A stretch of 64,000 nucleotides of DNA, from contig OZ240215.1 of assembly GCA_965197585.1 (NCBI GenBank), forward strand, positions 352,001 through 416,000, written 5' to 3'. Both the position numbers and the translations under genes were made by a program. Shown piece by piece: positions 1-64,000 of this stretch (position 1 is the stretch's first letter; each line of letters opens with the position of its first letter). The notes beneath the pieces are model-generated. The model was not told the DNA's origin, did not search any database, and worked only from the letters and a program-made list of their open reading frames with translations. The DNA is from Dehalococcoidia bacterium. Its GTDB lineage: Bacteria > Chloroflexota > Dehalococcoidia > Plut-88900.

Positions 1-494
1 TCCCACGTAACCTCTTCGGCGACATTGCCCACCAGGACCTGTCCCCAGTTGGTGTCGTTGCCCGCGTCGATGAGCCAGCGGCGCGGGTCGCCCGGCAGGG
101 TCTCCGCCATCGCCCGCCTTGCGGCGGCGTTGTCGGCGCAACCGATGATCAGGCTGTCGCCGTAGGCGGGCAGGCCGGGGTAACAGTTTCCGTGGGGGCG
201 TGTGTCACCCTCCCGGAACGGGTACACTGAGTAGCCGACGGGGCGCCGGAAGGCCCTGGCCAGCCGGTCGGCCAGGGCCTGGCTCTTGAATTTCCCGATG
301 TCCTCCGCGTAGAAGTTCTGGCGGAGCAGGTTGTGGGGCTCCACCCGGTCGTGGTCGACCAGGACGATGGTGGCCTCCCGCCCCTGGAAGAGGCGGCAGA
401 GGCCCTCGGCCACGAACCCGCCGGTGCCACCGCAGCCGACCACGGTGACCCACGGGTTGTCGAGCAGGAATGCGTTGTCCAGGTAGTAGGGCAT
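1..494 (-). CDS. ThiF/E1-like activating enzyme (PRTRC-type), 3' part runs off the window
   Basis: Not in the ORF track. Manual translation from ATG 494 (GGAGG SD upstream): MPYYLDNAFLLDNPWVTVVGCGGTGGFVAEGL...IVLVDHDRVEPHNLLRQNF...GKFKSQALA...IIGCADNAAAR...WLIDAGN, with GxGGxG, D-x-D-x-V-x-x-x-N-L-x-RQ and CxDN motifs. Confidence 0.92.
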   Translation of the reverse strand, partial: MPYYLDNAFLLDNPWVTVVGCGGTGGFVAEGLCRLFQGREATIVLVDHDRVEPHNLLRQNFYAEDIGKFKSQALADRLARAFRRPVGYSVYPFREGDTRPHGNCYPGLPAYGDSLIIGCADNAAARRAMAETLPGDPRRWLIDAGNDTNWGQVLVGNVAEEVTW

Positions 495-550
495 TGGCAG
501 TTACCTCCTTATGGTTCAGTAAGTGTTTTGCATCGATTCAGGCTCCTCGA

Positions 551-1150
551 CTATCTGCCGGACACTCCGATCCGGCCGGCTATCACCTGCGACCAGTCCA
601 CCGGGGCGAAGTGGCCGTAGACGCCCAGCCGGAGGCTCAGCTCGGGCCGGGGGGTATTGAGGCGTCCGACGACGCCGTAGATGCGGAAGCCCTGCTCGTC
701 CCGGTCGTCGGTATCAGAGAAGAACGCGCGGGAGGTTCCGTGAGAGTGGAACTCGGCGACCACCCCGGTGGGCGGCCGGTAGGTGAGGGATGTAGCGGTC
801 CCGGCCTGCGGGGGCACCACCAGCCGGTAAACCTGCCCGTCCCAGCGCACTGCGAAGAACCGCTCGGTGTCCGGGGCTATCCGGAACCAGCGTAGACCCA
901 GCTCTAAGACCTCAGCCGGGATCGGGCCGTGACCCAACACCACCTTCTCGGCCACGGGAGCGAGCCCCCGCACCTCGCAGGGGGCGACCAGAACCCGTGC
1001 CGCCAGATGGGGGCTCTCGGACTGGACGTAGACGCCTCCGGCTCCGAGCACGTAGTCATAGCCGATTCCCTGGACGCCGGAGAGTCCGGCGGGGTGGTTG
1101 ACCAGGTAGCCTACCGGCTCCGGTCTTGCCCTAGCGGTAGCGGTAGCCAA
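551..1150 (-). CDS. JAB/JAMM metallopeptidase (Prok-JAB, PRTRC protein A-like)
   Basis: Upstream E (DTERFFAV) plus EFHSHGTSRAFFSDTDDRDE (HxH...S..D) and RIYGVVGRL. Likely TTG start at 1150 after GAGGGGAG; the track start at 1231 overlaps the E2 gene. Confidence 0.9.
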   Translation of the reverse strand: MATATARARPEPVGYLVNHPAGLSGVQGIGYDYVLGAGGVYVQSESPHLAARVLVAPCEVRGLAPVAEKVVLGHGPIPAEVLELGLRWFRIAPDTERFFAVRWDGQVYRLVVPPQAGTATSLTYRPPTGVVAEFHSHGTSRAFFSDTDDRDEQGFRIYGVVGRLNTPRPELSLRLGVYGHFAPVDWSQVIAGRIGVSGR

Positions 1151-1841
1151 GTCTCCCCTCGGAGACTGCCATGGCGTGGGACACGGTACACTGGGGAACA
1201 AGGTCCTCGGTTGGGTACTCAGTCTTTCCATCGATTTCCTCCCATAGCGATAGCAGGTTAGCGGGGTGCTTCTTCGAGCGGTCCCGGGAGTCCCCGGTGA
1301 GCGAGAAGTAGGACTGGAAGAAGGACTCCGGTATCAGCCCCACCTCCTCGGGGAACCGGTGGCTTCCGGGGCAGACCCTCCCGTCCCCGAAGACGTTGAA
1401 GGCCGGGGCCCGGAAGAGCTGCTGCTCGGCGTCGCTGGGCCGGTCCTTTGCGGCGTAGACCAAGGGCGCCCGGCCCGGCGAGCAGATGAAGACCAGGCCG
1501 GGCATGGGGAGCCTGAGCCTTGCGGGAGGCTTGAACGCCTCCCGCTGCAGGGCCACCGGCCGCACCTGCGGCGGCCGCCAGAGGGCCACCACCTGCCCGG
1601 TCTCGCCCTGGTTCCACCAGAGGGTTGCCTCCGGCAGCAGCCCCGAGGAGAACCCCAGGTGCCGGGTGAACACGTTAGCGATCTCGTCCGCCGAGACGGT
1701 CCTGACCCAGGCGGAGTCGCCGTCGAAGCCCCTCAGCAGGATGGTCTCGCCGTACACCTCCAGCTGCAATTTGAGGTTGTCTTTAGGGGCGTCCGTGACG
1801 CCCGGCAGGGACCACCGGGTCGTGTCGGGTTCATTAGTCAT
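1131..1841 (-). CDS. Prokaryotic E2-like protein (Prok-E2_D / PRTRC protein B-like)
   Basis: LPMPGLVF...LFRAPAFNVFGDGRVCPG...FFQSYFS; N and C sit where the E2 active-site motif is expected. ATG at 1841 with GGGAGG SD. Confidence 0.85.
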   Translation of the reverse strand: MTNEPDTTRWSLPGVTDAPKDNLKLQLEVYGETILLRGFDGDSAWVRTVSADEIANVFTRHLGFSSGLLPEATLWWNQGETGQVVALWRPPQVRPVALQREAFKPPARLRLPMPGLVFICSPGRAPLVYAAKDRPSDAEQQLFRAPAFNVFGDGRVCPGSHRFPEEVGLIPESFFQSYFSLTGDSRDRSKKHPANLLSLWEEIDGKTEYPTEDLVPQCTVSHAMAVSEGRLGYRYR

Positions 1842-2676
1842 GGTCGTTGTCCTCCCTGTCTTGTTGTTGTTCGGATAGCCGCGCCAGAAGGAAGTCCAGC
1901 ATCTCGGCGAAGCGGCCGGGCAGGTCATCCTCCAGCCAGTCGGTCAACCGGCTCACCGCCTCCATGAGGGCCGTGGCCTTGCGCCACTCCTCCGTGCCCT
2001 CGGCGATGATGTCGTCGTCCCAGGGGTCGGCGAACCCGTCGTACATGCCATCGTCGTAAGAGTGGTCTAGGAAGAAGTTGCCGGTCTCGGCCCAGACCCA
2101 GGAGGCGGCCTTGGCCGCTCCCTCGAACTTTGTTTCCTTGAGCGTCTCGGTGAGGGTTTCGAGAGGTATGCCGTCCTGGGGAATCCTCTCCAGGGTCTCC
2201 TGCGGTATGCGCTCGGCGGCCGACTCAAGCCAGGCCACCCGCAGCCCGTCGGGTTCCTCGTAGTAGACGTCCGGGGGCTTGACCAGGAGGGCCATGGCCG
2301 AGAGCCCGTCCCGGTAGCCGTCCCACATCTCGTGGAGGCCGTCGTAGCCGAAGCCCATAAGCTCGAAGGGGATGCCCCTTCTCAGCCAGGACCAGGGAGG
2401 TTCGTCCCCTTCTTCCATGTACCAGTCGAAGAACGGGGCGTAGAGGGGGAAGTGGCGCTCCCCGAAGAGCTGACCGAAGCGCTCCACCCTTTTGGCTGCG
2501 TCGGGGCCGGCCAGCACCGACTCCGCGTCCCGGGGAAAGAGGCGGCGCACCAGCCCCGCGAACCAGGCGTAGTCGCCTGAGTATCCGACCAGCGTCACCA
2601 GCTCCCGCAGCGACGGCGGACGCCGCAGGAGCAGTTTTGCCAGGCCGTTCAGTAGCGGCGGGGCCGGAGCATGCAT
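1834..2676 (-). CDS. Hypothetical acidic helical protein (in the position of PRTRC protein F)
   Basis: 280-aa ORF with GC-rich codon usage, overlapping both neighbours in the Ub operon. Confidence 0.7.
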   Translation of the reverse strand: MHAPAPPLLNGLAKLLLRRPPSLRELVTLVGYSGDYAWFAGLVRRLFPRDAESVLAGPDAAKRVERFGQLFGERHFPLYAPFFDWYMEEGDEPPWSWLRRGIPFELMGFGYDGLHEMWDGYRDGLSAMALLVKPPDVYYEEPDGLRVAWLESAAERIPQETLERIPQDGIPLETLTETLKETKFEGAAKAASWVWAETGNFFLDHSYDDGMYDGFADPWDDDIIAEGTEEWRKATALMEAVSRLTDWLEDDLPGRFAEMLDFLLARLSEQQQDREDNDHD

Positions 2677-2879
2677 CTCAGGGCCTCCGCCATGCGGCCC
2701 GTGGCCGCGGCGTAGTCCTGCGCCTGGGCGCAGGCCATCTCCACGTCTGCCTGCCGTGCGGCCGCGGCGTCCAGGTCGAGGGAGCCGTCGGGCCGTGTGA
2801 GCTCCGCCGTGAGCTCAAGGATGCTGAGGTCTGCAGGTGGCGTTGCCGCCAGCAGGCCCGTAAGGGTGCGGGTGTCCAT
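2649..2879 (-). CDS. Small hypothetical protein in the Ub operon
   Basis: 76 aa, GAGGAGG SD, coupled to the downstream ORF. Confidence 0.65.
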   Translation of the reverse strand: MDTRTLTGLLAATPPADLSILELTAELTRPDGSLDLDAAAARQADVEMACAQAQDYAAATGRMAEALRCMLRPRRY

Positions 2880-2892
2880 CGGAGTCCCTCCT

Positions 2893-3099
2893 CTAGCTCT
2901 GGGCGTGGGTGAAGGCGCCCTTGGTGCCCACCCGCCGCTGGAACTCGTAGATGGTGTCTTCTCCCCTCTTGGTCTCCTTCACCGAGGCGTTGGCTATCTC
3001 CCCGTAGAAGTCGCTCAGGGTTGCCTTCACCTGGTCGACGCTCATCTGGGGGTCTGGGTCCGGGAACTCTCTGTCGGCGTATACGAAGATTCTTGCCAT
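2893..3099 (-). CDS. Prokaryotic ubiquitin-like protein (Prok_Ub / PRTRC protein C-like)
   Basis: RIFVY...FPDPDPQMSVDQVK...YGEIANA...YEFQRRVGTKG followed by a 7-aa extension; AAGGAG SD. Confidence 0.9.
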   Translation of the reverse strand: MARIFVYADREFPDPDPQMSVDQVKATLSDFYGEIANASVKETKRGEDTIYEFQRRVGTKGAFTHAQS

Positions 3100-3196
3100 C
3101 GTATTTCTCCTTTCGACTCGTTGCTGTCTCTCTGCGTTTCCATGTGCGGAGAGGCCGTTGCCTCATTGGCAACGGCCTCTGCCGTGCCTCTGCGGT

Positions 3197-5563
3197 CTAG
3201 CGTCCGGCGCCGACCGGCTCTTTCTCGCGCTGCTGTTCCTGCGTCATTGCCCACTCGAACATCGATAGGGTCTCGGACTGGGGTTTGCTCTTGCGGCCCC
3301 TGGACCCGACAGGTTCCTCGACCAGGAACTCCGCCCAGGAGAACAGCGATCCGCCACTGGCGGACGGCTCCGATGCCTTGTTGTCCTGATGGCCGTTGCC
3401 GTTGGCGCCATTTCCGTTTGCGGGTGCGTGCCGGTTGGCCGGGAACAAATCCACCGTCGGCCCGATGCCGATGGCGTCGTGGCGGCCGTTCCCGTTGACC
3501 AAGACCGTCTCCGGCTCGGCTTTGACGGCCTTCCACCCGTCGTCTACCAGGTACTCCTCCGAGTTGGTCTCGGCGTCCCTGGCTTTGGCAAAGACCTCCT
3601 CCACCGGCTCGGCCTCGTCCTCCCCGTCTCCGCTGACGATCCTGCGGGCCAGGGCCATCATCAGGTCGTCCCCGTCGTCGCCGTATGCGGCCAGGCCGTC
3701 CTCCGGCAGCTCGCCCTCCACCGCAAGCGATGATTGAAGCTTCTTGGCCACCAGCTTCAGGGCGTCGGCCTGCAGCGTGTTCCGGTAGGACATGAACACG
3801 ACTTTCACCGGGCGGGTCTGCCCGATGCGCCACGAACGGCGGGAAGCCTGCCGCATGACGTAGACGCTGTAATCCGTCTCGTACCAGCAGATGGTGGGGA
3901 AGTCGATGAGGTCGAGGCCGGTCTGCACCAGCCTGGGGTGGCAGATGAGGACGTCGATGCCCTGCTTCACCTTCTCCGCCACCCACGCTTCCCTGCGGTC
4001 CGGGGCCACGGCGTCTGCCTTCATCACCGCAACCCGGAACCCGTGCCGGGTGAGGATGGCGTCCATCCGCCCGGTGATGTCCCTGGTCCCCGTGTGGGTG
4101 GCGTAGACCAGCACCCTGCGGCCCTCCAGCCGTTCGGCGGCAACCAGGTCGACCAGCGCCTTCTCCTTCGGGTAGAGCCTCTCCTCGGACAGTGGCGGCA
4201 CCTGGACCAGGGGGTTGCCGGTCTGTGGGTCGAATACGGTCTCCCCCCTGGTGCAGCCGTCGGGGTAGGCCAGCAGGGTCTGCAGGTATGTGGACAGCAG
4301 CTTCTTGGAGCCCTTCTTGAGCGCATCGGCCAGGGCCTTGCGGAGCTTCTCGAACACCGCGACGTAGGCGCTGCGCTGGGAGTAGCCCGTGGAGTCCTCC
4401 TCGGAGTCCATGGAGGAGAGGAGGATCTGCTCGTCGTAGCCGGGCAGCCCCGATGCCACGTCGGAGAGACGGAGGAAAACCGAGTTGCCGATAAGGTGGA
4501 AGAGGGCGGCAGGGGCGAGGCCCGGCCTCTCCCTGGTCACCTTGCGGTAAGCCTTTCTCCTGCTGAACCTGCCGTCCTCCGTGGAGTCGTCGTCGGGCTT
4601 CCCCATGGAGTGTTCGAGGAACCCGTACCGCTGTATCCACCTTCCCTCCTCGGAGCGCCCGAACTCCGTCCTGATCTCCGGGCTGAACCGGTAGAGAAGG
4701 TGGAAGATGGTAGAGGAGTAGCCGCCGAGCAGCGTGCCCGTCAGGCTGAGGGACTTACCGCAGGCGTCGGCCAGGACCCCGGCGGCGATGCCCTGGGCCG
4801 AGCCCCGCCCCTTGTACTCGTGAATCTCGTCGCCGATGAGCAGGTCGAAGAAGCCCCTCATCCGGTGCTTCACGTAGTCGCTGAGGGGGTATCTCCTGGG
4901 CCCCGAGTTATCGGCCTGCCAGAGGGGAGAGCCGCAGCTCTCGCAGGTGAGCTTCCTGCGGCTCAGCCCTGCGTCGGTGAGGGGAACGCCGTCCTTGTCG
5001 ACGATCTGCGCCGTGCAGTCGGGGCAGCAGGGGACCCGGAAGGGCTCCCCCGTCTCCTCGTCCCGCACCAGCCTTCCCGCCGCCGAGGCCCACCTCTCTA
5101 CGACGGCGGCCTTCCACCGGTAGGAGAGCTTGGCCCGCTCCCTGGACATGATGGCGAAGAGGGGCCCGATGCCGGTTGAGAGGCGGAGCCGCCCCATGTC
5201 GGTGATGGAGGACACTATCGCCGCCCTTGCGAAGGGCACCGTCTCCTCCACCTCCCGCTTCCACTTCCGGGTCAGGTGGGGAGGGCAGAGGACCAGCACT
5301 CGCCTGAACCCCGCCATGTGGGCGGCCGCGGCCCCGATGAACGTCTTGCCGGTGCCCATCTCGCCGACCACGGTGGTGCCGCGGTGGGTCCTGAGGGAGA
5401 GGGCCGCGCCCCTGATGGCGTCCTCCTGGGCACCCAGGGGCGTGCGGAGCAACTGGGGAAGCCGTTGTCCGTTCTCCGAGGGCCTGTAGAGGGGAGGGTA
5501 TGACTCCACCACCCTTTGGGCGATGGCCTCCCTGTAGCTGTCGATGAACTCTCCTAGGTTCAT
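3197..5563 (-). CDS. SF2 (SNF2-like) helicase with inserted Zn ribbon
   Basis: Walker A GEMGTGKT, DEIH, LTGT, TGLDL, QASRRSWRIGQ; CPDC...CESC insertion. ATG 5563 with GAAGGAG SD. Confidence 0.9.
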   Translation of the reverse strand: MNLGEFIDSYREAIAQRVVESYPPLYRPSENGQRLPQLLRTPLGAQEDAIRGAALSLRTHRGTTVVGEMGTGKTFIGAAAAHMAGFRRVLVLCPPHLTRKWKREVEETVPFARAAIVSSITDMGRLRLSTGIGPLFAIMSRERAKLSYRWKAAVVERWASAAGRLVRDEETGEPFRVPCCPDCTAQIVDKDGVPLTDAGLSRRKLTCESCGSPLWQADNSGPRRYPLSDYVKHRMRGFFDLLIGDEIHEYKGRGSAQGIAAGVLADACGKSLSLTGTLLGGYSSTIFHLLYRFSPEIRTEFGRSEEGRWIQRYGFLEHSMGKPDDDSTEDGRFSRRKAYRKVTRERPGLAPAALFHLIGNSVFLRLSDVASGLPGYDEQILLSSMDSEEDSTGYSQRSAYVAVFEKLRKALADALKKGSKKLLSTYLQTLLAYPDGCTRGETVFDPQTGNPLVQVPPLSEERLYPKEKALVDLVAAERLEGRRVLVYATHTGTRDITGRMDAILTRHGFRVAVMKADAVAPDRREAWVAEKVKQGIDVLICHPRLVQTGLDLIDFPTICWYETDYSVYVMRQASRRSWRIGQTRPVKVVFMSYRNTLQADALKLVAKKLQSSLAVEGELPEDGLAAYGDDGDDLMMALARRIVSGDGEDEAEPVEEVFAKARDAETNSEEYLVDDGWKAVKAEPETVLVNGNGRHDAIGIGPTVDLFPANRHAPANGNGANGNGHQDNKASEPSASGGSLFSWAEFLVEEPVGSRGRKSKPQSETLSMFEWAMTQEQQREKEPVGAGR

Positions 5564-5835
5564 TCTGGCGTCTCCTTCCCTTTGATTGGCGGGGACGCCG
5601 GGACCCGGAACGCACCACGCCCCCCGGTGGGGACGTTTCCGAGCTTCGGGTTCCTGGAAGCGTCCCCAGGCGATTGCTTGAATGTGCGAGAACCGCGCGG
5701 TTGACGGGCCTCGTGAGTGTGGCTCGGTGCGAGCCGTCCATGCGGCCTGGCGGTCCGGTTCCGCGCCGTCCCTACGGGACAGGCGGGGCCGAGTACCGTT
5801 TTTGATGACCGGGCAGGGTCCCGTCTCGGTATTGG

Positions 5836-6081
5836 TCATGCCCCTTCCGCAGGGTAGAACTCCACCATGACGGGGTGGTTCAGGCAGTACCGGGTAACGC
5901 AGGCGCTGTGCGATCTCCCTTTGTATGCGTTGAGGTCGCAGTTCCCGGAGGACAGATCGACGTCGCAGAGTATCACTTCGCCGCCGTCCGTCTTGAACTC
6001 CGCTCTCCGAGCGAACGGGAGATACCCGAGGATCTCTCCCTTATGGATGCGTTCACCGTAGATTCTTCGTTGCGTAGTCAT
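5836..6081 (-). CDS. Small hypothetical protein
   Basis: MTTQRRIYG..., 81 aa, GAGGAG SD. Confidence 0.5.
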   Translation of the reverse strand: MTTQRRIYGERIHKGEILGYLPFARRAEFKTDGGEVILCDVDLSSGNCDLNAYKGRSHSACVTRYCLNHPVMVEFYPAEGA

Positions 6082-6187
6082 TGACTCTTCTCCTCTCGCT
6101 TGACATTGCCCTCCAAACCGGGAGGTGAGACAGGCAAGACGACTTGCCGGCAAGCCCTGCAGGGGTCGCGGCGTTTGGTCGCGGCGT

Positions 6188-6406
6188 CTAAGCGGCTTTC
6201 AGGGAGGCCCTGAGAGCGTCGATCTCGGCGCGGGACCGCGCCCTGGCGTCTTCGTAGCAGCGCCCCGTCAGGTGGTATGCGTTCACCGGGGAGGAGACCG
6301 CCCTGCCGCCCACGATGTCCACCGAGGCTGTCTGCATGGCCGGTTCGCCGGGGAGTAAGTGTTGCCCGCACCGGCAGCAGGGTTCGAGGGTCATGGTCGT
6401 CTGCAT
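6188..6406 (-). CDS. Small hypothetical protein, possible Zn-binding (CCxC...HxxxxC)
   Basis: 72 aa, GAGG SD. Confidence 0.55.
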   Translation of the reverse strand: MQTTMTLEPCCRCGQHLLPGEPAMQTASVDIVGGRAVSSPVNAYHLTGRCYEDARARSRAEIDALRASLKAA

Positions 6407-6551
6407 CTTCTTACCTCTCTTTCTTTATTGGACTGTTGCGTTGCGTCCGAAACAAAGCGAGGCCCCGCCGGTTCCCTGTAGAGGGACGACGGGGCTTCGT
6501 GGTTCTGCCTGTGCGTTGCACGCAGACTGGTGCGGCCCAGGGTGAGCCGGT

Positions 6552-7598
6552 CTAAGCTGCGATGTCGGCTATTTCGCCGTCATCCAGGTCGAGGGCCGTA
6601 ACGGTGGTGTTCAGCCGCTCGCGGTGGACTTCCTTTTGAGGCGTGTCCTCCACCAGGACCATCTCCTTGGAGGTGCGTCCCTTGACCAGGATGCGCCTGC
6701 CTTGGGCTTCAAGTACGAGGTTGTCCAGGAACCCCGCCGCCACCAGCATTGCCATGTGCCCCCTGCGGAGGGGCATGAGGGGCCGGGTGCGGTTATCCTT
6801 AGCAGGCCAGAGAGAGTCGGTGATTGCCTTGCTGACCCACAGCCCCGACGCCCGGGCCTCCCTGGCGGCCGCCACGGGATCCACAAGGCGTGTGGCGAAG
6901 AGAATGTCGCCCGCTGCTGTTATGGAGGGTGAGTAGACCGGGTAGTCATCGGCGTACAGCTCCTCGGGCTCACCCTGGGCCCACTCCCTGACCCTGGACT
7001 CGGCGTAGGTGTTGGGGGATGGGTCCGCCTTCCGGTACGCCATCAACACGACCTGGTCGAAGACCTCCCTCTCGGGACTGGGGAAGGCCCAGCAGCGGAG
7101 ATTGCCGTAGTGGGTGGCCAGGTAGCGGGCCGATACAGCCAGCCGCGACCTGGGCACTATGAAGACCAGGAGGCCGTCCTCGGCCAGGTAGCGGGTGCAG
7201 TGGGTGAGGAAGCGGTGCTCCACCCTCCTCTCGTCGCCGGAGTCCCAGTCGTAAGGAGGATTGAGGTAGAGGAGGCCGAAGGCCCCGTTGGCCATGGAGG
7301 TGTTGAAGAGGTCGCAGGCGAGGGCGTGGTCCAGGCGGGCCCCGGCTTCCTCGGCCCGGTCCTTGTGCAGTTCTACTCCGAAGGTCTCGATGGGCACGGG
7401 GACGGATGAGTTGCCCGCCATGGCCTCGGCCAGCCGGGACACGGCCTCCCCGGCTCCGCAGCAGGGGTCGAGGATGCGCAGGGCCTTCCCCCTGCTGTAG
7501 TAGGAAAGCCTAGGCGTCTCCACCAGGGTGGCCAGCATGTCCACCACCCGGTCGGGGGTGGGATAGAAGCCCCCCTTGGCCTGTGCTGCCAGTCTCAT
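6552..7598 (-). CDS. SAM-dependent DNA amino-methyltransferase (m6A/m4C; DUF6094-like)
   Basis: GFYPTP, ILDPCCGAG (motif I), GVEL, LNPPY (motif IV). ATG 7598 with AAGGAG SD. Confidence 0.88.
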   Translation of the reverse strand: MRLAAQAKGGFYPTPDRVVDMLATLVETPRLSYYSRGKALRILDPCCGAGEAVSRLAEAMAGNSSVPVPIETFGVELHKDRAEEAGARLDHALACDLFNTSMANGAFGLLYLNPPYDWDSGDERRVEHRFLTHCTRYLAEDGLLVFIVPRSRLAVSARYLATHYGNLRCWAFPSPEREVFDQVVLMAYRKADPSPNTYAESRVREWAQGEPEELYADDYPVYSPSITAAGDILFATRLVDPVAAAREARASGLWVSKAITDSLWPAKDNRTRPLMPLRRGHMAMLVAAGFLDNLVLEAQGRRILVKGRTSKEMVLVEDTPQKEVHRERLNTTVTALDLDDGEIADIAA

Positions 7599-7984
7599 GT
7601 CGTATCTCCTTTCTCTTTCGTGTCGATGCCCCGCACCTCGCCCGTGGCAAGGGTGGCGTGGAAACAGAGTTCCTCGTCTATCCTCTTGCCTTCGGCGCAG
7701 TAGGTGCAGAGGGCCGTTGAGATCGCGGTTTCCGGTGCGGCGACGACCCGCCGGACCAACGTGAAGCCGCCCCGGGGGAGGTCGCACCTGTAGAGTGGAA
7801 CCGTCCGGTCCCTGACGTCCCCTTCCGTCGCTTTCTCGTAGAAATGGGGTTGGCCGAACTCGCAGGTGTGACTGTAGGGGCCGTGAAGGCAGAGGAGGCA
7901 GACCTCGCCGTCCAGGCAGTAACGCCGCCAGGCCCTGTTCTCCTCCTCGCTCCACTGCTCGGCGGTTTTGAGGGAGCTATCCAT
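7595..7984 (-). CDS. Cys-rich hypothetical protein
   Basis: 129 aa with CLLC and CTYC; overlaps both neighbours. Confidence 0.6.
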   Translation of the reverse strand: MDSSLKTAEQWSEEENRAWRRYCLDGEVCLLCLHGPYSHTCEFGQPHFYEKATEGDVRDRTVPLYRCDLPRGGFTLVRRVVAAPETAISTALCTYCAEGKRIDEELCFHATLATGEVRGIDTKEKGDTT

Positions 7985-8615
7985 CGTAGGGTTCCTCCTT
8001 TAGGGCGAGAGTTCCCATGGCCACGGCGTCCGACAGGTCGTACCGGAGCTTCTCCGAGTTGGGGCAGCAGACCCAGGCCGATATCCCGGAGGACTGGAGG
8101 GGTGCGATCTCGCCGTTGCGCAGCCCCCGGCGCCAGAGCCAGGGGGCCCAGGAGCGGTGCAGGGGCAGGGGGCTGCGCCGGTCCAGGAACCGGTGGTGCA
8201 GGGCTGGGGCATCCTCCGTGGAGCGGGCCAGCAGGAGAAAGTCGTCCCGCTCGAAGGAGTACTCCGCCAGTCTCGTGTAGACCATCGCGTGCCAACCGCC
8301 CGTGGTGGGAAGACGGGATATCTTGGTGGTCCAGGTGCCGATGGTCTGGTTGGGTATGGAGCAGCGGAGGTAGTCCCCGGTGAGCTCCCCTCCGTCCACA
8401 CCCCGAATGACGTGGGCCGCCTCGGGGGGCTGCTTGAGCAGGGAGGCCCAGATGGCCTTCAGGGCGGTCTGGGGACCGACCATGGAGAGGAACCAGAGCT
8501 CGCGGCTGTCGGGGTTGCGGGCGAAGGCGTCGGCGGTGGCGGAGAACCCGGCGGCGGATACGGTGTACAGCTCACCGGGGTTCACGGGCTCGGTCACGGT
8601 TTGTGTTGTGGCCAT
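7977..8615 (-). CDS. Hypothetical protein in the methylase operon
   Basis: 212 aa, AAGGAGG SD, coding-like codon usage. Confidence 0.75.
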   Translation of the reverse strand: MATTQTVTEPVNPGELYTVSAAGFSATADAFARNPDSRELWFLSMVGPQTALKAIWASLLKQPPEAAHVIRGVDGGELTGDYLRCSIPNQTIGTWTTKISRLPTTGGWHAMVYTRLAEYSFERDDFLLLARSTEDAPALHHRFLDRRSPLPLHRSWAPWLWRRGLRNGEIAPLQSSGISAWVCCPNSEKLRYDLSDAVAMGTLALKEEPYDG

Positions 8616-8657
8616 GTCGGCCTCCTTTCTTATTCTCAGTGGGCGATATGGAAGCCA

Positions 8658-9167
8658 TTACACGGGAAAGCAGCCCAGCTCCTTGAGGCTTACGGCCTTG
8701 TCGTGTCCGATGACCACGTGGTCCAGCAGGTCGATGTCCAGCATCTTCGCCGCCCGGTAGAGGTCGCCGGTGAGGGCCCTGTCCTGGGAGCTGGGGGTGG
8801 GATCGCCGCTGGGGTGGTTATGGACCAGGATGAAGTGGGGCGCGGACTCGGCCACGGCGGGGCGCAGCACCTCGGCGGGCCTTACCACTACCGAATTAAC
8901 GTTGCCCTGGTAGACCACCCGCTGGCCCATGACCCGGTTCTTCACGTCCAACAGCAGCACCCTGAGTTGCTCCTGGGCCAGGGGCGTCATCTCGGGGCCC
9001 AGGAGGCGGTACACGTCCTCGGGACAAGTGATGGTCGGGGCGTCATCGTTGTGCTGGGGCCGGGTGTCGACCTGGTAGCGTACGGCCAGCTCGGACAGCA
9101 GGCCCAGGTTGCTCCTCAGGGCCTCCAGCAGGGAGGCGTTGTTTGCGATGTTCTTCTTGTCGGCCAT
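8658..9167 (-). CDS. radC: RadC-family JAB-domain protein
   Basis: QEQLRVLLLD...HNHPSGDPTPSSQD...LLDHVVIG. Confidence 0.93.
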   Translation of the reverse strand: MADKKNIANNASLLEALRSNLGLLSELAVRYQVDTRPQHNDDAPTITCPEDVYRLLGPEMTPLAQEQLRVLLLDVKNRVMGQRVVYQGNVNSVVVRPAEVLRPAVAESAPHFILVHNHPSGDPTPSSQDRALTGDLYRAAKMLDIDLLDHVVIGHDKAVSLKELGCFPV

Positions 9168-9212
9168 GTTGTTTCTCCTGTATGGGTCTGAATAGGCAGG
9201 GAAAGAAAACGA

Positions 9213-9239
9213 GGCCGCTCCCGTGTACCGGGAGCGGCC
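9213..9239 (-). terminator. Hairpin with T-rich tail on the minus strand (terminator/attenuator)
   Basis: GGCCGCTCCCG-tgtac-CGGGAGCGGCC, an 11-bp perfect stem followed on the minus strand by TCGTTTTCTTT. Confidence 0.6.
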
Positions 9240-9280
9240 CCGCGGTGCGCCTCCGAGAGGCGTGCATCGGAGAGAGCGTT

Positions 9281-9652
9281 CTAGAAGGGCTGTTCGTCCC
9301 CGTTGGACTGCTCCTCCCTGCCATGCCCGTTGCCGGAGTCGAGGAATACGACCTCCCGGGCGTGGACCTCTGTGCGGCGGCGGCGCTGACCGTCCTGGGA
9401 CTCCCAGCAGTTCTGCACCAACCGGCCCGCCACGTAGATGCGGTTGCCTTTCTCCACGTATTCGTTTACCGCTTCGGCCTGCTTTGCCCAGCAGACCACG
9501 TCATGCCAATCTGTCTCGCTGTTCCCGTCCTGTTTGCGCCGGTCTGTGGCCAGGCTGAGACGGGTGACGGCGGTGCCGCCGGGGGTGTAGCGCATCTCGG
9601 GCTGGGCGCCAACGCGTCCCAGTAGCTCTACCTTGTTCACTGTCCTGGACAT
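9281..9652 (-). CDS. ssb: Single-stranded DNA-binding protein
   Basis: VNKVELLGRVG...EMRYTPGG...ETDWHDVVCW...KGNRIYVAGRL; acidic C-terminal tip DEQPF. Confidence 0.95.
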   Translation of the reverse strand: MSRTVNKVELLGRVGAQPEMRYTPGGTAVTRLSLATDRRKQDGNSETDWHDVVCWAKQAEAVNEYVEKGNRIYVAGRLVQNCWESQDGQRRRRTEVHAREVVFLDSGNGHGREEQSNGDEQPF

Positions 9653-9775
9653 ATCGGTCCTCCTTGTTGGGTCTTGGGGTGCAGGCCAAACCCCGCACCC
9701 GGTGCTGCTAAGCGGCGGGGCCGCCCTCCCGTAGGAGAAGAGGCGGCCCCGTGGTGCGCTCCCCTGGGGGAGTGT

Positions 9776-10219
9776 CTATGCGACCCGCACGAACTCGGCG
9801 TCCCGCTCGGCCACCGACTGGCGGACTGTCACTGCAGGTTGTGTCCTATTGCTTGGGATCAGTTCGTCCTTTACAAAGCCCTTGAGGATGTGGGCGATGC
9901 CGTCTCCCAGGCCCTGGACGAACACCGAACTGCCGCCGGGCAGCCGGTTGAGCCGAGGGTCCATGCCTCCGACGCCCCGGCACTGGTCAATTACATCCTC
10001 CAATGAGGTGTCCCGCCGCAGGTGCAGGGATATGAGCCTGCAGGCAAGCTCGGTAACCCCCTGCTCGAAGCTCCCGCTCTTGCCCATCCTGCCGAAGACC
10101 TCGAAGGGGTCGCCGTCACCGTCCAGGGCCACGGTCAGGTAGAGGTCGCCGTGGGACGTGGCCAGCACGGTGGTACTGCTGGGCAGGACTTTCGGCCTGG
10201 GTCTTAACTTTTCAGCCAT
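9776..10219 (-). CDS. Stand-alone TSCPD-like domain protein (class II RNR C-terminal domain homolog)
   Basis: RPRPKVL...GDLYLTV...PFEVFGRMGKSG...RLISLHLR...VIDQCRGV. Confidence 0.75.
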   Translation of the reverse strand: MAEKLRPRPKVLPSSTTVLATSHGDLYLTVALDGDGDPFEVFGRMGKSGSFEQGVTELACRLISLHLRRDTSLEDVIDQCRGVGGMDPRLNRLPGGSSVFVQGLGDGIAHILKGFVKDELIPSNRTQPAVTVRQSVAERDAEFVRVA

Positions 10220-10502
10220 CCTTGTTGTCCTCCTCTCTCCAGCAGTGGGGGCACGGGACGAGCCCGATCCCCAGCCGGGCCTGTATCTCTTGGGTATATT
10301 TGGCGTGCACCTGCCGGAAGACCTCGTGGGCCCTCGCAATGTCCTTGACGCTGACAGGTGTGTCGCCGGGAAACATGAACCCGTCGGCTACCTCCTCGAT
10401 CTCCCTCCGCAGGGCGTGGTCGCCAACCCGGTCGACCTGGTACCAGAGCATGGCCAGGCGTTCGTCCATGACGTCGATCAAAGCGCTGCTCGTATCAGTC
10501 AT
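10212..10502 (-). CDS. Hypothetical protein (C-terminal CPHC)
   Basis: 96 aa, AAGGAG SD, overlaps the next gene start. Confidence 0.55.
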   Translation of the reverse strand: MTDTSSALIDVMDERLAMLWYQVDRVGDHALRREIEEVADGFMFPGDTPVSVKDIARAHEVFRQVHAKYTQEIQARLGIGLVPCPHCWREEDNKDG

Positions 10503-10531
10503 CACCACTCTCCTTTCACCCGGTAGGGAAA

Positions 10532-10566
10532 GAGCGGGCACGTCCCACGAAGGGACGTGCCCGCTC
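10532..10566 (-). terminator. 15-bp perfect hairpin downstream of the Rad52-like gene
   Basis: GAGCGGGCACGTCCC-acgaa-GGGACGTGCCCGCTC. Confidence 0.6.
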
Positions 10567-10580
10567 CGAACGCCGGGGCC

Positions 10581-11366
10581 CTAGGCCGCCTTCTGCTCCT
10601 GCTGTCTCTCCTTAAGCTTGCGGGCGGCACTCTTCACCAGGGGTTCCAGCTCGTCCACGGTGAGCTCCTCAAGCCCTTTGCCCGTCCGGCTCTTAGTGGC
10701 CTCCCTCACCTGCTCCTCCCCGAACCCCTGCTCGGCCCCCAGGTTGATGAGACCCGTCCTCAGGGCCTCAAGCTGGGACACGGGGGGATCTTCACCCTGG
10801 CTCTGACCAGGGCGGTTGTCCGCTACTTCTTTCACGGCAACCGCCTTTGCCGGGTCGCCGTAGAGAGCGTTCCCGAACTGGTCGCCGAAGCTCCTGAGCG
10901 CCCTCTTGAGAGCGTCAGTGACTGCTCCCTTGTATGCGGTCTCGTGGTCATCGATGGTCTCCCCGTTCACGGCGTGGAACCCCACGTCGGTGCGGGAGGG
11001 GGCGCCAGGGACGTCAACCCTGACCGTGGCGGCGTAGGCGTGGGAGGTCCTCACGTCTCCGGTCTCGGCGTTTATCATCTGGGCGTCCCGGAGGTTCACA
11101 CCACCCACCACCTCGTAGCCCCAACCCCCGTGTCCGAATATCCGGTTGGCCTGGGCGATGGCGGTGTGGCCTTCCAGGTAGGAGTAGGTGCGGTTCTTCC
11201 GGCCTGTGCGGCGTGACACAAGGGAGGGGTCGAGGGGCTGGGACAGCTCCTTGGTCACCCGTGGTGGCAGGCTGTCCCAGAGAAGGTCCAGTTCCCCGTC
11301 GCCCAATGGGGCGGCGTCGGGCCGGGCGCCGTTGTTCGTACCGTTCCTGTGCGTTCCGTTCGTCAT
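10581..11366 (-). CDS. Rad52/Rad22-family single-strand annealing protein
   Basis: SYLEGHTAIAQANRIFGHGGW...DVGF...AYKGAVTDALKRALRSFGDQFGNALY. Confidence 0.92.
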   Translation of the reverse strand: MTNGTHRNGTNNGARPDAAPLGDGELDLLWDSLPPRVTKELSQPLDPSLVSRRTGRKNRTYSYLEGHTAIAQANRIFGHGGWGYEVVGGVNLRDAQMINAETGDVRTSHAYAATVRVDVPGAPSRTDVGFHAVNGETIDDHETAYKGAVTDALKRALRSFGDQFGNALYGDPAKAVAVKEVADNRPGQSQGEDPPVSQLEALRTGLINLGAEQGFGEEQVREATKSRTGKGLEELTVDELEPLVKSAARKLKERQQEQKAA

Positions 11367-11646
11367 GTTGTGTCTCCTTTGCAGTGCTCATCTAGGTTGT
11401 TCCAATGGACCGGGGCGGGCCAACGATTGGTCCGTAAGCGACGCCTGTACCGGTGTAATCGGTACAGGCGCCGGCGTGGAGCGGGCATAGGTCTTTCCGT
11501 GCAGGGCGCGCATGGGCGCGGACCGACAGGGAGGTGAGGGGAAAGAGCTATGGAAAGGGGCGGGGGGGGTTGGAAAAGGGGAATTTAGGAAAGGGGGAGT
11601 GGGAGAGGGCCGGGGCTTTAGCGCAGTGCGGGGCAGGGGTGGGCCC

Positions 11647-12711
11647 CTACCGGGCAGCTTGTGCCGCCTTCTCAAGCAAGCGCAGGAACAGGTCCCTTCC
11701 GGTGGCAAGGGAAGCAAGCTCGGCCACGTCGTCCATGCCCCTGGGCAAGACTACGGCGGCGGCCCTGGAGCCCAGCAAGTACGCAAGGCGGGCCGTTGCC
11801 TCCCTGCCCGCATCGTCGGCGTCGAAGGCGAGGAAGACCTGGGGGCAGCCCATGAGTGCCCCGGCGACCCGTTCCAGGCCCCGTGTGCCCAGGGCGGCAC
11901 AGGCGGGGATGCCCCAGTGGGCAAGGACAAGCCAGTCGACAAGACCCTCGGTGAGGACGACCCACCGGGGAGCCCGTCCCAGTCTTCCCAGGCCGAGCAC
12001 CGGCTTGGGGCCGGGCGGCGCCTGGAACCGGGGTACGGCGCCTGGTTCGAGAGCCCTTCCTCCAAGCCAGCGGACAAGTCCGTCGCCCGTATCGGGTACG
12101 ACGATCATGCCTGCGAACCGCTCGGTGTTCCTGCCCAGGAACAGGCCCGAGTCCCGCAGGCTCTCCTCTCCGAAACCTGCAAGCTCAAGGTGGCGGCGAA
12201 GCCCGCCGCCCGGGGCGTAGCCGACGCCAAGCCGCAGGGCTTCGTGCAGGCCGATGCCCCTGAACGCAAGGTATCCCCGCCCCTCGGGGTGACGCATAAG
12301 CTCCCGGGTGTAGAACCGGGCCGCCGCCGTCAGCAGGCCCGGGTCCCGGGGTGGGAGTTGGAGTTGCCGGGAGCTCCCGGCCCCAGGGCTCCGTGTGGGT
12401 CGCTTGGCGGCGGAAGGGTTGGCGGGGTGAGGGGCGCCGTCCAGCCGCCGTATCGCCTCGGGCAGGCTCAGGCCCTCGACCCTCTGCACGAAGTCCAGGA
12501 CGTCTCCCCCGGCGCCGCAGCCGAAGCAGTAGAACCTCTCCGAGTCGCCGTACACAGTGAAGCTGCCCTCGCCCTCCTCGTGGAAGGGACAGACGCCCTG
12601 TCGAACCCGGCCCCTGCCCCGGAGCCTCACTCCCGACTCCTCCACGACGACGACCAGCGAGTACCGGGCCTTGAGAGCCGGGATGTCCACGGGAGCAGTG
12701 GCTAGGACCAT
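11647..12711 (-). CDS. DnaG-type DNA primase (CHC2 Zn finger + TOPRIM)
   Basis: CPFH...SFTV...FYCFGCGAGGDV; LTEGLVD; AFDADDAG. Confidence 0.93.
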   Translation of the reverse strand: MVLATAPVDIPALKARYSLVVVVEESGVRLRGRGRVRQGVCPFHEEGEGSFTVYGDSERFYCFGCGAGGDVLDFVQRVEGLSLPEAIRRLDGAPHPANPSAAKRPTRSPGAGSSRQLQLPPRDPGLLTAAARFYTRELMRHPEGRGYLAFRGIGLHEALRLGVGYAPGGGLRRHLELAGFGEESLRDSGLFLGRNTERFAGMIVVPDTGDGLVRWLGGRALEPGAVPRFQAPPGPKPVLGLGRLGRAPRWVVLTEGLVDWLVLAHWGIPACAALGTRGLERVAGALMGCPQVFLAFDADDAGREATARLAYLLGSRAAAVVLPRGMDDVAELASLATGRDLFLRLLEKAAQAAR

Positions 12712-13175
12712 GACCCGCCTCCCTTCCCCAGATTTCTGAGGCCCCGGAGGCTGCCCCTGGAGACCACCTTGCCGGGGAGCCAGCGCATCCCAATGACAGC
12801 CACCACTTCTAGTATGGCGTTCTCCCGGGAGACCAGGGCCGCAGCCCGGCCTGCGCCGGGGCTGTAGACCAGGACCCCCTTCTTCCCGAACCGGCGCCGC
12901 ACCAGGTCCACCCACTCGGAGTAAGCCCAGCAGGCGTCCCTCACGGGAGCGTTGGGGGTATCCACCTCGGACATCACGGACAGGGCCCCGTCCAGGTCCG
13001 CGGCCTTCCTCAACCTCCGAGCATCGTGGACGCTCTTCGCCACCGTCGGCGCCGGCACAGCGCTCTCTTCTTCCCGCACCCCGAACAGGGCCTCGATCAC
13101 CCTGTCCACCAGCTCTTCCAGGCTGTGCCGGGTACCCACTGCCCCACCGTTCATCGTTATCGCCTGCGTTGTCAT
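12702..13175 (-). CDS. Hypothetical protein
   Basis: 157 aa, AAGGAG SD, overlaps the primase start. Confidence 0.65.
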   Translation of the reverse strand: MTTQAITMNGGAVGTRHSLEELVDRVIEALFGVREEESAVPAPTVAKSVHDARRLRKAADLDGALSVMSEVDTPNAPVRDACWAYSEWVDLVRRRFGKKGVLVYSPGAGRAAALVSRENAILEVVAVIGMRWLPGKVVSRGSLRGLRNLGKGGGSWS

Positions 13176-13215
13176 ATCGAACTCCTTTCCTTGTCTTGTT
13201 GGTCTTCCTTCTTCC

Positions 13216-13428
13216 TTACCTTCGGCCTATGAGCCGCAGCACCTGCCGCACCACCACGAAGCCCGAGAAGAGTCCCATCCCGTTGAGGGCGAAGACCTCC
13301 AGGCTCCAGGTGATGGCCAGCGGCGCCACGATGAGCAGTGCCAGGACCGGCCACTTGAACCTCACCAGGCACCGGCCAACCCCGAGGGCGGCGCTCATTA
13401 CCATGGAGAGCACTACGAGAACTTGCAT
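13216..13428 (-). CDS. Small membrane protein
   Basis: 70 aa, very hydrophobic, AAGGAGG SD. Confidence 0.6.
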   Translation of the reverse strand: MQVLVVLSMVMSAALGVGRCLVRFKWPVLALLIVAPLAITWSLEVFALNGMGLFSGFVVVRQVLRLIGRR

Positions 13429-14006
13429 GTGAACCTCCTTTGCTTTTGTTCGCACCGGCATCCTCGATGCGAGACTCGACCTGACTACCGAATGGAAATT
13501 GACGCGGCTTCTCCCCGGACCGGATGCAGGCATTGGGGGGGAGATGGGTAGTTACTGGTATCCCTGAGAAGGCAACTTCATCCAGGGATTTGGGGCAGTT
13601 GGGAACAGGACCGGTGCTTCAGAGACCTGCGTCCTGGCAACTTCCGATGGAGTTGGGCGTCACGAACCAGCCGGGGCATGGGGAGCACCTCGGCCAGGGG
13701 TTCCGGCTTACGAAACGGACCCGGAGGAGCAGCGCTCGACTCCTGGACCGTCTCCCGCAGCGGATGGCGGTTGTTCCCCATGGGTGGCCGTTCGGAGAGC
13801 AGGGCTCGATCCTATGCGGCCTGGCCCGGGTCGGGGAACTCACCCTCCAGGTTTCTAGGGCGGGAAACTCTGGGAAAAGCCTGACATCACCTTCAGTATC
13901 TTCGAGCAGGTGGGCGAATGGAATACCCTCAAAGACCCAATCGGGCCCCGGCGCCCGGATCACTGCCCCCTGTTGTCCTCCGGTTGACCCGGACCGGGGA
14001 CAGCTT

Positions 14007-14810
14007 CTAGCTCCGCCACAGCCCCAGGGTCAGCACCCGGCGCAGCCACCGCCTCAGCAGGGCCCTGTTCCGCTCCACCCGCACACGGTTCAGCCGCTCC
14101 ATTCTGTCCTCGACCTGTCGCCGCCTGTCGAACTCGTCCCAGGGATAGGTGCGGGGAGGAAGGGTGAGCTCGTGCCTGCCGATCAGCTCGAGCTCCAGCT
14201 CAAGCCGCCGTATCCGGGCCTCGGTCCCGGCCACCCCCTTCCTTCCGGCCCGCACCTCATCCATTGCCTTCCTCCACCCGGCAACCAGCGGCGCCGCATC
14301 GCCGTAGACATGCTCCTCTCCGGGCTCGGGCTCCGGGGTCACGAGGTCGGGGTAATCCTTCCTCCTGGGCCGGGGCGATGCCTCTCGGGACACGGTGTCG
14401 GCGCCCCCACCGGCCTCCAGCTTTGCCAGTCTCCGTTCCGTCTGCCTTACCTCCCCAGCCTGCTTCTTCCCCAGGGCCTCGATGGCCGCTTCCAACTCTT
14501 CCAAAGCGCCTCCCAGCCTCTCGCCCAACTCTCCTACGAGCCTCTCCAGGGACTCCAGCCGTTCACCTTGCCGGCCCACTTCCGACTGGTCCCTGTTCGA
14601 CAGGTGCTGCTCAAGGGCATTGGCCAGCCGCGGCGTAAGCTCACCTGTGGTCTTGCACCTCCAGACGGTCTTGCGGTCGATGCCCAGTTCCGCAGCTGTC
14701 TTCACCTGGCCCCACTCCTCGAGGAGGTCGTGGAGTAGGGCCGTCAACCGGAGGTCTTGGAGACTCTCCAGGCTGGGAGTCACTCCCATCAATTCATCTT
14801 GGCTGTTCAT
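14007..14810 (-). CDS. HTH DNA-binding protein with coiled coil
   Basis: GQVKTAAELGIDRKTVWR HTH followed by heptad-like LESLERLVGELGERLGGALEELEAAIEAL. Confidence 0.75.
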   Translation of the reverse strand: MNSQDELMGVTPSLESLQDLRLTALLHDLLEEWGQVKTAAELGIDRKTVWRCKTTGELTPRLANALEQHLSNRDQSEVGRQGERLESLERLVGELGERLGGALEELEAAIEALGKKQAGEVRQTERRLAKLEAGGGADTVSREASPRPRRKDYPDLVTPEPEPGEEHVYGDAAPLVAGWRKAMDEVRAGRKGVAGTEARIRRLELELELIGRHELTLPPRTYPWDEFDRRRQVEDRMERLNRVRVERNRALLRRWLRRVLTLGLWRS

Positions 14811-14829
14811 CGCTTGCACCTTTCCTCGC

Positions 14830-14907
14830 TGTTCCTTTTGCCCCATTTCGTGACTGGCCGTGGAACACTGCCCCGGGAACCGGAATGTTCCTTTTGCCCC
14901 ATCTCGT
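14830..14907. repeat. 22-bp direct repeat pair (candidate protein-binding iterons)
   Basis: TGTTCCTTTTGCCCCATTTCGT (14830) and TGTTCCTTTTGCCCCATCTCGT (14886), 21/22 identical; partial third copy TTGCCCCAT at 14916. Confidence 0.8.
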
Positions 14908-15090
14908 AGCTGGCCTTGCCCCATGGCGCCTGAACCTGCTGTGGAACCCAGATGCTGCCCCCCGTTGTCCTGTAGGGGGCTCTTGCCGTGATTCCAGCTA
15001 TAGATCCACGACCCGCTTCCACCTGTATACGAACAACTTTCCCTGTACACGCCCATAACACCACATCCGGCTTCCCAAAATGAACGCCCC

Positions 15091-15120
15091 ATAAGGGGGG
15101 GTGAGCACACCCCCCCTTAT
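15091..15120. repeat. 13-bp perfect inverted repeat (candidate oriT hairpin)
   Basis: ATAAGGGGGGGTG-agca-CACCCCCCCTTAT. Confidence 0.75.
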
Positions 15121-15199
15121 ACGGCATTACGGATCGCCCTCCTCTTCTCCAGACTTTTTGCCAGGCAAGAAAACCGGTCCACAGCGAGGAGACCAAGAC

Positions 15200-15793
15200 G
15201 TGTTACCGCAATCGAGATTCCGTTTCGCCAGGCGCTTACTGCTGCCTGCCGTCACCATGCTCATGGCGACCCTCGTTGCGGTATCCGCCCTTGCCCCCGC
15301 CCTGGCCCAGGATTCGGGCCTAACCCTGGTCAACTCCGACCGGGACCTGGTCGAACGGAAGAAGGACGGGCGGTTCATAGCCCGCCCCGTGTTCAGCCGG
15401 GAGCTGGACTCCCTCTACTACGCCGTCCGCGATGCGGACAACGGCGACTGGTTGACCCTGATGTACCGGGTGCAGGGGGGCGAGAAGAAGCTCAAGGACG
15501 GCTGGGAGTATTCCTGGGAGTACCCGGCCCTGTCCGAGCAGCCCGACCTGGACCCCGGGAAGGCCTACCTGCTGGTTATCGGCGTCCCCGCCGACGCCCA
15601 GGGCGGCCCCTACGTCTTCCACGCCCTTGTACCCGTGCACCAGCCCAGCGGGATTTTCGACCGGATCCTGGCGGCCCTGAACCCCGCCAGGTGGGCAAAG
15701 GCCTTCGCCCGCTGGGTGATAGAGGGCGTTCACGGCGGCCTGTGCGGGGTCGTTGAGCGGGCCACGAGAACCGAGATCGACAACTGCGACTAA
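15200..15793 (+). CDS. Exported protein, first gene of the tra operon
   Basis: GTG start after GAGGAG; signal peptide RRLLLPAVTMLMATLVAVSALAPALA/Q. Confidence 0.75.
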   Translation: MLPQSRFRFARRLLLPAVTMLMATLVAVSALAPALAQDSGLTLVNSDRDLVERKKDGRFIARPVFSRELDSLYYAVRDADNGDWLTLMYRVQGGEKKLKDGWEYSWEYPALSEQPDLDPGKAYLLVIGVPADAQGGPYVFHALVPVHQPSGIFDRILAALNPARWAKAFARWVIEGVHGGLCGVVERATRTEIDNCD

Positions 15794-15805
15794 GGACTCT
15801 ATGCC

Positions 15806-16792
15806 ATGAACGACATCCTCACCGGAACTCCCCCCGAGCTGACCTACCTGCACCCCATGGTGCGGGAGGCCTGGATGGTTGTATGGGGCGTCGCATCGGG
15901 GGCTTTGATCGTCATCCTGGGCTGGATGGGCCTCAGCCTCATCATGCAGAACCTGCTGGGACATACCAGCACCGGGTGGCGGGAGGCGGTCCCCCGCCTG
16001 GCCCTGGGCCTCGTGGCCGCCGCCACCTCCTACTGGTGGTGCGCCCTGGTCATCGACGTGGCGCACGTAGTCTCCAAGTACATCGCCGCGGAACTGGACG
16101 TCACCCCCGGCGACCTGCTGAGGGCGCCCCTGGAGACGTTCCTCAGGACCGTGGAGGCGGGGAGCGTGGGTATGGCCCAGCTGGTGGCCCTCCTCTACGT
16201 GGTCTACGGGTTCTTCGTCCTCTACGTCCTGGTGCAGCTGGTATTGAGGCTGGCCCTGATCGACATCCTGCTGGCCCTGGCCCCCATAGCGTTGGGCCTC
16301 TGGATACTGCCCCATACGGCGGGCTGGGGGAGGCACTGGCTGAGGCTCTTCCTGACCACGGTGTTCCAGCAGTCGATACAGCTCATAGCCCTGGCATTGG
16401 GGTTCGGGTTCCTGAGAGAGTACGCCGCCATAGAGGCCTTCGAGCCGGCCCAGGACCTGGTGTGGAAGCTGCTGCTGTCGGTGGCCTTCGTCTACATGGC
16501 GACGAGAGTGCCCTCGATGCTGGGCAATGCTGGCACCTTCGACTCCTGGGTCAGCACCCTCTACTTCGGCCTCAACCTGCCGGGGACCCTGATGCGCTCT
16601 GCCAAGACCGTAGGGCTGCTCTCCGGGGGAATGGGTGGGGGGCCTGCAGGAGCAGCAGTGGGGGCGGTGGCTGCCACGGCGGCGGGGACCGGAGCGGGTG
16701 CGGCCTCGGGCCTGAGATCGGCGGCGGAAGGTGCAACCGCCGGTGGAGATGCGACCGGGGCCGGGCCTGCCCCGAGGAGCAGCGGCGAGTGA
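15806..16792 (+). CDS. VirB6/TrbL-like T4SS membrane protein
   Basis: Multiple TM segments, RLALIDILLALAPIAL...LPHT...W motif, Gly/Ala-rich tail; tra context. Confidence 0.82.
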   Translation: MNDILTGTPPELTYLHPMVREAWMVVWGVASGALIVILGWMGLSLIMQNLLGHTSTGWREAVPRLALGLVAAATSYWWCALVIDVAHVVSKYIAAELDVTPGDLLRAPLETFLRTVEAGSVGMAQLVALLYVVYGFFVLYVLVQLVLRLALIDILLALAPIALGLWILPHTAGWGRHWLRLFLTTVFQQSIQLIALALGFGFLREYAAIEAFEPAQDLVWKLLLSVAFVYMATRVPSMLGNAGTFDSWVSTLYFGLNLPGTLMRSAKTVGLLSGGMGGGPAGAAVGAVAATAAGTGAGAASGLRSAAEGATAGGDATGAGPAPRSSGE

Positions 16793-16957
16793 GCCCACTT
16801 ATTTCGATAGACGGGACTTCAACAGATAGACGAAACGAACAGATAGACGAGAAGGCACGAGGAGGTCAAGAGATGTGCAGCTAGGCAAGCGAGAACGACG
16901 TGACCCCTGGACCAGGGATAAAGACTCCCAAACAGCAACGGAAACAGGAGAAAGCGA

Positions 16958-17251
16958 ATGGAACAGCTGACCCAGACCATATCGAACATCGTGGGGATCA
17001 TGATGGGGGTGGTGGGCGCGGTGGGCGTTGCCTACTTCGTCTATGGGGCCTTCCTGTACATGACGGCAGGCGGCGGGCCCCAGCAGATGGACCGGGGGAA
17101 GAGCGCCATGCTCACCGCCCTGGCGGGCGTGGTGCTGGCGCTGCTGGCCTACGTGGTCGTTGAGGTGGTGACCGGTGCAATTGTAAACCCGGGCGTCGAG
17201 GTGGATATCCCCGAGCCCGGCACCCCCACGCCAACACCAGACGGGGGATAG
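16958..17251 (+). CDS. TrbC/VirB2-like pilin
   Basis: Two hydrophobic helices joined by GAFLYMTAGGGPQQMDRGKSAM. Confidence 0.8.
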   Translation: MEQLTQTISNIVGIMMGVVGAVGVAYFVYGAFLYMTAGGGPQQMDRGKSAMLTALAGVVLALLAYVVVEVVTGAIVNPGVEVDIPEPGTPTPTPDGG

Positions 17252-17276
17252 GCAAAGCAGAAGTGGAGGAAGAGTC

Positions 17277-18953
17277 ATGAGAGAACACGAGGTGCCGACC
17301 CACCTGCAGGCCGAGGACCGGGTGCTGCTGTGGTTCACCTTCCAACAGCTGGTGGCCATCACCGCCGTGGCCGCGCTGTCCTACGGAGCGTACCGCTACG
17401 CTCCCGTGGGCCCCTCCGAGGTGAGGATAGTCCTGGCCGTCCTCCTGGGGCTGGCGGGAATGGCCATGATCGTGGGAAGGGTGGGAGGCCGGCGGCTGCC
17501 CCTGGTGACCGCCGACCTCCTGCGGTTCCGGCTGGGTCCCCGGCGCTACGCCGGACCCCCTGCCCAGCTGGTGCGCGCCGAAGCGCCGACGCCGGTCAGG
17601 AGTGCGCCGAGCCCTCTAACCCTATTGGTCAGGAAGGCCAGACGGATCATCATGCGCCGCCGCAACGGTAGGATGCCCCTCCGTCCCCGCGGCCGTTCCG
17701 GCAAGGGCCGCCGCCGGCGCCGGGGGAAGCGCAAGTACCCAAAGCAGGACAGGAAGAAGACCGGGAGAAGCAGGGGCCGGAGGAACCTGCTGGCCGTCCT
17801 GGCCGTCGCCCTAACGGCGGCGGCCGGGGCGGTGTCCCCCGTTGCCCTGGCTGACGACCATCATCCCGAGGAGATCGGCTTCGAACTGAGGGAGCCCGTC
17901 CCCGGAAGAAGGATATACGTCGAGAGATTGCATGTGTCGGGCGACTCCGCCGGGGTAACCGTCAGGGCCGCCGCTGACATCGACCTGCAGGTGAGAGGCT
18001 ACGGCGGACCCGAGGGCCGGATATCCGTGTTCCGGGCGACGGCCAGGCTGCAGGGGGGAGAGGCCAGGAGCTACATATTCCCACTCTCCGGTGACTCGCC
18101 CTCCCTCACCCTCTCCTGGCGGGACGGGCTGGGGCAGGCGGGCGCTCTCAGCCTGAAGGGAGACCAGATCCCGCACCCTCTGCCCTCCGTCGAGGGAGAG
18201 CTGTGCGACATTGAGCTCGATTACCTGCTTTGGACGCCTGGACGGGTGGATGGAGCCATAGACTCCATCTGCGAGGACTCCGTCGAAGAACCGGTGTCCC
18301 TTACGACGGTGTCCGGGCATGAGAGCGTGACGGTGACGGCGTTGATGGATGCGGACGTCACCGCAGTTGCCGGGACTGTAATAGTCACCGTCGGCGGGGC
18401 CCAGGGACCGGTCCCCTTCGTTCCGAACGGGTTCACGGCCTTCCGGGTCAATGTGCCCGCTGGCGAGGGGGTCCACAAGGTCACCTTGCAAGCCGCCCTG
18501 GAAGGGGCCCTGCGGATCGACCTTCCTCCCCTGGTTGCCCTGACCCACCACCCCAAGAGGGACGAGGAGATAACCACGAGAGTCAAGCTGTACCGTCCCG
18601 GAACCAGCAGGACGGTCTCCGAGACGGTGACTCTCTTTCACCCCGACGGGACAACCACCCGGCACGTCATCTCGGCCACCCTGTCCGTACCCGGCACAAC
18701 GGTGGCAAAGGATGTGACCGTCACCGTGGAACATGAGGAGCACGTGAGGGCTGAGGTCATGGAACGGGGGCCCCTGGCCCGAACGAGGATAGAGGCTCTG
18801 GACATGGCGTCGAGCATCGGCGCCGACGACAACTTCGAGCTCCTCACCCTGCCCGAGCCGGAGCCCACCCCCGAGCCCGCCGAGCAGACCCCGGTGGACA
18901 CCGATGAGCTGAGGCGGCTGTTCGAGTTGCTGGGCTGGAGTTGGCCGTGGTGA
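17277..18953 (+). CDS. PrgI-family (VirB3-like) domain fused to a large exported beta-rich domain
   Basis: N-terminal HEVPTHLQAEDRVLLWFTFQQL plus 2 TM segments; Arg/Lys-rich linker; second signal-like segment. Confidence 0.75.
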   Translation: MREHEVPTHLQAEDRVLLWFTFQQLVAITAVAALSYGAYRYAPVGPSEVRIVLAVLLGLAGMAMIVGRVGGRRLPLVTADLLRFRLGPRRYAGPPAQLVRAEAPTPVRSAPSPLTLLVRKARRIIMRRRNGRMPLRPRGRSGKGRRRRRGKRKYPKQDRKKTGRSRGRRNLLAVLAVALTAAAGAVSPVALADDHHPEEIGFELREPVPGRRIYVERLHVSGDSAGVTVRAAADIDLQVRGYGGPEGRISVFRATARLQGGEARSYIFPLSGDSPSLTLSWRDGLGQAGALSLKGDQIPHPLPSVEGELCDIELDYLLWTPGRVDGAIDSICEDSVEEPVSLTTVSGHESVTVTALMDADVTAVAGTVIVTVGGAQGPVPFVPNGFTAFRVNVPAGEGVHKVTLQAALEGALRIDLPPLVALTHHPKRDEEITTRVKLYRPGTSRTVSETVTLFHPDGTTTRHVISATLSVPGTTVAKDVTVTVEHEEHVRAEVMERGPLARTRIEALDMASSIGADDNFELLTLPEPEPTPEPAEQTPVDTDELRRLFELLGWSWPW

Positions 18954-19264
18954 TACGGGTTCTGTGGGTGGTCTTAATGGCGGGTGCGGGGTTTGCCTCC
19001 TTGGGCGCGGGGACGGACATCGAGAAGGGGAACATGCTTCTCAAGTTCGTCGAGGTGGTGGACGCTATGGCCTATGCCGCTGCAGGACTCTGCCTATTTG
19101 CCGTCGTCTGGGCCGGGTTCCTGCTCATGGCCGAGGGGGCTGAGGAGCGGAGCTCGGGCAGGGCCAGGAGCGCGGTGGTCCTGGCTATCACGGGCCTGGT
19201 CCTCACCCTCTCGGCCAAAGGGATAGCCCTGGCCCTGCTGAAGGTCACCCCAACGCTCCCGTAG
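18941..19264 (+). CDS. Second TrbC/VirB2-like pilin
   Basis: Hydrophobic helices with VWAGFLLMAEG...RARSAVVLAITGL. Confidence 0.65.
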   Translation: MAVVIRVLWVVLMAGAGFASLGAGTDIEKGNMLLKFVEVVDAMAYAAAGLCLFAVVWAGFLLMAEGAEERSSGRARSAVVLAITGLVLTLSAKGIALALLKVTPTLP

Positions 19265-19285
19265 CGGCAAGAAAAGGACAACGAT

Positions 19286-21541
19286 TTGAAAACCGTATTT
19301 GAAAAACTCAGCCGGATGATTCTCAGGCCCGGGAAAACGGGGGCCACTGCGGCCCCGAAGAAGAATGCCGCCCCGCCCAAGCCGCCCGTCCCCTTGCCAT
19401 CGTTCTACATGCTGTCCCACCTGGAGGAGGATGGTCCCGTGAGGCTCGACGGGGTCAAGCTGGGCATCTGCGAGGTGATGGGCCTGGAACTGGACGAGCC
19501 CCGGCTCGGCTCCTTCGCGGGGGCCCTGAACGCCCTGGACTTCCCGGTGCAGCTTCTAGTAAGGCAGCACCCGCCGGTGCTGGACCGGCTGAGGGATGCC
19601 CTAAAGGAAGCCCAGCCTGAAGACCTGCCGCCGAAGACCGAACAAGCCGCAAGTTCCCTCAGGGGCCTGCTCAGGGAACTCGAGACCCGGGAGGGGGTGC
19701 TGGACCGGCGGTTCTACGTTGTATGCAAACACGATAGGGCCGACGACTTGGCATCCCTACTCTCGCGGGTCGGCCTCTTCGTCCAGCCTCTCAGTGGCCG
19801 GACCCTCAGGATGTTCATCCTCGCATGCGCACTTGGCGGCTCTCCCAGGGACATGGACGAGACCGAGCAGGTGAGTGTGGAGATCAATCGCCGGGAGCTT
19901 CGAATCGGCCCCGGGCTCACCCGCTCCCTCCACCTGGGCCGCTGGCCCCGCACCCTTGTTCCCGGGTTCCTGCAGGCCCTCATGAACTCGGGCATCCCCA
20001 TGGACTTGTCCGTCCACCTTGCCCCAATCGCAGCCGACCAGGCGGCCCGCACACTGGAGTGGCAGAAGGTGCGGTTCGAGTCGGCCCGATCCATGTCCTT
20101 CCGCAAGGGCCGCAGCCTCTCCCCGGAGGCGGAGATAGCCCTGGAGGACGTCACCCGCCTCAGGGACGACGTTCAGCGGGGCCGGGAGCGTCTCTTCCAC
20201 TCTTCCCTTTCCCTGACTCTTCATGCAGACGATCACAAGAGCTTGAAGGAGATGACCCAGAGGACCAGGGCCCACTTTGCCGCCACGTTGGGCAAGCTGG
20301 ACGTCCTCCCCTTCCGCCAGAGGGAGGGGCTCCTGTCGACCCTGCCCCTAAACCTCAACTCCGTTGCGCTCTGGAGGACCCTGGACACCTCCTCCCTGGC
20401 CCGGCTGTTTCCCTTCTCTCCCCCCGACATGGACACCCGCAGCGGCACCCTCTATGGCCTGGACCTCAGGGCCCGGGCGCCCATCGTCTACGACCCCTGG
20501 GACGGCACCCACCTCAACGCCAACACCGCTGTCCTGGCCCGCTCGGGCAGCGGAAAGTCCTTCGCCACCAAGCTGGGCGTGTTGCGGGGTATATGCCGCG
20601 GAATAACGGCCTACGTCATCGACCCCGAGGGAGAGTATGCCGACATGGCCAGGGCCGCGGGGGGCAGGGTGCTGTCGCCGGGAGTACCGGGCCAGGGCAT
20701 GAACCCCTTCGTCATGGACCGGAGGGACTCGGAGGAGTTGCTCCAGCGCATCGGCAGCCTGAGGAGGCTGATAGAGGTGATGGTGGGGGAGAAGCTCGGT
20801 GCTGAGCGGCGCGCGGACCTGGACCACGCCCTGGCCGGCTACTACGCCGAACCCCGGGAGCGCACCGGGTTCCGGGACTTCTACGGCTACCTGCAGAGCG
20901 GGGAGAACGACGACTCGGAACTCGATTCGGGGCAGGCCCTGGCCAGGCTGCTGAGGCCCTTCGCCACGGGTAGCCTCCGCCACCTCCTGTCAGATGAGGG
21001 GGACGACCTGCTCCACAACGAGGCTCTCGTTACCGTGTTCGACCTGAGGCTCCTTGAGCCCGAGCTCCGGCCCGCCGCCGCCATGGTCTGCACCGAGACG
21101 GTGTGGGCCTCCGCCGCCCGGGACCCCAAGCCGAGGCTGCTGGTTGTGGACGAGGTGTGGTCGATCATGCAGCACCCCGAGGGGGCTGCGTTCATGGTCT
21201 CTATGGCCAAGAGGGCCCGGAAGCACCGGCTGGGACTCCAGTTCATAACCCAGGACGTCCAGGACCTGCTCAGCGAGGACACCTCCCGCACCATCACCGG
21301 CCACTCGGGAAGGGCCCTGCTGCAGAACGCCGCCTTCAAGCTGCTGCTCCAGCAGGACGCCGCGGCCATATCCACGGTGGGGGAGGCCTTCGACCTGCCC
21401 CAGGACCTTCAGAAGTGGCTTCTCTCCTGCCCCAGGGGCGACGGGCTGCTCCTGGCCAGGGGAAACCGGTTCCCGGTGCGCATCGAGGCCACGCCGGAGG
21501 AGGCGGAGATCATCGAGTGGAGGCCGGGAGCCCACGCCTAG
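19286..21541 (+). CDS. virB4: VirB4-like conjugative ATPase
   Basis: NANTAVLARSGSGKS, VIDPEGEY, LLVVDEVW, KRARKH, ITQD. Confidence 0.92.
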   Translation: MKTVFEKLSRMILRPGKTGATAAPKKNAAPPKPPVPLPSFYMLSHLEEDGPVRLDGVKLGICEVMGLELDEPRLGSFAGALNALDFPVQLLVRQHPPVLDRLRDALKEAQPEDLPPKTEQAASSLRGLLRELETREGVLDRRFYVVCKHDRADDLASLLSRVGLFVQPLSGRTLRMFILACALGGSPRDMDETEQVSVEINRRELRIGPGLTRSLHLGRWPRTLVPGFLQALMNSGIPMDLSVHLAPIAADQAARTLEWQKVRFESARSMSFRKGRSLSPEAEIALEDVTRLRDDVQRGRERLFHSSLSLTLHADDHKSLKEMTQRTRAHFAATLGKLDVLPFRQREGLLSTLPLNLNSVALWRTLDTSSLARLFPFSPPDMDTRSGTLYGLDLRARAPIVYDPWDGTHLNANTAVLARSGSGKSFATKLGVLRGICRGITAYVIDPEGEYADMARAAGGRVLSPGVPGQGMNPFVMDRRDSEELLQRIGSLRRLIEVMVGEKLGAERRADLDHALAGYYAEPRERTGFRDFYGYLQSGENDDSELDSGQALARLLRPFATGSLRHLLSDEGDDLLHNEALVTVFDLRLLEPELRPAAAMVCTETVWASAARDPKPRLLVVDEVWSIMQHPEGAAFMVSMAKRARKHRLGLQFITQDVQDLLSEDTSRTITGHSGRALLQNAAFKLLLQQDAAAISTVGEAFDLPQDLQKWLLSCPRGDGLLLARGNRFPVRIEATPEEAEIIEWRPGAHA

Positions 21542-21619
21542 ATAGAGGTTGTTTAGACACGAACCAATAGATAGAGGCCGTTTATATACGAATCACTGTA
21601 GAAGAGAAGAAGGGAAACC

Positions 21620-24235
21620 GTGATGAGATTGAACCCGTTGAAAATACTGTCAGGCAGGTCCCATTCAAGGACCCCGGTGCTGCTGGCGGTGACGCCGCCC
21701 CGAACGGGGGAGCGAACCCTGCTGGGTGTGGAGAACCTGCTCTCCTCCATCGCCGTCCCCGAGCCGTTCTCACTGGAGCTGGCCGGAGACGCCTACGGCG
21801 TGACCCTGATGGCCCGCTGCCTGGACGGCCAGGTGGTCAGGGCTCAAGTAGCCGCCCACTACCCCCAGGCCACGATACGCGAGGTGCCTCCCGACGAGGA
21901 CCCCCTGCGACTGAGGGAGGGTGAGCAGGCCTGGGGCATGACACTGAGGTCATCGGGCCCCGAGTACGTGCCGCTCAGGGTGTTCCGGGACGACGACCTG
22001 CTCGACCCCGGCTCCGACCCCCTCATCGCCCTCCTGGGCGCCCTGTCCAACCTGGACGGCGACGACCGGATCGTGGCCAGGTTGATGCTGCGCTCCCTGG
22101 GCCCCGAGTGGTCCCGGCACCACATGGAGATGGCCCACGGCAGGCTGGCCCCTGAGCCCAGGGCTGCTTCCCATGCTCAGCAGGGCGGGCCTACGCAGAC
22201 CAACGGCAAGGCCATGGCCGCCCTGGGCATCGGCGCTCTTGCCGCCTTCCAGGGCTACACATGGGTGCAGGCCGGGGAGACGTGGAAGACCGTGCTCCTG
22301 GGCTTGGGAATCGTCCTAGCCCTGGCCGCGGGCGGCTGGGCCTGGCACCGTTGGAAGGCTTCCTGGTCCCGCGTCCACGACCCCCTGCTCATCAGGGAGA
22401 AAGTGTCCCGAATCGCATTCGACGCCGAGGTGCAGCTCGTCGCCGTCATGTCGGAGGCGGACCCGGAGGAGGCGAAGGGACGGGCGAGGAAGCTCCTGGA
22501 GCCCGTCGCCGCCGCCTACCGGCACTACGACAACCCCGCCGGAGCCCGCCTCAGGGCCGGCAAGGTCAGACCCGTACTTCCCGACCCGTCGACGATGCAC
22601 CCTTCCGGCCCCGGCCTGTTCGGCAGCCGCAGCGTCATCGGGGTCCGGGAGGCCGCAGCCCTGTGGCATCCCCCGGGGCCCCGAGACGACACCCCCCTGG
22701 TGGAGCGCTCCGGCGCCAGCGTCCTCATGCCCTCGGCCAGGGGAGTCACCGGAGGCGCCCTGGTGGGGGACACCACGGCGGGCAGGCCCAGGGAGATCCG
22801 CTTCCCGGGTGACCTGCTCCGCCGCCACCACCTCTACGTCGCCCGGACCAGAATGGGCAAGTCCACCCTCATGCAGCACATCGTCGCCCACAAGATGAGG
22901 GAGAAGGCCGGGGGAAGGGATGGCGACGCCATAGTCGTCGTAGACCCCCACGCCGACCTGGTGGCCGGCCTGCTCAACCACGTCCCCGGAGAGGTGGCGG
23001 ACAGGGTGCGGCTCATAGACCTGGCCGACCCCAGGGGAGCCCCCGGCATCAACCTGCTGGACACCCGTATCTTCGCCGACCGGGACCGCACCGCCGACTC
23101 GGTGGTCAGGGTTGCGCGGGGCCTCTGGGAGCAGTGGGGCCCCCGTATGCAGTCCATCTTGGAGCACACCGTCAAGACCCTCCACGAGGCCAACGGGCAC
23201 CCGGACACCGTGGAAGAGGAGCAGTTCACCATCCTGGACGGGCTGCGGCTCCTGTCCAACGAGCCGTTCCGCAACGCCGTCCTCGCCCGGGTCTCCGACC
23301 CCTACGTGCTGGAGTGGTGGGCCAGGGACTTCGGCAACTGGCACGCCCAGTACAAGGCCGAGGCCCTCGCCCCTGTCCAGACCCGGCTCTCCTACTACGC
23401 CTCCTCCAAGAGGGCACGGGCCATCCTCGGCCAGTCCCGATCTACCCTGGACATCCGGCGCACCATCCTCGACGGGGGCATCCTGCTGGTATCCACCGCC
23501 CAGGGGAGCGTCGGCAGGGACGTGGCCGCCCTGGTGGGCGCATCGATGCTGAACCTGGTGGACGCCGTAATCAGGGAGCAGGGAAGCCTTACTCCTGAGA
23601 GACGGCGTGGCGCCCTCGTGGTGGTGGACGAGATGCAGTCCATGCCCGGCGTGGACTACGAGTCGATGCTGTCGGAGCTGGGCAAGTTCGGGGCTTCCTT
23701 CATCCTGGCCACCCAGAGCCTGGCAAAGCTCGCAGACCTGTCCCCCACCATGCGGGACACCGTCCTGGCCAACGTCGGCTGCCTCGCCGTCTTCCAGGTG
23801 GCCGGCAACGACGCCCGCCAGCTGGTGTGGGAGCTTGGCCGGGACCGTGTGAGCGAGGAGGACATCGTCTCCCTGCCCGTCCACCACTGCTACGTCAGGG
23901 CCACCGTGGGCAAGGAGCGGATGCCCGCGTTCTCCATGATGGTGCGCAAGCCGGAGCCGGGAGACCCCGGTGGAGCCGCCCGCATCCGCTCCGATGCATC
24001 CTCCTACGTCATGACGGCGGAGGAGATCGCCTCGCTGCAGGCCGAGGGCCGGGCGCGGGTGGAGAAGTTCCAGGCCGCCGTCAAGAAGGGGGAGAAGGGG
24101 GCGGCCTCCCCGCCGGACCCTAAGGGGGACGCCCCGAAGGACGCCAACAGGGGCAATCGCCGCAGCAAGCACGACCAGGTGGACACCAAACCTGGGACCG
24201 CCGACAACGCTCCGGGTAAGGAGTCCGCGCAATGA
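21620..24235 (+). CDS. virD4: VirD4/TraD-like type IV coupling protein
   Basis: TM pair; HLYVARTRMGKST, VVDPHADL, VVDEMQ, LATQSL, VLANVG. Confidence 0.88.
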   Translation: MMRLNPLKILSGRSHSRTPVLLAVTPPRTGERTLLGVENLLSSIAVPEPFSLELAGDAYGVTLMARCLDGQVVRAQVAAHYPQATIREVPPDEDPLRLREGEQAWGMTLRSSGPEYVPLRVFRDDDLLDPGSDPLIALLGALSNLDGDDRIVARLMLRSLGPEWSRHHMEMAHGRLAPEPRAASHAQQGGPTQTNGKAMAALGIGALAAFQGYTWVQAGETWKTVLLGLGIVLALAAGGWAWHRWKASWSRVHDPLLIREKVSRIAFDAEVQLVAVMSEADPEEAKGRARKLLEPVAAAYRHYDNPAGARLRAGKVRPVLPDPSTMHPSGPGLFGSRSVIGVREAAALWHPPGPRDDTPLVERSGASVLMPSARGVTGGALVGDTTAGRPREIRFPGDLLRRHHLYVARTRMGKSTLMQHIVAHKMREKAGGRDGDAIVVVDPHADLVAGLLNHVPGEVADRVRLIDLADPRGAPGINLLDTRIFADRDRTADSVVRVARGLWEQWGPRMQSILEHTVKTLHEANGHPDTVEEEQFTILDGLRLLSNEPFRNAVLARVSDPYVLEWWARDFGNWHAQYKAEALAPVQTRLSYYASSKRARAILGQSRSTLDIRRTILDGGILLVSTAQGSVGRDVAALVGASMLNLVDAVIREQGSLTPERRRGALVVVDEMQSMPGVDYESMLSELGKFGASFILATQSLAKLADLSPTMRDTVLANVGCLAVFQVAGNDARQLVWELGRDRVSEEDIVSLPVHHCYVRATVGKERMPAFSMMVRKPEPGDPGGAARIRSDASSYVMTAEEIASLQAEGRARVEKFQAAVKKGEKGAASPPDPKGDAPKDANRGNRRSKHDQVDTKPGTADNAPGKESAQ

Positions 24236-25893
24236 CGCCCGCAGGGTGCACCGGAGAGCTGCTGCGCCGCCTGGCCGCCATGCCCTTCCTGGACCGGCTG
24301 GAGATGGTGGCCGTCTCCGGCTGGTCCAGGGGGGCCGTATACCCCGCCGTCGAGTCCCTGGAGCGCAACAGGCTGGTGGCCTCCGTACCCCACGCATCGG
24401 ACCTCGTTCCGCCAGCCCGAAGGTTCCACCTCACGGTTCCCGGCCTGTACCGGCTTGCGAGGGAGGAAGGCATGACCGTGGACGGGCTCCTTGCCGCCTA
24501 TCCCCTCTCCGCGCAGTGGCAGCGGCTGCTGATGGAGCGCCTGGACGCCGTGGCCGTCATCTACCGGCTCGTCTGTATGGTCTCCGACGTCGCCCACCCC
24601 ATACGCTTCCGCTGGTTCAGGGCCCTGCCCATGGACGCGGCGGTGGGACTTCCCGACGGGCGGGTGGTCTCCATAGTCAGGCAGGGCCCCACCTCCGACA
24701 GGACGGCCTTCGCCAAGCGCCTCTGGCGGCTGGGGAAGGGTCCCCGGCCTAGCGCCGTCCTCATCCTGGCGCCGGACGGGGTCCGTCTCAGGCATGCCCG
24801 CAGGCTGATGATGGGATCTCCCTCCCTTGCGTTCCTAGCCCCGGAATCCACCGCGGTCTCCGGCACTGCCGTATCCCGGGTGTGGCGCACCCCCTCGGGG
24901 TCCTCCCTCCTGGACCTGCGCACCGCCCTCTCGCTCACGCAGCGGCGGGGAGAATGGCCCCTGGAAGGGTCTCCGGCGCGGGCCCACCTCCCGGAGAACA
25001 TCGTACTGGATGCCCCGGGGGAATCGCTGCCTGACTGGACGCTGCCCGCAGTGCTCAAGTCCGCCGAGAAGCGGGCCCTGGACCTGCTTTCCGACTGGCC
25101 CTGGGTCTCGCCCACTCACATGGGGATACTGCTGGGGGTGAGGCGGTCCATGCTCTCCCGGGTCCTGGTACGGCTCTGCGGACTGGGACTGGTCACGGGT
25201 TCCGACGTTGTCGGGAGCAGTCTCCTGGCGGTCACGGACCGGGGCCTGGCGCTGCTGGCCCGCCGGGACCGTTCCGCCGTGGGTGCTGCCAGGCGGCGGT
25301 GGAGCCCGGCTCTCCAAGACCCGGACGGCCCCATCCAGTGGCGCAACGTCACCGGCAGGAGAAGCCGCCAGCTGCTGAGGAACCTGGAGCACACCTCGGC
25401 GGTCCACTGGTTCATGGCGGTGCTGTCCAGGCAGGCCCGCTCCAGGTCGAGGGAGGTGGTCCAGCTCGACCCCCCCAGGAGGGCATCGAGATACTTCCGT
25501 CACGGAGACAAGCTGCGCTCCATACACCCCGACGCCTTCGGCGTCCTGCGCCGGGACGGCAAGACCTCGCCGTTCTTCCTGGAGTGGGAGCGGCGAGCTG
25601 TACGCCCGGCCACCATGGCCGACCGCATCGCACCCTACCTGCGCTACTACTCCTCCCGCCGGCCCACCGACGACCATGGGGCGCGGCCCGCCGTGCTGGT
25701 GGTCTTCGAATCGGACCTGGCGGCCACTCACTTCCTGCGCATTGCATCTCAGGAGATGAATCGGGTGGGGGTGGACATCCCACTGTATGTCTCCCACAAG
25801 AGCCTGTTGGAGAGGGTGGGTCCCCTGGGGAAGGCCTGGAGAGGGGTGGACGGGACTGGGCCGGGCTACGCTTTTCAGATGAGTTCTACCTAG
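24232..25893 (+). CDS. Replication-relaxation (Replic_Relax-like) protein, putative relaxase, two tandem domains
   Basis: wHTH-like segment plus TDRG, LEHT, IHPDAFG...FFLEWER; ATGA-coupled to virD4. Confidence 0.78.
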   Translation: MTPAGCTGELLRRLAAMPFLDRLEMVAVSGWSRGAVYPAVESLERNRLVASVPHASDLVPPARRFHLTVPGLYRLAREEGMTVDGLLAAYPLSAQWQRLLMERLDAVAVIYRLVCMVSDVAHPIRFRWFRALPMDAAVGLPDGRVVSIVRQGPTSDRTAFAKRLWRLGKGPRPSAVLILAPDGVRLRHARRLMMGSPSLAFLAPESTAVSGTAVSRVWRTPSGSSLLDLRTALSLTQRRGEWPLEGSPARAHLPENIVLDAPGESLPDWTLPAVLKSAEKRALDLLSDWPWVSPTHMGILLGVRRSMLSRVLVRLCGLGLVTGSDVVGSSLLAVTDRGLALLARRDRSAVGAARRRWSPALQDPDGPIQWRNVTGRRSRQLLRNLEHTSAVHWFMAVLSRQARSRSREVVQLDPPRRASRYFRHGDKLRSIHPDAFGVLRRDGKTSPFFLEWERRAVRPATMADRIAPYLRYYSSRRPTDDHGARPAVLVVFESDLAATHFLRIASQEMNRVGVDIPLYVSHKSLLERVGPLGKAWRGVDGTGPGYAFQMSST

Positions 25894-26095
25894 ACTCGGC
25901 GGGTGAAGATCATCCGGGTTCAAATGAATAATGCATTAGGAAGGCATCTAGCCCTTGACGCAAGAATGCATCCGGCAGGAGCATGCGTTATGGTATGAGC
26001 CGCCCATTGGAGCAAGGGCGTGTGAGGCAACAAGACGCCCATCGTGTTAACCGCTCGTGAGACACTAACGTAGACCAGGGTAGGAGGAACACCCG

Positions 26096-26314
26096 TTGAA
26101 AACTCGAATTGACAGGCTTGGCGGAGGGAATACCTACATTGAGCTAAAGATCAGGCCCGACGGTACCGGCTTCCTTGAGATATATGCGACAATAGGCCCG
26201 GCGCGGCGCGATGGTGAGGACATCGCCTTTACACTTAATCGCCGGGAGGCGTACCAGATCGCCGACACCCTCCGGGCTATGGCCTTCTCGGTTGACCGCC
26301 GATTGAGCTACTGA
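26096..26314 (+). CDS. Small hypothetical protein
   Basis: 72 aa, TTG start after AGGAGG. Confidence 0.55.
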   Translation: MKTRIDRLGGGNTYIELKIRPDGTGFLEIYATIGPARRDGEDIAFTLNRREAYQIADTLRAMAFSVDRRLSY

Positions 26315-26398
26315 CGTTGTTGCGAGGTCGCTGTTACCGGAAATGATGGCGGAGGACTGTGGCTGTTTCGTGGCGACGTTAAAGCAAGGAGATAACCA

Positions 26399-26626
26399 AT
26401 GGCTGAAGGGGTCGACAGAATACTAGGTTCCACAAGTAGTAAGGCCGAGGAGATACTGCCAGGCTATGCGGTGTCTTGTAACTCCAGCCCTAGAGCTATC
26501 GGAGTGACGTTAAACCAGAATGACCCACTACACATTAACTTAGAGCACTCGGGAAGTATCCCGACCCGCCAACTCCGCTTAACAGCGGCGTGGAACTCCG
26601 ACCAGGTAACTATCGACAACGTGTAA
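26399..26626 (+). CDS. Small hypothetical protein
   Basis: 75 aa, AAGGAG SD. Confidence 0.55.
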   Translation: MAEGVDRILGSTSSKAEEILPGYAVSCNSSPRAIGVTLNQNDPLHINLEHSGSIPTRQLRLTAAWNSDQVTIDNV

Positions 26627-26747
26627 TACATAGTGCGGGCTCTTTGGGTAGGGGCCGAGAGTAAAGGGTGGCCCGACCCTAACTGGAAACACTAATCGCC
26701 CTGGTACACACGTATATAATCCCCACAATAGAGCCCATTTGTCGGTA

Positions 26748-27029
26748 TTAGCTTGAAAGGCACGCTGGCGTCATCTCCCCGACCACCGGCAACAGGTGGC
26801 GAAGGAGGCCCATTTCGGCGGCCAGGTTGAAAAGGCGGATAAGGTGGCCCGGGTCCGGCCGCGTTCCCTTCCGCCACCGCTTCAGCATTCGTATATCGAC
26901 GCGAAGTCGGCGTGCCAGTTCCCGCCAGGATAACCCTGCGGCTTCCTTGAAACCCTCCAGGCGTTGCGGGAAATCCGGCGGGAACCGCGATGGCTCTATC
27001 TGGTAGACAAATTGATGTTGCCGACCCAT
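26748..27029 (-). CDS. XRE-family HTH protein (paralog 3)
   Basis: PDFPQRLEGFKEAAGLSWRELARRLRVDIRMLKRWRKGTRP. Confidence 0.85.
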   Translation of the reverse strand: MGRQHQFVYQIEPSRFPPDFPQRLEGFKEAAGLSWRELARRLRVDIRMLKRWRKGTRPDPGHLIRLFNLAAEMGLLRHLLPVVGEMTPACLSS

Positions 27030-27031
27030 AG

Positions 27032-27280
27032 CTAACCAGCCCGGCGTAACTCCGGTGCGGCCTCGGGGAGCAGCGCCTCCAGGCCATCGGGAACTTCGGC
27101 TGCCAGCCCTATGAGCGCAAGCATGGCTCCGCCCGACGGCTCCGTCCCATTTCGCCAACGGCATACCCGCTTGTAGTCCACGCCGAGACGCCGGCACATG
27201 GCTTTCCATCCCAGGCCCGAGGCTTCCTTCAGGCGCACCAGCCTCTGCGTGAAGTCAACGGGTATGCGTTGATCGTTCAT
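27032..27280 (-). CDS. XRE-family HTH protein (paralog 2)
   Basis: VDFTQRLVRLKEASGLGWKAMCRRLGVDYKRVCRWRNGTEP; AAGGAG SD. Confidence 0.85.
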   Translation of the reverse strand: MNDQRIPVDFTQRLVRLKEASGLGWKAMCRRLGVDYKRVCRWRNGTEPSGGAMLALIGLAAEVPDGLEALLPEAAPELRRAG

Positions 27281-27311
27281 TCGTCTGATTCTCCTTTGAC
27301 TCTCCATAAAG

Positions 27312-27611
27312 CTAACTCCTCTTCCTAAGTAGGACGACAACGTCCTCGTCCAACAGCTCTCCAAGGCCTTCAGGCACGCGTATCGCCAGCCGCACCAGGG
27401 AGAGCATCGCTCCGCCGTTGGGGCCCCCGCCCCTGCGCCAGCGCAGCAGCTGTCGGTCATCGACGCCCATCGCCACCGCCATTCCCTGCCATGTGAGTCC
27501 GGTCATCTCCTTCAGCGCCTTCAGCCGGTCGTCGAAGTCCTCGGGTATCAGGGCCACACCCGGTGGGATGAACAGTTGAGAACGAGAGGTTGACCGTCTG
27601 TTAATCATCAC
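27312..27611 (-). CDS. XRE-family HTH protein (paralog 1)
   Basis: EDFDDRLKALKEMTGLTWQGMAVAMGVDDRQLLRWRRGGGP. Confidence 0.85.
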   Translation of the reverse strand: MMINRRSTSRSQLFIPPGVALIPEDFDDRLKALKEMTGLTWQGMAVAMGVDDRQLLRWRRGGGPNGGAMLSLVRLAIRVPEGLGELLDEDVVVLLRKRS

Positions 27612-27834
27612 GCCTCACCACGACGAACAGGTCGTCGAACTCAGGGCTGCCCAGGGCTTCCTGCAGCAGGCCCCGCATCCGCGGAGACGGATTTCTCCTC
27701 CCGTTTATTAGCCTGGAGAGGTAGGCCGACGTGATGCCCAGTCTGCGGGCCATGTCGTTCTGGCTCATGTTCAGCCGGTCCAGCCGGTCCCAAACGGTCC
27801 TGGCGTTGACCTTCACCACGGGGCGCTTATCCAT
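27601..27834 (-). CDS. Cro-like XRE regulator
   Basis: MSQNDMARRLGITSAYLSRLINGRRNPS. Confidence 0.88.
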   Translation of the reverse strand: MDKRPVVKVNARTVWDRLDRLNMSQNDMARRLGITSAYLSRLINGRRNPSPRMRGLLQEALGSPEFDDLFVVVRRDD

Positions 27835-28042
27835 CGCTGCGGTCTTCCTTCCCTTGCAGGGCCCGCCTCTCATCGGATGCGGGGTCCCCGCTATCCGTAG
27901 GATGGAACTCATGCCTGTTGTGGGCGATGGATGCCAGGTGGCGGCGCACGATCATGCGGGCTAGGATCCGCAGCCCTCGCAGCCGCTTCTCCTCCTGCTC
28001 CTTGGTAAGTCGGACCTTCGTATTCACCCTCTCACCTCTCAT
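27827..28042 (-). CDS. Small basic protein (first gene of the leftward regulatory operon)
   Basis: Up to 71 aa, basic helix RLRGLRILARMIVRRHL; overlaps the cro-like start. Confidence 0.5.
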   Translation of the reverse strand: MRGERVNTKVRLTKEQEEKRLRGLRILARMIVRRHLASIAHNRHEFHPTDSGDPASDERRALQGKEDRSDG

Positions 28043-28127
28043 GGCAGCCCGGCGTCAAAAGGGGTTGGCGCACCGGCGCCGTCTCGGTGTATGATGCACT
28101 TACTAGAACGCTCTAGCTATGGTGTAG

Positions 28128-28216
28128 TAGTGTAACAGTGCTGTATGCTCGCATACAAGACTATTGCGGCCAAATTGCAAGCAGTTCTTGACAAGTGCTG
28201 CCTCTAGTGTAACAAT
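28128..28216. promoter_or_regulatory. Divergent promoter/operator region of the immunity switch
   Basis: TTGACA at 28188 and TGT-AACAAT at 28208-28216; direct repeat TAGTGTAACA at 28128 and 28205; palindrome TGTATGC-tc-GCATACA at 28142. Confidence 0.6.
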
Positions 28217-28284
28217 TAGTGACCTGTACATATCCAACACACGATGCGTACAGCTAAGCACTCCAGGTGCCAAGGGAGACTTCG

Positions 28285-28692
28285 ATGAACCACGAGACCG
28301 ACCGCCGGGACGAGGACATAGGACAGATGCTCAAAAGGCTGCGGGGCGAGACCAGCCTGCGGGGCGTACAGCGCCTCACCGGCATCTCCAACGCCTATCT
28401 CTCCCAGATAGAGAAGGGAGACCGCCACCCGGGGCCCAAGCTCCTGCGGAGACTTGCCGTCCTCTACGGTGTGAACATCCAGGAGCTGCTCAGGAAGGCC
28501 GGCTACCTGGACAAGGACGAAAAGGAGGCCGAGGTCGACGAGGCCACGGAGGTGGAGAGGGCCTACCAGTACGTCCTCTCCGACCCCGTATTCCGCGTGG
28601 GCACCCGGCCCAGGGGTCCCCTGTCCATGGAGTCCAAGCGCTTCATAGTCGAGCTCTACGAGCGATACACGGGAAAGAGGCTTCTTCAATGA
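28285..28692 (+). CDS. ImmR/cI-like XRE repressor
   Basis: SLRGVQRLTGISNAYLSQIEKGDRHPG...ELLRKAGYL; divergent from the cro-like operon. Confidence 0.9.
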   Translation: MNHETDRRDEDIGQMLKRLRGETSLRGVQRLTGISNAYLSQIEKGDRHPGPKLLRRLAVLYGVNIQELLRKAGYLDKDEKEAEVDEATEVERAYQYVLSDPVFRVGTRPRGPLSMESKRFIVELYERYTGKRLLQ

Positions 28693-29648
28693 ACAGTGCC
28701 ATGCTTGACGATTTCTGCCACGGCCTGACGGGTGGCTGGACTGCCCAGGACAGGCTGCAGCCGCCAGAGGTCGCCCGGAGGTTCGTGGGCTTCTTCGGCT
28801 TCTCCCCCTTTCCCCGCATGGGAGAGATGGTCCGGGTGCTGGAGACAGCGGGTATCGAGACGGTGGCGGACCCCAACTTGGAGAAGGGCCTGAGGGGCAT
28901 GCACCTGGGCACGAGCCACGGGACTTACATCATCCGCTATGACCCCTCCGAGCCGGAGGGGACCCGGGAACACACTGTGTTCCACGAGACATACGAGATC
29001 ATTCGGGAGAGGCTCGCCGACCTACATCCACGCTTGGAGCGGCCCTGGGGCAAGGCGATGTGCCGGCTGGCCGACCGGTTCGCCGCCGCTGCATTGATTC
29101 AGCCCAGGTTCTTCGCCCTCTTCGCCGAGACCACCGGCCTGGACGTGATGGAACTGCAGCGCACCTACGGCCGAGCCTACTCCTCCCTGACCATCCGGCT
29201 GGCCGAGGTGATGCGTCACCAGCCCCTGCTGGCGGTCCTGTACGAGCGCAGCGGGGCGAGAGACCCGCAGCGGTGGGCCGAGCGCCCTTCCCCGGAGGAG
29301 TTCACGGCGACCGTGGTGGCAAGGACGCCGGGGTTCAGGTTGAGGACCGTCAAAAGGCCCTTGTCGGCCCTGCGGGGCCTGCTGCCCCGCAGGGGCTATC
29401 CACCAGCCCAATACTCGGTGGCGGAGCGGGTCATTCTCACGGGAAGGCCCGTATACGTGGAGCGGGTCACGGGCTACGACCTATGGAAAACCGACGACAT
29501 CACCGTGGCCGCAAGGCTGGTCCACTGGCACGGGCGCCTGGCCAAGATAGCTATCGTGGCCGTGCCCTTCCGAGACAGGAAGGTCCTCGCTCCCCAGTTC
29601 ACCCGCGTCTCCTTTGAGCACATTTCCAATGCCCACCAAGTGATGTAG
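28689..29648 (+). CDS. ImmA/IrrE-family metallopeptidase-like anti-repressor
   Basis: ATGA-coupled to the repressor; REHTVFHETYE and ADRFAAAALI; long C-terminal domain. Confidence 0.8.
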   Translation: MNSAMLDDFCHGLTGGWTAQDRLQPPEVARRFVGFFGFSPFPRMGEMVRVLETAGIETVADPNLEKGLRGMHLGTSHGTYIIRYDPSEPEGTREHTVFHETYEIIRERLADLHPRLERPWGKAMCRLADRFAAAALIQPRFFALFAETTGLDVMELQRTYGRAYSSLTIRLAEVMRHQPLLAVLYERSGARDPQRWAERPSPEEFTATVVARTPGFRLRTVKRPLSALRGLLPRRGYPPAQYSVAERVILTGRPVYVERVTGYDLWKTDDITVAARLVHWHGRLAKIAIVAVPFRDRKVLAPQFTRVSFEHISNAHQVM

Positions 29649-29771
29649 ATGGGAAGGGACTGGAGCTGGTGTTATCGGCATGGTGCCTACTCGGAAATAA
29701 CGTTGGCGGCTAGTTGTTCGATGATGTATAGTAAGACAACATAAGACTGTAAGGAGCAAAAAAGAGAGAGC

Positions 29772-29972
29772 ATGCCCACTTTGCCCAGGAACACCAAGAC
29801 CATCACCTTCTCCCTTCTCCCGGAGATGGCGGAGGAGGTCCAGCAGGTGATGAGGGAGGAGGGCCGCACCATGAGCGAACTCATCCGCCAGGCCCTCAGG
29901 AACTACATGGAGGAGCGGCAGTGGATCAGGGACATGCGCTACGAGAAGATGAAGGCGCAAGAAGAAGAATAG
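29772..29972 (+). CDS. Ribbon-helix-helix (CopG-like) protein
   Basis: TITFSLLPEMAEEVQQVMREEGRTMSELIRQALRNYM. Confidence 0.88.
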   Translation: MPTLPRNTKTITFSLLPEMAEEVQQVMREEGRTMSELIRQALRNYMEERQWIRDMRYEKMKAQEEE

Positions 29973-30000
29973 ACGAAGATGCAGAGTGGAGATTGAACCG

Positions 30001-31635
30001 ATGAAAGTACACGATGAACTGATACCGGCAGCCCTGTACGCCAGGGTCTCCAGCGAGCGGCAGGATGTAGACCTATCTGTGTCTGCTCAGTTGCGAGCCC
30101 TTCGAGACTACGCCCAAAAGAACGGATACCTAGTAGCCAGGGAGTACGTCGACGAGGCTGAGAGTGGGCGATTTGCAAACAGACCTCATTTCCGCCTGAT
30201 GCTGGATGAAGCTAGCAAGTCTGACGCCCCGTTTCGAGAAATCCTAGTATGGAAATTCTCCCGCTTCACCAGAAAACGGGAGCACGCAGTGGCTTTTAAG
30301 TCCATGCTCAGGAGACGGGGCATAAGGGTAGTTTCCATTACCGAGCACGCCGACGACACCCCCACCGGCAAGCTCATGGAGGCAATTATCGAGAGCGTAG
30401 ACGAGTTCTACTCTGAGAACTTGGCCCAGGAGGTCACCCGGGGCATGCGGGAGGCCGCCTCCCGAGGTTTTTGGGTGGCTCCAAACATACCCTACGGCTA
30501 CCGCAGAGCATATATACAAGACGGAGGGAAAAAGCGACCAAGGCTTGAGCCCGTCCCACCCGCCGATGGCGTCATACGGCGTATATTCGAAATGGCACTT
30601 AAGGGTAACAGCACCCTGGACATCACAAGGACCTTGAACGAGGAAGGGATCTCCAGTCCAAATGGCAAAAAGTGGCTAAAAACGGGCGTCCATAGAATAC
30701 TCACGAACGAGACTTATACTGGCACTCTGATATGGGGTGTCAACTCCAAGGACAAAGCGCCGCCAGTCCGCGTTGAGGGTGCGTTCCCTGCCATAGTCTC
30801 CGAGGCGGGGTTCCGAAGTGTAGGAGAGATTCTCCGAGCTAGATCGCCTTCGAAGGTTCATCCCAGGCGTGCGGCAAGTCGCTATCTGCTAAGCGGACTT
30901 ACCAAGTGTGACGACTGTAATCGCGCTCTCATCGGCCAAGAGGCCAAGAGTGGAGAATATGCCTATTACGTATGCCACTCTCTGATTAAGCAAGGCAAGG
31001 GAACCTGTAGCACTCCCAGACTTAACGCCAAGAGTTTCGAGAAGCTCATCGTTGGGCAAATTCGTGACCACATTCTCACCGAGAGCAACATCCGGGATTT
31101 AGTGAGGCTAGTAGATGAGGAAATGGACGGTGTTGCCCGGGAACAGCGTCAGAAGCTGCAGACAATCGAGCAGGAGATTGTCGAAGTGCGCCGTAGGCTG
31201 GACAGAATATGGCACGCGCTTGAAACCACTGATTTGGACATCTCTGATGCGTCGTCGCGCATCAAAGGGCACCGGGAGCGAGAGGAACAATTGGAAGTTG
31301 CTGCAAAAGAGGCGAGGGCTGCTTTGTTGGAGCGAAGGACTTTTCTGGACAGGGTGGATACGATCACCGAGTTCGCCAAGGACATGAGCGACTTCCTGAA
31401 AACCAGTAGCCTAACCGAGTGCAAGGCGTTCGTAAGGACCTTCGTCAAGGAGATTAAGGTGAATGCAAGACAAGCGACTGTCGCCTATACGATACCTACT
31501 CCAGACGATAGTCGTCCTGACGAAGAAATCGTGACAGCAATAGGGCTTGGTGATCCAGTTCTGTCTACAGTCCTCTATGGTAGCGCATACGGGATTCGAA
31601 CCCGTGGTCTCCGCCTTGAGAGGGCGGTGTCCTAG
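30001..31635 (+). CDS. Large serine recombinase (integrase)
   Basis: YARVSS catalytic Ser motif, SRFTR, PYGY, YTG, LLSGLTKCDDC...YYVC...C Zn ribbon, coiled coil. Confidence 0.95.
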   Translation: MKVHDELIPAALYARVSSERQDVDLSVSAQLRALRDYAQKNGYLVAREYVDEAESGRFANRPHFRLMLDEASKSDAPFREILVWKFSRFTRKREHAVAFKSMLRRRGIRVVSITEHADDTPTGKLMEAIIESVDEFYSENLAQEVTRGMREAASRGFWVAPNIPYGYRRAYIQDGGKKRPRLEPVPPADGVIRRIFEMALKGNSTLDITRTLNEEGISSPNGKKWLKTGVHRILTNETYTGTLIWGVNSKDKAPPVRVEGAFPAIVSEAGFRSVGEILRARSPSKVHPRRAASRYLLSGLTKCDDCNRALIGQEAKSGEYAYYVCHSLIKQGKGTCSTPRLNAKSFEKLIVGQIRDHILTESNIRDLVRLVDEEMDGVAREQRQKLQTIEQEIVEVRRRLDRIWHALETTDLDISDASSRIKGHREREEQLEVAAKEARAALLERRTFLDRVDTITEFAKDMSDFLKTSSLTECKAFVRTFVKEIKVNARQATVAYTIPTPDDSRPDEEIVTAIGLGDPVLSTVLYGSAYGIRTRGLRLERAVS

Positions 31636-31654
31636 GCCGCTAGACGAATGCGCC
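31578..31654 (-). tRNA. tRNA-Glu(CTC)
   Basis: GGCGCAT...CCGCC-CTCTCAA-GGCGG...GGTTCGAATCC...ATGCGCTACCA cloverleaf, 77 nt, encoded CCA. Confidence 0.97.
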
Positions 31655-31912
31655 CCGAGATTCGTGACAACCAATACTAAAACGACTCTCTAATTGTAGT
31701 CAACCGGCCCGCGCCTTGGCTCAGCTTTGGATAAGGCTTTACCCGCCCCTAAAAACCTAGCTTGTAACGCCTTCTGGAAATCTCCCGCCCCCGAGAAGGA
31801 ACCAAATCGCCGATCCTTCGTTATAGAAAATGTAAGGACGTTAAATGTCTCGGGCCTTCACAGCGTCCGAGAGAATGTGTACCGCAGACCGGTGAGGAAG
31901 GAGATTGAAACA

Positions 31913-32107
31913 ATGTTCTGGTTAAAGGGTTGCCCCTGGTGCGGAGGCGATCTGTTCTCCGGCACCGATCTGTTCGGCCACTACATCACCTGTTTCCAGT
32001 GCAGCCGAGACCTCAACGAGGCCGATGTCGCTGCCATGATCTCCCGCCGCACGGTGAAGGTCCAGAACAGACCCGTCAACACGGAGCGAATGAAGCCCGC
32101 CGCCTAA
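31913..32107 (+). CDS. Small Zn-ribbon protein
   Basis: CPWCGGDL...ITCFQC; AAGGAG SD. Confidence 0.75.
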   Translation: MFWLKGCPWCGGDLFSGTDLFGHYITCFQCSRDLNEADVAAMISRRTVKVQNRPVNTERMKPAA

Positions 32108-32113
32108 ACCTTT

Positions 32114-32150
32114 GGCAGCTGGGCCGCAAGGCCCGGCTGCCGGAGTTTTC
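32114..32150 (+). terminator. Stem-loop terminator
   Basis: GGCAGCTGGGCC-gcaa-GGCCCGGCTGCC then GGAGTTTTC. Confidence 0.6.
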
Positions 32151-32170
32151 TTCGGGAGTACCAAAAATCC

Positions 32171-32320
32171 CTAACCCGCAGACTGCACGATCCCTATGAC
32201 GTTCCCATCGGGATCGGAGAATTGGGCCAGGGTGACCATCCCGGGAATCTCCATAATTGGCATCGTTGTCTTACCGCCTAGGCTCTTAGCTTTGTCCAGC
32301 GTCGCCTGCAGGTCCTCCAC
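32171..32320 (-). pseudogene. VOC/glyoxalase-family C-terminal fragment
   Basis: VEDLQATLDKAKSLGGKTTMPIMEIPGMVTLAQFSDPDGNVIGI; upstream sequence is REP-like repeat rather than the N-terminal half. Confidence 0.75.
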
Positions 32321-32330
32321 CCCCCTCCAT

Positions 32331-33600
32331 CCGTCTTTCCTGCGGAGGCAGGAATCCATCCCTCCTGAAGGCGCACCCCCCGCCGAGCCGGGACTCCCCG
32401 CCCCATCCTCTCCCCCCATCCGTCATTCCGGCCGCCGAGAGCCGGAATACATCCCTGGGGAGGGGCCGCTCACCCTGAGCAAAGTCGAAGGGTCGAGCGG
32501 GGGGAGGCCCAGTTCTGCCAATAAATCGCGCTTACCCTGCACCTCCACCCCAGCCCCCTGTCATCCCGAGGCTCCGCGAGGAATCTAGGACTTGCCCTCT
32601 CACGCCCTTCCTAGCCTTCCTTCCCCTCCCCCCTTGATAACGACATATCAGCCATGTTGCCCTGCAACATGGCTGATATGTCAATAAAACAGGGCGGGTG
32701 GGCGGGACTCAATGTATCCCTGAGGGTGGTAAGGGGTGCCCCCTCCCAAATGTGACACGAACCCCTTGACCCGAGAGAAACATATGTACTATATTCATCC
32801 CCGACCGGCCAGTCACCATCCCAACCCCAAAGGAGGACCCAACACCCGGGGAACACCACCGGACCCCCGAGGACTCAACGTCCAAGCCCATCCCAAAGGG
32901 CAGCCCACGCGCTGCCCCACGGCTCAAGCGAAAGCCGCCATCTCCTCATCCATAGGTTCCGGCTCACCCTTCCCCACCACCCAGGCGATGGAAAGACGCC
33001 CTGGCCTTCACGCTCCCACCCCACTCCCTCCATTCCCCCTCCGTCATTCCCGAGAAGTCGGGAATCCAGGGGGCACAGGGAGATTGCATCAAGGGTGACC
33101 GGAGCATACACTCCGCGGACCGCCTAACCCCCATGGAGAACCGTCTCGAATGTCGGGCCGCATTGCTGGAACTTAGCGCTACGGCGCGGGGGTACCCGGA
33201 GGATATTCGCTCCTGTCCTTTTCCGGCGAACTTGGACACTATTAGTTAGGCTGTGGGGCTTCGCACAGCTGGATCCCTGGCCCCCACATGCCCCCCACGG
33301 GCATACAGCCCCCATAAGGAGCCTCTGCCGGACGTCTGGCCCGAGAATTGTCCGTGTATACCATCTAGCATCAGGGCATAATGGCTGCAAGTCCACGAAC
33401 AAGCAACTCTGCCAAACGGGCGTCTTCCATCGCCACCCCTCCCCACCAAAACCGAAACCCCCGAGACCCAACTGAATAACCCCTCCCCCCGACCCGGAAT
33501 CCATCCCCTCCCGTAGGGGCGACCGGCCGGTCGCCTGGGGTGGGGCGCTCCTCTCACCCCGGATTGACCTGCCACCGTAGGGGCGGTTCGAGAACCACCC
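32331..33600. repeat. Cluster of REP-like palindromes of several families
   Basis: CCGTC(A/T)TTCC...GGAAT hairpins at 32331, 32420 and 33041; CACCCTGAGC..GTCGAAGGG at 32471; CCGTAGGGGCG hairpins at 33511 and 33575. Confidence 0.75.
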
Positions 33601-33612
33601 TCCCCAGATCGG

Positions 33613-35190
33613 CTACGCGATCAACCCCTCGCGCCAGTCCTTGATAATCTCGTGCGCCGCATTATGCCCCGGCGCGCCAGACACGGAACCCCCCGGAAAC
33701 GCCCCCGACCCACACAGGTATAGGTTCTTCACCGGCGTCCGGTAGTCCGAGTAACCTGCAAACGGTCGAAGGGAAAACATCTGATCGGGGGTTATGTCGC
33801 CGTGGTGCATCGTGGCCTCGGTCAAATAGAACCGGTCCTCAATGTCCCTTGGCCCGAACACAACGTTATCAATCATGATGTCGTCCAGGTTTGTAATGTA
33901 CTCCCGCAGGTGGTTAAGGCACCGGTTTGAGAGTTCGCGCTTGGTGGACTTGTCGTCCCAGCTGCCCTCCGCCAGTTCGTAGGGCACGTGCTGGAAGTAG
34001 CAGGTCATGGCATGCTTCCCTGGTGGGGCCAGGGAGTCGTCCGTGATAGATTGGACGTGGAGGAACGTCCATATCTTGTCCGGCATTTCACCCCTGAGCG
34101 CCTGCACCCGAGACTCCTCAACGAATTCGATGGATGGCACCAGGCCGATGAATCCCTGGTCCCGTGTCCCTGGGTCCTCGCCGTTGAAACAGGCCCATTC
34201 CGGCCGGGCGTCCAATGCAATGAACACCTTGGCCAGGTTTCCCCTGAGCTTCAAGTTATTCACGTCCCGCTCGATACTGGGTTCCAGATGCCCGCCCGGA
34301 ACGAGTTTTAGGAAGGTCCGTTTGGGATCGGCGTTGGAGGCTACCGCACGCGCCCGGATTGTCTCGCCGGACGTTAAGACCACGCCTGTCGCACGTTCAT
34401 CCTCTACTAAGATCTCCTCGATTTCCGCACCCGTCCTGATCGTTGCACCCTTCGCCTCGGCAGATGCCGCCATGGCCTGGGTGATGGCCCCCATGCCGCC
34501 CCGGCTGAACCCCCAAACTCCCGCCACTCCTGTCGCTTCTGCCATGTTGGCCCACAGCGCCTTGAACATGTTGCCCTTACTGAAAAGTGATACATCGTTA
34601 CCCGAGGCCGCCAGCCCAGTGGCCATTACCCTGACCGCGTCCGACTCGTAGTGGTCCATCGCATAGTGCCCCGCCGACCCGAACATGATCGCCCGGTATG
34701 CTTCTTCCTCCTCTTGCGTCTTGAACTGGGCCGCAAACTCCGCAACGGATGGCGGTTTCCTTAGAAAATAAGGTCGGATGTATTCCTGGTATCGCTGCAT
34801 GAAACGCTGCTGCTCGAAAAAGGCGTCAGCGTCCGTTGAGGAAAACTTCCCAATCTCACTCCTGAACATGTCCGGGTCATTCCATGCGCACAGGTAGGAG
34901 TTGTCCGGGAACATGAATGTGTATGGAGGATCGACTCCGTAGGCATCATATCCGTAGTCCCGCAGCTTCAGGTCATCGACGACCTTGGACTGCACCATCC
35001 CGCAGAACATCGACGCCGTAGAAAACCGGAACCCGGGTATCAGTTCCTCCGTCACCGCCGCCCCCCCGACTACGTCCCGCCGTTCCAGTACCAGTACGTT
35101 GATGCCCGCGTCGGCAAGATAGGCGGCAGCCGTCAGCCCATTGTGCCCGCCCCCTACGATGATGATGTCGTATTCAGCCTTCTGCGTCAT
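33613..35190 (-). CDS. Phytoene dehydrogenase-like (PYROXD2-type) FAD oxidoreductase
   Basis: GGGHNGL, VLERRDVVGGA, YRTPVKNLYLCGSGAFPGGSVSGAPGHNAA. Confidence 0.92.
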   Translation of the reverse strand: MTQKAEYDIIIVGGGHNGLTAAAYLADAGINVLVLERRDVVGGAAVTEELIPGFRFSTASMFCGMVQSKVVDDLKLRDYGYDAYGVDPPYTFMFPDNSYLCAWNDPDMFRSEIGKFSSTDADAFFEQQRFMQRYQEYIRPYFLRKPPSVAEFAAQFKTQEEEEAYRAIMFGSAGHYAMDHYESDAVRVMATGLAASGNDVSLFSKGNMFKALWANMAEATGVAGVWGFSRGGMGAITQAMAASAEAKGATIRTGAEIEEILVEDERATGVVLTSGETIRARAVASNADPKRTFLKLVPGGHLEPSIERDVNNLKLRGNLAKVFIALDARPEWACFNGEDPGTRDQGFIGLVPSIEFVEESRVQALRGEMPDKIWTFLHVQSITDDSLAPPGKHAMTCYFQHVPYELAEGSWDDKSTKRELSNRCLNHLREYITNLDDIMIDNVVFGPRDIEDRFYLTEATMHHGDITPDQMFSLRPFAGYSDYRTPVKNLYLCGSGAFPGGSVSGAPGHNAAHEIIKDWREGLIA

Positions 35191-35214
35191 TGCTTGCTCC
35201 CTATCTCTGTTCGG

Positions 35215-36828
35215 CTAGTACCTGCTGTACAGGCAGTTGCCGTCAACATACGTGCGTTCGACGGCGATATCGGTTATGAAATCGGGATTCGCTTGCGTCG
35301 GATCATGCCCCAGTACAACTAGGTCCGCCCGCTTCCCGACCTCTATCGACCCCACCTCCGTCTCTCTCCTCAAGGCCACGGCAGAGTTGATGGTGTACAT
35401 CCTCAGCGCCTCCATCGGAGTCACTGCTTCTTCGGGGGAGACGGCATCTCCTGTCCCGCGGGCCACCCTGTTCACCGCGGCCCGGATCCCGATGAGCGGG
35501 TCCAGTGGAGCACACGGGTTGTCCGACCCCGCCGCCACCGTCAGGCCAGCATCGATCATGCTCCGATACGGTTCTATCCCAAAAGTGCGCCCCAGCTCCC
35601 GAGCTCGCACCTGCTGCCGGTCAGCCCAGGTGTAAATGAAAGGCGGCTGCACAGAGGCTATCACGTCCAGCGAACGCGCCTTATCTATCTGCTCGCGGGT
35701 TGGCATCGTGAAGTGCTCAATGCGGAACCGAGGGTCCGATACAGGCCTCTCCCGCAATGCCCGCTCGAAGGAGTTGAGCGCCTGCTCGATCGCCCACGGC
35801 CCGAGACAGTGGATGATCACCTGCATCCCTAGCTTGTGCGCTGATAGCACAAGCTCGTCCGCCTCCTCCTGCGAGTAGTACTGTGTCCCGACCCGCTCGA
35901 TCTCCCCATTATCGTGGCACTTGAAATTGGCCGCGTCTGGGAACACCGGGTCCATGAACATCTTCAGCGTCCCACCCCGCAACCGATCGGACGTGTCCTC
36001 TATCCCTAGTTCGCCTCGTGAAGCTTCCTCCGGCGCCCTGAAGAACGTCAGCCCTCCAAGCTGCTGCCTGAGAGCGATTGGTATCTTTGCCTGATCATCC
36101 GCCATCTTGTACAGCCGTGCCGCGTCGGGCGTAACCAACGCCTCCCCGACTGACGTAATCCCCACCGACAGGTGTTTCATCGAGTTCCGGTAGACAAAGT
36201 CTGCGGCCCCGTCGCCGTAGTGGTCGACGTGGGCTTTCAGGCACAGCGAATGTACGGGGTCCATCGCCCTTTCCCAAAGCTCCCCGGACGGTTCTCCCTG
36301 GTCATCCTTGAGGATTTGACCTCCACGCGGGTCGGGAGTGCTTGAGTCTATCCCCCCTAGCTGCATGGCTAGTGAGTTCGCATAGCAGCTGTGGTGAGAA
36401 CCGTCCATGATGCAGACCGGGTTGTCCGGTGCTGCATCATCCAGGTCCCGACGCGTCAGGTTCCGCCCCTCCCGGACGTAGTCCCCGGCGAAGCCCCAAC
36501 CGAATATCCACTGTCCCGGCAGCGCTGCGCTCGCCGCCCGTGCTATCGCATCCTTTATACCGGCGATGCTTTCGTGAGGCGGCGTCCAGCAGTCCACAGC
36601 TACCGGGTCGAACACCGTGGCCGAGAAATGGTTGTGAGGATCGACGAAGCCCGGGATCAGTGTGCGCCCTGCAAGAGGCACGACCTCCGTCCCCTCCGAC
36701 ACCATGCCCGAGACCTCCGCCGTGGCCCCGACCGCCGCAATCTTCCCGTCCTTCACCGCAAGGGCCTCGGCCCGCGTCCCGCCGCGGTCCATGGTCATCA
36801 CGTTTCCGCCGAGGAATACAAGATCCAT
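35215..36828 (-). CDS. Amidohydrolase_3 (YtcJ-like)
   Basis: PGFVDPHNH, RIEH, AGSDNP, GSIEVGKRADLVVL. Confidence 0.92.
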   Translation of the reverse strand: MDLVFLGGNVMTMDRGGTRAEALAVKDGKIAAVGATAEVSGMVSEGTEVVPLAGRTLIPGFVDPHNHFSATVFDPVAVDCWTPPHESIAGIKDAIARAASAALPGQWIFGWGFAGDYVREGRNLTRRDLDDAAPDNPVCIMDGSHHSCYANSLAMQLGGIDSSTPDPRGGQILKDDQGEPSGELWERAMDPVHSLCLKAHVDHYGDGAADFVYRNSMKHLSVGITSVGEALVTPDAARLYKMADDQAKIPIALRQQLGGLTFFRAPEEASRGELGIEDTSDRLRGGTLKMFMDPVFPDAANFKCHDNGEIERVGTQYYSQEEADELVLSAHKLGMQVIIHCLGPWAIEQALNSFERALRERPVSDPRFRIEHFTMPTREQIDKARSLDVIASVQPPFIYTWADRQQVRARELGRTFGIEPYRSMIDAGLTVAAGSDNPCAPLDPLIGIRAAVNRVARGTGDAVSPEEAVTPMEALRMYTINSAVALRRETEVGSIEVGKRADLVVLGHDPTQANPDFITDIAVERTYVDGNCLYSRY

Positions 36829-36867
36829 CTGGAGACCTCCCGGTTTTCTAAAGGTTGGTAGAATGCG

Positions 36868-37284
36868 CTATCTGCCGCTCAACCCGTGGTATTCGATGAA
36901 CCTCGTGGGCTTCACCCGAATCGTCGCCGACTCCGCATTATCCGGGCGATCTCCCAAGTACTTGTTCGCCCCCTCTTCCCCCAGGTACGCCGTGGCAATT
37001 CCTTTTATGGTGGCCACTGAGTGTACCGTCTCCAGCCGAGCGATTCCCCGCACCATCACCGCGTAGTAGGGAGTCTCCCTCTGGTCGAACACCAGCATCA
37101 CGTTCTCGTTGTTCTGGATGTTCTTGTACTTCTGGGACCCCAGGCCCGTGGACATGACGAATTCGCCGTCCTCATACAGGCACCACATGGGTATCGAATG
37201 TGGCCTGCCCTTGGTGTCGACGGTCGATAGCACCCCCACCTGCACTTTCTTCAGAAACTCCTCAATGTGTTCCGATGGCTGCAT
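36868..37284 (-). CDS. Pyridoxamine 5'-phosphate oxidase-like (probably F420-binding) protein
   Basis: GVLSTVDTKGRPHSIPMW...SQKYKNIQNNENV. Confidence 0.85.
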   Translation of the reverse strand: MQPSEHIEEFLKKVQVGVLSTVDTKGRPHSIPMWCLYEDGEFVMSTGLGSQKYKNIQNNENVMLVFDQRETPYYAVMVRGIARLETVHSVATIKGIATAYLGEEGANKYLGDRPDNAESATIRVKPTRFIEYHGLSGR

Positions 37285-37333
37285 GCTTGATTGCTCTCTT
37301 TCTCTTGGTTGTGTGGCCTATTGCGGCGAAAGG

Positions 37334-38467
37334 TCAGGACAACGAGAACCCGTAGAGCCTCGCCGCGTTGCCCGCCACAATCTTCCGCTTTTCCTCTTCA
37401 GATACATCCCTGAAAATCCGATCTATCACCTCTTGAGAGTGAGGGAATGTGCCCTCGTCGTGGGGATAGTCACTGCCCCACATCAGGCAATCTGTACCGG
37501 TGAGCTCACGCGTAAGCAGACCCGCCAGGTCGTCCCCGAAGGTGGCGAATCCCTGGCGCTTGAAGTATTCGCTGGGTGGCAGCTCAAGGTGAGGGACCGC
37601 CCACATGTGACGCTTGGCATGCAGTTCATCCAGGCATTGAAGCACCCACGCCAGCCACCCCACCCCCGACTCCACCAGCACAAATTTCATGCTCGGGTGT
37701 CGTCCCAGCGTGTTGGAAGCGATAAGCATGATAGTCGGCCCCATGGCTGCCGCCATGCCTGTTATGCTCCCAAGGTGGTCCTCCCCCACGCCCGTGGCCC
37801 GTTCGTATTCGCTAGCCGCAGCGGTGGCTGCCGGGTCGGGCCCCGTGGTGAATACGTGAAAAGCCAACGGGATGTCTAGCTCTTCGGCGACATCCCAAAA
37901 CGGCTCGTAGTCCGGGTGATTGTACGGCTTGGTGGGCATCGCGCACGGCAGCGATAGACTCTTGTAGCCCATCTTCGCCACCCGCTTCGCCTCGCCAATT
38001 GCATCCTGCACGTTGAGCATGGGAATCTCGGCCGTTACCGCGAAGACATCCTGTCGGGCGCCGAATATCTCGTGGTGCCAGTCGTTGTACAGCCCCGCCA
38101 GGGCTAGCTGGTACCCGGGGTCCGGGGATGCGAAAGTCTTGAAAACGGCCTGCGGGTAGATCACCTCGGCGCTGACACCATCTTTTTCCAGGTCTGCCAG
38201 GCGCAGAGGTATGTCTACTCCCCCTGCCCTATGTTGTTGACGTCCTAAGTCCTCCCCGTCCCGCCAGTACCTCTGCATGTCGTCTTCATTCAACGGGTTG
38301 GGGGCAATGACGGGCATCGGTGCCTGCCCCTCGAAGACCATGAATCTCTCACCGTCTATGGTCTCCTCGTGGGGCGCCCTCGCCCTATATTGGACAGGGA
38401 GCCTTTCATATATCTCTGCCGGTTCATTGCAATGTGAGTCCGCCGAGATGACCTTGTAATCCGACAT
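37334..38467 (-). CDS. Amidohydrolase_2 family protein
   Basis: ISADSH, FH, VESGVGW, MWGSDYPHDEGTFP. Confidence 0.93.
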   Translation of the reverse strand: MSDYKVISADSHCNEPAEIYERLPVQYRARAPHEETIDGERFMVFEGQAPMPVIAPNPLNEDDMQRYWRDGEDLGRQQHRAGGVDIPLRLADLEKDGVSAEVIYPQAVFKTFASPDPGYQLALAGLYNDWHHEIFGARQDVFAVTAEIPMLNVQDAIGEAKRVAKMGYKSLSLPCAMPTKPYNHPDYEPFWDVAEELDIPLAFHVFTTGPDPAATAAASEYERATGVGEDHLGSITGMAAAMGPTIMLIASNTLGRHPSMKFVLVESGVGWLAWVLQCLDELHAKRHMWAVPHLELPPSEYFKRQGFATFGDDLAGLLTRELTGTDCLMWGSDYPHDEGTFPHSQEVIDRIFRDVSEEEKRKIVAGNAARLYGFSLS

Positions 38468-38495
38468 TTCACCTCCCAAATACCTGGCTCCCTAG

Positions 38496-39629
38496 TTACT
38501 GGAAAAACCCGTACAGCTTGGCCGCATTCTCTCCGACCATTTTACGCTTCTCATCCTCTGGTATTCCTTCGAACGTTCGCTCTATCACCTCCCGTGAGTG
38601 AGGGAATGTGCCCTCGTCGTGTGGGTAATCGCTGCCCCACATCAGGTTTTCCACACCAATGACGTATCGGGTCATCAGCCCTACCCGATCGTCCCCGAAG
38701 GTGGCGTATCCCTGCCGATGAAAGTACTCGCTGGGCTTCATGTTCAGCTTCGGCTCGGCCCACATGTGTCGCTTGATCTGCATCTCGTCAAGTGTCTGCA
38801 GCACCCACGCAAGCCACCCCACCCCTCCCTCCACCAGCACGAACTTCAGGCCCGGGTGCCGCTCCAAAGCCCCCGAGGCCACCAGCAAGGTAAGCGGGTT
38901 CATCGCGTGCGCCATGTCTACTATCTCGCTGGCTAGGTCCTGTCCCGGGCCGCCCCGGTGTGGCCCCGATGGAGGTTGGCCCGTCGGGCCCACTGTAAAA
39001 ACGTGAAACGCCACGGGTGTCTCGGTACTCTCTGCGATGTCCCAGAACGGGTCATATTCCGGGAAATTGTAAGGAAGCGTCGGCATGCTGATGGGCACGG
39101 AAAACGACCTCCCTCCGAGCCTCACCACCCGCTTCGCCTCCTCAATCGCCGACTGAATGTCGATCATCGGCAGCAGTGCTGACGTCACGAACCTGTCCGG
39201 ATGCTCCCCGAAGATATCGTGGTACCAGTCATTGTATAGGCTGGTAAGCGCTCGCTGGTAACCGGCGTCCGGGGAGGCAAAGGACTTGAAGATGCCCTGC
39301 GGGTAGATCACCTCTCCCGAAACTCCGTCATCTTCCAGGTCCGAGAGGCGGACCGGGATGTCGATCCCGCCCGCCAGGTCGCTCGGGTTGCTGGCGATAA
39401 GTTCCTGGTCCTTCTCTGCATCCCGGAAGAACCTGCGCATATCCTCTTCCGAGAGAGGATTCGGAGCGTCGAGGGGCATATCTCCGGCCCCCTCTATCCT
39501 CAGGAAGCGGTGCCCGTCCTTCACGACCTCCCGCGGTGCCCGAGGCCGGTACTCCTCCGGGAGGCGTTCATACAGCTCGACAGGCTCGTTTGCGTGAGAG
39601 TCCGCCGATATAACCATGTAGTCCGCCAT
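38496..39629 (-). CDS. Amidohydrolase_2 family protein (tandem paralog)
   Basis: ISADSH, VEGGVGW, MWGSDYPHDEGTFP. Confidence 0.93.
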   Translation of the reverse strand: MADYMVISADSHANEPVELYERLPEEYRPRAPREVVKDGHRFLRIEGAGDMPLDAPNPLSEEDMRRFFRDAEKDQELIASNPSDLAGGIDIPVRLSDLEDDGVSGEVIYPQGIFKSFASPDAGYQRALTSLYNDWYHDIFGEHPDRFVTSALLPMIDIQSAIEEAKRVVRLGGRSFSVPISMPTLPYNFPEYDPFWDIAESTETPVAFHVFTVGPTGQPPSGPHRGGPGQDLASEIVDMAHAMNPLTLLVASGALERHPGLKFVLVEGGVGWLAWVLQTLDEMQIKRHMWAEPKLNMKPSEYFHRQGYATFGDDRVGLMTRYVIGVENLMWGSDYPHDEGTFPHSREVIERTFEGIPEDEKRKMVGENAAKLYGFFQ

Positions 39630-39735
39630 GTCGCCCACTCCTTCCTCCATACGTCCATCGACCCCACCCTAGCCTACGCCGATTGTACCAGCCCGCAAAC
39701 CCAACGTGCTAAAATCGCTGCGTGGAGCAACTTCC

Positions 39736-41151
39736 GTGACTACAACTGAGAACAAATTCCGGGATCTCCCGAGCGTCGACAAACTGCTCGCGACCGATGA
39801 AACAAGGGCACTGGTGGAGACCTACTCCCACGGCGCCCTGGTCACCCTTGCCCGAGACTCGTTGCAGGCGGCGCGACAGTGCATATCGGACGGAGGTGCT
39901 GCGCCCTCCCTGGAAGCCCTCGTCGAGGAGATTGCCCAGAAAGCCAAGACCCTGTGGAAACCCTCCCCCCGACGCGTGATCAACGCCACCGGCGTCGTTA
40001 TCCACACCAACCTCGGCCGCGCCCCGCTCAGTGAAGAGGCAGCGAAGGCGGCGATGGAAGCAGGCGCCGGTTACTCCGACCTGGAGGTCGACCTGGAAAA
40101 GGGCGAGCGCGGAGGCCGGGACGCGACCCTCAAGTCCCTCGTTAGCCGTCTCACTGGCGCCGAGTCCGCCTTGGCGGTCAACAACAACGCCGCTGCCCTA
40201 CATCTCATCCTGAGCGTTCTCGCCTTGGGTCGGGATGTCATAGTGAGCCGGGGAGAGGCCGTGGAGATCGGCGGCGGCGTCCGGGTTCCCGAGATATTGA
40301 GTGCCAGCGGTGCTCGGCTGGTTGAGGTCGGTACCACCAACCGCACCTACCTGTCCGACTACCGCAACGCCATTACCGAAAACACTGCCCTGTTCCTGAA
40401 AGTTCACTCCAGCAACTTCAAGGTCATCGGCTTCACGGAGGCCCCTGATACGGGAGCGCTCGCTGCTTTGGGCCGAGAGGCGGGCATACCAGTGGTTCAC
40501 GACGTCGGTAGCGGTTGCCTGGTCGACACCCGAGACTTCGGGCTGTCAGATGAGCCGAGACCCCAGGATAGCATTGCTGCCGGGGTGGACTTGGTGGCCT
40601 TTTCGGGAGACAAGCTGCTCGGAGGGCCGCAGGCGGGTATTATCGTAGGATGTCAGGTTCTGGTCTCCAAACTGGCCCGTCACCCCTTGGCCCGGGCCGC
40701 TAGGATCGACAAGATGACGATGGCAGCCCTCACCGCCACTCTCCTCCACTACCTTAAGGAGGAGCATTTCGACAAGGTACCCGTCTGGCGCATGATTTCG
40801 ATGCCTCTGGAGACCATCAAGCCGAGGGCCCTCGCGTGGCGCGACGCTATTAGAAATGGCGTCGACGTTGTCGAGACTACGTCGGCCATAGGCGGAGGCA
40901 GTCTCCCCGGCGACACCCTTCCAACCTGGGCTTTGCAGGTGCGCCCCCCGAACGGTGTCACGGTCGACTCCCTCGCTAAATTCCTCCGCACCGGCCCCAC
41001 TCCCGTCTTAGGCCGCATCGACGATGACGCCCTGCTACTGGACCCACGCACCGTTCTCCGGGAGCAGGAAGCTGCCCTGAAGGACGCAGTAATCAGGGCC
41101 CTGGACGCGGGCCCCGGGTCGACGTCCAACTCTAGTCGTGAGACAGACTGA
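39736..41151 (+). CDS. selA: L-seryl-tRNA(Sec) selenium transferase
   Basis: VINATGVVIHTNLGRAPL, VNNNAAA, EVGTTNRT, FSGDKLLGGPQAG. Confidence 0.96.
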   Translation: MTTTENKFRDLPSVDKLLATDETRALVETYSHGALVTLARDSLQAARQCISDGGAAPSLEALVEEIAQKAKTLWKPSPRRVINATGVVIHTNLGRAPLSEEAAKAAMEAGAGYSDLEVDLEKGERGGRDATLKSLVSRLTGAESALAVNNNAAALHLILSVLALGRDVIVSRGEAVEIGGGVRVPEILSASGARLVEVGTTNRTYLSDYRNAITENTALFLKVHSSNFKVIGFTEAPDTGALAALGREAGIPVVHDVGSGCLVDTRDFGLSDEPRPQDSIAAGVDLVAFSGDKLLGGPQAGIIVGCQVLVSKLARHPLARAARIDKMTMAALTATLLHYLKEEHFDKVPVWRMISMPLETIKPRALAWRDAIRNGVDVVETTSAIGGGSLPGDTLPTWALQVRPPNGVTVDSLAKFLRTGPTPVLGRIDDDALLLDPRTVLREQEAALKDAVIRALDAGPGSTSNSSRETD

Positions 41152-41515
41152 GACCTACCGCTGCCTCGCCTGCCGCGCTTCCCGCGTGGAAGGTGTGGGG
41201 TGGGGAGAAAGACACGCCGAGTGCGGTGTGTGTGGTGGCTCGGCGTTCCTGGTCGGGACACTGGACCCGCCACCCTTGGAAGTGCACCTTCGGCACATGA
41301 GGGTGGAGGAGGCTCTGATCAAGCTGGACAAATACCTTGATACGGCTTTCTTGTCGGGCTTGCACCAGGTACGGATAGTGCATGGGAAGGGGCAGGGCAA
41401 GGTACGCAGTGCGGTAATCGAGTGGGTCGCCGGACATCATCTGGTAAGCTCCTTCCGGGGCGCGGCTCTTGAGGAGGGCGGTTGGGGCGTCACGGTGGTC
41501 ACGATGGCTCGATGA
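41138..41515 (+). CDS. Smr/MutS2 C-terminal-domain protein with N-terminal CxxC pairs
   Basis: HLRHMRVEEA, RIVHGKGQGKVR, EGGWGVTVV. Confidence 0.85.
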   Translation: MRQTETYRCLACRASRVEGVGWGERHAECGVCGGSAFLVGTLDPPPLEVHLRHMRVEEALIKLDKYLDTAFLSGLHQVRIVHGKGQGKVRSAVIEWVAGHHLVSSFRGAALEEGGWGVTVVTMAR

Positions 41516-41536
41516 GGGGTCAGGGGTAAGGGATAT

Positions 41537-42880
41537 ATGGCAAAGCAGGGCAAGGATCTGTTCGAAGTCTCGACCGAGGCTCAGCTTAGGCAGGACGCGC
41601 CCCTCGCCGCGCGCATGCGCCCCATCAACTTCGACGAGTACGTTGGCCAAGAGCACCTGATCGGCAAGGGAAGAGCCCTTAGGACCAGCATCGAGGCGGA
41701 CCGCCTCCCCTCGATGGTGCTTTGGGGCCCACCTGGCAGCGGAAAGACCACCCTGGCCCGGATCATCGCCTCCCAGACCCAGGCCAGCTTCAAACAGGTC
41801 AGCGCCGTGGCCTCCGGCGTCGCCGAGCTAAGACAGGTGATCAAGGAGGCCAAAGACATCCGCGGCATGTATCGCCGCAGCACCATACTGTTCATCGACG
41901 AAATCCACCGCTTCAACAAGGCACAACAGGACGTGGTCTTGCCTCACGTGGAAGACGGGACCGTCACCCTAATCGGCGCTACCACCGAAAATCCCTCATT
42001 CGAGGTCATAGCGCCCCTTCTCTCCCGCTGCCGGGTCTTCACCCTAAAGCCCCTTGAAGAAGCTCAGATCAGGACCATAATCGAGCGTGCGCTAACAGAC
42101 CCGGAAAAGGGACTCGGTCGAGAGGGCGTGTCCCTGGACCCCGAGGCCCTTGACCGCCTGGTCGACTTGAGCGGCAACGACGCCCGTATAGCTCTTAACA
42201 CGCTGGAGCTCGCTGTCTGGGTGGCGTCGTCTTCCGGGGCCCGTGTCATCAGTGTTGATGCGATAGAAGACGCCTTGCAGCGCCGTACGCCTCGGTACGA
42301 CAAGAGCGGAGACCAGCACTACGACATCATATCGGCCTTCATAAAGTCCTTGAGAGGCTCGGACCCGGACGCGGCCCTATACTGGATGTCTCGCATGATC
42401 GAGGCTGGAGAAGACCCGATGTTCATAGTGCGGAGGATGGTGATATTGGCGGCGGAGGACGTGGGTCTTGCCGACCCACAGGCTCTCGTAGTGGCAGTTG
42501 CGGCACAGCAGGCGGTCCACTTCGTCGGGATGCCCGAGGGATTCATCCCCATGGCCGAAGCCGCCGTATACCTTGCCACGGCGCCCAAGAGCAACTCGGC
42601 GTATGCGGCCTACCTCAAAGCCAAGGAAGATGTCGAGAAGACTCATCACCTCCCCGTGCCGCTGCACCTGAGGAACGCACCCACTGGTCTAATGCGTGCC
42701 TCGGGGTACGGCAAGGGCTACAAGTACGCCCACGACTACGAGGGGAACTACGTAGAGCAACAGCACCTGCCGGAGGAGCTTTCGGGACGAAATTACTATG
42801 AGCCGTCGGGCCAGGGCTTTGAACTGGAGATAGAGAAGAGAATCAAGGAAAGACGCCCCCCACCCCGCCCCGACAAATGA
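41537..42880 (+). CDS. rarA: Replication-associated recombination protein A
   Basis: PLAARMRP, WGPPGSGKT, DEIHRFNKAQQD, ISAFIKSLRGSDPDAA. Confidence 0.97.
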   Translation: MAKQGKDLFEVSTEAQLRQDAPLAARMRPINFDEYVGQEHLIGKGRALRTSIEADRLPSMVLWGPPGSGKTTLARIIASQTQASFKQVSAVASGVAELRQVIKEAKDIRGMYRRSTILFIDEIHRFNKAQQDVVLPHVEDGTVTLIGATTENPSFEVIAPLLSRCRVFTLKPLEEAQIRTIIERALTDPEKGLGREGVSLDPEALDRLVDLSGNDARIALNTLELAVWVASSSGARVISVDAIEDALQRRTPRYDKSGDQHYDIISAFIKSLRGSDPDAALYWMSRMIEAGEDPMFIVRRMVILAAEDVGLADPQALVVAVAAQQAVHFVGMPEGFIPMAEAAVYLATAPKSNSAYAAYLKAKEDVEKTHHLPVPLHLRNAPTGLMRASGYGKGYKYAHDYEGNYVEQQHLPEELSGRNYYEPSGQGFELEIEKRIKERRPPPRPDK

Positions 42881-42899
42881 CCCCTTTTTGCTCAGGGAT

Positions 42900-43859
42900 C
42901 TACGATACGCGAGGCAGCACCTTTTCGGCGATGACGTCCAGCAATTCCGTGTCTTCGTAGTCGTAAAGCTGGAATATTATCCGTGATGCGCCCGCCTCCG
43001 AGTAAGCAAGGATCCGCTCCACCACCCGGTCCGGCGTACCGACTATCCACCCTTTGTCCATCAACTCATCCGGAGTAGCGTCGGCGACGCCCTTCTCCGG
43101 ACCCAGGATGTCGGCAACCCGAGCCAGTCGCCGCGCGTAGTCCTGGTCGTCTCGGCCGATAATCGCCGTTCCGGTTAGAGAGATCGATATCTCGCCCGGG
43201 TCCCGATTTATCTCCCGGCACAGCCTGTGCAGCAAGGCTCGCTTCGCAATAAACCCCTCTACGGTGAGGCTTATGCCATTCCACTCCTGGGCGTACTTCA
43301 CCGTGATCGGGAGGGTGCGCTTCTCCCCGTTTCCGCCTATGACAAAAGGCGGGTGAGGTGACTGATGGGGCTTGGGATAAGACGTAGCCCCTTCCAGGGT
43401 GTAGTGCTGTCCCTTGAAGGAAACGTTGTCCTCCGTCCACAGGGCCTTGATTATCTCCAGCCCCTCTTCGAGCATTCCGTAGCGTGTCTTCCAGTCGTAG
43501 AACGGGATGCCGAATGCGGTGTGCTCCGGCACGCACCACCCCGCCCCCAGCCCCATCTCCAGCCTCCCGTTGGACAGCACGTCAATAGACGCCGCCATCT
43601 TGGCGAGAACGCTCGGATGCCGGAACGTCATAGGCGTAACCATCGCCCCGAAGCGTATGCGCTCGGTCCTGGCAGCCAGGGTCGCGAAGGATATCCAGGC
43701 CTCCAGGACTTCCTTGTCAGGCCCGAGCACCAGGGGGTGAAGGTGGTCCGAGCGCCACATAGACTCGAAGCCCAGGCCCTCGGTTCGGTCTACGAAGTCG
43801 TGCCACTTTTCCCATGTCAGGTCTTCCTGACCCTCTAGCATTATTCCAATGTTAACCAT
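42900..43859 (-). CDS. LLM-class F420-dependent oxidoreductase
   Basis: WRSDH, FRHPSVLAKMAASIDVLSNGRLEMGLGAGW, IGGNGEKRTL. Confidence 0.92.
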   Translation of the reverse strand: MVNIGIMLEGQEDLTWEKWHDFVDRTEGLGFESMWRSDHLHPLVLGPDKEVLEAWISFATLAARTERIRFGAMVTPMTFRHPSVLAKMAASIDVLSNGRLEMGLGAGWCVPEHTAFGIPFYDWKTRYGMLEEGLEIIKALWTEDNVSFKGQHYTLEGATSYPKPHQSPHPPFVIGGNGEKRTLPITVKYAQEWNGISLTVEGFIAKRALLHRLCREINRDPGEISISLTGTAIIGRDDQDYARRLARVADILGPEKGVADATPDELMDKGWIVGTPDRVVERILAYSEAGASRIIFQLYDYEDTELLDVIAEKVLPRVS

Positions 43860-43861
43860 GG

Positions 43862-44893
43862 CTAGTTCATCACCGCCCGGAACGCTTCGACGGTCTGACC
43901 AACGTCGGCCTCATCGATGCCGTAGTGGGTCACTAGCCGAAGCTTGCCGCCACCGCGGTCCAGGGCCAGTACGCCGTGTTCTCCCAGGGCAGCGGTAACT
44001 CCCCCGTTGGGAAACTCCTTCTCTACGTCCACCATAATCATGTTGGTCTGCACCCGCTCGAGGTCAAGGCTCAGCCCCGGAATCTCGGCGAGCCCTTCGG
44101 CGATAGCCCGGGCGTTGGAATGGTCTTCCGCCAGTCTGTCAACCATAGTTTCCAGGGCAACGATTCCCGCCGCGGCTATGATGCCGGCCTGCCTCATGCC
44201 ACCGCCCAGGGCCTTGCGGATCTTTCGGGCCTTGTGAATAAACTCCTCCGAGCCGCACAGCACCGACCCCACGGGGCACGACAGTCCCTTGGAGAGGCAG
44301 AAGGTGACCGTATCAAAGGGGTCCGTGAGTTCTTTCACGTCCACCCCTAGAGCTATGGAGGCGTTGAAAAGCCGTGCCCCGTCCAGATGTAGTGGGATAT
44401 CGTGGCTCTGGGCGACTTGGGCGACGGGCCCGATGTCACCCGACCCAAGCGCCGTCCCCCCCGATAAGTTGTGAGTGTTCTCCATGCAGACCAGGGCCGT
44501 GTGAGGAAAATGCTGGTTTTCGGGACGGATGGCGTCCTCAATGTCGACTGGATCTAACCCGCCGCGCTTGGTAGTGGGAATAGAGAAGACGTGGACGCCC
44601 CCGAATGCCGAGACCCCTCCGGCCTCGTATAGATAGCTGTGGGACTTGTTCCCGAGGATGACCTCGTCTCCACGTTGGCAGTGGGACAGAATGGCAGTTA
44701 GGTTGCCTTGGGTCCCGCTGGACACCAGTACCGCTGCCTCTTTGCCGAGCCGCTCGGCGGCCATGGCCTCCAGCCGGTTGACGGTCGGGTCCTCCCCGAA
44801 AACGTCGTCTCCAAGGCTGGAGTTCGCTATTGCTTCCCGCATTTCCGGGGTGGGCTGTGTTACCGTGTCGCTCCGAAGATCAACGATTTTCAT
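43862..44893 (-). CDS. ltaE: Low-specificity L-threonine aldolase
   Basis: DLRSDTVT, ENTHN, HLDGAR, CLSKGL, GGGMRQAG. Confidence 0.95.
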   Translation of the reverse strand: MKIVDLRSDTVTQPTPEMREAIANSSLGDDVFGEDPTVNRLEAMAAERLGKEAAVLVSSGTQGNLTAILSHCQRGDEVILGNKSHSYLYEAGGVSAFGGVHVFSIPTTKRGGLDPVDIEDAIRPENQHFPHTALVCMENTHNLSGGTALGSGDIGPVAQVAQSHDIPLHLDGARLFNASIALGVDVKELTDPFDTVTFCLSKGLSCPVGSVLCGSEEFIHKARKIRKALGGGMRQAGIIAAAGIVALETMVDRLAEDHSNARAIAEGLAEIPGLSLDLERVQTNMIMVDVEKEFPNGGVTAALGEHGVLALDRGGGKLRLVTHYGIDEADVGQTVEAFRAVMN

Positions 44894-45016
44894 AGGGGTG
44901 GGCCTCCGCAGGAGATGGCTCATTCTAGCATCGGGTGTTGAGGCTTACCAGTGCAGGCCATATCATGTCACCCCCTGACCTTAAATGAATATATCGGATA
45001 GAACGGAGAATACGAG

Positions 45017-45679
45017 TTGAAAAGCAGAAGCGTAACGTTTGCCTCTGGCGCATTGAAGATGGAAGGAGTCCTTACCGGTTCGACGGAAGGTAAGACGGAG
45101 CATAGCGCTGCCGTGGCCATAGCCCATCCTCACCCACTGCACGGAGGCGACATGGAAAGCGGAGTAGTCCTGGCGATAGCGAATAAACTGGCTACACTGG
45201 GCATCCCGAGCCTTAGATTCAACTTTCGGGGCGTAGGCCGCAGCGAGGGCCGGTACGATGATGGCCGTGGCGAGCTTGACGACCTGAAGGCTGCCGTATC
45301 GTTTCTCGGCAAGGAAGAAAGCATAGACCCTGTCAAGATCGGCTTGGCCGGCTATTCTTTCGGGGCGGAGATAGTCATGCGGCTGGCCGTCGAAAGCAGC
45401 GCCTGAAGGCCCGTTTTGGCGGTGTCTCCCATAGTTTCCAGCATTACCGGTAGGCGCTGGAACATCACCCCCGGCCCGAAATTCGTGGTCTGCGGTGACT
45501 CAGACGCTTTCTTGCCCGCAGAGAGGCTAAGGGCCGGCACCCTGGAAGAAGAGCACCTCATCATCGATGGCGAGGACCACTTCTGGACGCGCAAAGCTCC
45601 CGAAATGGCGAATGCCTCTGGAGAGTTTTTCTTGAGGGCATTTGAGCTTGGTTCCTTGGATGGCGACGGGAAGAAATAG
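45017..45679 (+). pseudogene. Alpha/beta hydrolase interrupted by an in-frame TGA at 45404-45406
   Basis: HPHPLHGG, RFNFRGVG and GYSFG before the stop; GDSD and DHF (catalytic Asp/His) in the same frame after it. Confidence 0.8.
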
Positions 45680-45695
45680 CAAGCGCTTATAACCC

Positions 45696-45965
45696 TCCGT
45701 GTTAAGATTTGGAAGTCCGGGAATTACCTATGAAGGCACGCCTTGCAGAAATATTCAGAGAGCGACGCAACCTGTATCTCCTTGCATTGTAGCTGTCGAT
45801 TCTCGGGATGGACCAGGCTACGAAGGCCCTAGTGAAAAACCTCATGAGCGTGCATGGAGAGTGGAGTGGTCCTGGCTATAACGAATAGACTGGCTGGACA
45901 TTGCGATTCTGCGTTTCAATTTCCGTGGGGTATGATAGGACGAGAGTAAATACGGTGTAGGCCGA
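45696..45965 (+). pseudogene. Degenerate duplicate of the lspA 5' region joined to a degenerate copy of part of the alpha/beta hydrolase
   Basis: ~45696-45850 closely matches ~48242-48395 (with TGG>TAG); ~45853-45965 resembles ~45151-45270. Confidence 0.8.
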
Positions 45966-46009
45966 TGTAAGACCCAAGCTCTAATGATGGGCTCCCCGAT
46001 TTGGCGGGC

Positions 46010-46939
46010 TTACTCCCGAGTCAGCGCCATAGCCCGCACCCCGGCCTTATAGTGCTTAATCGTGCTGGGGTCGGGGCCCGGTTCGTAGACGTACGTTACA
46101 CGCGGAACCAGCACCTCTTCGTAGAGTATCTCCTCGTGATCGTCATACTTGACGGTCACTGCATAGTAGTACTCATTGGGCACGTAGAGCTTCGCATATC
46201 CTTGCTTGTTGGTCTTGGAGCGGCCCACTCCCGCAACTACGACCTCCGCGCCATGGACCGGTTTGCCCTCGCGGTTGAATACTCTTATTCTGCCTGAACG
46301 CCAGGGGAGGACGTGCTTGGCCAGGAACTGATCGATCCTACGGAGGCGGCTGAGCATGTCGCCGTCCGGGATTTTCTCCACAACGTCCTTCTCAAACCCG
46401 GGCCCCTTTGGGACTTTCCAGTCCCGACCATACTTTATGCGAAGGTATTCTTCGGGCGGATTAGGAACTAGGAATTTCTCCCCGATGAAGCAGATCTCTT
46501 TCAAATCAGTAAATAGCTTCAAGGGGGTGTTGACGGCGGGGTACTGGCAGATGTTGTCGCCAATGATCCGGTGGCAGGTCCAGTCCACCCGGATTCCCGA
46601 CTTCACCATGGATAATCCGACATAAAGTGGGCTGCGTCCGACGTGCACGTAGTACCCGTTATCAGTGAAGGCTGCGATGCCCTGGTCGATGGTCTCCTCG
46701 GTCAGGCCGTGAAGCCCGATGACGGAGGCCGTATCCATTTCATCGTCCCATGGGATGAACCCGTTCTCCCGGATAGCGCCGAGGCATGTTCCCGATCCTA
46801 GGAAGAACACTATTCCCATCTGATCGAAGATTCGTTTGACGTCCCTCAGGCGTTCTGCGGCCACAGCGGGATCCATCGGTTCCGGGGACTTGATGGTCTT
46901 ATCGTAAGCGGCCTCTCCCGGCTCGGTGAGCGTTACCAA
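46010..46939 (-). CDS. LicD-family nucleotidyltransferase-fold protein with C-terminal beta domain
   Basis: FFLGSGTCLGAIRENGFIPWDDEMD, VPNPPEEYLRIKYGRDWKVP. Confidence 0.85.
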   Translation of the reverse strand: MVTLTEPGEAAYDKTIKSPEPMDPAVAAERLRDVKRIFDQMGIVFFLGSGTCLGAIRENGFIPWDDEMDTASVIGLHGLTEETIDQGIAAFTDNGYYVHVGRSPLYVGLSMVKSGIRVDWTCHRIIGDNICQYPAVNTPLKLFTDLKEICFIGEKFLVPNPPEEYLRIKYGRDWKVPKGPGFEKDVVEKIPDGDMLSRLRRIDQFLAKHVLPWRSGRIRVFNREGKPVHGAEVVVAGVGRSKTNKQGYAKLYVPNEYYYAVTVKYDDHEEILYEEVLVPRVTYVYEPGPDPSTIKHYKAGVRAMALTRE

Positions 46940-47070
46940 TGTTCTATCCTTTCCTTGTATACAACCCGGGCAGGGTCATCGGCGGTCGGAATACAGTCTC
47001 CGGACGTGCTGAATAGGCGTCGCAGTGGATCCGGAGAGGTGATAATGCAGGCACGGGAAAGTGGGCAGCG

Positions 47071-47811
47071 TTATATGTCCAGCCCACCGCCGCTGCTAAT
47101 AACACGGTTGATCAGTTCGTAATCGTCCCGGGTGTCGACGTCGCCCCAGAACAGACCGGACATGTCGCACGTAGCGAAGGGGTTGCTTGTGTCGGTCGCC
47201 AATCTTACTACGTGGCTTAGCTGCACACCCAGTCCATGGATATGCCGCAGATAATCGATCGAATCGAAGACTTGGTCGTTGAGCATGAAAACACCCATGT
47301 CTATGGCGTTCCAGGTCTTCAGGTCCTTGCCGATTTCTACAACGTTACCCGACGGATTCGTGAATACGAAAGTAGCGTCGTTTATCTGGAAAGAGTGCTG
47401 AGCTGCTGAATCGACTCCCAGAACACAAGTGCCTAATGGGACATTCAATAGTCGAGAGATCACCCCAGGGTGGATGATATGGTCACCCATGCAGAGAATG
47501 AAGGGGTCGTCCCCCACAAACTCTCGTGCTGCCCATAGCGATAGGGCGTTTTCACCCTGATAATGGGGGTTCATGACAAAAGTTGGTGTAGGGACTTCGC
47601 TACTACCACGTTCTAGATGATCTATTATCGCTTCAGATTTATATCCCACCACAACTGCGATATTGTCGACGCCGGAAGCATGTAGTGCTTCTAGGGGATA
47701 TTGGATAATGGGACGGCCCGCTACCTCCAATAACACCTTCGGTGTTTTCAACGTTATAGGCAGTAAACGTCCTCCGTCCCCAGCGGCTAGGATGACACCT
47801 TTCAAAGGCAC
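47071..47811 (-). CDS. NTP transferase (LicC/IPCT-like cytidylyltransferase)
   Basis: ILAAGDGGRL...PKVLL, MGDH, AIDMGVF, WGDVDT. Confidence 0.85.
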   Translation of the reverse strand: MPLKGVILAAGDGGRLLPITLKTPKVLLEVAGRPIIQYPLEALHASGVDNIAVVVGYKSEAIIDHLERGSSEVPTPTFVMNPHYQGENALSLWAAREFVGDDPFILCMGDHIIHPGVISRLLNVPLGTCVLGVDSAAQHSFQINDATFVFTNPSGNVVEIGKDLKTWNAIDMGVFMLNDQVFDSIDYLRHIHGLGVQLSHVVRLATDTSNPFATCDMSGLFWGDVDTRDDYELINRVISSGGGLDI

Positions 47812-48274
47812 TTTGTTCTTCTCTTTCTTCCTTCCTTAATGGGGTCTTGACGGCAGAAAACATGCTGGTAGCACATCCAAATGGTCTGCCGAAAAAGTGG
47901 GCATAGTTCGGCGGCCTTTTCACCTGATGAAACGACCGGCCTACTGTCCCTGTAGCTCTAAGGCTCCACCTACACTTGGGTAGCTAATGCCCACAATGTA
48001 ACTGCAAAGCCCTTTGCACCCTTTGCGTGAAGGATCACCTCCCACGCGAGGCTTGAGCATATCAAGAGTATCGAGTTTTTTCAAGCTAGTCTCCTTGAGC
48101 TTCAGGTCGCCCACTGCTGGGACTGCCCGCGCGCGCGGCAAAAACTCTAAGAACGGACTTTGCGAAACTGTCTTGACCATATGAGGCTGGAAAGATGGTT
48201 AGCTTCTAGACGCCGGTGTTCATCTATTGGCCTCGGGGCCGCCGTGGTAAAATCGTGGAGTCCGGGAATTACCT

Positions 48275-48781
48275 ATGAAGGCACGTCTTGCAGGGATATT
48301 CAGAGAGCGGCGCAACCTGTATCTCCTTGCATTATGGCTGTCGATTCTCGGGATGGACCAGGCCACAAAGGCCCTCGTGAAAAATCTGATGAGCGTTGGG
48401 GAGTCCATTCCGGCGGACACCCCCGTCCGTCTCACCTACGTCCAGAACACTGGCAGTGCCTTCGGACTTTTCCCTAATCAGACCTTTGCCCTCACCATAG
48501 CGGCGGTCGTCGGGGTTGTGGTCATAGCCTTCGTCTTTTTCAGGAGTGGGGGAACAAGCAACCTGTTGGCAATAAGTTTGACCATGCAGTTGGGTGGGGC
48601 CATCGGGAATTTGATAGACAGAATAGCCTACGGGTACGTGGTCGACTTCGTGGACTTCCGGTTCTGGCCCGTGTTCAATGTCGCCGACTCTTCAATCACT
48701 ATCGGGTTTGTGGTCTTGGCCGTGGCCCTGCTCTTCGGCAAGGACTCCAAGGATAAGGCCAGTGACGGCGCCTCTCCCTGA
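48275..48781 (+). CDS. lspA: Lipoprotein signal peptidase II
   Basis: DQATK, NTGSAFG, GGAIGNLIDR, VVDF, FNVADS. Confidence 0.96.
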   Translation: MKARLAGIFRERRNLYLLALWLSILGMDQATKALVKNLMSVGESIPADTPVRLTYVQNTGSAFGLFPNQTFALTIAAVVGVVVIAFVFFRSGGTSNLLAISLTMQLGGAIGNLIDRIAYGYVVDFVDFRFWPVFNVADSSITIGFVVLAVALLFGKDSKDKASDGASP

Positions 48782-49691
48782 CCCGGGGCAGGAAGCCCGC
48801 ATCATCCCCGCAAAATCGGACGCTAGGCTCGACAAGCACCTTGCCGACCTATGCCCCGATCTTTCCCGCTCTTTCATCCAAAAAATGATCGCTGAAGGAA
48901 GAGTTCGAGTGAACGGTCGGTCAGTCCGCGCAGGGTACAGGATGAAGGCGTCGGACGTGGTGGTGATGGATCCGCAGGCCGAACAACCCGAGATTCCAGA
49001 CCCCCGACCCTTCGACCTAGCCATCCCATACGAAGATACCGAAGTGTTGGTGGTAGATAAGCCCGCCGGAGTGCCGACCCATCCGGGCCCCGGACACGGG
49101 GGCGGGACCCTGGCCAACTCTCTGCTTGCCTATCTGCCGGACTTGGCCGAGGTGGGTGACCCGTCCAGACCCGGGATAGTGCACCGGCTCGACAAGGACA
49201 CCTCCGGGCTGCTTATAGTCGCCAAGACCCCAGATGCTCATCGAGACCTTTCGGCTCAGTTCAAGCAGAGAACGGTCTCCAAGATGTACATGGCATTGGT
49301 CGAGGGTCTGGTCGTGCCCCCGGAAGGTGTGATCGAGGCCCCCCTCGGGAGGCATCTTAAACGCCGGAAGGAGATGGCGGTCGTACAGGATGGCCGGCAG
49401 TCAACGACTAGGTACGAGACCGTCGGGATTTACGGGGGATATACGCTTCTAAGGGTCACCCCGAAGACGGGACGGACACACCAGGTCAGGGTGCATATGG
49501 CGGCAATAGGGTATCCGGTGGTCGGAGACAGTGTGTACGGGAAGCGAAACAAGTGCCTGGCAAGGCACTTTCTCCACGCGGCCTACCTCAGGTTTAGGCA
49601 TCCCGTATCTAAAGATGAAATCGAAGTGAATTCACAGTTGCCGGGAGAGCTTTCAGGTTTTCTGAATTCGTTAAGCGACACGGGATGCTAG
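48762..49691 (+). CDS. rluD: RluA-family pseudouridine synthase (RluD-like)
   Basis: S4 domain, DKPAG, GIVHRLDKDTSG, TGRTHQVRVH. Confidence 0.9.
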   Translation: MTAPLPDPGQEARIIPAKSDARLDKHLADLCPDLSRSFIQKMIAEGRVRVNGRSVRAGYRMKASDVVVMDPQAEQPEIPDPRPFDLAIPYEDTEVLVVDKPAGVPTHPGPGHGGGTLANSLLAYLPDLAEVGDPSRPGIVHRLDKDTSGLLIVAKTPDAHRDLSAQFKQRTVSKMYMALVEGLVVPPEGVIEAPLGRHLKRRKEMAVVQDGRQSTTRYETVGIYGGYTLLRVTPKTGRTHQVRVHMAAIGYPVVGDSVYGKRNKCLARHFLHAAYLRFRHPVSKDEIEVNSQLPGELSGFLNSLSDTGC

Positions 49692-49703
49692 AATTGACGC
49701 CTG

Positions 49704-50906
49704 ATGATACAAGACAAAAAAGTTAGAGTTAGATACGCCCCCAGCCCAACGGGGATACCTCACGTCGGGAATATCCGTACTGCACTGTTTAACTGGCTGT
49801 TTGCCCGGCACAACGGCGGTCGGATGATCGTTCGGATCGAAGACACCGACCAGGCCCGTACCCAAACAGGCGCGATTGAAGCCATACTGGAAAGCCTCAG
49901 ATGGCTTGACTTGGACTGGGACGAGGGCCCCGAGGTTGGAGGCGACTACGGCCCCTACCTACAGTCCGAGCGACTGGGCATCTACGACCGCTACGCACGA
50001 CAGCTGCTTGATAGTGGTGCAGCCTTCCATTGCTATTGCTCGGCGGAGCGCCTGAAAGCCGTACGGGACGAGCAGTCCAAGCATAAACAGAACCCGCGCT
50101 ACGATGGTAGGTGCCGGGACGTATCTGAGCAGCAGGCGAAGGCCGGGGGAGACGCCGGCGTTCCTGTCGTCAGGTTCCGCGTCCCCGAGGCCCGGACCAT
50201 TTCCTTCAACGACCGCGTACGTGACGAAGTCTCCTTCGAGTCGGACCAACTCGGAGATTTCGTGCTCATCAAGACAGACCGGTTCCCGACCTACCACATG
50301 GCCAACGTGGTCGATGACCACCTGATGGAAATATCCCATGTGTTGAGGGCGGAGGAGTGGCTTTCGAGCACACCCCGCCACCTGCTCCTCTACGAGGCCC
50401 TAGGCATGACTCCCCCCGAATACGGTCATTTGCCGATTATCCTCGGCCCCGACCGGTCCAAGCTGAGCAAACGCCACGGTGCCGCCGCTCTCCTCGACTA
50501 TCGTGACCGGGGTTTCCTGCCCGATGTTATGGTCAACTACCTCGCCCTGATGGGCTGGGCCCTCGACGACCGCACCGAGCTTTTCACCCGTGAGATGCTT
50601 GTAGAACACTTCACTTTGGAGCGGGTGGGGAAAAGCGGGGCCATATTCGATATCACAAAACTGGCTTGGATGAACGGCGTCTACCTGCGAGACATGTCCA
50701 TTGATCGATTCTTGGAGGTGGCCTTGCCAGTTTTGGAGTCGGAGCTGCCGAAAACAGTCGACCGTCCGTTAAATAGAGAGTACGCGAAGAAGGTGTTGTT
50801 CCTGCTGCAAGAACGGGTTAAGACACTTGCAGAGCTCCCTGATCTAGCTGAGCTTTTCTTTGTTGAGGATCTCTCCTACAACCCCGAAACTCTGGTGCCT
50901 GAGTAG
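49704..50906 (+). CDS. gltX: Glutamyl-tRNA synthetase, N-terminal 400 aa
   Basis: RYAPSPTG, HVGN, RIEDTD, KLSKR; ends early at TAG. Confidence 0.93.
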   Translation: MIQDKKVRVRYAPSPTGIPHVGNIRTALFNWLFARHNGGRMIVRIEDTDQARTQTGAIEAILESLRWLDLDWDEGPEVGGDYGPYLQSERLGIYDRYARQLLDSGAAFHCYCSAERLKAVRDEQSKHKQNPRYDGRCRDVSEQQAKAGGDAGVPVVRFRVPEARTISFNDRVRDEVSFESDQLGDFVLIKTDRFPTYHMANVVDDHLMEISHVLRAEEWLSSTPRHLLLYEALGMTPPEYGHLPIILGPDRSKLSKRHGAAALLDYRDRGFLPDVMVNYLALMGWALDDRTELFTREMLVEHFTLERVGKSGAIFDITKLAWMNGVYLRDMSIDRFLEVALPVLESELPKTVDRPLNREYAKKVLFLLQERVKTLAELPDLAELFFVEDLSYNPETLVPE

Positions 50907-50910
50907 AGAA

Positions 50911-51192
50911 ATGCTGAGACGTAGCAAGATGGACCGAGAACGGACAATTGACGCCTTGAATGCAAGCTTGGATGTCCTTCAGGGTTTGCGCCAATGGGAT
51001 GCGGAGAGATTGGAGAGCGTGCTTAGGCCTTTGGCACCGCAGTTAGGGATAAAGACGGGAGTACTGTTCAGGGTACTACGAGTCGGTGTGACGGGCCGCA
51101 CGGCAGCACCGCCGTTGTTCAGCACCATGGCGGTCCTAGGGAGGAAACGGTGCATAGGACGATTGAGAGCAGCACTGGAGGCGCTGAAGTAG
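50911..51192 (+). CDS. gltX: GluRS C-terminal anticodon-binding domain, in a separate frame
   Basis: LGIKTGVLFRVLRVGVTGRTAAPPLFSTMAVLGRKRCIGRL. Confidence 0.8.
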   Translation: MLRRSKMDRERTIDALNASLDVLQGLRQWDAERLESVLRPLAPQLGIKTGVLFRVLRVGVTGRTAAPPLFSTMAVLGRKRCIGRLRAALEALK

Positions 51193-51262
51193 ACGATCGG
51201 GGTAGAAGGCTGATTTCACTCTTCGACTAGCTCAGTCCAGTCTGCTAAAATGGTATGCCCGA

Positions 51263-51336
51263 TGGGGAATCGTCTAGCGGTAGGACGACGGACTCTGGAT
51301 CCGTAAGCCCAGGTTCGAATCCTGGTTCCCCAGCCA
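51263..51336 (+). tRNA. tRNA-Gln(CTG)
   Basis: TGGGGAA...ACGGA-CTCTGGA-TCCGT...GGTTCGAATCC...TTCCCCAGCCA, 74 nt. Confidence 0.97.
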
Positions 51337-51485
51337 ATTTCCTGGAAATCATTGATCTGATTGGTCCGCATTGGCCTTTCTAGGCTTGACCACTATATTC
51401 TATCGACAAACCAGCGATTCAAGGTTGCCTTCTTTGTTAAGGCTGCCTTCAAGACCGTAAGCCTGTCGGTAGACGTCAATTAGCT

Positions 51486-51683
51486 TCGCCACCAAAGATC
51501 CGCGAATTGGTTCTCGACTTGGAACGGGCGGGCTTCTTTAATCGAGGTGGACGGGGCAACCATCGTAACTTTGTACATCCTAACGTTCCTCGACCTGTTA
51601 CAATTTCCGGTAACATTGGAGATGATGCAAAGAACTACCAAAGACGTGCAGTTAGAACCGCCATTGAGGATTCAATGACATGA
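51486..51683 (+). pseudogene. hicA: HicA-family toxin lacking a canonical start codon
   Basis: Manual translation: (S)PPKIRELVLDLERAGFFNRGGRGNHRNFVHPNVPRPVTISGNIGDDAKNYQ; no ATG/GTG/TTG between the upstream TAA (51438) and the PPKIRE motif. Confidence 0.75.
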
Positions 51684-51919
51684 ATGACAGCGCCCGGTAC
51701 GTTAAAGTGGTCGAGTGGTCTGAACTTGACCAGTGCTACGTAGGAAGTGCTCCCGGGTTGGTCTATGGCGGATGTCATGGCGACGACGAGCGGTTAGTAT
51801 TTGAAGAACTTTGCCGGATTGTGGAAGAAGCAGTCGCATTGTATCGAGTTGACCACAAACCGTTGCCCCCGGCAACGTCAGGCCGTGATTTGGCAGCTAT
51901 TTTAGGAACTTCCCCCTAG
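51680..51919 (+). CDS. hicB: HicB-like antitoxin
   Basis: EWSELDQCYVGSAPGL...CHGDD...LPP; ATGA overlap with hicA. Confidence 0.8.
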   Translation: MNDSARYVKVVEWSELDQCYVGSAPGLVYGGCHGDDERLVFEELCRIVEEAVALYRVDHKPLPPATSGRDLAAILGTSP

Positions 51920-52056
51920 GACTGCCCGAGTCTGTTTCACAGCTCGTAGAACACAGTGCCGCCGCGTGGCCAAACAATGCTAGCACTCCTGATCTCCCCA
52001 GATTGCCATCAAAGAGCTAGCTGTTCCTCGTGTCGTTACCATCCCCTCATCTGCCC

Positions 52057-52575
52057 ATGACCAACCTCCCACACCCCCTTCCCGACATCCTAAGAGACAG
52101 CTTCCGTATCCGCACTACCATGACCCGACGCAGGTCAGGCAGCCAGCGGACTGTAGAGACCACCTACTACTGGAATGGCGCGGACGAGGTGGTTTTGTCG
52201 GGATACCCTGGGCGTCGTGACTGGGTAGCCAACATTGCTGCGAATCCGGTCGTCACCTTGCATACGGTGGAGTTCGAGCCCTGGTTTGAAATCCCAGGCC
52301 GCGCGTGCGTTCTCTGGAATACCAACGACCGGCTTCCTCACATTTTCAACTTCATCGGGCGGTGGGCCGAAAGGCCGGGCTTTCCCCGTCGCCGCTTTGC
52401 ATTTGCCCTTGCCGCAATCCAGTTGAATCGAAGGCTGCGATTGCCGTGGTGGGGTCCATTCTGGTTCGCCCGCAAGGTCCTCGACAACATGCCCTGTGTC
52501 GTAGTTACCTTCACCGGCTCTCCCATGCAGCGAATGTATGGCCCCCCTCCCCTCTCAGAGCCCCGCCCTCACTGA
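52057..52575 (+). CDS. Deazaflavin-dependent nitroreductase-like (split beta-barrel) protein
   Basis: TRRRSGSQR...RDWVANIAANPVVTLH. Confidence 0.65.
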   Translation: MTNLPHPLPDILRDSFRIRTTMTRRRSGSQRTVETTYYWNGADEVVLSGYPGRRDWVANIAANPVVTLHTVEFEPWFEIPGRACVLWNTNDRLPHIFNFIGRWAERPGFPRRRFAFALAAIQLNRRLRLPWWGPFWFARKVLDNMPCVVVTFTGSPMQRMYGPPPLSEPRPH

Positions 52576-52695
52576 AATCAACGGCACGAGGGAGATTGTG
52601 CGTCGGTTGCCTGGATGAATTTGGGAACAAATATGCGCCGTGGTGCGTTTATACAAATGTATTCCTAATTCATCCTGGTTACGGAGGTTGACAAC

Positions 52696-53856
52696 ATGAG
52701 ATTCAAAATCAAGTCTGCACTGCTCCTGGCCATAGGAGTCAGTCTTGTCCTGTTGTCTATAGCTGCATGTCAGGGCGCGCCGGACTCATCCAACGCAACG
52801 TCGGAAGTGCCGTCAGGCAAGACCCCCGACGCATCGATTAACGGCGCCGTCACCTACCGGGAGCGGCTAACCCTCAGCCCGAGTGCTTCCGTAGTAATGG
52901 AGCTGCGAGATGTCTCCTATGCCGACGCTCCCGCTCCGCTCATCGCTCGTCAGACCATCTCAGACCCGGGACAAGTGCCCATCAAGTTCAAGGTCGACTA
53001 CAGCCGTGAAGACATCGACTCCCGCAACAGGTATTCAATAAGCGCCAGGATCATTGAATCAGACGGCCGCCTCGCCTTCATCAACGACACTGCCTATGAC
53101 GTAATTACTCACGGCAACCCTGACCGCGTAGACATGCTTTTGGTGCTGGTGGAACCTCCTCCTGACTTGGTAGACGATGCCGATGCTGATTGGCAGACGT
53201 GGGTGGAAGTCCCGGCTACGGTGATTTCGGCTAACCTGATGCCCAACGAGGCTGAACACTTTTTGCGTGTCGCCTACTACCAGTCGACCATAGAAGGCTG
53301 TGCCCGTCCTGGCAGCCAAAGTCTGAGATTGGAAGGTCACGATATTGTTGTGAGCGTCACACTGACCCAGCCACCGCCCACCGCTTGGTCGATCCCCTGT
53401 GACGAGCAGGTCGTGGAACTCGACACGGTAGAGCCAGTGGGATCGACACTCACGTCTGGAAAGCCCTACCGGGTAATAGTAAACGGTGGGGTGACCACTA
53501 CGTTCACTTTACCGGACCCCAACCTTGGATACACGTTCATAACCGAATCTCCCATCGAGAATTGGGAAGTGGAGATATTGGAAAGCTCGCCGCCTCAGTA
53601 CCAGCTGCGCGTGGTTTCCGGTATGCCCACCGGCAGCAGCTGCTCGCAGTTCAACGGCTTTGAAATCCGGCAAGTTGAGCCGCAACGCCTGGAAGTGCTC
53701 ATCACTCACCACGTAGTCGCCGACTCCTCCGCACGCTGCACCAGGGACTATCCCATAGTGGAGACTGTCATACCCCTCGGCTCCGACTTCGACCCCGGCA
53801 TGGAGTACGCCGTCAGCGTGAACGCCGAATCCGAAATGACATTCACAGCCCAATAG
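52696..53856 (+). CDS. YbaY-domain lipoprotein
   Basis: Lipobox IAAC; GAVTYRERLTL...ELRDVSYADAPA...GQVPIKF...YSISARI. Confidence 0.88.
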   Translation: MRFKIKSALLLAIGVSLVLLSIAACQGAPDSSNATSEVPSGKTPDASINGAVTYRERLTLSPSASVVMELRDVSYADAPAPLIARQTISDPGQVPIKFKVDYSREDIDSRNRYSISARIIESDGRLAFINDTAYDVITHGNPDRVDMLLVLVEPPPDLVDDADADWQTWVEVPATVISANLMPNEAEHFLRVAYYQSTIEGCARPGSQSLRLEGHDIVVSVTLTQPPPTAWSIPCDEQVVELDTVEPVGSTLTSGKPYRVIVNGGVTTTFTLPDPNLGYTFITESPIENWEVEILESSPPQYQLRVVSGMPTGSSCSQFNGFEIRQVEPQRLEVLITHHVVADSSARCTRDYPIVETVIPLGSDFDPGMEYAVSVNAESEMTFTAQ

Positions 53857-53926
53857 CTTCCGCTTCCATACGGTCCCGTTGCCGTCTCCCCTCGTATAAG
53901 TGCGGAGCTAGGCTGGCTTTCTCATT

Positions 53927-56900
53927 CTAGTGGGCCCTCACCGTCACTATCACGCTATCTGTCGCCGAGCCACCTCCGCCGTCCGTGACCGTTAAAGTTA
54001 ATATGACAGTCTGAGGTACAACCCCAGGCGCGGGAGCTGTCCATACGGTGTCCTCCGAACTTTCGTCGGCAAAGTGCCCGATATCGGGGCTGGCAGTCCA
54101 GAAGTAGGAAAGCGTGTCGTTCTCCGGGTCGCTGGACGTGCCGTTCAGCGAGACCGCATTGCAGCCGTTCACGGTAGCCAAATCGGGCGAAACGGAAACC
54201 TTGGGCGCGCTGTTACCCGTTACCTGAGTAATGATGATCGTGTAGGTCCGTGTAGTGGCCCCATCCTCGGCGGTGACTGTCACTGCAATGCTTGTAATGC
54301 CAGGATGTACTGCTATCTGATGGCCTGCTCTGAGCACATCGGAGTCGACTGTGGGACCGAATGTCACAGTAGCGTTCGTTTCGGCGGTTGTGGCGGAGAC
54401 CGTTGCCTGGGTCACCGTACTGCCGACCGTTAAGGTATATAAGGTGGTCTCAGCCCTGAACTCGCTAATGTCCACAGGATTTACAGCGAGGGATCTCAGT
54501 GCGGCATCTGTCGAAGGCACCCGGGCGTTCACCACTTCAGACCAACCCCCGATTCCCACCGCGTTTCCAGCGGACACTCGCACGTCGTAGCTGGTTCCTG
54601 CAACAAGGACAACGGAGTCGAGAGTAGTGATCGTATATGTCGTGCCAGTCACGGTCCATTGGTCAATCACGGTGACGCATTCATCACTTCCCTCGATGTC
54701 TCCAGACCCACTTTCGTTCTCCCAGCCCTCATTCTCAGGACAACCCGGTGCGAGTGTGGACCTCCATTGCACCAGATATTCAGTAATTGGGTCACCTCCA
54801 TCGCTTAGAGGCGGGGACCACCTCACCGCCAAACCGTTGACGGCACGGCGATAAGTAGCCATCGGCGAGGTTGGAGCGGAGGGTATGCCTGACGCCACCT
54901 CCCCCGACACTCCGCTCGCGGTCTTCTCCGGTCCCCTCCGGTCGGTATACGTAGCCGTAGCCCGTAGATAGTTACCTATATCGGCAACCACCGGTGCATA
55001 ACTGGCTGTTGTGGTGTTGACGATGGTAACCCAGGGGCCATCGGAATTGTCAGAGTGCTCCCATAGCCAGGACTCGACAGCGCTGGCGGGAATGAGCCCC
55101 AAGTTGTCGAGCGGAATGTAGTTGTCCGGGTCCATCACCCTAGCGGTCATCACCTCTCCCACCTGCGGGGATAATGGTGAGAGCGACACGTTGCCGTCCT
55201 CCTCAACATCTACCACTCTGATGGTAACTCCTATAGCGTCGTCTACACTTAAGTCAGTGTTTCCGTGCGCATCCTTGCCATCCGACACCGATACAGTCAC
55301 CGCATATAAAACCTTGATTTCATAGTCCAGCGTTGTGCCTCCTGCCACCCCTATCTGCCCTGTGCCGTCGATCACGAAAGACGAGGCATCCATCCCACCC
55401 AGTACATAGGTAAGGCTATCGCTCTCTTCGTCTACAGCCTCTACCGGCTCGCCCACGTCGCCTCCTGCCCCACTTCCTTCATCCACGTAGCGCTCACCCG
55501 TTTCGGACACGGGAAACGAAGGCGTGCTGTTCACCGCCGCCACGATGATTTGTACTACGCTCGTATCACTCACCTCCAACTCATCGGTGACGGTCAAGGT
55601 CAAGGTGACGACCAGATCCTGATTCGTGGCTGGAGGAGCAGTCCATGTGGTGTCCTTCGCATCGGCGTCATCGAAGGTTCCGTCGCCTGACCAGGCATAG
55701 GTCAGCAGGCCTTGCTCAGGGTCAGACCCTCCGCCGGAAAGTGAGATCATCCCATCACCCTGGATGGTGTCGTTCGATGCGTAAGCTTCAGCTAATGGGC
55801 CCTGATTTGCCTCCACCGTCACGATAGCTGTAGCTGTCCCCTGCTCTCGCGGGGTGCCATTGTCAGTCATGGTGAGGATCAAGGTCACGGTCTGGACCTC
55901 GGCAAGGGGGGCGGGAGCCGTCCACGTAGTGTCCTCCATCATGGTGTCACCAAATTCACCGATGTTCGCTGGAGTCGTGGTCCAGATGTAAGTGAGCGTA
56001 TCCTCGGTGGAGTCGCTAGACGCGCCGTCGAGAGTGACAACTCCACGCCCGAGCACGCTCGCCGGGGAAGGTAAAGTGGTAACCGTGACGGTTGGCTTGC
56101 TGTTATCGTCATCGTCAATCGTTACGGAGACAATCCTGGTATCCGATTCGACACTAACGATGCTCTGGCTGGGCAAGCCCATCATCACGTCAAAGGTCTC
56201 TGCTTCCTCGTCTACATTATCCTGGACTATCGCAATGCCCACGTTTTTGGCTGCTCGATAGAAAGTGTCGCCATTTATCTGAATTGCAGAGAAGTCCCGT
56301 CCAGCAAAGACTAGGCTGTCGCTTAACTCCGCGTAGTCTTCGCCAGCCTTTGCAGATCCGTCCGAGGTCGTGATGGGAATCGAGAATTGGCCGTGAGGCA
56401 TTTGGTCGTATTCCGTGGCTACGGTAATGGTTACAGTTGCCTGGCCTATACCCTCGTTAACAGGATTAGGTGATACAGATAGCACAGCCTCAGACTCCGG
56501 CAAATCATCGTCCTCCACAACTATAGTGGCAGTTGCCCCGTCAGTATCAATGATGTACCAGTCCTCGGGCTTGATCCTCATCTCGATCGTGGAATGTTTC
56601 TCCCAAACGATGTCGTCGGCGGTCTCCACGCTGAACACTGCTGTAATCTGATTCGGCTCGATCTCCCGGAGCGGGGAAGTGTTTTCGATGGCGTCCGAGA
56701 GTATGTCCCCGTGTCCCTGGCCATAAATCACATCCAGTTCATCCATCCCCACCCGCACTTCCAGTACGTCCCCAGCCACCTCGGATCTTTCTATCTCGAA
56801 GCGCAGCAAGTTGCCCTCTGTGGCGGGATTGTCAGTCAACGTTGTTATACTGACCGAGGGTTTGGCCCTTGTTATAGCCATGCTGTAATCCTGCGCCGAG

Positions 56901-59900
56901 TCTCCTCTGACAACCCGAACTTTCAATGTGGTTTTACCAATCCCCAGGTAGACTTGGTGGCCGTCCGCCATATCGTCAAGATCGTCGTAAGGGTTATTGT
57001 ATGAGTCCAGGAAAGAGACTTCGGCGTTGGACTCGGATGTGGCGGTAATGGTTATCAGATGAGTCCCATACCCAACGTCGGGAACGTTATAGGAGAATTG
57101 GGTGGAAGAGAATGTAGTCGTGAGAGTGCCAGTGTTGACGGCCAGGGCAGTGAGGGCAGGAGGCCTCACAGTCACGTCATCGTCAGTAATCGTGATTGAT
57201 ATATTGTTGAAGCTGGAATCTAAAGTGACTAGATTGTCGGAGGGTCTACCCATGCCTACACTAAAGGACTCATCGTCTTCGTCAACGCTGTCCTGTAAGA
57301 TGGAAATGTCGGCGGTCTTGAAGGCTCGGTATCGAGTAATGCCATCTAGGTAGACCACGGCAAAGTCCGACTCGGGAAAAATTAACGTGGTATCCAGCGC
57401 CGTGTAGTCTTCACCTGACTCAGCTGTGCTGTCGGAAGTGGTTAAGGGAATCGTGGCCTTGCCGTGGGGTCTTTTGTCACCTTTTGTCGTCACTGTAATG
57501 GCGGCTATGGTCTCACCCATGTGCTCACCGATGGGATTGGGAGAAACGATAAGCACGGCCTCCGACTCCACGAAATCATCATCCTTCACGACAACCGAGG
57601 CAGTGCCACTTTCTAAATCAATGGCATAAAGGTCGTCCGCTACGACCTGCACCTCAATCTGGGAGTGGTTCTCCCAGGCGTTATCCCCCATTGTTTCCAC
57701 TTCCACAGTGGTCGTGGTATCGTTACTTGCAATTTCATAGGTCAGAGACACCCCTTCTTCGGAGTCGGGAAAGAGATCACCTGGGTCGGAGTTAGAGTCA
57801 ACACCCAGTTCGCTGGTGGCGACAGTGACGGTTAAGATGTCGCCTGCGGCCATTGACCTCTTCAATTCAAACCTGAGGGTGTCGCCTTCGGTACCGGGTC
57901 CGGTGGTCAAGGAACTAATGCTGACTGTGGGCTTTGCCCTTGTTATCACAAGGGTATAGTCCTGAGTGACTCCTCCCTTGGCTACCCTCACCTTGACGGT
58001 AGTATTCCCTATCTTGAGGGATACCTGCTGACCTTCGGTCATATCGTCGAGATCGACGATGACGCTATTGGAAGAGTCCAGAAAAGAGACTTCGGCACTG
58101 GACTCGGGTGTGGCGGTAATGGTCATAAGGTGAGTCCCATACCCAACATCGGGGATGTTGTAGGAGAGATGGCCGGAGGAGAACATTGGCGTTAGCGTAC
58201 CAGCGTTGATGGTCAAGCCAGTGAGGACTGGAGGCGTTACAGTCACGTCATCGTCAGTAATCGTGACGGATATATTGGCGGAGCCAGGGTCTAAAATGAC
58301 TAAATTGTCGGAGGGAGTTCCCATGGCAACGTCAAAGGACTCACTGTCTTCGTCAACGCTGTCCTGTGTGATGGAGATGTCAGTGGTTTTGAAGGCTCGG
58401 TATTGAGTATTACCACCTAGGTCGATCTGGGTGAAGTCCGACTCGGCGAAAGTTAGAGTCGTGTCCAGTTCCGTATAATCTTCCCCCGAGGTGGCCGTGT
58501 CATCAGAGGTGGTTAGGGGAATAGTGACCGTGCCGTGGGGTATTTGGTCACCTTTTGTAGTAGTGGTCACGGTGACTGTGGTTTTGCCCGCTCCTTCGCT
58601 CACTGGGTTCAGAGAAACACTAAGCACGGCCTCTGACTCCACGAATTCATCATCCTTCACGACAACCGAGGCAGTGCCACTTTCTGAGTCGATAGTGTAA
58701 GAGTCACCCGCCACGACCTCAACCTCGATCTTGGAGTGGTTCTCCCAGGTGTTATCCCCTATTGTTTCCACTTCTACAGTGACCGTGGTCTCGTTACTTG
58801 CGATTTCATAGGACAGATACGCCCCTTCTTCGGAGTTGGGGAAGAGATCGCCTGGGTCGGAGTCTGCGTCAACACCTAGCTCGCCGATGGCGACACTAAC
58901 GGCTAAGGCGTCGCCTGCAGCTATAGATCTCTTCAACTCGAATTTGAGGGTGTCGCCTTCGGTGCCTGGTCCGGTGGTCAAGGAACTAATGCTGACTGTG
59001 GGCTTTGCCCTTGCAATGGTGAGGGTGTAGTCCTGAGTAACTCCTCCCTTGGCAACTCTCACCTTGACGGTGGTACTGCCTATCTTGAGGGATACCTGCT
59101 GGCCTTCGGTCATATCGTCGAGATCGACGAGGACGCTATTGGAAGAGTCCAGAAAAGAGACTTCGGCACCTGACTCGGGTGCGGCGGTAATGGTTATAAG
59201 ATGAGTCCCATACCCAACGTCGGGGACGTTATAGGAGAGATGGCTGGAGGAGAACATTGGAGTTAGCGTGCCAGGGTTGATGGTCAAGCCAGTGAGGACT
59301 GGAAGCGTTACAGTCACGTCATCGTCAGTAATCGTGACGGATATATTGGCGGAGCCGGAGTCTAAAGTGACTAGCGTATCGGAGGGAGTGCCCATATCTA
59401 CATTAAAGGACTCACTGTCTTCGTCAACACTGTCCTGTGTGATGGAGATGTCAGCGGTCTTGATGGCTCTGTATCGAGTATTGCCTTCCAGGTCGATTTG
59501 GGTGAAGTCCGACTCGGCGAAAGTTAGAGTCGTGTCCAGTTCCGTATAATCTTCCCCCGATGTGGCTGTGCCGTTGGAAGTGGATAGGGGAATCGTGATC
59601 TTGCCGTGGGGTTTTTGGTCTCCTTTCGTCGTCACTGTGATGGTGGCTATGGTCTTACCCATGTCCTCGCCGATGGGATTAGGGGAGACGCTAAGCATGG
59701 CCTCCGACTCCACGAATTCATCATCCTTCACGACGATCGAGGCCCGACTGCTTTCCGTGTCAATGATGTACAAGTCGTCGCTCACTATCTTCATCTCGAT
59801 TTTTGAGTGGTTCTCCCATACCTCGTCCCCAGCAGTCTTAACCTTCACAATAGCAGTTGAGTCACCTGCCTCGATGTAGTACAGGGGCGACTTATCTTCC

Positions 59901-60721
59901 ACAGAGTCGGGCAGAATGTCATCGTGGACTTCGCCTGGGATCGCGTCGAGTTCATCCGCGGCTACCCGTACAGCCAGGAAGTCGGGCGCACCGGCAGACC
60001 TCATTATTTCGAACTGCAGCGTGTCGCCCTCGATAGCAGGTCCCGTGGTTAAGGCCCGGATGCTGACCGTGGGTTTGGATCTGGTTATGACTAGGGTGTA
60101 GTCCCGGTAAGGATCTCCCTTGTACACGCTTACATTGACCGTCGTCTCCCCTACGGCGAGGGATATCTGGTGGCCTGGGGTCATTTCGTCCAGGTCTTCC
60201 AGCGGTTTCCACGAAACGTCATAAAAGTAGGGGCCATCGATGCCGGGCCCCGCGGTGGCGGTGATAGTGAGGGTTCGATTGGAATATGGGACATCCGGTA
60301 CGGTGTAATTCACATGGTCACCGATGAAAGTGGGGGTGAGAGTTCCAGCGCTCACGCTGAGGGAAGTAAGAACAGGGTCACTAGATCGAATTTCACTGAG
60401 ATTGCTGGGATTTACGCTGTACCCGTTCCAGTAATCCACTGGGCTGAAACGGAGATCGAATAGACTGCCGTTACTGGTCTGACCTGGGTCGAGGTCAAGA
60501 TAATAGTCACCTGCATCCCCTGTGCCTGTGGTGCTGCCCTCAGATCCGGTGGACGGCAAAGAGGAATCCCTAAATCGAAGAGGGTTATCTCTGAGGACAT
60601 CGATTGAGTACTCTCTCAATTCGAGGTGTGGCTGTGGCGACCCGAGTGCCAAGGAGTCCCGCGAGCTCGGACCAATATCAGGTATAACTCCCGCTGCGGT
60701 TCCGAAAAGCAACGCCGCCAC
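53927..60721 (-). CDS. Giant repetitive surface protein (cadherin-like, Calx-beta, PKD-like, cadherin and FN3 domains)
   Basis: 2264 aa, Thr/Asp/Ser-rich; four ~357-aa units with TATSGEDY and DSVDEDSESF; LDYE; WSPPLSDGGDPITEY. Confidence 0.88.
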   Translation of the reverse strand: MAALLFGTAAGVIPDIGPSSRDSLALGSPQPHLELREYSIDVLRDNPLRFRDSSLPSTGSEGSTTGTGDAGDYYLDLDPGQTSNGSLFDLRFSPVDYWNGYSVNPSNLSEIRSSDPVLTSLSVSAGTLTPTFIGDHVNYTVPDVPYSNRTLTITATAGPGIDGPYFYDVSWKPLEDLDEMTPGHQISLAVGETTVNVSVYKGDPYRDYTLVITRSKPTVSIRALTTGPAIEGDTLQFEIMRSAGAPDFLAVRVAADELDAIPGEVHDDILPDSVEDKSPLYYIEAGDSTAIVKVKTAGDEVWENHSKIEMKIVSDDLYIIDTESSRASIVVKDDEFVESEAMLSVSPNPIGEDMGKTIATITVTTKGDQKPHGKITIPLSTSNGTATSGEDYTELDTTLTFAESDFTQIDLEGNTRYRAIKTADISITQDSVDEDSESFNVDMGTPSDTLVTLDSGSANISVTITDDDVTVTLPVLTGLTINPGTLTPMFSSSHLSYNVPDVGYGTHLITITAAPESGAEVSFLDSSNSVLVDLDDMTEGQQVSLKIGSTTVKVRVAKGGVTQDYTLTIARAKPTVSISSLTTGPGTEGDTLKFELKRSIAAGDALAVSVAIGELGVDADSDPGDLFPNSEEGAYLSYEIASNETTVTVEVETIGDNTWENHSKIEVEVVAGDSYTIDSESGTASVVVKDDEFVESEAVLSVSLNPVSEGAGKTTVTVTTTTKGDQIPHGTVTIPLTTSDDTATSGEDYTELDTTLTFAESDFTQIDLGGNTQYRAFKTTDISITQDSVDEDSESFDVAMGTPSDNLVILDPGSANISVTITDDDVTVTPPVLTGLTINAGTLTPMFSSGHLSYNIPDVGYGTHLMTITATPESSAEVSFLDSSNSVIVDLDDMTEGQQVSLKIGNTTVKVRVAKGGVTQDYTLVITRAKPTVSISSLTTGPGTEGDTLRFELKRSMAAGDILTVTVATSELGVDSNSDPGDLFPDSEEGVSLTYEIASNDTTTTVEVETMGDNAWENHSQIEVQVVADDLYAIDLESGTASVVVKDDDFVESEAVLIVSPNPIGEHMGETIAAITVTTKGDKRPHGKATIPLTTSDSTAESGEDYTALDTTLIFPESDFAVVYLDGITRYRAFKTADISILQDSVDEDDESFSVGMGRPSDNLVTLDSSFNNISITITDDDVTVRPPALTALAVNTGTLTTTFSSTQFSYNVPDVGYGTHLITITATSESNAEVSFLDSYNNPYDDLDDMADGHQVYLGIGKTTLKVRVVRGDSAQDYSMAITRAKPSVSITTLTDNPATEGNLLRFEIERSEVAGDVLEVRVGMDELDVIYGQGHGDILSDAIENTSPLREIEPNQITAVFSVETADDIVWEKHSTIEMRIKPEDWYIIDTDGATATIVVEDDDLPESEAVLSVSPNPVNEGIGQATVTITVATEYDQMPHGQFSIPITTSDGSAKAGEDYAELSDSLVFAGRDFSAIQINGDTFYRAAKNVGIAIVQDNVDEEAETFDVMMGLPSQSIVSVESDTRIVSVTIDDDDNSKPTVTVTTLPSPASVLGRGVVTLDGASSDSTEDTLTYIWTTTPANIGEFGDTMMEDTTWTAPAPLAEVQTVTLILTMTDNGTPREQGTATAIVTVEANQGPLAEAYASNDTIQGDGMISLSGGGSDPEQGLLTYAWSGDGTFDDADAKDTTWTAPPATNQDLVVTLTLTVTDELEVSDTSVVQIIVAAVNSTPSFPVSETGERYVDEGSGAGGDVGEPVEAVDEESDSLTYVLGGMDASSFVIDGTGQIGVAGGTTLDYEIKVLYAVTVSVSDGKDAHGNTDLSVDDAIGVTIRVVDVEEDGNVSLSPLSPQVGEVMTARVMDPDNYIPLDNLGLIPASAVESWLWEHSDNSDGPWVTIVNTTTASYAPVVADIGNYLRATATYTDRRGPEKTASGVSGEVASGIPSAPTSPMATYRRAVNGLAVRWSPPLSDGGDPITEYLVQWRSTLAPGCPENEGWENESGSGDIEGSDECVTVIDQWTVTGTTYTITTLDSVVLVAGTSYDVRVSAGNAVGIGGWSEVVNARVPSTDAALRSLAVNPVDISEFRAETTLYTLTVGSTVTQATVSATTAETNATVTFGPTVDSDVLRAGHQIAVHPGITSIAVTVTAEDGATTRTYTIIITQVTGNSAPKVSVSPDLATVNGCNAVSLNGTSSDPENDTLSYFWTASPDIGHFADESSEDTVWTAPAPGVVPQTVILTLTVTDGGGGSATDSVIVTVRAH

Positions 60722-61305
60722 CGCAATCCCTATGGCCCGGAGAGCTAGCAGACAACTCCAACCACGATCATCCCAAGAGCGCCACTTCCACCACGGATGT
60801 CCTATTCGCAGACGACCATTGCCAACGCCCGACTTCGGGCCTTGTGCCGAGGATGAGCCTTTGGGAATCGTCTCGATATCCTAGCTAAGCTCGACTCTAT
60901 TGCCCATGAAGACACTCGTCGCAACTCCTGCAATGCAGCAATAGGGAGAGATCATTTAGAGGGGCTTTGTAAACCATTCAGGATCCGCTCGGAGTACCTA
61001 ACCCGCAGGGACAAAGGAGAGCAACAAGCACTAGGTATGACTTCATGCATTCAATCCCAATAGATAGTGTACTACGAACATATCGTCTGATGCTACTAAC
61101 CAATCATACAGAAGTATCAGATACTTACGTTGGGGTCAAGCCCGCGTACGAACTAAAGTTGGAGGGTAGGCTAGGTGCTGGAACGCTCCTCGCAGACTTA
61201 TTGACCAGCACGTGAGACCGGGTTACAGCTCTCACTGCGAGGACAGAGGAGTGGTCCTTCGCTAGGGTCTGGAAAGGTGGGTTGGAGCAGTTGACAGGGA
61301 GGCGA

Positions 61306-61500
61306 CTACTCCAAGATGGGGTACCCGTAGTCGGGCTCAGAGGAGATGACATGGCCAGCCTCAGCTAGGAGGCTTGTGGTTGCTTCGGTGAAGCAGATGA
61401 TTTCTGGGCTGTGGGTTAATGGCCTTCTAAGAATCTCGTTACAGAGGGGTGAGCGAGAGGTATCCCATTGCACGTTCCAGTTAAGTACCGTCAAAGGCAT
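61306..61500 (-). pseudogene. Endonuclease/exonuclease/phosphatase N-terminal fragment
   Basis: LTVLNWNV...PEIICFTE, then a stop after ~64 aa. Confidence 0.6.
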
Positions 61501-61658
61501 GATTGGTCTCTTGGCACATAGGCGGGAGGTTAGGTGAAAGGTCAGAGAAAGGTACGCCTGAGCGCACCATAGCCCGGGATGTCTTACTCTGGGCAAATGG
61601 GAAGGGAGCAGCCCACGCGCTTCAGGCCTAGTAGCCTCTTGCTCGACCGGGCATCAGC

Positions 61659-63146
61659 TCAGCCATCCATATAGCTGGTGGCCATGGTCAAGGACTCCAC
61701 TTCTTCGGCATCTTCCACTTTCATCAGCAGAGCCGGCAGAATGGCAACCAAGGCCAGGAACCCCGCGATCATAAAAAGGTTCTGGAAGACGGTCACCCCT
61801 GCTTCTATCAAGGGGCCCTCGGTCTCCTCGAATGTCTCTCCAATCGTCACGTGGGAGGTTAGGCTGTAGAAGCGTTCTATACCCCAGGCGGACAACGCTG
61901 ATAGTCCCATTGCCATACCCACCATTCGTGACGCGGTTACCAATGAGGCGGCGGCCCCCCAATAGTGACTAGGCGCCGCGCTCAAAGCGCTGGTGTTTAT
62001 GGCAGGGATTACCAATCCAAATCCTAGACCCGTCATGGCCAAGGGCACAGATAGCCTGAGTTCCTCCACCTCCGTCTCCCAACCGCTCATGAACAGCAGG
62101 CCCGTTCCTATAAACGCCAGGCCGGTGATGCACACCGCCCTGACTCCAGTCCAGCGCAGAATGTAACCTCCTACCACCGCTCCTATCGGAATGGCTGCCG
62201 TAAGACGGACTAAGTGGAGGGCGCTCTCCCATGCCGACTTCTCCATGACGGTGGCGGCCATAAGAGGGACGGCTACCAAAGCAATGATCAAGGCGACCCC
62301 CACCAGGAACTGCGAAATGTTGGAGGACAAGAACGCTCTCGAGCGGTAAAGGAAAGATGCGAGCAGGGGCTGGACCGCACGTCTCTCCACCAGGATCAAT
62401 ACCAAGACCAGTATGATTCCAAGCCCTATCATAAGGTAGGGGATAATGGACTCTACTGAAAAGATGCTTCTCTGAGACAGCGCAATAGTTAGAACGGTGA
62501 GGGCTCCTCCCAACGCCAGCGCCCCAAAGTAGTCCATTTTAGCCGCAGGATTGGCGCGATTCGGCAAGATGGCCAAAAGCGCTATTAGAATGAAGCTCTG
62601 GGGTATGTCCAGCCAAAATATCCACCGCCAACCGACCCATTCGATTATGGCGCCTCCGTAGAGGGGGCCCAAGACAGACCCGGCTTCTGCTGAGGCGGCC
62701 ACGAGTCCCAGGGCAATTCCCCTTTGCTTCGGTGCTACAGCTCCCACCGCCATAGCCAGCCCTATGGGGACCGTGGCCCCTCCCCCGACGGCTTGAAGCA
62801 CCCTGGCCGACACTACCCAAGGGAAGTTCGGAGCTACCGCAACAAACGCCGATCCGATGGAGAACAGAAGAAGCGCCGCCTGAAACATCCTGACGCGGCC
62901 GTGGACATCGGACAAACGCCCCGCCAACGGCATGGCCACTGTGTAGCTGACCAGATACCCGGTTACTATCCAGGATGCTCTGTCTAAGTCCGTAAGGGGG
63001 ATTTCTAAATCCACCATTACGCTTGGCAGCGCGGCAACTACCACTGTCTGGTCCAGGGCAGTCGAGAATACCCCTAGGCAAAGAATTCCTAGAACAACCG
63101 ACTGGGAAGAACCCAGGGACGTGAGGCGAGACCTAACAGCGTTCAC
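61659..63146 (-). CDS. 14-TM MFS transporter (DHA2; P55/Rv1410c-like)
   Basis: ALDQTVVVAALP, WIVTGY, GRLSDVHGR, RVLQAVGGG, LGPLYGG, WRWIFW. Confidence 0.9.
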   Translation of the reverse strand: MNAVRSRLTSLGSSQSVVLGILCLGVFSTALDQTVVVAALPSVMVDLEIPLTDLDRASWIVTGYLVSYTVAMPLAGRLSDVHGRVRMFQAALLLFSIGSAFVAVAPNFPWVVSARVLQAVGGGATVPIGLAMAVGAVAPKQRGIALGLVAASAEAGSVLGPLYGGAIIEWVGWRWIFWLDIPQSFILIALLAILPNRANPAAKMDYFGALALGGALTVLTIALSQRSIFSVESIIPYLMIGLGIILVLVLILVERRAVQPLLASFLYRSRAFLSSNISQFLVGVALIIALVAVPLMAATVMEKSAWESALHLVRLTAAIPIGAVVGGYILRWTGVRAVCITGLAFIGTGLLFMSGWETEVEELRLSVPLAMTGLGFGLVIPAINTSALSAAPSHYWGAAASLVTASRMVGMAMGLSALSAWGIERFYSLTSHVTIGETFEETEGPLIEAGVTVFQNLFMIAGFLALVAILPALLMKVEDAEEVESLTMATSYMDG

Positions 63147-63925
63147 TGTCCTGAGGCGATATCTGGGAGTTTGATGTCGACTGGGGCATTGACATTCATG
63201 ATTCCCACTAGGCGGCTGGTTTCCGGAGCGTCGTCATTGAAAAGCTTGCCGATCATTCTGAACTGCCGCAATGTATATCCAGCTTCGTCAAACCAAAAGG
63301 TCAGCTGGATTGGATGGCCTGAGTCTACGGACGTGATGAGCTTCGACATCTCCTCAGACATAACATTTCCATCCAAGCGGACGGCTTGGATACCGTCTAC
63401 AGACTCCCGGCCCGTAAAAGATACATCCTTGAGGATGGGCAGCAATTCGCTCAAAGTAACGCCCATCCCTCCGAAATTAAAGGGTACCTGCTCTAGAGGC
63501 AGTGGGGCCCACGGCGCGTCTCTGGAGAACTTCATGTATGCCTGTTCCCCGACCGCCATCATTTCGATTGCCACAAATCCAAAATTTGGAGTCTCCACGT
63601 TCACCAGCATCCTGAAACCGTCGGGAGATTTAATTTCTCCTTCCACGCTCTTTAAAGTCATCCCAAAGAATTGGGATCCCGACTCCAATTCGTCGATCAT
63701 TTGAAACTTTGCCGTGGACATTTCGGCCAACCCTTGGCCCGCGCTCGAAAGGACACTATCCAGCGTCAGCTCAGGGGTTGGTGTGGGAGTCGGCGCAACA
63801 GTGGGTTCGGAGGTCGGCGCAGCCGTGGGTGCCGGTTCTGCTCCACATGCCGCTGCCAGCAACATCAACCCCATCACCAACACTGTGATTGACAACCTGC
63901 GCCGTAGTATCTTGGTCAGGTCCAT
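63143..63925 (-). CDS. LppX/LprAFG-like lipoprotein
   Basis: Lipobox LAAAC, Pro/Thr linker, GRESVDGI, NAPVDIKLP C-terminus; stop overlaps the MFS start. Confidence 0.72.
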   Translation of the reverse strand: MDLTKILRRRLSITVLVMGLMLLAAACGAEPAPTAAPTSEPTVAPTPTPTPELTLDSVLSSAGQGLAEMSTAKFQMIDELESGSQFFGMTLKSVEGEIKSPDGFRMLVNVETPNFGFVAIEMMAVGEQAYMKFSRDAPWAPLPLEQVPFNFGGMGVTLSELLPILKDVSFTGRESVDGIQAVRLDGNVMSEEMSKLITSVDSGHPIQLTFWFDEAGYTLRQFRMIGKLFNDDAPETSRLVGIMNVNAPVDIKLPDIASGQ

Positions 63926-64000
63926 CTGCTAATCTCCACGACCATGCGACCAGAGGAACAGTCGCAATCTCACGCGGGCAGGTCCTTATGACACTCTAAT

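Follow-up and report, generated by a model that had tools for sequence, protein, structure and literature searches.

A gene set combining a small ubiquitin-like protein (Ubl), an alpha-helical protein, an E2, a JAB peptidase and an E1 has been known since 2006, when it was described bioinformatically as the '6d' operon type (Iyer et al. 2006; Iyer, Burroughs & Aravind; PMC1779556, available text). It corresponds to the PRTRC cassette (TIGR03735-03738 and others; Pfam Prok_Ub, Prok-E2_D and alpha-hel2 PF14456). No experimental test of the function of the '6d'/PRTRC cassette was found in the literature. The E1/E2/JAB operons that have been studied experimentally (Bil, type II CBASS and Bub) carry out protein conjugation; two of them, Bil and CBASS, work in phage defence (10.1101/2024.11.21.623966, in its available part). 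In Bil (BilA-D, type I and II) the Ubl, E2, JAB and E1 are separate genes, whereas type II CBASS (Cap2/Cap3) and Bub (6E/DUF6527) have fusions of E2 with E1 (or of Ubl with E2 and JAB with E1), a CD-NTase or a multi-beta-grasp Ubl as modifier, and a DUF6527 protease (same source).

The locus analyzed here lies on contig OZ240215.1 of a Dehalococcoidia bacterium (GCA_965197585.1), positions 352,001 to 416,000 of the forward strand; this whole 64,000-nt stretch is referred to as the window. ORF calling on the minus strand placed six tightly packed, co-oriented genes (Ubl, X, Y, E2, JAB and E1) at window positions 1-3099, as in a preliminary description of this DNA. The motifs cited there were all found: GTKG in the Ubl (residues 58-61), GDGRVC in the E2, HSH-x7-S-xx-D in the JAB, and GCGGTG and NLLRQ in the E1; sequence inspection revealed that all catalytic motifs of the operon are intact. 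Ubl and X are separated by 13 nt, while X and Y overlap by 28 nt, Y and E2 by 8 nt, and E2 and JAB by 101 nt. A ribosome-binding site, GGGAGG, precedes both E2 and JAB. Truncation of the E1, which would have spoken against a working system, was ruled out: the gene extends 321 nt beyond the left edge of the window and encodes a complete protein in the genome.

Table. Features of the cassette and of the element that carries it (window positions)
Feature	Position	Strand	Details
E1-like adenylating enzyme	1..494, continues left off window	-	first 164 of 271 aa inside window; ThiF
JAB/JAMM metallopeptidase	551..1231	-	226 aa; Prok-JAB 8.6e-7
E2-like conjugating enzyme	1131..1841	-	236 aa; longest ORF to 1928, ATG at 1841, GGGAGG; Prok-E2_D 2.4e-20
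Y	1834..2676	-	280 aa; predicted all-alpha accessory protein; position of PRTRC protein F
X	2649..2879	-	76 aa; helical; by sequence, detached C-terminal extension of Ubl precursor
Ubl precursor	2893..3099	-	68 aa; beta-grasp; invariant ...RRVGTKG (Gly61), 7-aa tail; Prok_Ub 1.3e-14
SF2/SNF2-like helicase	3197..5839	-	880 aa; ResIII and Helicase_C
Rest of leftward DNA-processing operon	6552..15110	-	DUF6094 methyltransferase, RadC, SSB, TSCPD, Rad52, CHC2/Toprim primase, small family-less ORFs (Pfam)
Conjugation module	15101..25893	+	VirB6-like, T4SS pilins, PrgI-like, VirB4-type ATPase, coupling protein, Replic_Relax relaxase (Pfam)
Probable ICE right end	26748..31654		HTH regulators, M78 (ImmA/IrrE-like) peptidase, recombinase, tRNA (Pfam, ARAGORN)
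Large serine recombinase	29986-31635	+	
tRNA-Glu	31578-31654	-	

The HMM search proposed in the preliminary description gave scores above the Pfam cut-offs for Prok_Ub (54.1 bits, cut-off 25), Prok-E2_D (73.4, 25), Prok-JAB (29.3, 25) and ThiF (53.2, 28.1). Among NCBIfam models, each of these four recognizable proteins matched its PRTRC counterpart best. The Ubl scored above NCBI's cut-off for PRTRC_C (47.6 bits, cut-off 45.95), while the E2 against PRTRC_B (66.9, 131.45), the JAB against PRTRC_A (58.7, 101.8) and the E1 against PRTRC_ThiF (98.9, 144.75) stayed below, the last match running end to end (model positions 6-245 of 245). The gene order Ubl-(X)-Y-E2-JAB-E1 is that of C-F-B-A-ThiF on the Aromatoleum EbN1 plasmid and that given for the '6d' operon type (PMC1779556, available text). 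The matches bear out the view that this is a complete operon of the PRTRC kind and, judged by sequence, the cassette is a diverged '6d'/PRTRC (Prok-E2_D) member. It shares with that family its components and order (a small Ubl with a G-x-K-G end, an alpha-helical protein, an E2 with a conserved Cys, a JAB and a short ThiF-type E1) as well as carriage on plasmids and ICEs. Unlike in PRTRC, Y has no detectable similarity to protein F or PF14456, a protein-E-like gene is located beyond E1 on the downstream side, the Ubl is tailed and X is a gene of its own (sister clades fuse the two), the cassette is linked to an SNF2-like helicase, and the ORFs scanned here gave no ParB match. Sister clades add dnaN, which is not annotated within 4-7 kb on each side of canonical PRTRC loci (EbN1, Piscinibacter and two Burkholderia). 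What is new relative to the known cassette type is the origin of X, the fold of Y, the protein-E-like gene and the dnaN of sister cassettes.

The cassette is more than a chance assembly. Nine genes, from the helicase through a 175-aa protein, are intact in all three copies present in this genome. In the Chloroflexota synteny survey, also proposed earlier, each of the six genes was kept at coverage above 0.8 in 75-80 of 80 related Dehalococcoidia loci (E2 80, Ubl 78, X 78, Y 77, JAB 77, E1 75), counts that overstate independence, since the loci of a clade are related by descent; the metagenome counts given below do so too, as some of those loci nearly duplicate each other. Median dN divided by median dS came to 0.23-0.46 across the six genes (X 0.36, Y 0.43), which are thus under purifying selection. 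The assignment of the host to Chloroflexota agrees with the survey, in which 79 of the 80 loci came from Dehalococcoidia records.

The Ubl is 44% identical to PRTRC_C of Aromatoleum EbN1, whose C-terminus is exactly GTKG. In the present family G-x-K-G is kept in all 81 members and is followed by 4-11 further residues of variable sequence; 62 of the 63 distinct C-termini listed read FQRRVGTKG and the remaining one FSRRVGTKG. X matched no Pfam or NCBIfam model and has homologues in 702 protein clusters (E<=0.01). Other Chloroflexota encode fused Ubl-X ORFs, and the sequence downstream of GTKG in these is 37-45% identical to X over the full length of X. At six of seven distant Chloroflexota loci the two coding regions lie in a single reading frame with no stop codon between them (the seventh is frameshifted inside X). 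Of the 27 metagenome loci with both parts, 24 show this arrangement, as do two cyanobacterial plasmids. AlphaFold2 models one such fusion as a beta-grasp (residues 1-54), followed by a segment with pLDDT below 50 that corresponds to the GTKG tail (58-62) and, after it, a helical domain. These alignments identify X as the C-terminal extension of the Ubl precursor, detached here into a gene of its own. The suggestion that both accessory ORFs are E3, adaptor or substrate candidates was accordingly dropped for X, which is one ORF with the Ubl in sister clades, and Y proved to be the positional counterpart of a known component. Because Ubl and X form one ORF in sister clades, the Ubl would have to be cut after Gly61. 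It is encoded as a precursor, with a 7-aa tail here and an entire X domain in sister clades, and we propose that the JAB metallopeptidase cleaves after Gly61, which would expose the C-terminal glycine and, in fused forms, release X.

Y holds the position of the 'alpha-helical protein' of the '6d' operon type (PMC1779556, available text). Y has 510 representative homologues at E<=1e-3, yet neither Pfam nor NCBIfam contains a model matching it; of 62 diverse members none matched any NCBIfam model or PF14456. Comparison with PRTRC_F by hhalign gave a probability of 0.05-0.3%, against 95.6% for the protein upstream of E2 on a Ca. Chlorohelix plasmid. AlphaFold2 predicts Y with confidence as an all-alpha protein (pLDDT 92.7, pTM 0.86) without a known fold: Foldseek found no PDB match at E<=1e-3, and the best VIA Z was 4.6. 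The residues of Y that hardly vary among homologues are chiefly F, P, G and W, with one His, in contrast to PRTRC_F with its many invariant D, E, N and Q. Since few polar residues are conserved, Y may be a scaffold or specificity factor rather than an enzyme.

The candidate catalytic Cys157 of the E2 ends the GDGRVC motif (window 1371-1388). When the E2 is aligned with PRTRC_B and relatives (four sequences in all), its C-x-G-x-x-R-x-P motif shows invariant Cys, Gly, Arg and Pro. The JAB motif (residues 162-175, window 707-748) is invariant relative to the EbN1 and Chlorohelix homologues. In the E1, GCGGTG falls at residues 20-25 and NLLRQ at 55-59; G20-x-G-G-x-G25, D47, N55, R58, Q59, K70, C119, D121 and C200 are invariant in four sequences. 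The ThiF-type E1 would adenylate Gly61 of the Ubl, and the Ubl would be handed on as a thioester to Cys157 of the E2 and from it to a target lysine; the JAB could also undo the mark. E1/E2/JAB chemistry is common to type II CBASS and Bub as well, and the cascade is expected to work as in Bil (10.1101/2024.11.21.623966, in its available part). That no protein is conjugated at all, the Ubl being a ThiS/MoaD-like sulfur carrier or being adenylated only for a small-molecule pathway, is extremely improbable. The E1 does weakly match ThiF/MoeB-type adenylyltransferase models, and MccB is its closest solved relative by sequence (E 1e-5). However, the cassette encodes an E2 whose Cys is invariant as well as a JAB peptidase, both under purifying selection, the E1 consists of a ThiF domain only (271 aa, no rhodanese domain), no cofactor-synthesis gene occurs among the ORFs scanned, and a precursor tail or fused X fits a conjugated modifier.

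The gene map confirmed that the operon directly follows the SF2 helicase at the end of one co-directional arm of primase, Rad52, SSB, RadC, methylase and helicase genes; these genes recur alongside a distant cassette (L105). The carrier had been taken for an ICE, and VirB4, a coupling protein, pilins, a relaxase, an HTH/M78 pair and a serine recombinase adjoining tRNA-Glu support this. A homologue of the recombinase occupies the same place beside the third copy, and the stretch common to the copies runs from window position -1456 to 25758. The element is an ICE of about 33 kb, and the cassette is part of its conserved backbone. Iyer et al. speculated on addiction (PMC1779556, available text): E1/E2 and JAB would oppose each other in modifying and demodifying a host protein, and losing the element would therefore do harm. 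The persistence of three diverged copies in this genome would fit, but repeated integration explains them equally well, there is no toxin-like component, and the gene context is one of replication and transfer; we regard this explanation as very unlikely.

The helicase carries a CxxC-x23-CxxC insert (window 4934-5026) kept in 40 of 40 close and three of four distant relatives, and weakly matches ZorD and DpdE. At distant loci a helicase keeps its linkage to the cassette although the gene order differs, and a helicase adjoins the cassette on the Chlorohelix and Brasilonema plasmids. The gene for the 175-aa protein lies two genes downstream of E1, while in sister clades its homologue is directly upstream of Ubl. 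It aligned with PRTRC protein E by hhalign (81.8%, E 1.1e-5) on 41 columns; alignments with single sequences failed to support homology, and no NCBIfam model matched. It is probably the protein-E equivalent. The reported absence of protein E therefore holds for the upstream side but probably not downstream, beyond E1.

Close homologues of this protein end in [RK]LF (75 of 75), mostly as [TA]L[RK]LF (69 of 75). The C-termini of five distant genome homologues are QLSLFG (three), QLTLFG and KLTLF (one each), and among 25 metagenome homologues the C-terminus is Q-x-x-L-F in 24 and QLPLL in one. An L-x-L-F(G) C-terminus occurs in only 5 of the 5555 ORFs of at least 100 aa in this genome. The clamp-binding consensus is QL[S/D]LF or QxxLF, with the leading Gln described as important for binding (PMC12309361, available text); the motif of the window's own family, TLRLF, lacks that Gln. 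A dnaN paralogue was found in or beside the cassette at six of seven distant genome loci (with all three beta-clamp Pfam domains in the three loci checked) and at 11 of 34 metagenome loci, a set that includes many short ones; an Anabaena plasmid has dnaN and dnaX at its cassette. No dnaN was found at the 80 close loci or in the window. Linkage to replication genes is expected of any plasmid or ICE backbone gene too. The motif and the dnaN linkage of relatives suggest a connection between the cassette and the clamp.

The same data bear on two further possibilities. One is anti-phage or anti-plasmid defence cargo in the style of Bil or type II CBASS, the Ubl being put on invader proteins. Those systems are the studied precedents for E1/E2/JAB conjugation, and the N-terminal Rossmann part of the E1 matches PADLOC CBASS 'E1-E2' models; Ubl, X, Y, E2 and JAB, however, match no PADLOC family. 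The cassette and Bil belong to different families, and none of the partners found here (Y, X, the E-like protein, helicase and clamp) occurs in Bil. Bil acts as defence cargo; the present module is instead fixed in a DNA-processing operon of the conjugative backbone at 75-80 of 80 loci rather than in a variable cargo island, and travels with dnaN, the clamp-motif protein and the helicase across phyla, which makes a defensive role improbable. Alternatively, in line with the first role named in the preliminary description, early in the recipient the module may tag host defence or stress proteins, or shield element proteins, and so let the incoming ICE survive; the clamp-binding protein would then serve only to bring it close to that DNA. 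SSB, RadC, an orphan-type methyltransferase and DUF2958, all present in the arm, are typical of early or leading regions, which are enriched in anti-defence genes (PMC11541004, available text), and the DUF6094 methyltransferase also matches PADLOC methyltransferase models. This alternative is compatible with most of the explanation we prefer. It is nevertheless unlikely: the available leading-region literature was not found to name ThiF, the cassette does not resemble known anti-defence proteins, and the dnaN linkage points to replication rather than defence proteins.

Eukaryotic ubiquitin is also made as precursors, fused to ribosomal proteins or as polyubiquitin, whose C-terminal extension needs removal, and PCNA is ubiquitylated by Rad6-Rad18 and Rad5, which brings an E2, an SNF2-family helicase and a sliding clamp into one functional neighbourhood. 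Cassettes of the present kind similarly unite an extension-bearing modifier with an E2, an SNF2-like helicase and, in sister clades, a clamp gene. The likeness is an analogy only: no RING or E3 domain was found here, and the clamp that would be involved is the bacterial beta clamp.

We consider it somewhat more probable than not that the cassette is a Ubl conjugation module acting on the mobile element's replisome or sliding clamp, a reading drawn from gene content and motifs. Of the roles proposed in the preliminary description, the clamp-type motif and the dnaN of sister clades favour the second, control of replication or helicase proteins. From these features we infer the targets and timing as follows. 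The 175-aa protein-E-like product would dock on the beta sliding clamp via its C-terminal L-x-L-F, and the module, working together with the linked SNF2-like helicase, would act at the element's replisome, with the clamp itself or the replication and repair proteins bound to it as targets, probably during replication and establishment of the transferred DNA.

Pfam searches with the products of the cassette found Prok_Ub, Prok-E2_D, Prok-JAB and ThiF domains, all above their gathering scores. The ubiquitin-like protein (Ubl) scored 54.1 bits, the E2-like protein 73.4 bits and the JAB protein 29.3 bits, each against a cut-off of 25, and the two accessory proteins X and Y had no Pfam matches. With the NCBIfam models, the top match of each of the four recognisable proteins was its counterpart in PRTRC, a cassette of plasmids and integrative conjugative elements (ICEs) composed of proteins A, B, C, E, F, ThiF and ParB. 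Ubl passed the cut-off for PRTRC protein C (TIGR03738; 47.6 versus 45.95 bits), while E2, JAB and E1 scored below the cut-offs of PRTRC B (66.9 versus 131.45), A (58.7 versus 101.8) and ThiF (98.9 versus 144.75), respectively, these still being their top matches. NCBIfam gave no match for X, Y or p175 (a protein-E-like product encoded two genes downstream of E1), so that PRTRC proteins F and E went unrecognised, and a Pfam scan of 27 ORFs revealed no ParB family. The preliminary description had claimed a complete operon and had raised the possibility that E1 is truncated beyond the window. In the single 3.43-Mb contig, of which the window makes up 352,001–416,000, E1 spans positions 6–245 of the 245-position PRTRC ThiF model and is therefore full-length. 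All six ORFs are present and the earlier observation is confirmed; its interpretation was largely right as well. Since this kind of cassette is already known, the locus is a variant and not a separate new system.

Features of the cassette and its surroundings, with the number of loci that match each gene (n = 80, the best 80 loci of a scan that confirmed 233 relatives; a match must cover more than 0.8 of the query)
Feature	Window position	Strand	Product or remark	Loci
Ubl	2893-3099	minus	68 aa	78/80
X	2649-2879	minus	76 aa	78/80
Y	1834-2676	minus	280 aa	77/80
E2	1131-1841	minus	236 aa	80/80
JAB	551-1231	minus	226 aa	77/80
E1	start 494, leaves window leftwards	minus	271 aa, complete in genome contig	75/80
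DUF2958 protein	outside window, after E1	co-directional	128 aa	73/80
p175	outside window, after E1	co-directional	175 aa, without family	72/80
SF2 helicase	3197-5839	minus	880 aa, cassette directly downstream	67/80
Four-cysteine insert of helicase	4934-5026		residues 272-302	
DUF6094 methyltransferase	6552-7955			
TSCPD protein	9776-10339			
Short repeat family	32460-33460		by tRNA-Glu	
Tandem duplication	56946-59818		period ~1.07 kb	
Left-flank protein	-6232 to -1991	plus	1413 aa, genome 345.8-350.0 kb	

Catalytic motifs were examined in alignments with the PRTRC cassette of an Aromatoleum aromaticum EbN1 plasmid and with plasmid homologues from Ca. Chlorohelix and Deinococcus. The cysteine of the E2 motif GDGRVC (Cys157) and the signature C-x-G-x-x-R-x-P are invariant in all four sequences. 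The 6d operon type, described below, has an absolutely conserved histidine downstream of the E2 cysteine. In the window a histidine follows the cysteine at a distance of five residues (CPGSH), and no histidine column is invariant in the alignment, a sample of four sequences that is too small for a judgement. In JAB, H162, H164, S172 and D175 are invariant and form the JAMM pattern H-x-H-x7-S-x2-D; about 150 residues precede the motif, where the 6d type has an alpha+beta 'JAB-N' domain with a conserved arginine and tryptophan, and an alignment of only three sequences has no invariant arginine or tryptophan column. The nucleotide-binding and arginine-finger motifs of E1 are invariant, with G-x-G-G-x-G, D47, N55/R58/Q59, K70, D121 and two cysteines all conserved. 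Among solved structures, sequence comparison found none matching E2 or JAB, and only MccB (E 1e-5) for E1. Conjugation chemistry would be expected by homology with other E1/E2/JAB systems, a rival reading being that Ubl acts as a sulfur carrier; the E1 consists of the ThiF domain only and has no rhodanese domain.

The window cassette corresponds to the operon type called 6d by Iyer et al. (PMC1779556). In that type, mobile elements of several phyla encode a small Ubl whose C-terminal glycine is conserved, an alpha-helical protein that diverges rapidly, an E2-like protein, a JAB extended by an additional N-terminal domain, and an E1-like protein. The EbN1 PRTRC cassette, arranged as ParB-E-C-F-B-A-ThiF, has the same core gene order as the window cassette. 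Protein conjugation has been demonstrated for related operons: the characterised families named in Corbett-laboratory preprints (10.1101/2024.11.21.623966) are Bil, CBASS type II and Bub (6E). Iyer et al. could only guess at a role for 6d, in addiction or in defence. Either is a rival here: phage defence would place the cassette beside the CBASS-like systems, and addiction would have it secure the maintenance of its element. PADLOC, in its 2023 state and perhaps lacking Bub, assigned no family to Ubl, X, Y, E2 or JAB, and the first ~80–130 residues of E1 (the Rossmann part) matched its CBASS 'E1-E2' models. In the literature searched, which lay outside subscription journals and bioRxiv supplements, PRTRC was seen only as an annotation label and no functional study was found; within the same limits, we found no earlier report of the Ubl-X fusion and fission, of a Y family apart from PF14456, of the clamp-motif protein or of the linkage to dnaN and the helicase described below.

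When species-representative genomes were scanned with E2, 233 relatives were confirmed, often several per genome, so the element family is abundant. Among the best 80 loci, 79 came from records titled Dehalococcoidia. The lone exception (L050) is an 8161-bp contig, VXPO01000017.1, from a metagenome-assembled genome labelled Gammaproteobacteria; its cassette has 68–85% protein identity to that of the window, which on so short a contig makes mis-binning likely. The gene order helicase-Ubl-X-Y-E2-JAB-E1-DUF2958-p175 is kept across the loci. The ratio of median dN to median dS, calculated from 150 random pairs per gene, was 0.23 for Ubl, 0.36 for X, 0.43 for Y, 0.30 for E2, 0.46 for JAB and 0.24 for E1, with only 24 sequences in the E2 set and 40 in the helicase set, rows with an unplaceable start being left out; the related loci are not independent of one another. 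The Ubl/E2/JAB/E1 module of the 6d/PRTRC kind is thus complete and under selection, and it lies in the backbone of an ICE.

The carrier, previously described as a probable ICE, does contain the genes expected of one. The cassette forms the end of a long leftward operon encoding a CHC2/Toprim primase, Rad52, a TSCPD protein, SSB, RadC, a DUF6094 methyltransferase and the helicase. A divergent conjugation module encodes a VirB6-like protein, two T4SS pilins, a PrgI-like protein, a VirB4-type ATPase, a coupling protein and a Replic_Relax relaxase, and is followed rightward by two HTH proteins, an M78 (ImmA/IrrE-like) peptidase and a 549-aa large serine recombinase, the end of whose gene abuts tRNA-Glu. 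Together these genes give good support for an integrative conjugative element of roughly 33 kb. The stretch from window position -1456 to ~25,758 is present three times in the genome at 80–94% nucleotide identity, the other full copies lying at 788.8–815.5 kb and 2630–2656.8 kb and partial ones at 246–261 kb and 485.6–490 kb. The nine genes from helicase through p175 are intact in all three copies. The G+C content of the repeated stretch is ~66%, against 59.3% for the genome. A recombinase homologue lies at the equivalent place by copy 3, and none lies near copy 2. The exact ends of the element are not fixed, since comparison of the left flank with the recombinase/tRNA-Glu side gave no convincing direct repeat (the best was 13 nt, E 0.09). 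A promoter and terminator scan of window positions 1–6600 returned no promoter-like and three terminator-like sites, not above shuffled sequences; no signal divides the cassette from the helicase, and none proves co-transcription.

Several further features of the element and its surroundings were recorded. Five relaxase homologues, 54–100% identical, are scattered over the genome, and multiple copies of the element also occur in many related Dehalococcoidia genomes. The DUF6094 methyltransferase matches the PADLOC 'mad2' and type II methyltransferase models and is found again beside the helicase in two distant cassettes (L100, L105). The short repeat family by tRNA-Glu has more than 10 other matches in the genome (77–96% identity) and may represent the end of an insertion sequence, or else a miniature mobile element. 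Self-comparison of the genome also revealed the tandem duplication listed in the table, with copies 81–83% identical. The large protein encoded on the left flank of the element has a signal-peptide-like start and internal repeats of ~320 and ~800 nt.

Comparison with more distant loci clarified the relation between Ubl and X. Of 401 Chloroflexota genomes sampled, 10 contained the family in a profile search with Y, this genome and one unpublished genome included; the unpublished one contributed nothing beyond this count. At six of seven distant genome loci, Ubl and an X-like part share a single stop-free frame, in which Ubl ending in GTKG is followed by a short basic linker and then by ~70 residues that are 37–45% identical to X; the seventh has a frameshift within the X part. 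With the distant Y proteins as seeds, a scan of metagenomes yielded 34 loci, partly near-duplicates, 27 of which hold both Ubl and X. The two are fused in 24 of the 27 and split in three, and in two of the split loci the junction peptide is the same as in fused loci, so sequencing frameshifts are likely there. Fused forms also occur on the cyanobacterial plasmids pANACY.02 of Anabaena cylindrica and pBOCT1 of Brasilonema; on pPg_04 of Pseudanabaena the genes are split, Ubl ending in AGTKGTT and being followed by an 83-aa ORF. In the window's own family Ubl and X are separate ORFs in all 80 sequences holding both, mostly in different frames; X starts -1 to 14 nt from the Ubl stop in 79 of them and 166 nt from it in one. 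Here Ubl carries a near-invariant FQRRVGTKG followed by a variable tail of 4–11 residues, with G-x-K-G kept in 81 of 81 family members. The window Ubl is 44% identical to EbN1 PRTRC_C, whose last residues are GTKG, and is seven residues longer.

An AlphaFold2 model of a fused Ubl-X homologue predicts a beta-grasp domain at residues 1–54 (beta-beta-alpha-beta-beta core) and a separate helical domain. The GTKG segment is floppy in the model (pLDDT <50 at 58–62), and the overall pTM is 0.45, as would be expected of two independent domains. Pfam and the secondary structure of the model are the basis on which Ubl is assigned a predicted beta-grasp fold. Taken at the sequence level, these comparisons indicate that Ubl is made as a precursor of which X is a part. 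Given the fusion and the tail beyond GTKG, C-terminal processing would therefore be required ahead of Ubl activation, and the JAB of the cassette, the obvious enzyme for tail removal, would serve as the Ubl maturase.

Other candidates for X were tried. Identity with PRTRC protein E was rejected (probability 0.1%). In proteobacterial PRTRC cassettes an ORF of ~72 aa lies between C and F; two Burkholderia plasmids (L112:2495-2713 and L113:2497-2715) have it annotated as a hypothetical protein, and a similar, unannotated ORF lies between C and F in EbN1 (L096, from ~5537 onwards). A match of X to the Burkholderia ORF was unsupported (probability 2%, E 0.023). Protein C of the two Burkholderia cassettes has a 3-aa tail past the glycine (GAKGAHA).

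The Y family is large, with 843 matches in one search and 510 representatives at 50% identity (E<=1e-3), and none of 62 diverse members matched any NCBIfam model or PF14456, the Pfam family carried by PRTRC protein F. The AlphaFold2 model of Y is all-alpha (pLDDT 92.7, pTM 0.86). Foldseek had no PDB hit at E<=0.001, a search of the ESM Atlas was likewise without a usable match, and the best hit in a wide VIA search was the Lon N-domain (Z 4.6 over 74 residues), far short of what is meaningful for helical proteins. Equating Y with protein F found no support, the hhalign probability being 0.3% for a single sequence and 0.05% for a 10-sequence profile, the C-terminal W/D/W likeness in the alignment being weak and not significant. 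There was likewise no match to the Deinococcus protein upstream of PRTRC_B, nor any by tblastn against 72,556 plasmids. Profile comparison did match Y to the protein encoded directly upstream of E2 on the Ca. Chlorohelix plasmid (95.6%, E 1.2e-8). Y lies between Ubl and E2 and is all-alpha, a position and structure as in the 6d alpha-helical protein. Together with the negative result for protein F, the Chlorohelix match therefore identifies Y as the positional counterpart of that protein in the Chloroflexota/cyanobacterial branch, either diverged beyond recognition from protein F or a replacement for it. The near-invariant residues of Y are aromatic, proline and glycine plus one histidine, a pattern which suggests that Y may be a scaffold; the invariant residues of protein F include many acidic and polar ones. 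A predicted complex of Y with X scored 0.22 against a mark of 0.32 in a run without controls, and speaks neither for nor against an interaction.

In distant loci, homologues of p175 are encoded directly upstream of Ubl. They share with p175 a core of K79, V81, D99-P100 and W128 and a C-terminal L-x-L-F. In the window family the last residues are [RK]LF in 75 of 75 sequences and TLRLF in 64 of 75, without a leading glutamine. Among the five distant genome homologues the C-terminus is QLSLFG in three, QLTLFG in one and KLTLF in one; in 24 of 25 metagenome homologues it is Q-x-x-L-F plus one residue, the remaining one ending in QLPLL. The consensus bacterial beta-clamp-binding motif is given as QL[S/D]LF or QxxLF, located C-terminally in PolC (PMC12309361). 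An L-x-L-F(G) C-terminus is found in only 5 of 5555 ORFs of at least 100 aa in this genome. Annotated PRTRC protein E and its cyanobacterial counterparts have the same build and position, with ends DL-x-SLL, EPSLFG, QLSLF, QLTLF or QMALL. Comparison of the p175 set with the protein E set, profile to profile, gave 81.8% probability (E 1.1e-5, 41 columns) and single protein-E sequences gave no support; a modest likeness of p175 to protein E is suggested by the profiles. Judged by its residues, the E-like partner carries a putative clamp-binding-type motif.

A paralogue of dnaN lies in or beside the cassette in six of the seven distant genome loci, the seventh contig being only 4.5 kb long. In four of the six it directly precedes the E-like gene. 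The full set of three beta-clamp Pfam domains was confirmed in three distant dnaN loci, and three of the paralogues tested are 32–36% identical to the single chromosomal dnaN of this genome. On the Anabaena plasmid both dnaN and dnaX adjoin the cassette, and dnaN was present in 11 of 34 metagenome loci. Linkage to dnaN is a property of the sister clades; neither the element of the window nor any of the 80 close loci has a dnaN. Any backbone gene would be expected to show linkage with replication genes, which weakens a reading in terms of the clamp.

The helicase is linked to the cassette in distant loci too, in a different order (E1, one or two genes, helicase) and often with the DUF6094 methylase. 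Between its two lobes it has a zinc-ribbon-like insert, CxxC-x23-CxxC, that 40 of 40 close relatives share without change and three of four distant ones retain; no RING-like second site was seen. One distant cassette has an E2 gene interrupted by a group II intron reverse transcriptase/maturase with RVT_1, Intron_maturas2 and HNH domains (L100:6958-8865, G269 contig 3), which divides the E2 matches into 6695–7237 and 9322–9993.

We propose that the cassette would act at the replisome or the sliding clamp, while the transferred element is being established or replicated, with JAB as maturase of the Ubl precursor and Y as scaffold. A more specific reading, by analogy, would make mobile-element cassettes of the 6d/PRTRC type a bacterial counterpart of PCNA ubiquitylation. 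The protein-E-like adaptor would dock on a beta sliding clamp, either that of the host or an element-borne one, and E1 and E2 would attach processed Ubl either to the clamp itself or to a polymerase or repair factor bound to it. The fork would be remodelled by the SNF2-like helicase linked to the cassette, JAB would reset the mark, and X released by JAB might couple Ubl maturation to the switch; the element would in this way take over or protect its own DNA replication after transfer. We consider this specific reading rather unlikely. An early anti-defence function, in which the cassette would act against defences of the new host, is compatible with much of the same evidence.

Since 2006, cassettes of the 6d/PRTRC type have been recorded in annotations of plasmids and ICEs from many phyla. 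The present analysis offers testable handles on PRTRC function: a probably obligatory precursor processing, visible as fusion and fission of Ubl and X; a short motif of clamp-binding type at the C-terminus of the protein-E-like component; and the physical proximity of dnaN and an SNF2-like helicase to the cassette. Should the link to the clamp be true, control of the sliding clamp by ubiquitin-like proteins would not be limited to eukaryotes, and conjugative elements would have a new way to manage replication in a new host.

Follow-up and report, generated by a model that had tools for sequence, protein, structure and literature searches.

Why does a small ubiquitin-like protein (Ubl) of a bacterial operon continue for seven residues past the glycine that is predicted to be its reactive end? 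The gene lies near the start of the window, the 64,000-nucleotide stretch of a Dehalococcoidia genome that was analysed here. The initial annotation had proposed a pro-form whose tail is removed by the JAB protease encoded in the same gene cluster.

The Ubl gene and its product

The gene and the two C-terminal parts of its product are located as follows.

2893..3099, minus strand: Ubl (PRTRC_C / Prok_Ub), 68 aa, putative precursor (open reading frame, TIGR03738, PF14454)
2917..2946, minus strand: C-terminal arm EFQRRVGTKG, codons 52-61, ending in Gly61 (conservation, dN = 0)
2896..2916, minus strand: seven-residue tail AFTHAQS, codons 62-68, predicted propeptide (low conservation, dN/dS)

The open reading frame 3099..2893 (minus strand) translates to MARIFVY...EFQRRVGTKGAFTHAQS and closes with a TAG stop at 2895..2893. 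The interval 2925..2893 of the same strand begins with the codons of T59-K60-G61 and also takes in the tail (seven codons, 2916..2896) and the stop codon, and the translation confirms the ending RRVGTKG-AFTHAQS given in the initial annotation. Residues 2-61 align to positions 6-66 of the 66-position profile TIGR03738 (PRTRC_C) with 47.6 bits, a narrow pass of its cut-off of 45.95; the profile PF14454 (Prok_Ub) is matched with 54.1 bits (cut-off 25). G61 is the final position of both profiles, and G58, K60 and G61 are invariant in two alignments of the family (A1 and A4).

An AlphaFold2 model based on 37 sequences (mean pLDDT 77.5, residues 59-66 below pLDDT 50) has the order beta-beta-alpha-beta-beta, as in a beta-grasp fold, with strands at residues 3-7, 10-13, 39-45 and 48-54 and a helix at residues 21-31. 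A Foldseek search of the PDB with this model gave no match at E<=0.001. The top matches are weak (best E 0.098, TM 0.45-0.57) and mostly ubiquitin; 8tyz_B, a chain of a bacterial E1-E2-Ubl complex, is also among them.

The cassette and its mobile element

On the minus strand the genes follow each other 5' to 3' as SNF2 helicase, Ubl, p76, p280, E2, JAB and E1. The neighbours of the Ubl gene are listed in this order.

3197..5839, minus strand: SNF2-type helicase, directly upstream of Ubl (Helicase_C, ResIII; Pfam)
2887..2892, minus strand: AGGAGG ribosome-binding site of p76, read from the sequence, directly after the Ubl stop
2649..2879, minus strand: p76, 76 aa (open reading frame), homologous to the domain fused C-terminal to the Ubl in relatives
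1834..2676, minus strand: p280, 280 aa (open reading frame), positional match to the 'novel alpha-helical protein' of Iyer type 6d
1131..1928, minus strand: E2-like protein (Prok-E2_D / PRTRC_B), start codon uncertain (PF14460, TIGR03737)
551..1231, minus strand: JAB/JAMM metalloprotease (Prok-JAB / PRTRC_A), predicted processing enzyme (PF14464, TIGR03735)
3..494, minus strand: E1-like ThiF adenylyltransferase, truncated at the edge of the window (PF00899, TIGR03736)

The E2-like protein matches PF14460 with 73.4 bits and the JAB protein PF14464 with 29.3 bits. The best NCBIfam matches of the neighbours are PRTRC_B (TIGR03737, 66.4 bits, cut-off 131.45), PRTRC_A (TIGR03735, 58.7 bits, cut-off 101.8) and PRTRC ThiF (TIGR03736, 78.3 bits for the protein cut by the window edge, cut-off 144.75), all three below the curated cut-offs. 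In the genome the full E1 open reading frame comprises 271 aa (L004:7679-8494). The Cys of the motif GRVCPG in E2 aligns with the Cys of annotated PRTRC_B proteins from Azospira and Ralstonia plasmids. The longest open reading frames of E2 and JAB overlap by about 100 nt (window 1131-1231), and a database form of JAB with 199 aa (P0267) implies a later start than that of the frame 551..1231. For the family of p280, matches to Pfam or NCBIfam are lacking even at E<=10; its assignment to the helical protein of type 6d is by position only.

The gene order is the same as in annotated plasmid PRTRC cassettes, which have PRTRC protein E and ParB where the SNF2 helicase is located here; PRTRC stands for 'ParB-related, ThiF-related cassette'. 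Neither PRTRC_E nor PRTRC ParB was detected with NCBIfam among the 11 proteins of window 1-9200 or in the protein beyond E1; the element outside this range was scanned with Pfam only. A Ubl, a JAB, an E1-like protein, an E2-like protein and p280 in one cluster constitute the component set of Iyer type 6d. Profile matches and gene content mark the 68-aa protein as the modifier of a Ubl-E2-JAB-E1 cassette, of the kind called type 6d by Iyer 2006 and known as the core of 'PRTRC'.

The genome (3.43 Mb, one contig) holds three paralogous cassettes with the order SNF2-Ubl-p76-p280-E2-JAB-E1. Their Ubl genes are found at the following positions of G000:C1.

354896-355099: Ubl copy of L004
793124-793324: Ubl copy of L005
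2634215-2634412: Ubl copy of L006

Several related metagenome-assembled genomes (MAGs) likewise have more than one copy of the cassette. A 175-aa acidic protein ending in ...LRLF (L004:6662-7189, minus strand) is encoded downstream of E1, just outside the window. It recurs, conserved, after the E1 gene of each of the three cassettes, and neither Pfam nor NCBIfam gives a match to it.

On the other side of the helicase the window contains genes of a mobile element and, further on, a gene of a different kind.

8658-9167: RadC
10581-11366: Rad52-like protein
11647-12915: DnaG-type primase
19286-21541: VirB4/TraC-like ATPase
21620-24235: coupling protein
24232-25893: relaxase-like protein
29986-31635: large serine recombinase
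39706-41151: selenocysteine synthase SelA

A TSCPD protein is also encoded within the region 8658-31635. The genes from RadC to the recombinase, among them those for the relaxase-like protein, the coupling protein and the recombinase, place the cassette on an integrative conjugative element. Past the recombinase, window 33613-41151 holds chromosomal-looking genes (amine oxidase, amidohydrolases, SelA), so that the right end of the element is probably near 31.7-33 kb. A very long open reading frame of 2264 aa is found at window 53927-60721 (minus strand).

The tail in the clade of the window

Among the 120 close homologues listed (of 391 found), 119 have GT[KR]G, in most cases GTKG, followed by 4 to 56 residues, and none ends at the glycine. 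The sole exception among the 120, P0119, is a sequence without the GT[KR]G motif. Considering the 117 close homologues with a full body, the tail comprises 7 residues in 61, 10 residues in 29 and 4-6 residues in 13 sequences, while 14 have longer tails.

The same picture is obtained from genomes. A scan with the small alignment A2 gave 316 matches, of which the best 80 were kept as loci. All 80 are from Dehalococcoidia MAGs, one of them labelled SAR202, and many are complete chromosomes. In these best 80 of 316 the motif GT[KR]G is kept without exception and is always followed by a tail of 4-10 residues (7 residues in 69 loci), with 53 distinct tails. The SNF2 helicase adjoins the Ubl gene in all 80 loci, and p76 and the rest of the operon are kept downstream of it in 79; p280, itself retained in 79 loci, is present in distant cassettes too. 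Within the genome of the window, the three Ubl copies have bodies that are 86-90% identical and tails of equal length, AFTHAQS, ASTCARN and ACTCAPN. An invariant GTKG followed by variable tails is what the initial annotation had predicted for an alignment of homologues. It had also named the opposite outcome, close homologues that stop at TKG, which occurs in 0 of 119 homologues and 0 of 80 loci. The tail as a recent loss of a stop codon is thus ruled out by the close homologues together with the 80 tailed genome loci.

We note that no tail is shorter than four residues. This says little about selection on length, as just one of the 63 possible single-base changes in the tail of the window creates a stop and the sequences are related to each other.

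Evolution of the tail

The conservation of the protein falls sharply after Gly61. Across the 117 close homologues the consensus frequency is 0.99-1.00 at all ten positions of the arm EFQRRVGTKG (52-61), compared to 21-82% at the tail positions; the mean is 0.89 for the body and 0.50 for the tail. Only the first tail position stands out, with Ala at +1 in 92 of the 117 sequences and in 82% of those whose tail has 7 or more residues. All other tail positions have a consensus of 21-65%.

Rates of substitution were estimated from 71 coding sequences by pooled Nei-Gojobori counts. For the body we obtain dN/dS = 0.136 (dS 0.34) and for the tail dN/dS = 1.005 (dS 0.31), whereas the last ten body codons have dN = 0 at a dS of 0.089; these are point estimates without confidence interval, as in pooled pairwise counts related sequences enter many times and the pairs are not independent. 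By these estimates the tail is evolving neutrally, its sequence being under no selection. A role of the tail-coding DNA at the level of RNA was considered as well, and no sign of it is found. The similar dS of tail and body indicates that there is no extra constraint on the nucleotides of the tail, and the ribosome-binding site of p76 is located after the stop.

Ends of the domain across the wider family

The ends of the domain in the wider family depend on the sample. Clusters at 50% identity gave 375 matches, of which 150 representatives were listed, 141 of them with a complete end of the domain. In these 141, the protein stops at the glycine in 7, continues for 1-3 residues in 14, for 4-19 residues in 24 and for at least 20 residues in 96, with the reservation that representatives are perhaps the longest members of their clusters, in which case long tails are over-counted. 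GTKG is found in 123 of the 141. Among seven annotated PRTRC_C genes (out of ten plasmid matches), four end at the glycine (Azospira, Sulfuricystis, Aromatoleum, Ralstonia) and three are extended by 9, 57 and 72 aa (Caballeronia, Azonexus, Polaromonas, respectively). Finally, in 51 metagenome loci analysed of 56 found with P0143, the glycine is followed by nothing in 18, by 1-19 aa in 13, by an in-frame p76-like fusion in 17 and by other long extensions in 3. The share of members that end at the glycine hence ranges from 0% to 57%. The statement in the initial annotation that PRTRC_C proteins usually end at TKG is accurate for some lineages only: such ends are seen in 4 of the 7 plasmid genes, in 18 of the 51 loci from metagenomes and in 7 of the 141 representatives, and in the clade of the window in 0 of 119 and 0 of 80.

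Tandem Ubl arrays make up 11 of the 150 listed representatives, and those with regular spacing have GTKG at each junction. Ten proteins (P0123, P0128, P0134, P0145, P0160, P0207, P0208, P0219, P0224 and P0234) resemble polyubiquitin, with 3-7 Prok_Ub repeats that each end in G-[TS]-K-G and are joined by 1-6 linker residues. A metagenome scan with one of them, the tandem-Ubl protein P0123, returned no relatives. Cys-rich extensions after GTKG were noticed in P0149, P0156, P0182, P0187, P0222, P0240 and P0249 as well as in the loci L129 and L132; by eye they are zinc ribbon-like and constitute a second class of fusion partner.

The Ubl family thus shows free-Gly, tailed, fused and tandem forms around one invariant glycine, within orthologous cassettes. 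From fusions and arrays, a free glycine can arise only by cleavage.

The neighbouring gene p76

A frequent partner in the fused forms is represented in the window by a gene of its own. The p76 family has no Pfam or NCBIfam matches even at E<=10. In BLASTP searches, p76 is similar to the C-terminal extensions of two proteins, P0143 (43% identity, E 3e-16) and P0127 (E 3e-7). Of 93 long tails, 29 contain the domain as judged with a profile built from p76. Fusions of Ubl and p76 are located inside orthologous operons, with p280, E2, JAB and E1 downstream (L094, L096, L103 and L108). In the 79 genome loci that keep a separate p76, the gene starts 4-14 nt past the Ubl stop in 78 and 166 nt past it in one (L044), and it occurs in all three frames relative to Ubl. 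Its ribosome-binding site is conserved as AGGAG across the three copies of this genome.

A programmed frameshift or read-through from Ubl into p76 was considered and is ruled out by the occurrence of all three relative frames and the variable spacing. With p76 in any frame and the Ubl closed by its own stop, both are genuinely separate genes that involve no recoding. The seven-residue tail occupies the position of the linker of the Ubl-p76 fusions in orthologous cassettes, and on this alignment of positions it may be what is left of the junction in a Ubl-p76 polyprotein. In annotated betaproteobacterial PRTRC cassettes, too, protein C is separated from the next large gene by an unnamed gene of about 75 aa, in the place where p76 is found here (L087 7213-7449, L088 7196-7423, L092 608-832); by eye these are unlike p76.

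The JAB protease and a model of its complex

In an alignment of 31 homologues (numbering of the 199-aa protein P0267), residues His135, Ser136, His137, Ser145 and Asp148 of JAB are invariant and Glu96 is conserved to at least 90%. The spacing H-x-H-x7-S-x2-D corresponds to the JAMM pattern. By this comparison the JAB of the operon keeps an intact JAMM motif.

The complex of JAB, the 68-aa Ubl and zinc was predicted with an ipSAE of 0.88-0.89 over three runs (0.89 versus 0.00 for the best of three controls); of 157 solved complexes 116 attain the mark applied, as do 2 of 215 mismatched pairs, a calibration that is only rough for a model with its own alignments and a zinc riding along, and one that may recall solved JAMM-ubiquitin complexes. 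The runs share at least 86% of contacts, with a partner pLDDT of at least 87. In the predicted interface, Ubl residues 55-63 lie against JAB residues 96, 135, 137, 145 and 148. The model supports a binding mode like that of deubiquitinases, short of showing cleavage.

JAB is also found in cassettes whose Ubl already ends at the glycine (Azospira, Ralstonia), so its presence alone does not imply a role in maturation. Since it is kept there, JAB may also reverse conjugation.

Comparison with known systems

The types 6C and 6E correspond to Type II Bil and Bub, respectively (PMC10557695, PMC11601596). [quoted passage not shown] The cassette of the window shares with Type II Bil (CEHH/6C) an invariant glycine followed by few non-conserved residues, a cut before a small residue (here predicted as Gly61|Ala62) and a JAMM gene between E2 and E1, in the order Ubl-E2-JAB-E1. 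It differs in its Prok_Ub and Prok-E2_D proteins and in a short single-domain ThiF protein, whereas BilD has tandem adenylation domains. Unlike in Bil, p76 and p280 are located between Ubl and E2, and the cassette is part of a conjugative element and not of a defence island.

In Bub, the pre-protein BubAB is cleaved after G229, and the protease is the JAB domain of BubCD (PMC11601596). Type I Bub (6E) resembles the Ubl-p76 fusions of relatives, as in both cases a Ubl is fused at a conserved glycine to a protein of the operon, in Bub to be freed by a JAMM protease. The fusion partner of Bub is an E2 and the chemistry that of an oxyester, whereas the partner here is a 76-aa domain that is a separate gene in the window.

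The type to which the cassette belongs was defined by Iyer 2006, where JAB was predicted both to process the Ubl of such operons and to take it off its targets (PMC1779556). The window matches this description in its small Ubl with a conserved C-terminal glycine, its E1-like protein, a JAB that has an extra domain at the N-terminus, the Cys conserved in the E2-like protein and, by position, the divergent helical protein (PMC1779556). In the parts of the paper considered here, the glycine of type 6d is placed at the carboxyl terminus, and tails, Ubl fusions and the p76 gene are not mentioned (PMC1779556). Likewise, the available parts of PMC10557695, PMC11601596 and PMC11601603 yielded no treatment of 6d/PRTRC.

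The short tails, the fusion to an unrelated small protein and the head-to-tail arrays of the family are also reminiscent of eukaryotic ubiquitin, a likeness in logic and not one of shown descent. Eukaryotic precursors built around the reactive glycine comprise polyubiquitin, fusions of ubiquitin with ribosomal proteins, and the tails of SUMO and NEDD8. In eukaryotes the processing is mostly the work of cysteine proteases.

Interpretation of the tail

The 68-aa protein is probably a pro-Ubl that is trimmed by JAB; we infer both the cleavage and the enzyme. In this scheme the Ubl would be translated with seven residues past its reactive Gly61, and the tail would have to come off before E1 could adenylate the glycine. 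Most likely, the RRVGTKG arm is bound in the zinc site of the operon's JAMM protease, which cuts the Gly61-Ala62 bond; the Ubl so released would be passed on to E1 and E2 and be conjugated through Gly61. The processing is probably constitutive and not a regulated switch. To the complete explanation, namely a pro-Ubl of a mobile cassette whose tail is cut after Gly61 constitutively by the JAB of the operon, we assign a probability of roughly 0.7. Concerning the claim of the initial annotation that the co-encoded JAB clips the tail, the JAMM motif, the complex model and the precedent of Bil and Bub all fit JAB as the enzyme, while the clipping itself stays a prediction.

The initial annotation had gone further and proposed a protease-gated switch. 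A regulatory lock of this kind, in which controlled clipping by JAB licenses conjugation only under some condition, appears unlikely to us. A length sufficient for masking could be selected, as tails of fewer than four residues are seen in 0 of the 117 close homologues and 0 of the 80 loci, and Ala is kept at +1 in 92 of 117; we have noted above how little the missing short tails say, given the scarcity of single-base routes to a stop and the relatedness of the sequences. JAB is encoded downstream of Ubl in the same operon of closely spaced or overlapping genes, so both should be made together, the sequence of the tail is neutral, and orthologous cassettes work without any tail. With Ubl and JAB in one operon and a tail that holds no conserved information, constitutive maturation is the simpler account, and the switch finds no support. 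A neutral tail would also be expected if the tail stayed on the protein as a disordered end that does no harm. The Ubl would then be a non-covalent partner or carrier without conjugation through Gly61, a reading with which the low model confidence of this end also agrees, and a mechanistic paper on PRTRC/6d that would speak to it was not found in the literature search. We nevertheless hold this to be quite improbable. The ten-residue arm that leads up to the tail and ends in Gly61 is invariant, E1, the Cys of E2 and an intact JAMM site are all kept in the cassette, and tandem arrays as well as Ubl-domain fusions with GTKG junctions are hard to explain without cleavage.

If the tail does come off, the enzyme might still be a protease or carboxypeptidase of the host, with JAB only taking the Ubl off its targets. 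JAB must indeed have a role besides maturation where it is kept next to a Ubl that ends at the glycine. Yet the cassette is mobile across phyla, from plasmids of Betaproteobacteria to Dehalococcoidia, which favours a self-contained system, the JABs of Bil and Bub do both jobs or maturation, and the complex model puts the Gly61-Ala62 region on the JAMM residues; a host enzyme has only a small chance of being the answer. Least credible of all is an artefact, be it a sequencing error, a stop codon lost recently or a p76 fusion by frameshift or read-through of which the tail is the beginning. Some metagenomic records do have long tails that read other downstream frames or p76 (P0006, P0121). Against this stand the genome loci, all 80 of which, including many on complete chromosomes, have a tail of 4-10 aa and a stop, the agreement in tail length of three copies in one genome, and the p76 genes in all three relative frames, which leave no conserved frameshift or read-through. 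Barring a systematic error that the assemblies have in common at this position, these data refute an artefact.

Implications

Conjugation of bacterial Ubls has been shown for CBASS, Bil and Bub. For the 6d/PRTRC type, which is found on plasmids and integrative conjugative elements, the literature searched at the level of listings yielded no experimental study, be it a cleavage experiment, a proteomic datum or a paper on the processing or mechanism of PRTRC_C. As pre-processing of bacterial Ubls by JAB is already established, trimming of the tail by the JAB of the operon would leave the general picture unchanged, and it is what one expects of a ubiquitin-like modifier. The most useful additions are the measure of neutrality of the tail, the range of free-Gly, tailed, fused and tandem forms, and p76 as a frequent fusion partner. 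The latter is a small conserved partner gene that is 'hypothetical' in current annotation.

A more far-reaching version, which we offer tentatively and rate as rather unlikely, is that Ubl and p76 are the halves of an ancestral polyprotein from which JAB frees both, much like the eukaryotic fusions of ubiquitin with ribosomal proteins, that the gene has since been split in lineages such as the present one, and that the system serves conjugative transfer. If this were true, cleavage by JAB would release a conjugatable Ubl together with a stoichiometric helical partner, p76, which would work with E2 or p280 in the choice of targets. Retention of a stub of at least four residues would then reflect either a requirement of JAB for residues at its primed side or the need to bar the capped form from adenylation; in the latter variant there would be no adenylation until the conjugative element becomes active. 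The cassette would then be a self-contained Ubl modification system for conjugative transfer, acting for example on proteins of the element or the host upon entry, and processing of the precursor would be its first committed step.

Follow-up and report, generated by a model that had tools for sequence, protein, structure and literature searches.

The window, by which we mean the whole stretch of 64,000 nucleotides that was analysed (G000:C1:352001-416000), contains an integrase gene and a tRNA gene that lie on opposite strands and overlap at their 3' ends. The integrase open reading frame spans 29986-31635 on the plus strand, and from an ATG at 30001 it encodes, in its integrated state, a protein of 544 amino acids (30001-31635) that ends in ...VLSTVLYGSAYGIRTRGLRLERAVS and of which residues 528-544 come from host tRNA DNA. 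Three Pfam domains were found above their curated cut-offs, namely Resolvase (PF00239, residues 10-156, 111 bits), Recombinase (PF07508, residues 191-280, 72.8 bits) and Zn_ribbon_recom (PF13408, residues 296-355, 46.1 bits). By this order of resolvase, recombinase and zinc ribbon, the predicted protein is a large serine recombinase. An intact tRNA-Glu(CTC) gene is found on the minus strand at 31578-31654 (ARAGORN; the Rfam tRNA match covers 31581-31654), and its sequence is identical at 77/77 nucleotides to that of three relatives that do not carry the insert. The integrase reading frame overlaps this gene in the antisense direction from 31578 to 31635, a distance of 58 nt, and stops at a TAG (31633-31635) in the region of the D-arm; the host-encoded end of the frame, including the TAG, occupies 31584-31635 on the plus strand. 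The first-pass annotation had claimed that the integrase frame has no stop before the tRNA and continues through 58 nt of it to this TAG, and this was confirmed by ARAGORN, Rfam and translation. A stretch of 19 stop-free codons is by itself not rare, with a chance of about 0.4 by rough arithmetic; unlike the bare stop-free stretch, the register that is shared across the whole integrase family, described below, is beyond chance.

Immediately upstream of the integrase gene is a small plus-strand gene for an RHH (CopG-type) protein (29772-29972; PF01402, 37.9 bits), which may be a candidate regulator or an excision cofactor or directionality factor. It is preceded by an ORF with a weak match to the IrrE/M78 peptidases (28164-29648, plus strand; 19.9 bits, under the Pfam cut-off of 22) and by two minus-strand genes that Pfam assigns to helix-turn-helix regulators (26748-27209 and 27601-27912). 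Further to the left, all on the plus strand, are a Replication-relaxation family protein that is a relaxase candidate (24232-25893; PF13814, 31.4 bits versus a cut-off of 25.3), a type IV coupling protein-like ATPase of the TrwB/VirD4 type (21620-24235; PF10412, 25.8 bits) and a VirB4/TraC-like conjugation ATPase (19286-21541; PF19044, 49.9 bits). With VirB4-like, TrwB-like and Replic_Relax proteins and an integrase within att boundaries, the element is, by its predicted gene content, an ICE, the matches for the relaxase and the coupling protein being weak. The genes to the right of the tRNA are metabolic and include, according to Pfam, an amine oxidase and amidohydrolases. The GC content is 0.65-0.70 in the conjugation core and 0.54-0.62 to its right. 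As a separate observation, it is at tRNA-Glu genes that conjugative DNA (83-84 kb) has inserted in this genome.

The extent of the insert was established from related genomes. In all eight of the same-genus relatives examined (8/8), the sequence becomes homologous to the window precisely from 31578, where the tRNA has its last base, and in 5/8 the left flank of the tRNA maps to G000 297824-298986. Since the DNA adjacent to the tRNA in these relatives maps there, an insertion of about 84 kb must separate that flank from the tRNA. The far junction was thus located through the flanks of relatives and not through a direct repeat; no long direct repeat of the 3' part of the tRNA was detected by repeat finding in the window, by BLAST of 141 nt against the genome, or with 10-12-mers between the junctions. 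The flank homologous to relative G003 extends up to a TGGTAG at G000 299364-299369. This is the start of the insert, 52.6 kb to the left of window position 1, and the portion of the insert inside the window is therefore 1-31583, out of a core-to-core length of 84,214 bp. The sequence TGGTAG (CTACCA on the tRNA strand) recurs at 31578-31583 as the last six nucleotides of the tRNA and is the only sequence common to both junctions. The first-pass annotation had predicted a second att site to the left of the window in the form of a copy of the tRNA 3' end; the site is there, 84,214 bp away, and only 6 bp of the tRNA are copied in it. For this element the match between far junction and empty site depends on a single relative of moderate similarity, and it is clean only for the paralogous element described below; behind the tRNA, relatives differ in their native flank.

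At the far junction TGGTAG is followed by 10 nt and then by ACTGTAGACAGAACT (G000 299380-299394), which is a perfect (15/15) reverse complement of the 15-mer at 31557-31571 of the window. This 15-nt motif, AGTTCTGTCTACAGT, lies on the plus strand, 6 nt before TGGTAG, where the integrase codons are those for V-L-S-T-V, and would be the outer motif of a P arm. Joining the two ends of the insert gives a rebuilt attP of 52 bp (15 + 22 + 15 nt) in which 40/52 positions are self-complementary and the centre of symmetry falls on the AG of the core. From this centre we place the crossover dinucleotide at the AG at 31582-31583, and with the symmetry so centred the crossover would fall in codon 528 of 544, with 17 codons left to the stop. 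A serine-integrase attP is expected to have just such an anatomy, and by its sequence the rebuilt site is a predicted attP: it measures about 50 bp, its half-sites are inverted on either side of a central dinucleotide, and its identity to attB is minimal (6 bp shared). Junction mapping and the rebuilt attP thus support the earlier proposal that the att site lies inside the integrase coding sequence, and the crossover did not map outside it. In contigs from public sequencing runs only the integrated junction was found (X1, X3 and X5), with no circle or empty-site junction listed, and these being contigs and not raw reads they are uninformative on excision. A protein search of a plasmid collection returned no close free-replicon relative in attP form (646 matches, all under 60% identity and those listed at no more than about 30%).

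The genome has two further integrase paralogs besides the copy in the window, and one of them provides a second instance of the same arrangement. This paralog, 70% identical, abuts tRNA-Glu(TTC), and its ORF crosses the whole of that tRNA gene and continues for 75 residues past the crossover point. Its two junctions are 82,995 bp apart and both carry TGGTAC as the core, the sequence at the end of tRNA-Glu(TTC). The spacing of the att site, 15 + 6 + 6 + 10 + 15 nt, is the same as in the window element, with 38/52 self-complementary positions. In this case the site is uninterrupted in relative G002, where the same left flank runs straight into the tRNA, and accordingly attB, attL and attR have all been seen. 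The central dinucleotide is AG in the window element versus AC in the paralog, in step with the respective tRNAs. From the crossover codon the far end of the paralog reads TPKRTVLRTFQWVVSI and then a stop at the same place as in the window element.

Of at least 608 related loci, the best 80 were collected and classed, and all come from metagenome-assembled genomes of Dehalococcoidia or Chloroflexota. In 44/80 loci the integrase ORF ends inside an antisense tRNA, with an overlap of 12-654 nt, and 16 isoacceptors serve as targets among these 44. The tRNA's 3' end is found exactly 75 nt after a conserved Y-x-x-P-x-P anchor in 41/44. With 44 such loci, 41 of which keep the exact 75-nt register, the layout seen in the window is a trait of the family and not an accident of the locus. 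Another 20/80 loci have a second, convergent serine recombinase gene that overlaps the first tail-to-tail across one att-like site, as seen in detail in L051. Four loci (4/80) are in the attP form with a far-end flank of the kind found in the window element, and their tails read ...RTELRTFRWEV-x-I/V, for example ...RTELRTFRWEVLI. The others have another far-end type (2/80), other ends (8/80) or no recognisable anchor motif (2/80).

The position of the crossover implies that the integrase can have two different ends. In the integrated form residues 528-544 are 17 amino acids of tRNA antisense, SAYGIRTRGLRLERAVS. At the far junction, translation of the natural DNA behind the core gives RPSGTVDRTFQWVVPL followed by a stop, and according to the rebuilt attP the excised circle would therefore encode 16 different residues and a stop supplied by the far end of the element. 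That the integrated and excised forms should differ in their tails had been proposed in the first-pass annotation, and the rebuilt attP does yield another tail and not the same one.

We compared the circle-only tail in two sets of far-end sites. Sites of the first set were found by the 15-nt motif alone, nine in G000 and four in related loci (n=13). All 13 have an in-frame stop at the eighth codon after the motif (13/13), for which TAG, TAA and TGA are all used. The variable positions comprise 7/7 third positions, 3/7 first positions and 3/7 second positions, and the differing codon pairs are 142 synonymous versus 176 non-synonymous. For the second set, a pattern made of the motif and the two preceding bases was searched and gave matches in 51/401 genomes of the class, the reversed control pattern being almost absent. 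This set, from genomes other than G000, contains 31 sites at 29 loci, of which 17 were kept by upstream context alone (TGGT at the expected distance); the 14 sites put aside were 10 integrase-side arms read backwards and four with a stop but without the TGGT flank. The stop was at the eighth codon after the motif in 13/17, and of the four exceptions, two had the stop shifted by one or two codons, one seemed to have a frameshift and one was read through. Summed pairwise differences were 2.45, 1.37 and 4.05 at codon positions 1, 2 and 3. The final residue of the circle-only tail was L, I or V at all sites. These sequence comparisons suggest that the circle-only tail is a coding sequence under selection as protein. 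More specifically, selection on the circle-encoded protein is suggested because the far-end codons join the ORF only in the circle or in a hybrid junction. The far-end sites are related to each other, and the counts therefore overstate the independent support; conservation of the far flank could also partly reflect a role at the DNA level.

From these results we consider it probable that the gene in the window is the integrase of a composite, conjugative-type island of 84,214 bp at the 3' end of tRNA-Glu(CTC), that its attP extends across the end of the integrase gene, and that the circle-encoded protein is the selected form. One half-site, consisting of the 15-nt motif, 6 nt and TGGT, would be contained within the last codons of the integrase, and the other, a copy of it in inverted orientation, would be at the far end of the element in its linear, integrated state. 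Strand exchange with the tRNA end would take place at the 2-bp centre AG (tRNA acceptor positions 71-72) inside the 6-bp core; a crossover at this point means that the element supplies the last 4-6 nucleotides of the tRNA, which thereby stays intact. The integrase frame would have no stop before the crossover, and its stop would be provided by whatever DNA is joined there. In the circle, the far end of the element would contribute 16 conserved codons and then a stop whose position is constant. In the integrated state, tRNA antisense gives an arbitrary tail, of 17 amino acids here and 75 in the paralog, and with overlaps of 12-654 nt in relatives. The circle-encoded protein would then be the native, selected form that is needed for integration, and the protein made from the chromosome, its tail exchanged, would be a by-product still obliged to support excision. 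Any functional difference between the two forms of the protein is inferred.

What the tail does is a different matter, and one reading is plausible, although we would place it somewhat short of even. The exchange of tails may be a neutral by-product of a compact module of att site and integrase gene, in which the C-terminal 40 or so residues are dispensable and disordered and the conservation of the far flank reflects shared ancestry or a DNA function, by which we mean an extended recombinase or cofactor site. In an AlphaFold2 model of a natural relative in the attP form, the mean pLDDT was 67.9 and that of the tail about 35, from an alignment with only three sequences bearing that tail; the last confident strands are at residues 476-490 and confidence is low from residue 512 on, and the model reveals no structural role for the tail. 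This low confidence, the free variation of the integrated tails and the relatedness of the compared sites are all consistent with a neutral tail. A neutral tail is harder to reconcile with third positions that are the most variable, with all three stop codons used at the same codon position, and with synonymous changes as frequent as those in the first set of sites. The conserved stretch also reaches about 41 bp from the centre of the site, and a typical half-site is shorter than this. On the other side, for the comparable dsiB gene of Dehalococcoides, the overlapped part was judged unlikely to encode a functional region in the available portion of McMurdie et al. (2011; PMC3146451).

Perhaps, instead, the tail is part of a working switch, in which the circle-only peptide (...T-F-R/Q-W-E/V-V-x-L/I/V) alters the activity, directionality or lifetime of the integrase. 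The circle would then favour integration, and the chromosomal form would be damped or otherwise regulated, to which convergent tRNA transcription could add. We hold this possibility tentatively, with a likelihood well below even. A directionality or stability switch, and silencing by convergent tRNA transcription, had been put forward in the first-pass annotation, and the one hint in favour of that functional part is that the circle-only tail looks selected as protein. The fixed stop and the coding-like substitutions of the circle-only tail speak for it, as do integrated tails that are arbitrary in both sequence and length (12 to 654 nt of overlap) and a last residue of the circle tail that is always aliphatic. 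An aliphatic last residue recalls C-terminal degradation tags. There is a precedent in a phage repressor from which integration removes a tag, as described in the part of PMC4557955 available, and the same idea was raised for dsiB by McMurdie et al. in the available part of PMC3146451. Against a switch, the tail comes after the last predicted folded element and its own model confidence is low, the proposal is drawn from sequence, and the chromosomal form must remain capable of excision. Furthermore, a scan for promoters and terminators around the junction gave counts that were not above those of shuffled sequences, with no signal above chance bearing on antisense transcription, and for this reason we give no weight to silencing of the integrase by transcription of the tRNA.

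A broader form of this idea is speculative, and we regard it as doubtful. It would have a large Dehalococcoidia family of serine integrases that targets many tRNA 3' ends and in which the integrase gene itself senses the state of the element, with the circle-only peptide (...T-F-R-W-E-V-x-L/I/V) tuning activity or lifetime. If this were true, the integration-competent enzyme would be made only when the element is free. Where two convergent integrase genes share one att site, as in many relatives, a single recombination would give new tails to both.

The structural reading itself, that of a crossover in codon 528 between the two mapped junctions, has to be weighed against the composite nature of the insert. 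The third integrase paralog is inverted and located 190 bp inside the far junction; it adjoins a tRNA-like 3' half, and inverted homologs of conjugation genes come next. No tRNA or tmRNA was called beside the far junction by ARAGORN or by Rfam (E up to 1). Additional att-like sites were found at G000 319346, 324109, 329608 and 329655. Because the insert is composite, with a second, inverted integrase and more att-like sites, the far half-site could belong to an older or nested element. The crossover might be elsewhere, either because it lies deeper in the tRNA, of which the element would carry a longer copy, or because the far junction paired here is that of another nested element, and the circle tail would then be a different one. 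The four att-like sites and the closeness of the third integrase to the far junction are in favour of such an arrangement. We nevertheless find it improbable, given that between the junctions there is no second copy of the tRNA 3' end longer than the 6-bp core, and that the internal sites at 324109 and 329655 have a different central dinucleotide (GG on the plus strand versus AG at the junction). Moreover, the far junction abuts the flank that adjoins the tRNA in relatives and its inverted motif matches at 15/15 positions, and this geometry recurs in the paralog, for which an empty site serves as control. Pairing of the third, inverted integrase with the internal att-like sites was also tried and dropped, as no consistent model resulted.

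Finally, an artefact, in which a stop codon has been lost or mis-assembly has fused the integrase gene to the tRNA, is hardly credible, with no point found in its support and with the same junction present without indels in contigs of three public runs from three studies (X1, X3 and X5, spanning 30800-31605; X1 may be the source sample) and the same read-through in 44/80 relatives and in the two integrase paralogs of this genome, which likewise have no earlier stop. Sequencing error is accordingly unlikely as the cause of the missing stop, and of the lost stop that the first-pass annotation had named as a possible flaw in its own argument there was no sign.

In summary, the structural inference of an att site within the integrase gene and of two alternative tails is supported. 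If the circle-only tail is functional, it would be a simple, protein-coded way for the element to tell free from inserted, and it would operate in serine integrases, enzymes for which control of directionality has practical value in genome engineering. Should the tail have no function, the family still offers many natural pairs of attP and attB, with short and defined sites at conserved tRNA gene ends. The arrangement also explains the odd C-termini of variable length that these integrases have in automatic annotation.

Compared with known systems, the integrase resembles the phage-type large serine integrases (phiC31, Bxb1, SPbeta) in its domain set, in an attP of about 50 bp and in the small identity between attP and attB. 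Those enzymes use intergenic sites or protein-coding genes for insertion, with att sites outside the integrase coding sequence, whereas here the target is a tRNA end and the attP extends across the region of the integrase stop. No paper met in the literature search describes serine integrases that, as a family, target the 3' ends of tRNAs and show such an overlap. There are large computational catalogues of serine integrases, and these may include such a family. The gene affected here is the integrase gene itself and the role of its tail is putative, unlike in mycobacteriophage BPs, where the gene is that of the repressor, the integrase is a tyrosine integrase and the removed tail was shown to be a degradation tag. 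The likeness to BPs and its relatives, as far as the available part of PMC4557955 describes their integration-dependent immunity, is that an att site lies within a gene's 3' end and that protein C-termini differ between the integrated and the free form.

The SSV-type ("suicidal") archaeal tyrosine integrases have the recombination site within the integrase ORF and a tRNA as target (PMC7253208, available part), and integration therefore alters the integrase gene itself. In that type the gene is split in two; the enzyme here is a predicted serine recombinase, in which only the last 16-17 codons, past all recognised domains, would be swapped, and by its sequence it is not of the SSV type.

The closest system is DsiB, the serine recombinase of ssrA-specific genomic islands in Dehalococcoides, described by McMurdie et al. 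(2011; PMC3146451). According to the available part of that paper, the 3' end of dsiB always overlaps the att site, its stop is found only outside the island, sometimes after an antisense reading of an RNA gene and even within ssrA, and the C-terminal ends of DsiB diverge in length and sequence; it was suggested that dsiB is perhaps fully functional only on the circularised element. The window integrase is likewise a predicted serine recombinase of about 540 amino acids at an island edge in the same bacterial class, a likeness by description, and its gene, as read here, also overlaps the att site at its 3' end and has no stop inside the island. The same phenomenon has thus already been described by McMurdie et al. 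for this class, and the idea of the overlap is not new. There are several differences, again relative to what the available text of PMC3146451 reports. The target of DsiB is ssrA (tmRNA), while here it is tRNA-Glu(CTC), with 16 tRNA isoacceptors in relatives, and where the DsiB islands have a direct repeat of 20 bp and insert in the T-loop, there is here a 6-bp core at acceptor positions 71-76. The DsiB islands are mobilizable and carry a small serine recombinase, DsiA, with RecF-like, ParB-like and Mom-like proteins, unlike the VirB4-, VirD4- and relaxase-like proteins of the present island; in a Pfam scan of the window side no DsiA/RecF/ParB/Mom-like module was found beside the integrase gene, where RHH, weak M78-like, HTH and relaxase-like genes are present instead. 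A conserved circle-only tail is not reported for DsiB in that text. The present element therefore differs in its predicted features, and what it appears to add beyond DsiB are tRNA targets, a 6-bp acceptor-end core, a conjugation module and signs of selection on the circle-only tail.

The genome that carries the 84-kb insert at tRNA-Glu(CTC) also carries a second insert, paralogous to it, of 82,995 bp at tRNA-Glu(TTC). Its integrase end lies in locus L002 (1-1753, equal to G000, the source genome, 2665842-2667594) and its far junction at G000 2584368. The integrase ORF of this paralog spans the entire tRNA and continues 75 residues past the crossover, and the uninterrupted tRNA-Glu(TTC) site is present in a relative, G002 (locus L027).

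Within the 84-kb insert itself, a third integrase paralog (65% identity) was located on the minus strand at L021 3552-5156, corresponding to G000 299552-301156. It is inverted in orientation and lies 190 bp inward from the far junction of the insert, with conjugation gene homologs, also inverted, lying beyond it. Its tail enters a stretch resembling a tRNA T-arm and acceptor, for which neither ARAGORN nor Rfam returned a call.

Outside the window, orphan att half-sites of the far-end type (the arm opposite the integrase), followed by the short conserved ORF end, are scattered at G000 154996, 324109, 329655, 428753, 460525, 460591 and 499715; in the site read from 324109, two such arms are joined. 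Short integrase 3'-end remnants were also found outside the window at G000 3370634 and 426503. One of the two adjoins tRNA-Ala(CGC) in the same register, and no complete integrase gene was detected at that remnant.

Around tRNA-Glu(CTC), a promoter-like site (TTGACT, 18 nt, TAGTAT) lies directly upstream of the tRNA on the minus strand at window 31703-31674, and no terminator-like site occurs on that strand from the tRNA end to 30709; the scan counts were not above chance for either signal. To the right, window 32313-33000 belongs to a dispersed repeat family found at well over 100 genomic places with about 70-95% identity, and overlaps two ORFs (32196-32588 and 32736-33098), neither with Pfam matches. 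Further on, within a giant minus-strand ORF of 2264 aa (53927-60721), a 1071-nt unit occurs in three tandem copies at 60-85% identity.

In 20 of the 80 related loci examined, the best of at least 608 relatives, the integrase gene faces another serine recombinase gene that is more distantly related and converges on it, as at L051 3970-5784. Their ORFs share a tail-to-tail overlap over a single att-like site, and consequently the C-terminus of each is encoded on the half-site of its partner. This site may be the attP common to elements with two integrases, or it may be the hybrid junction of tandem elements.
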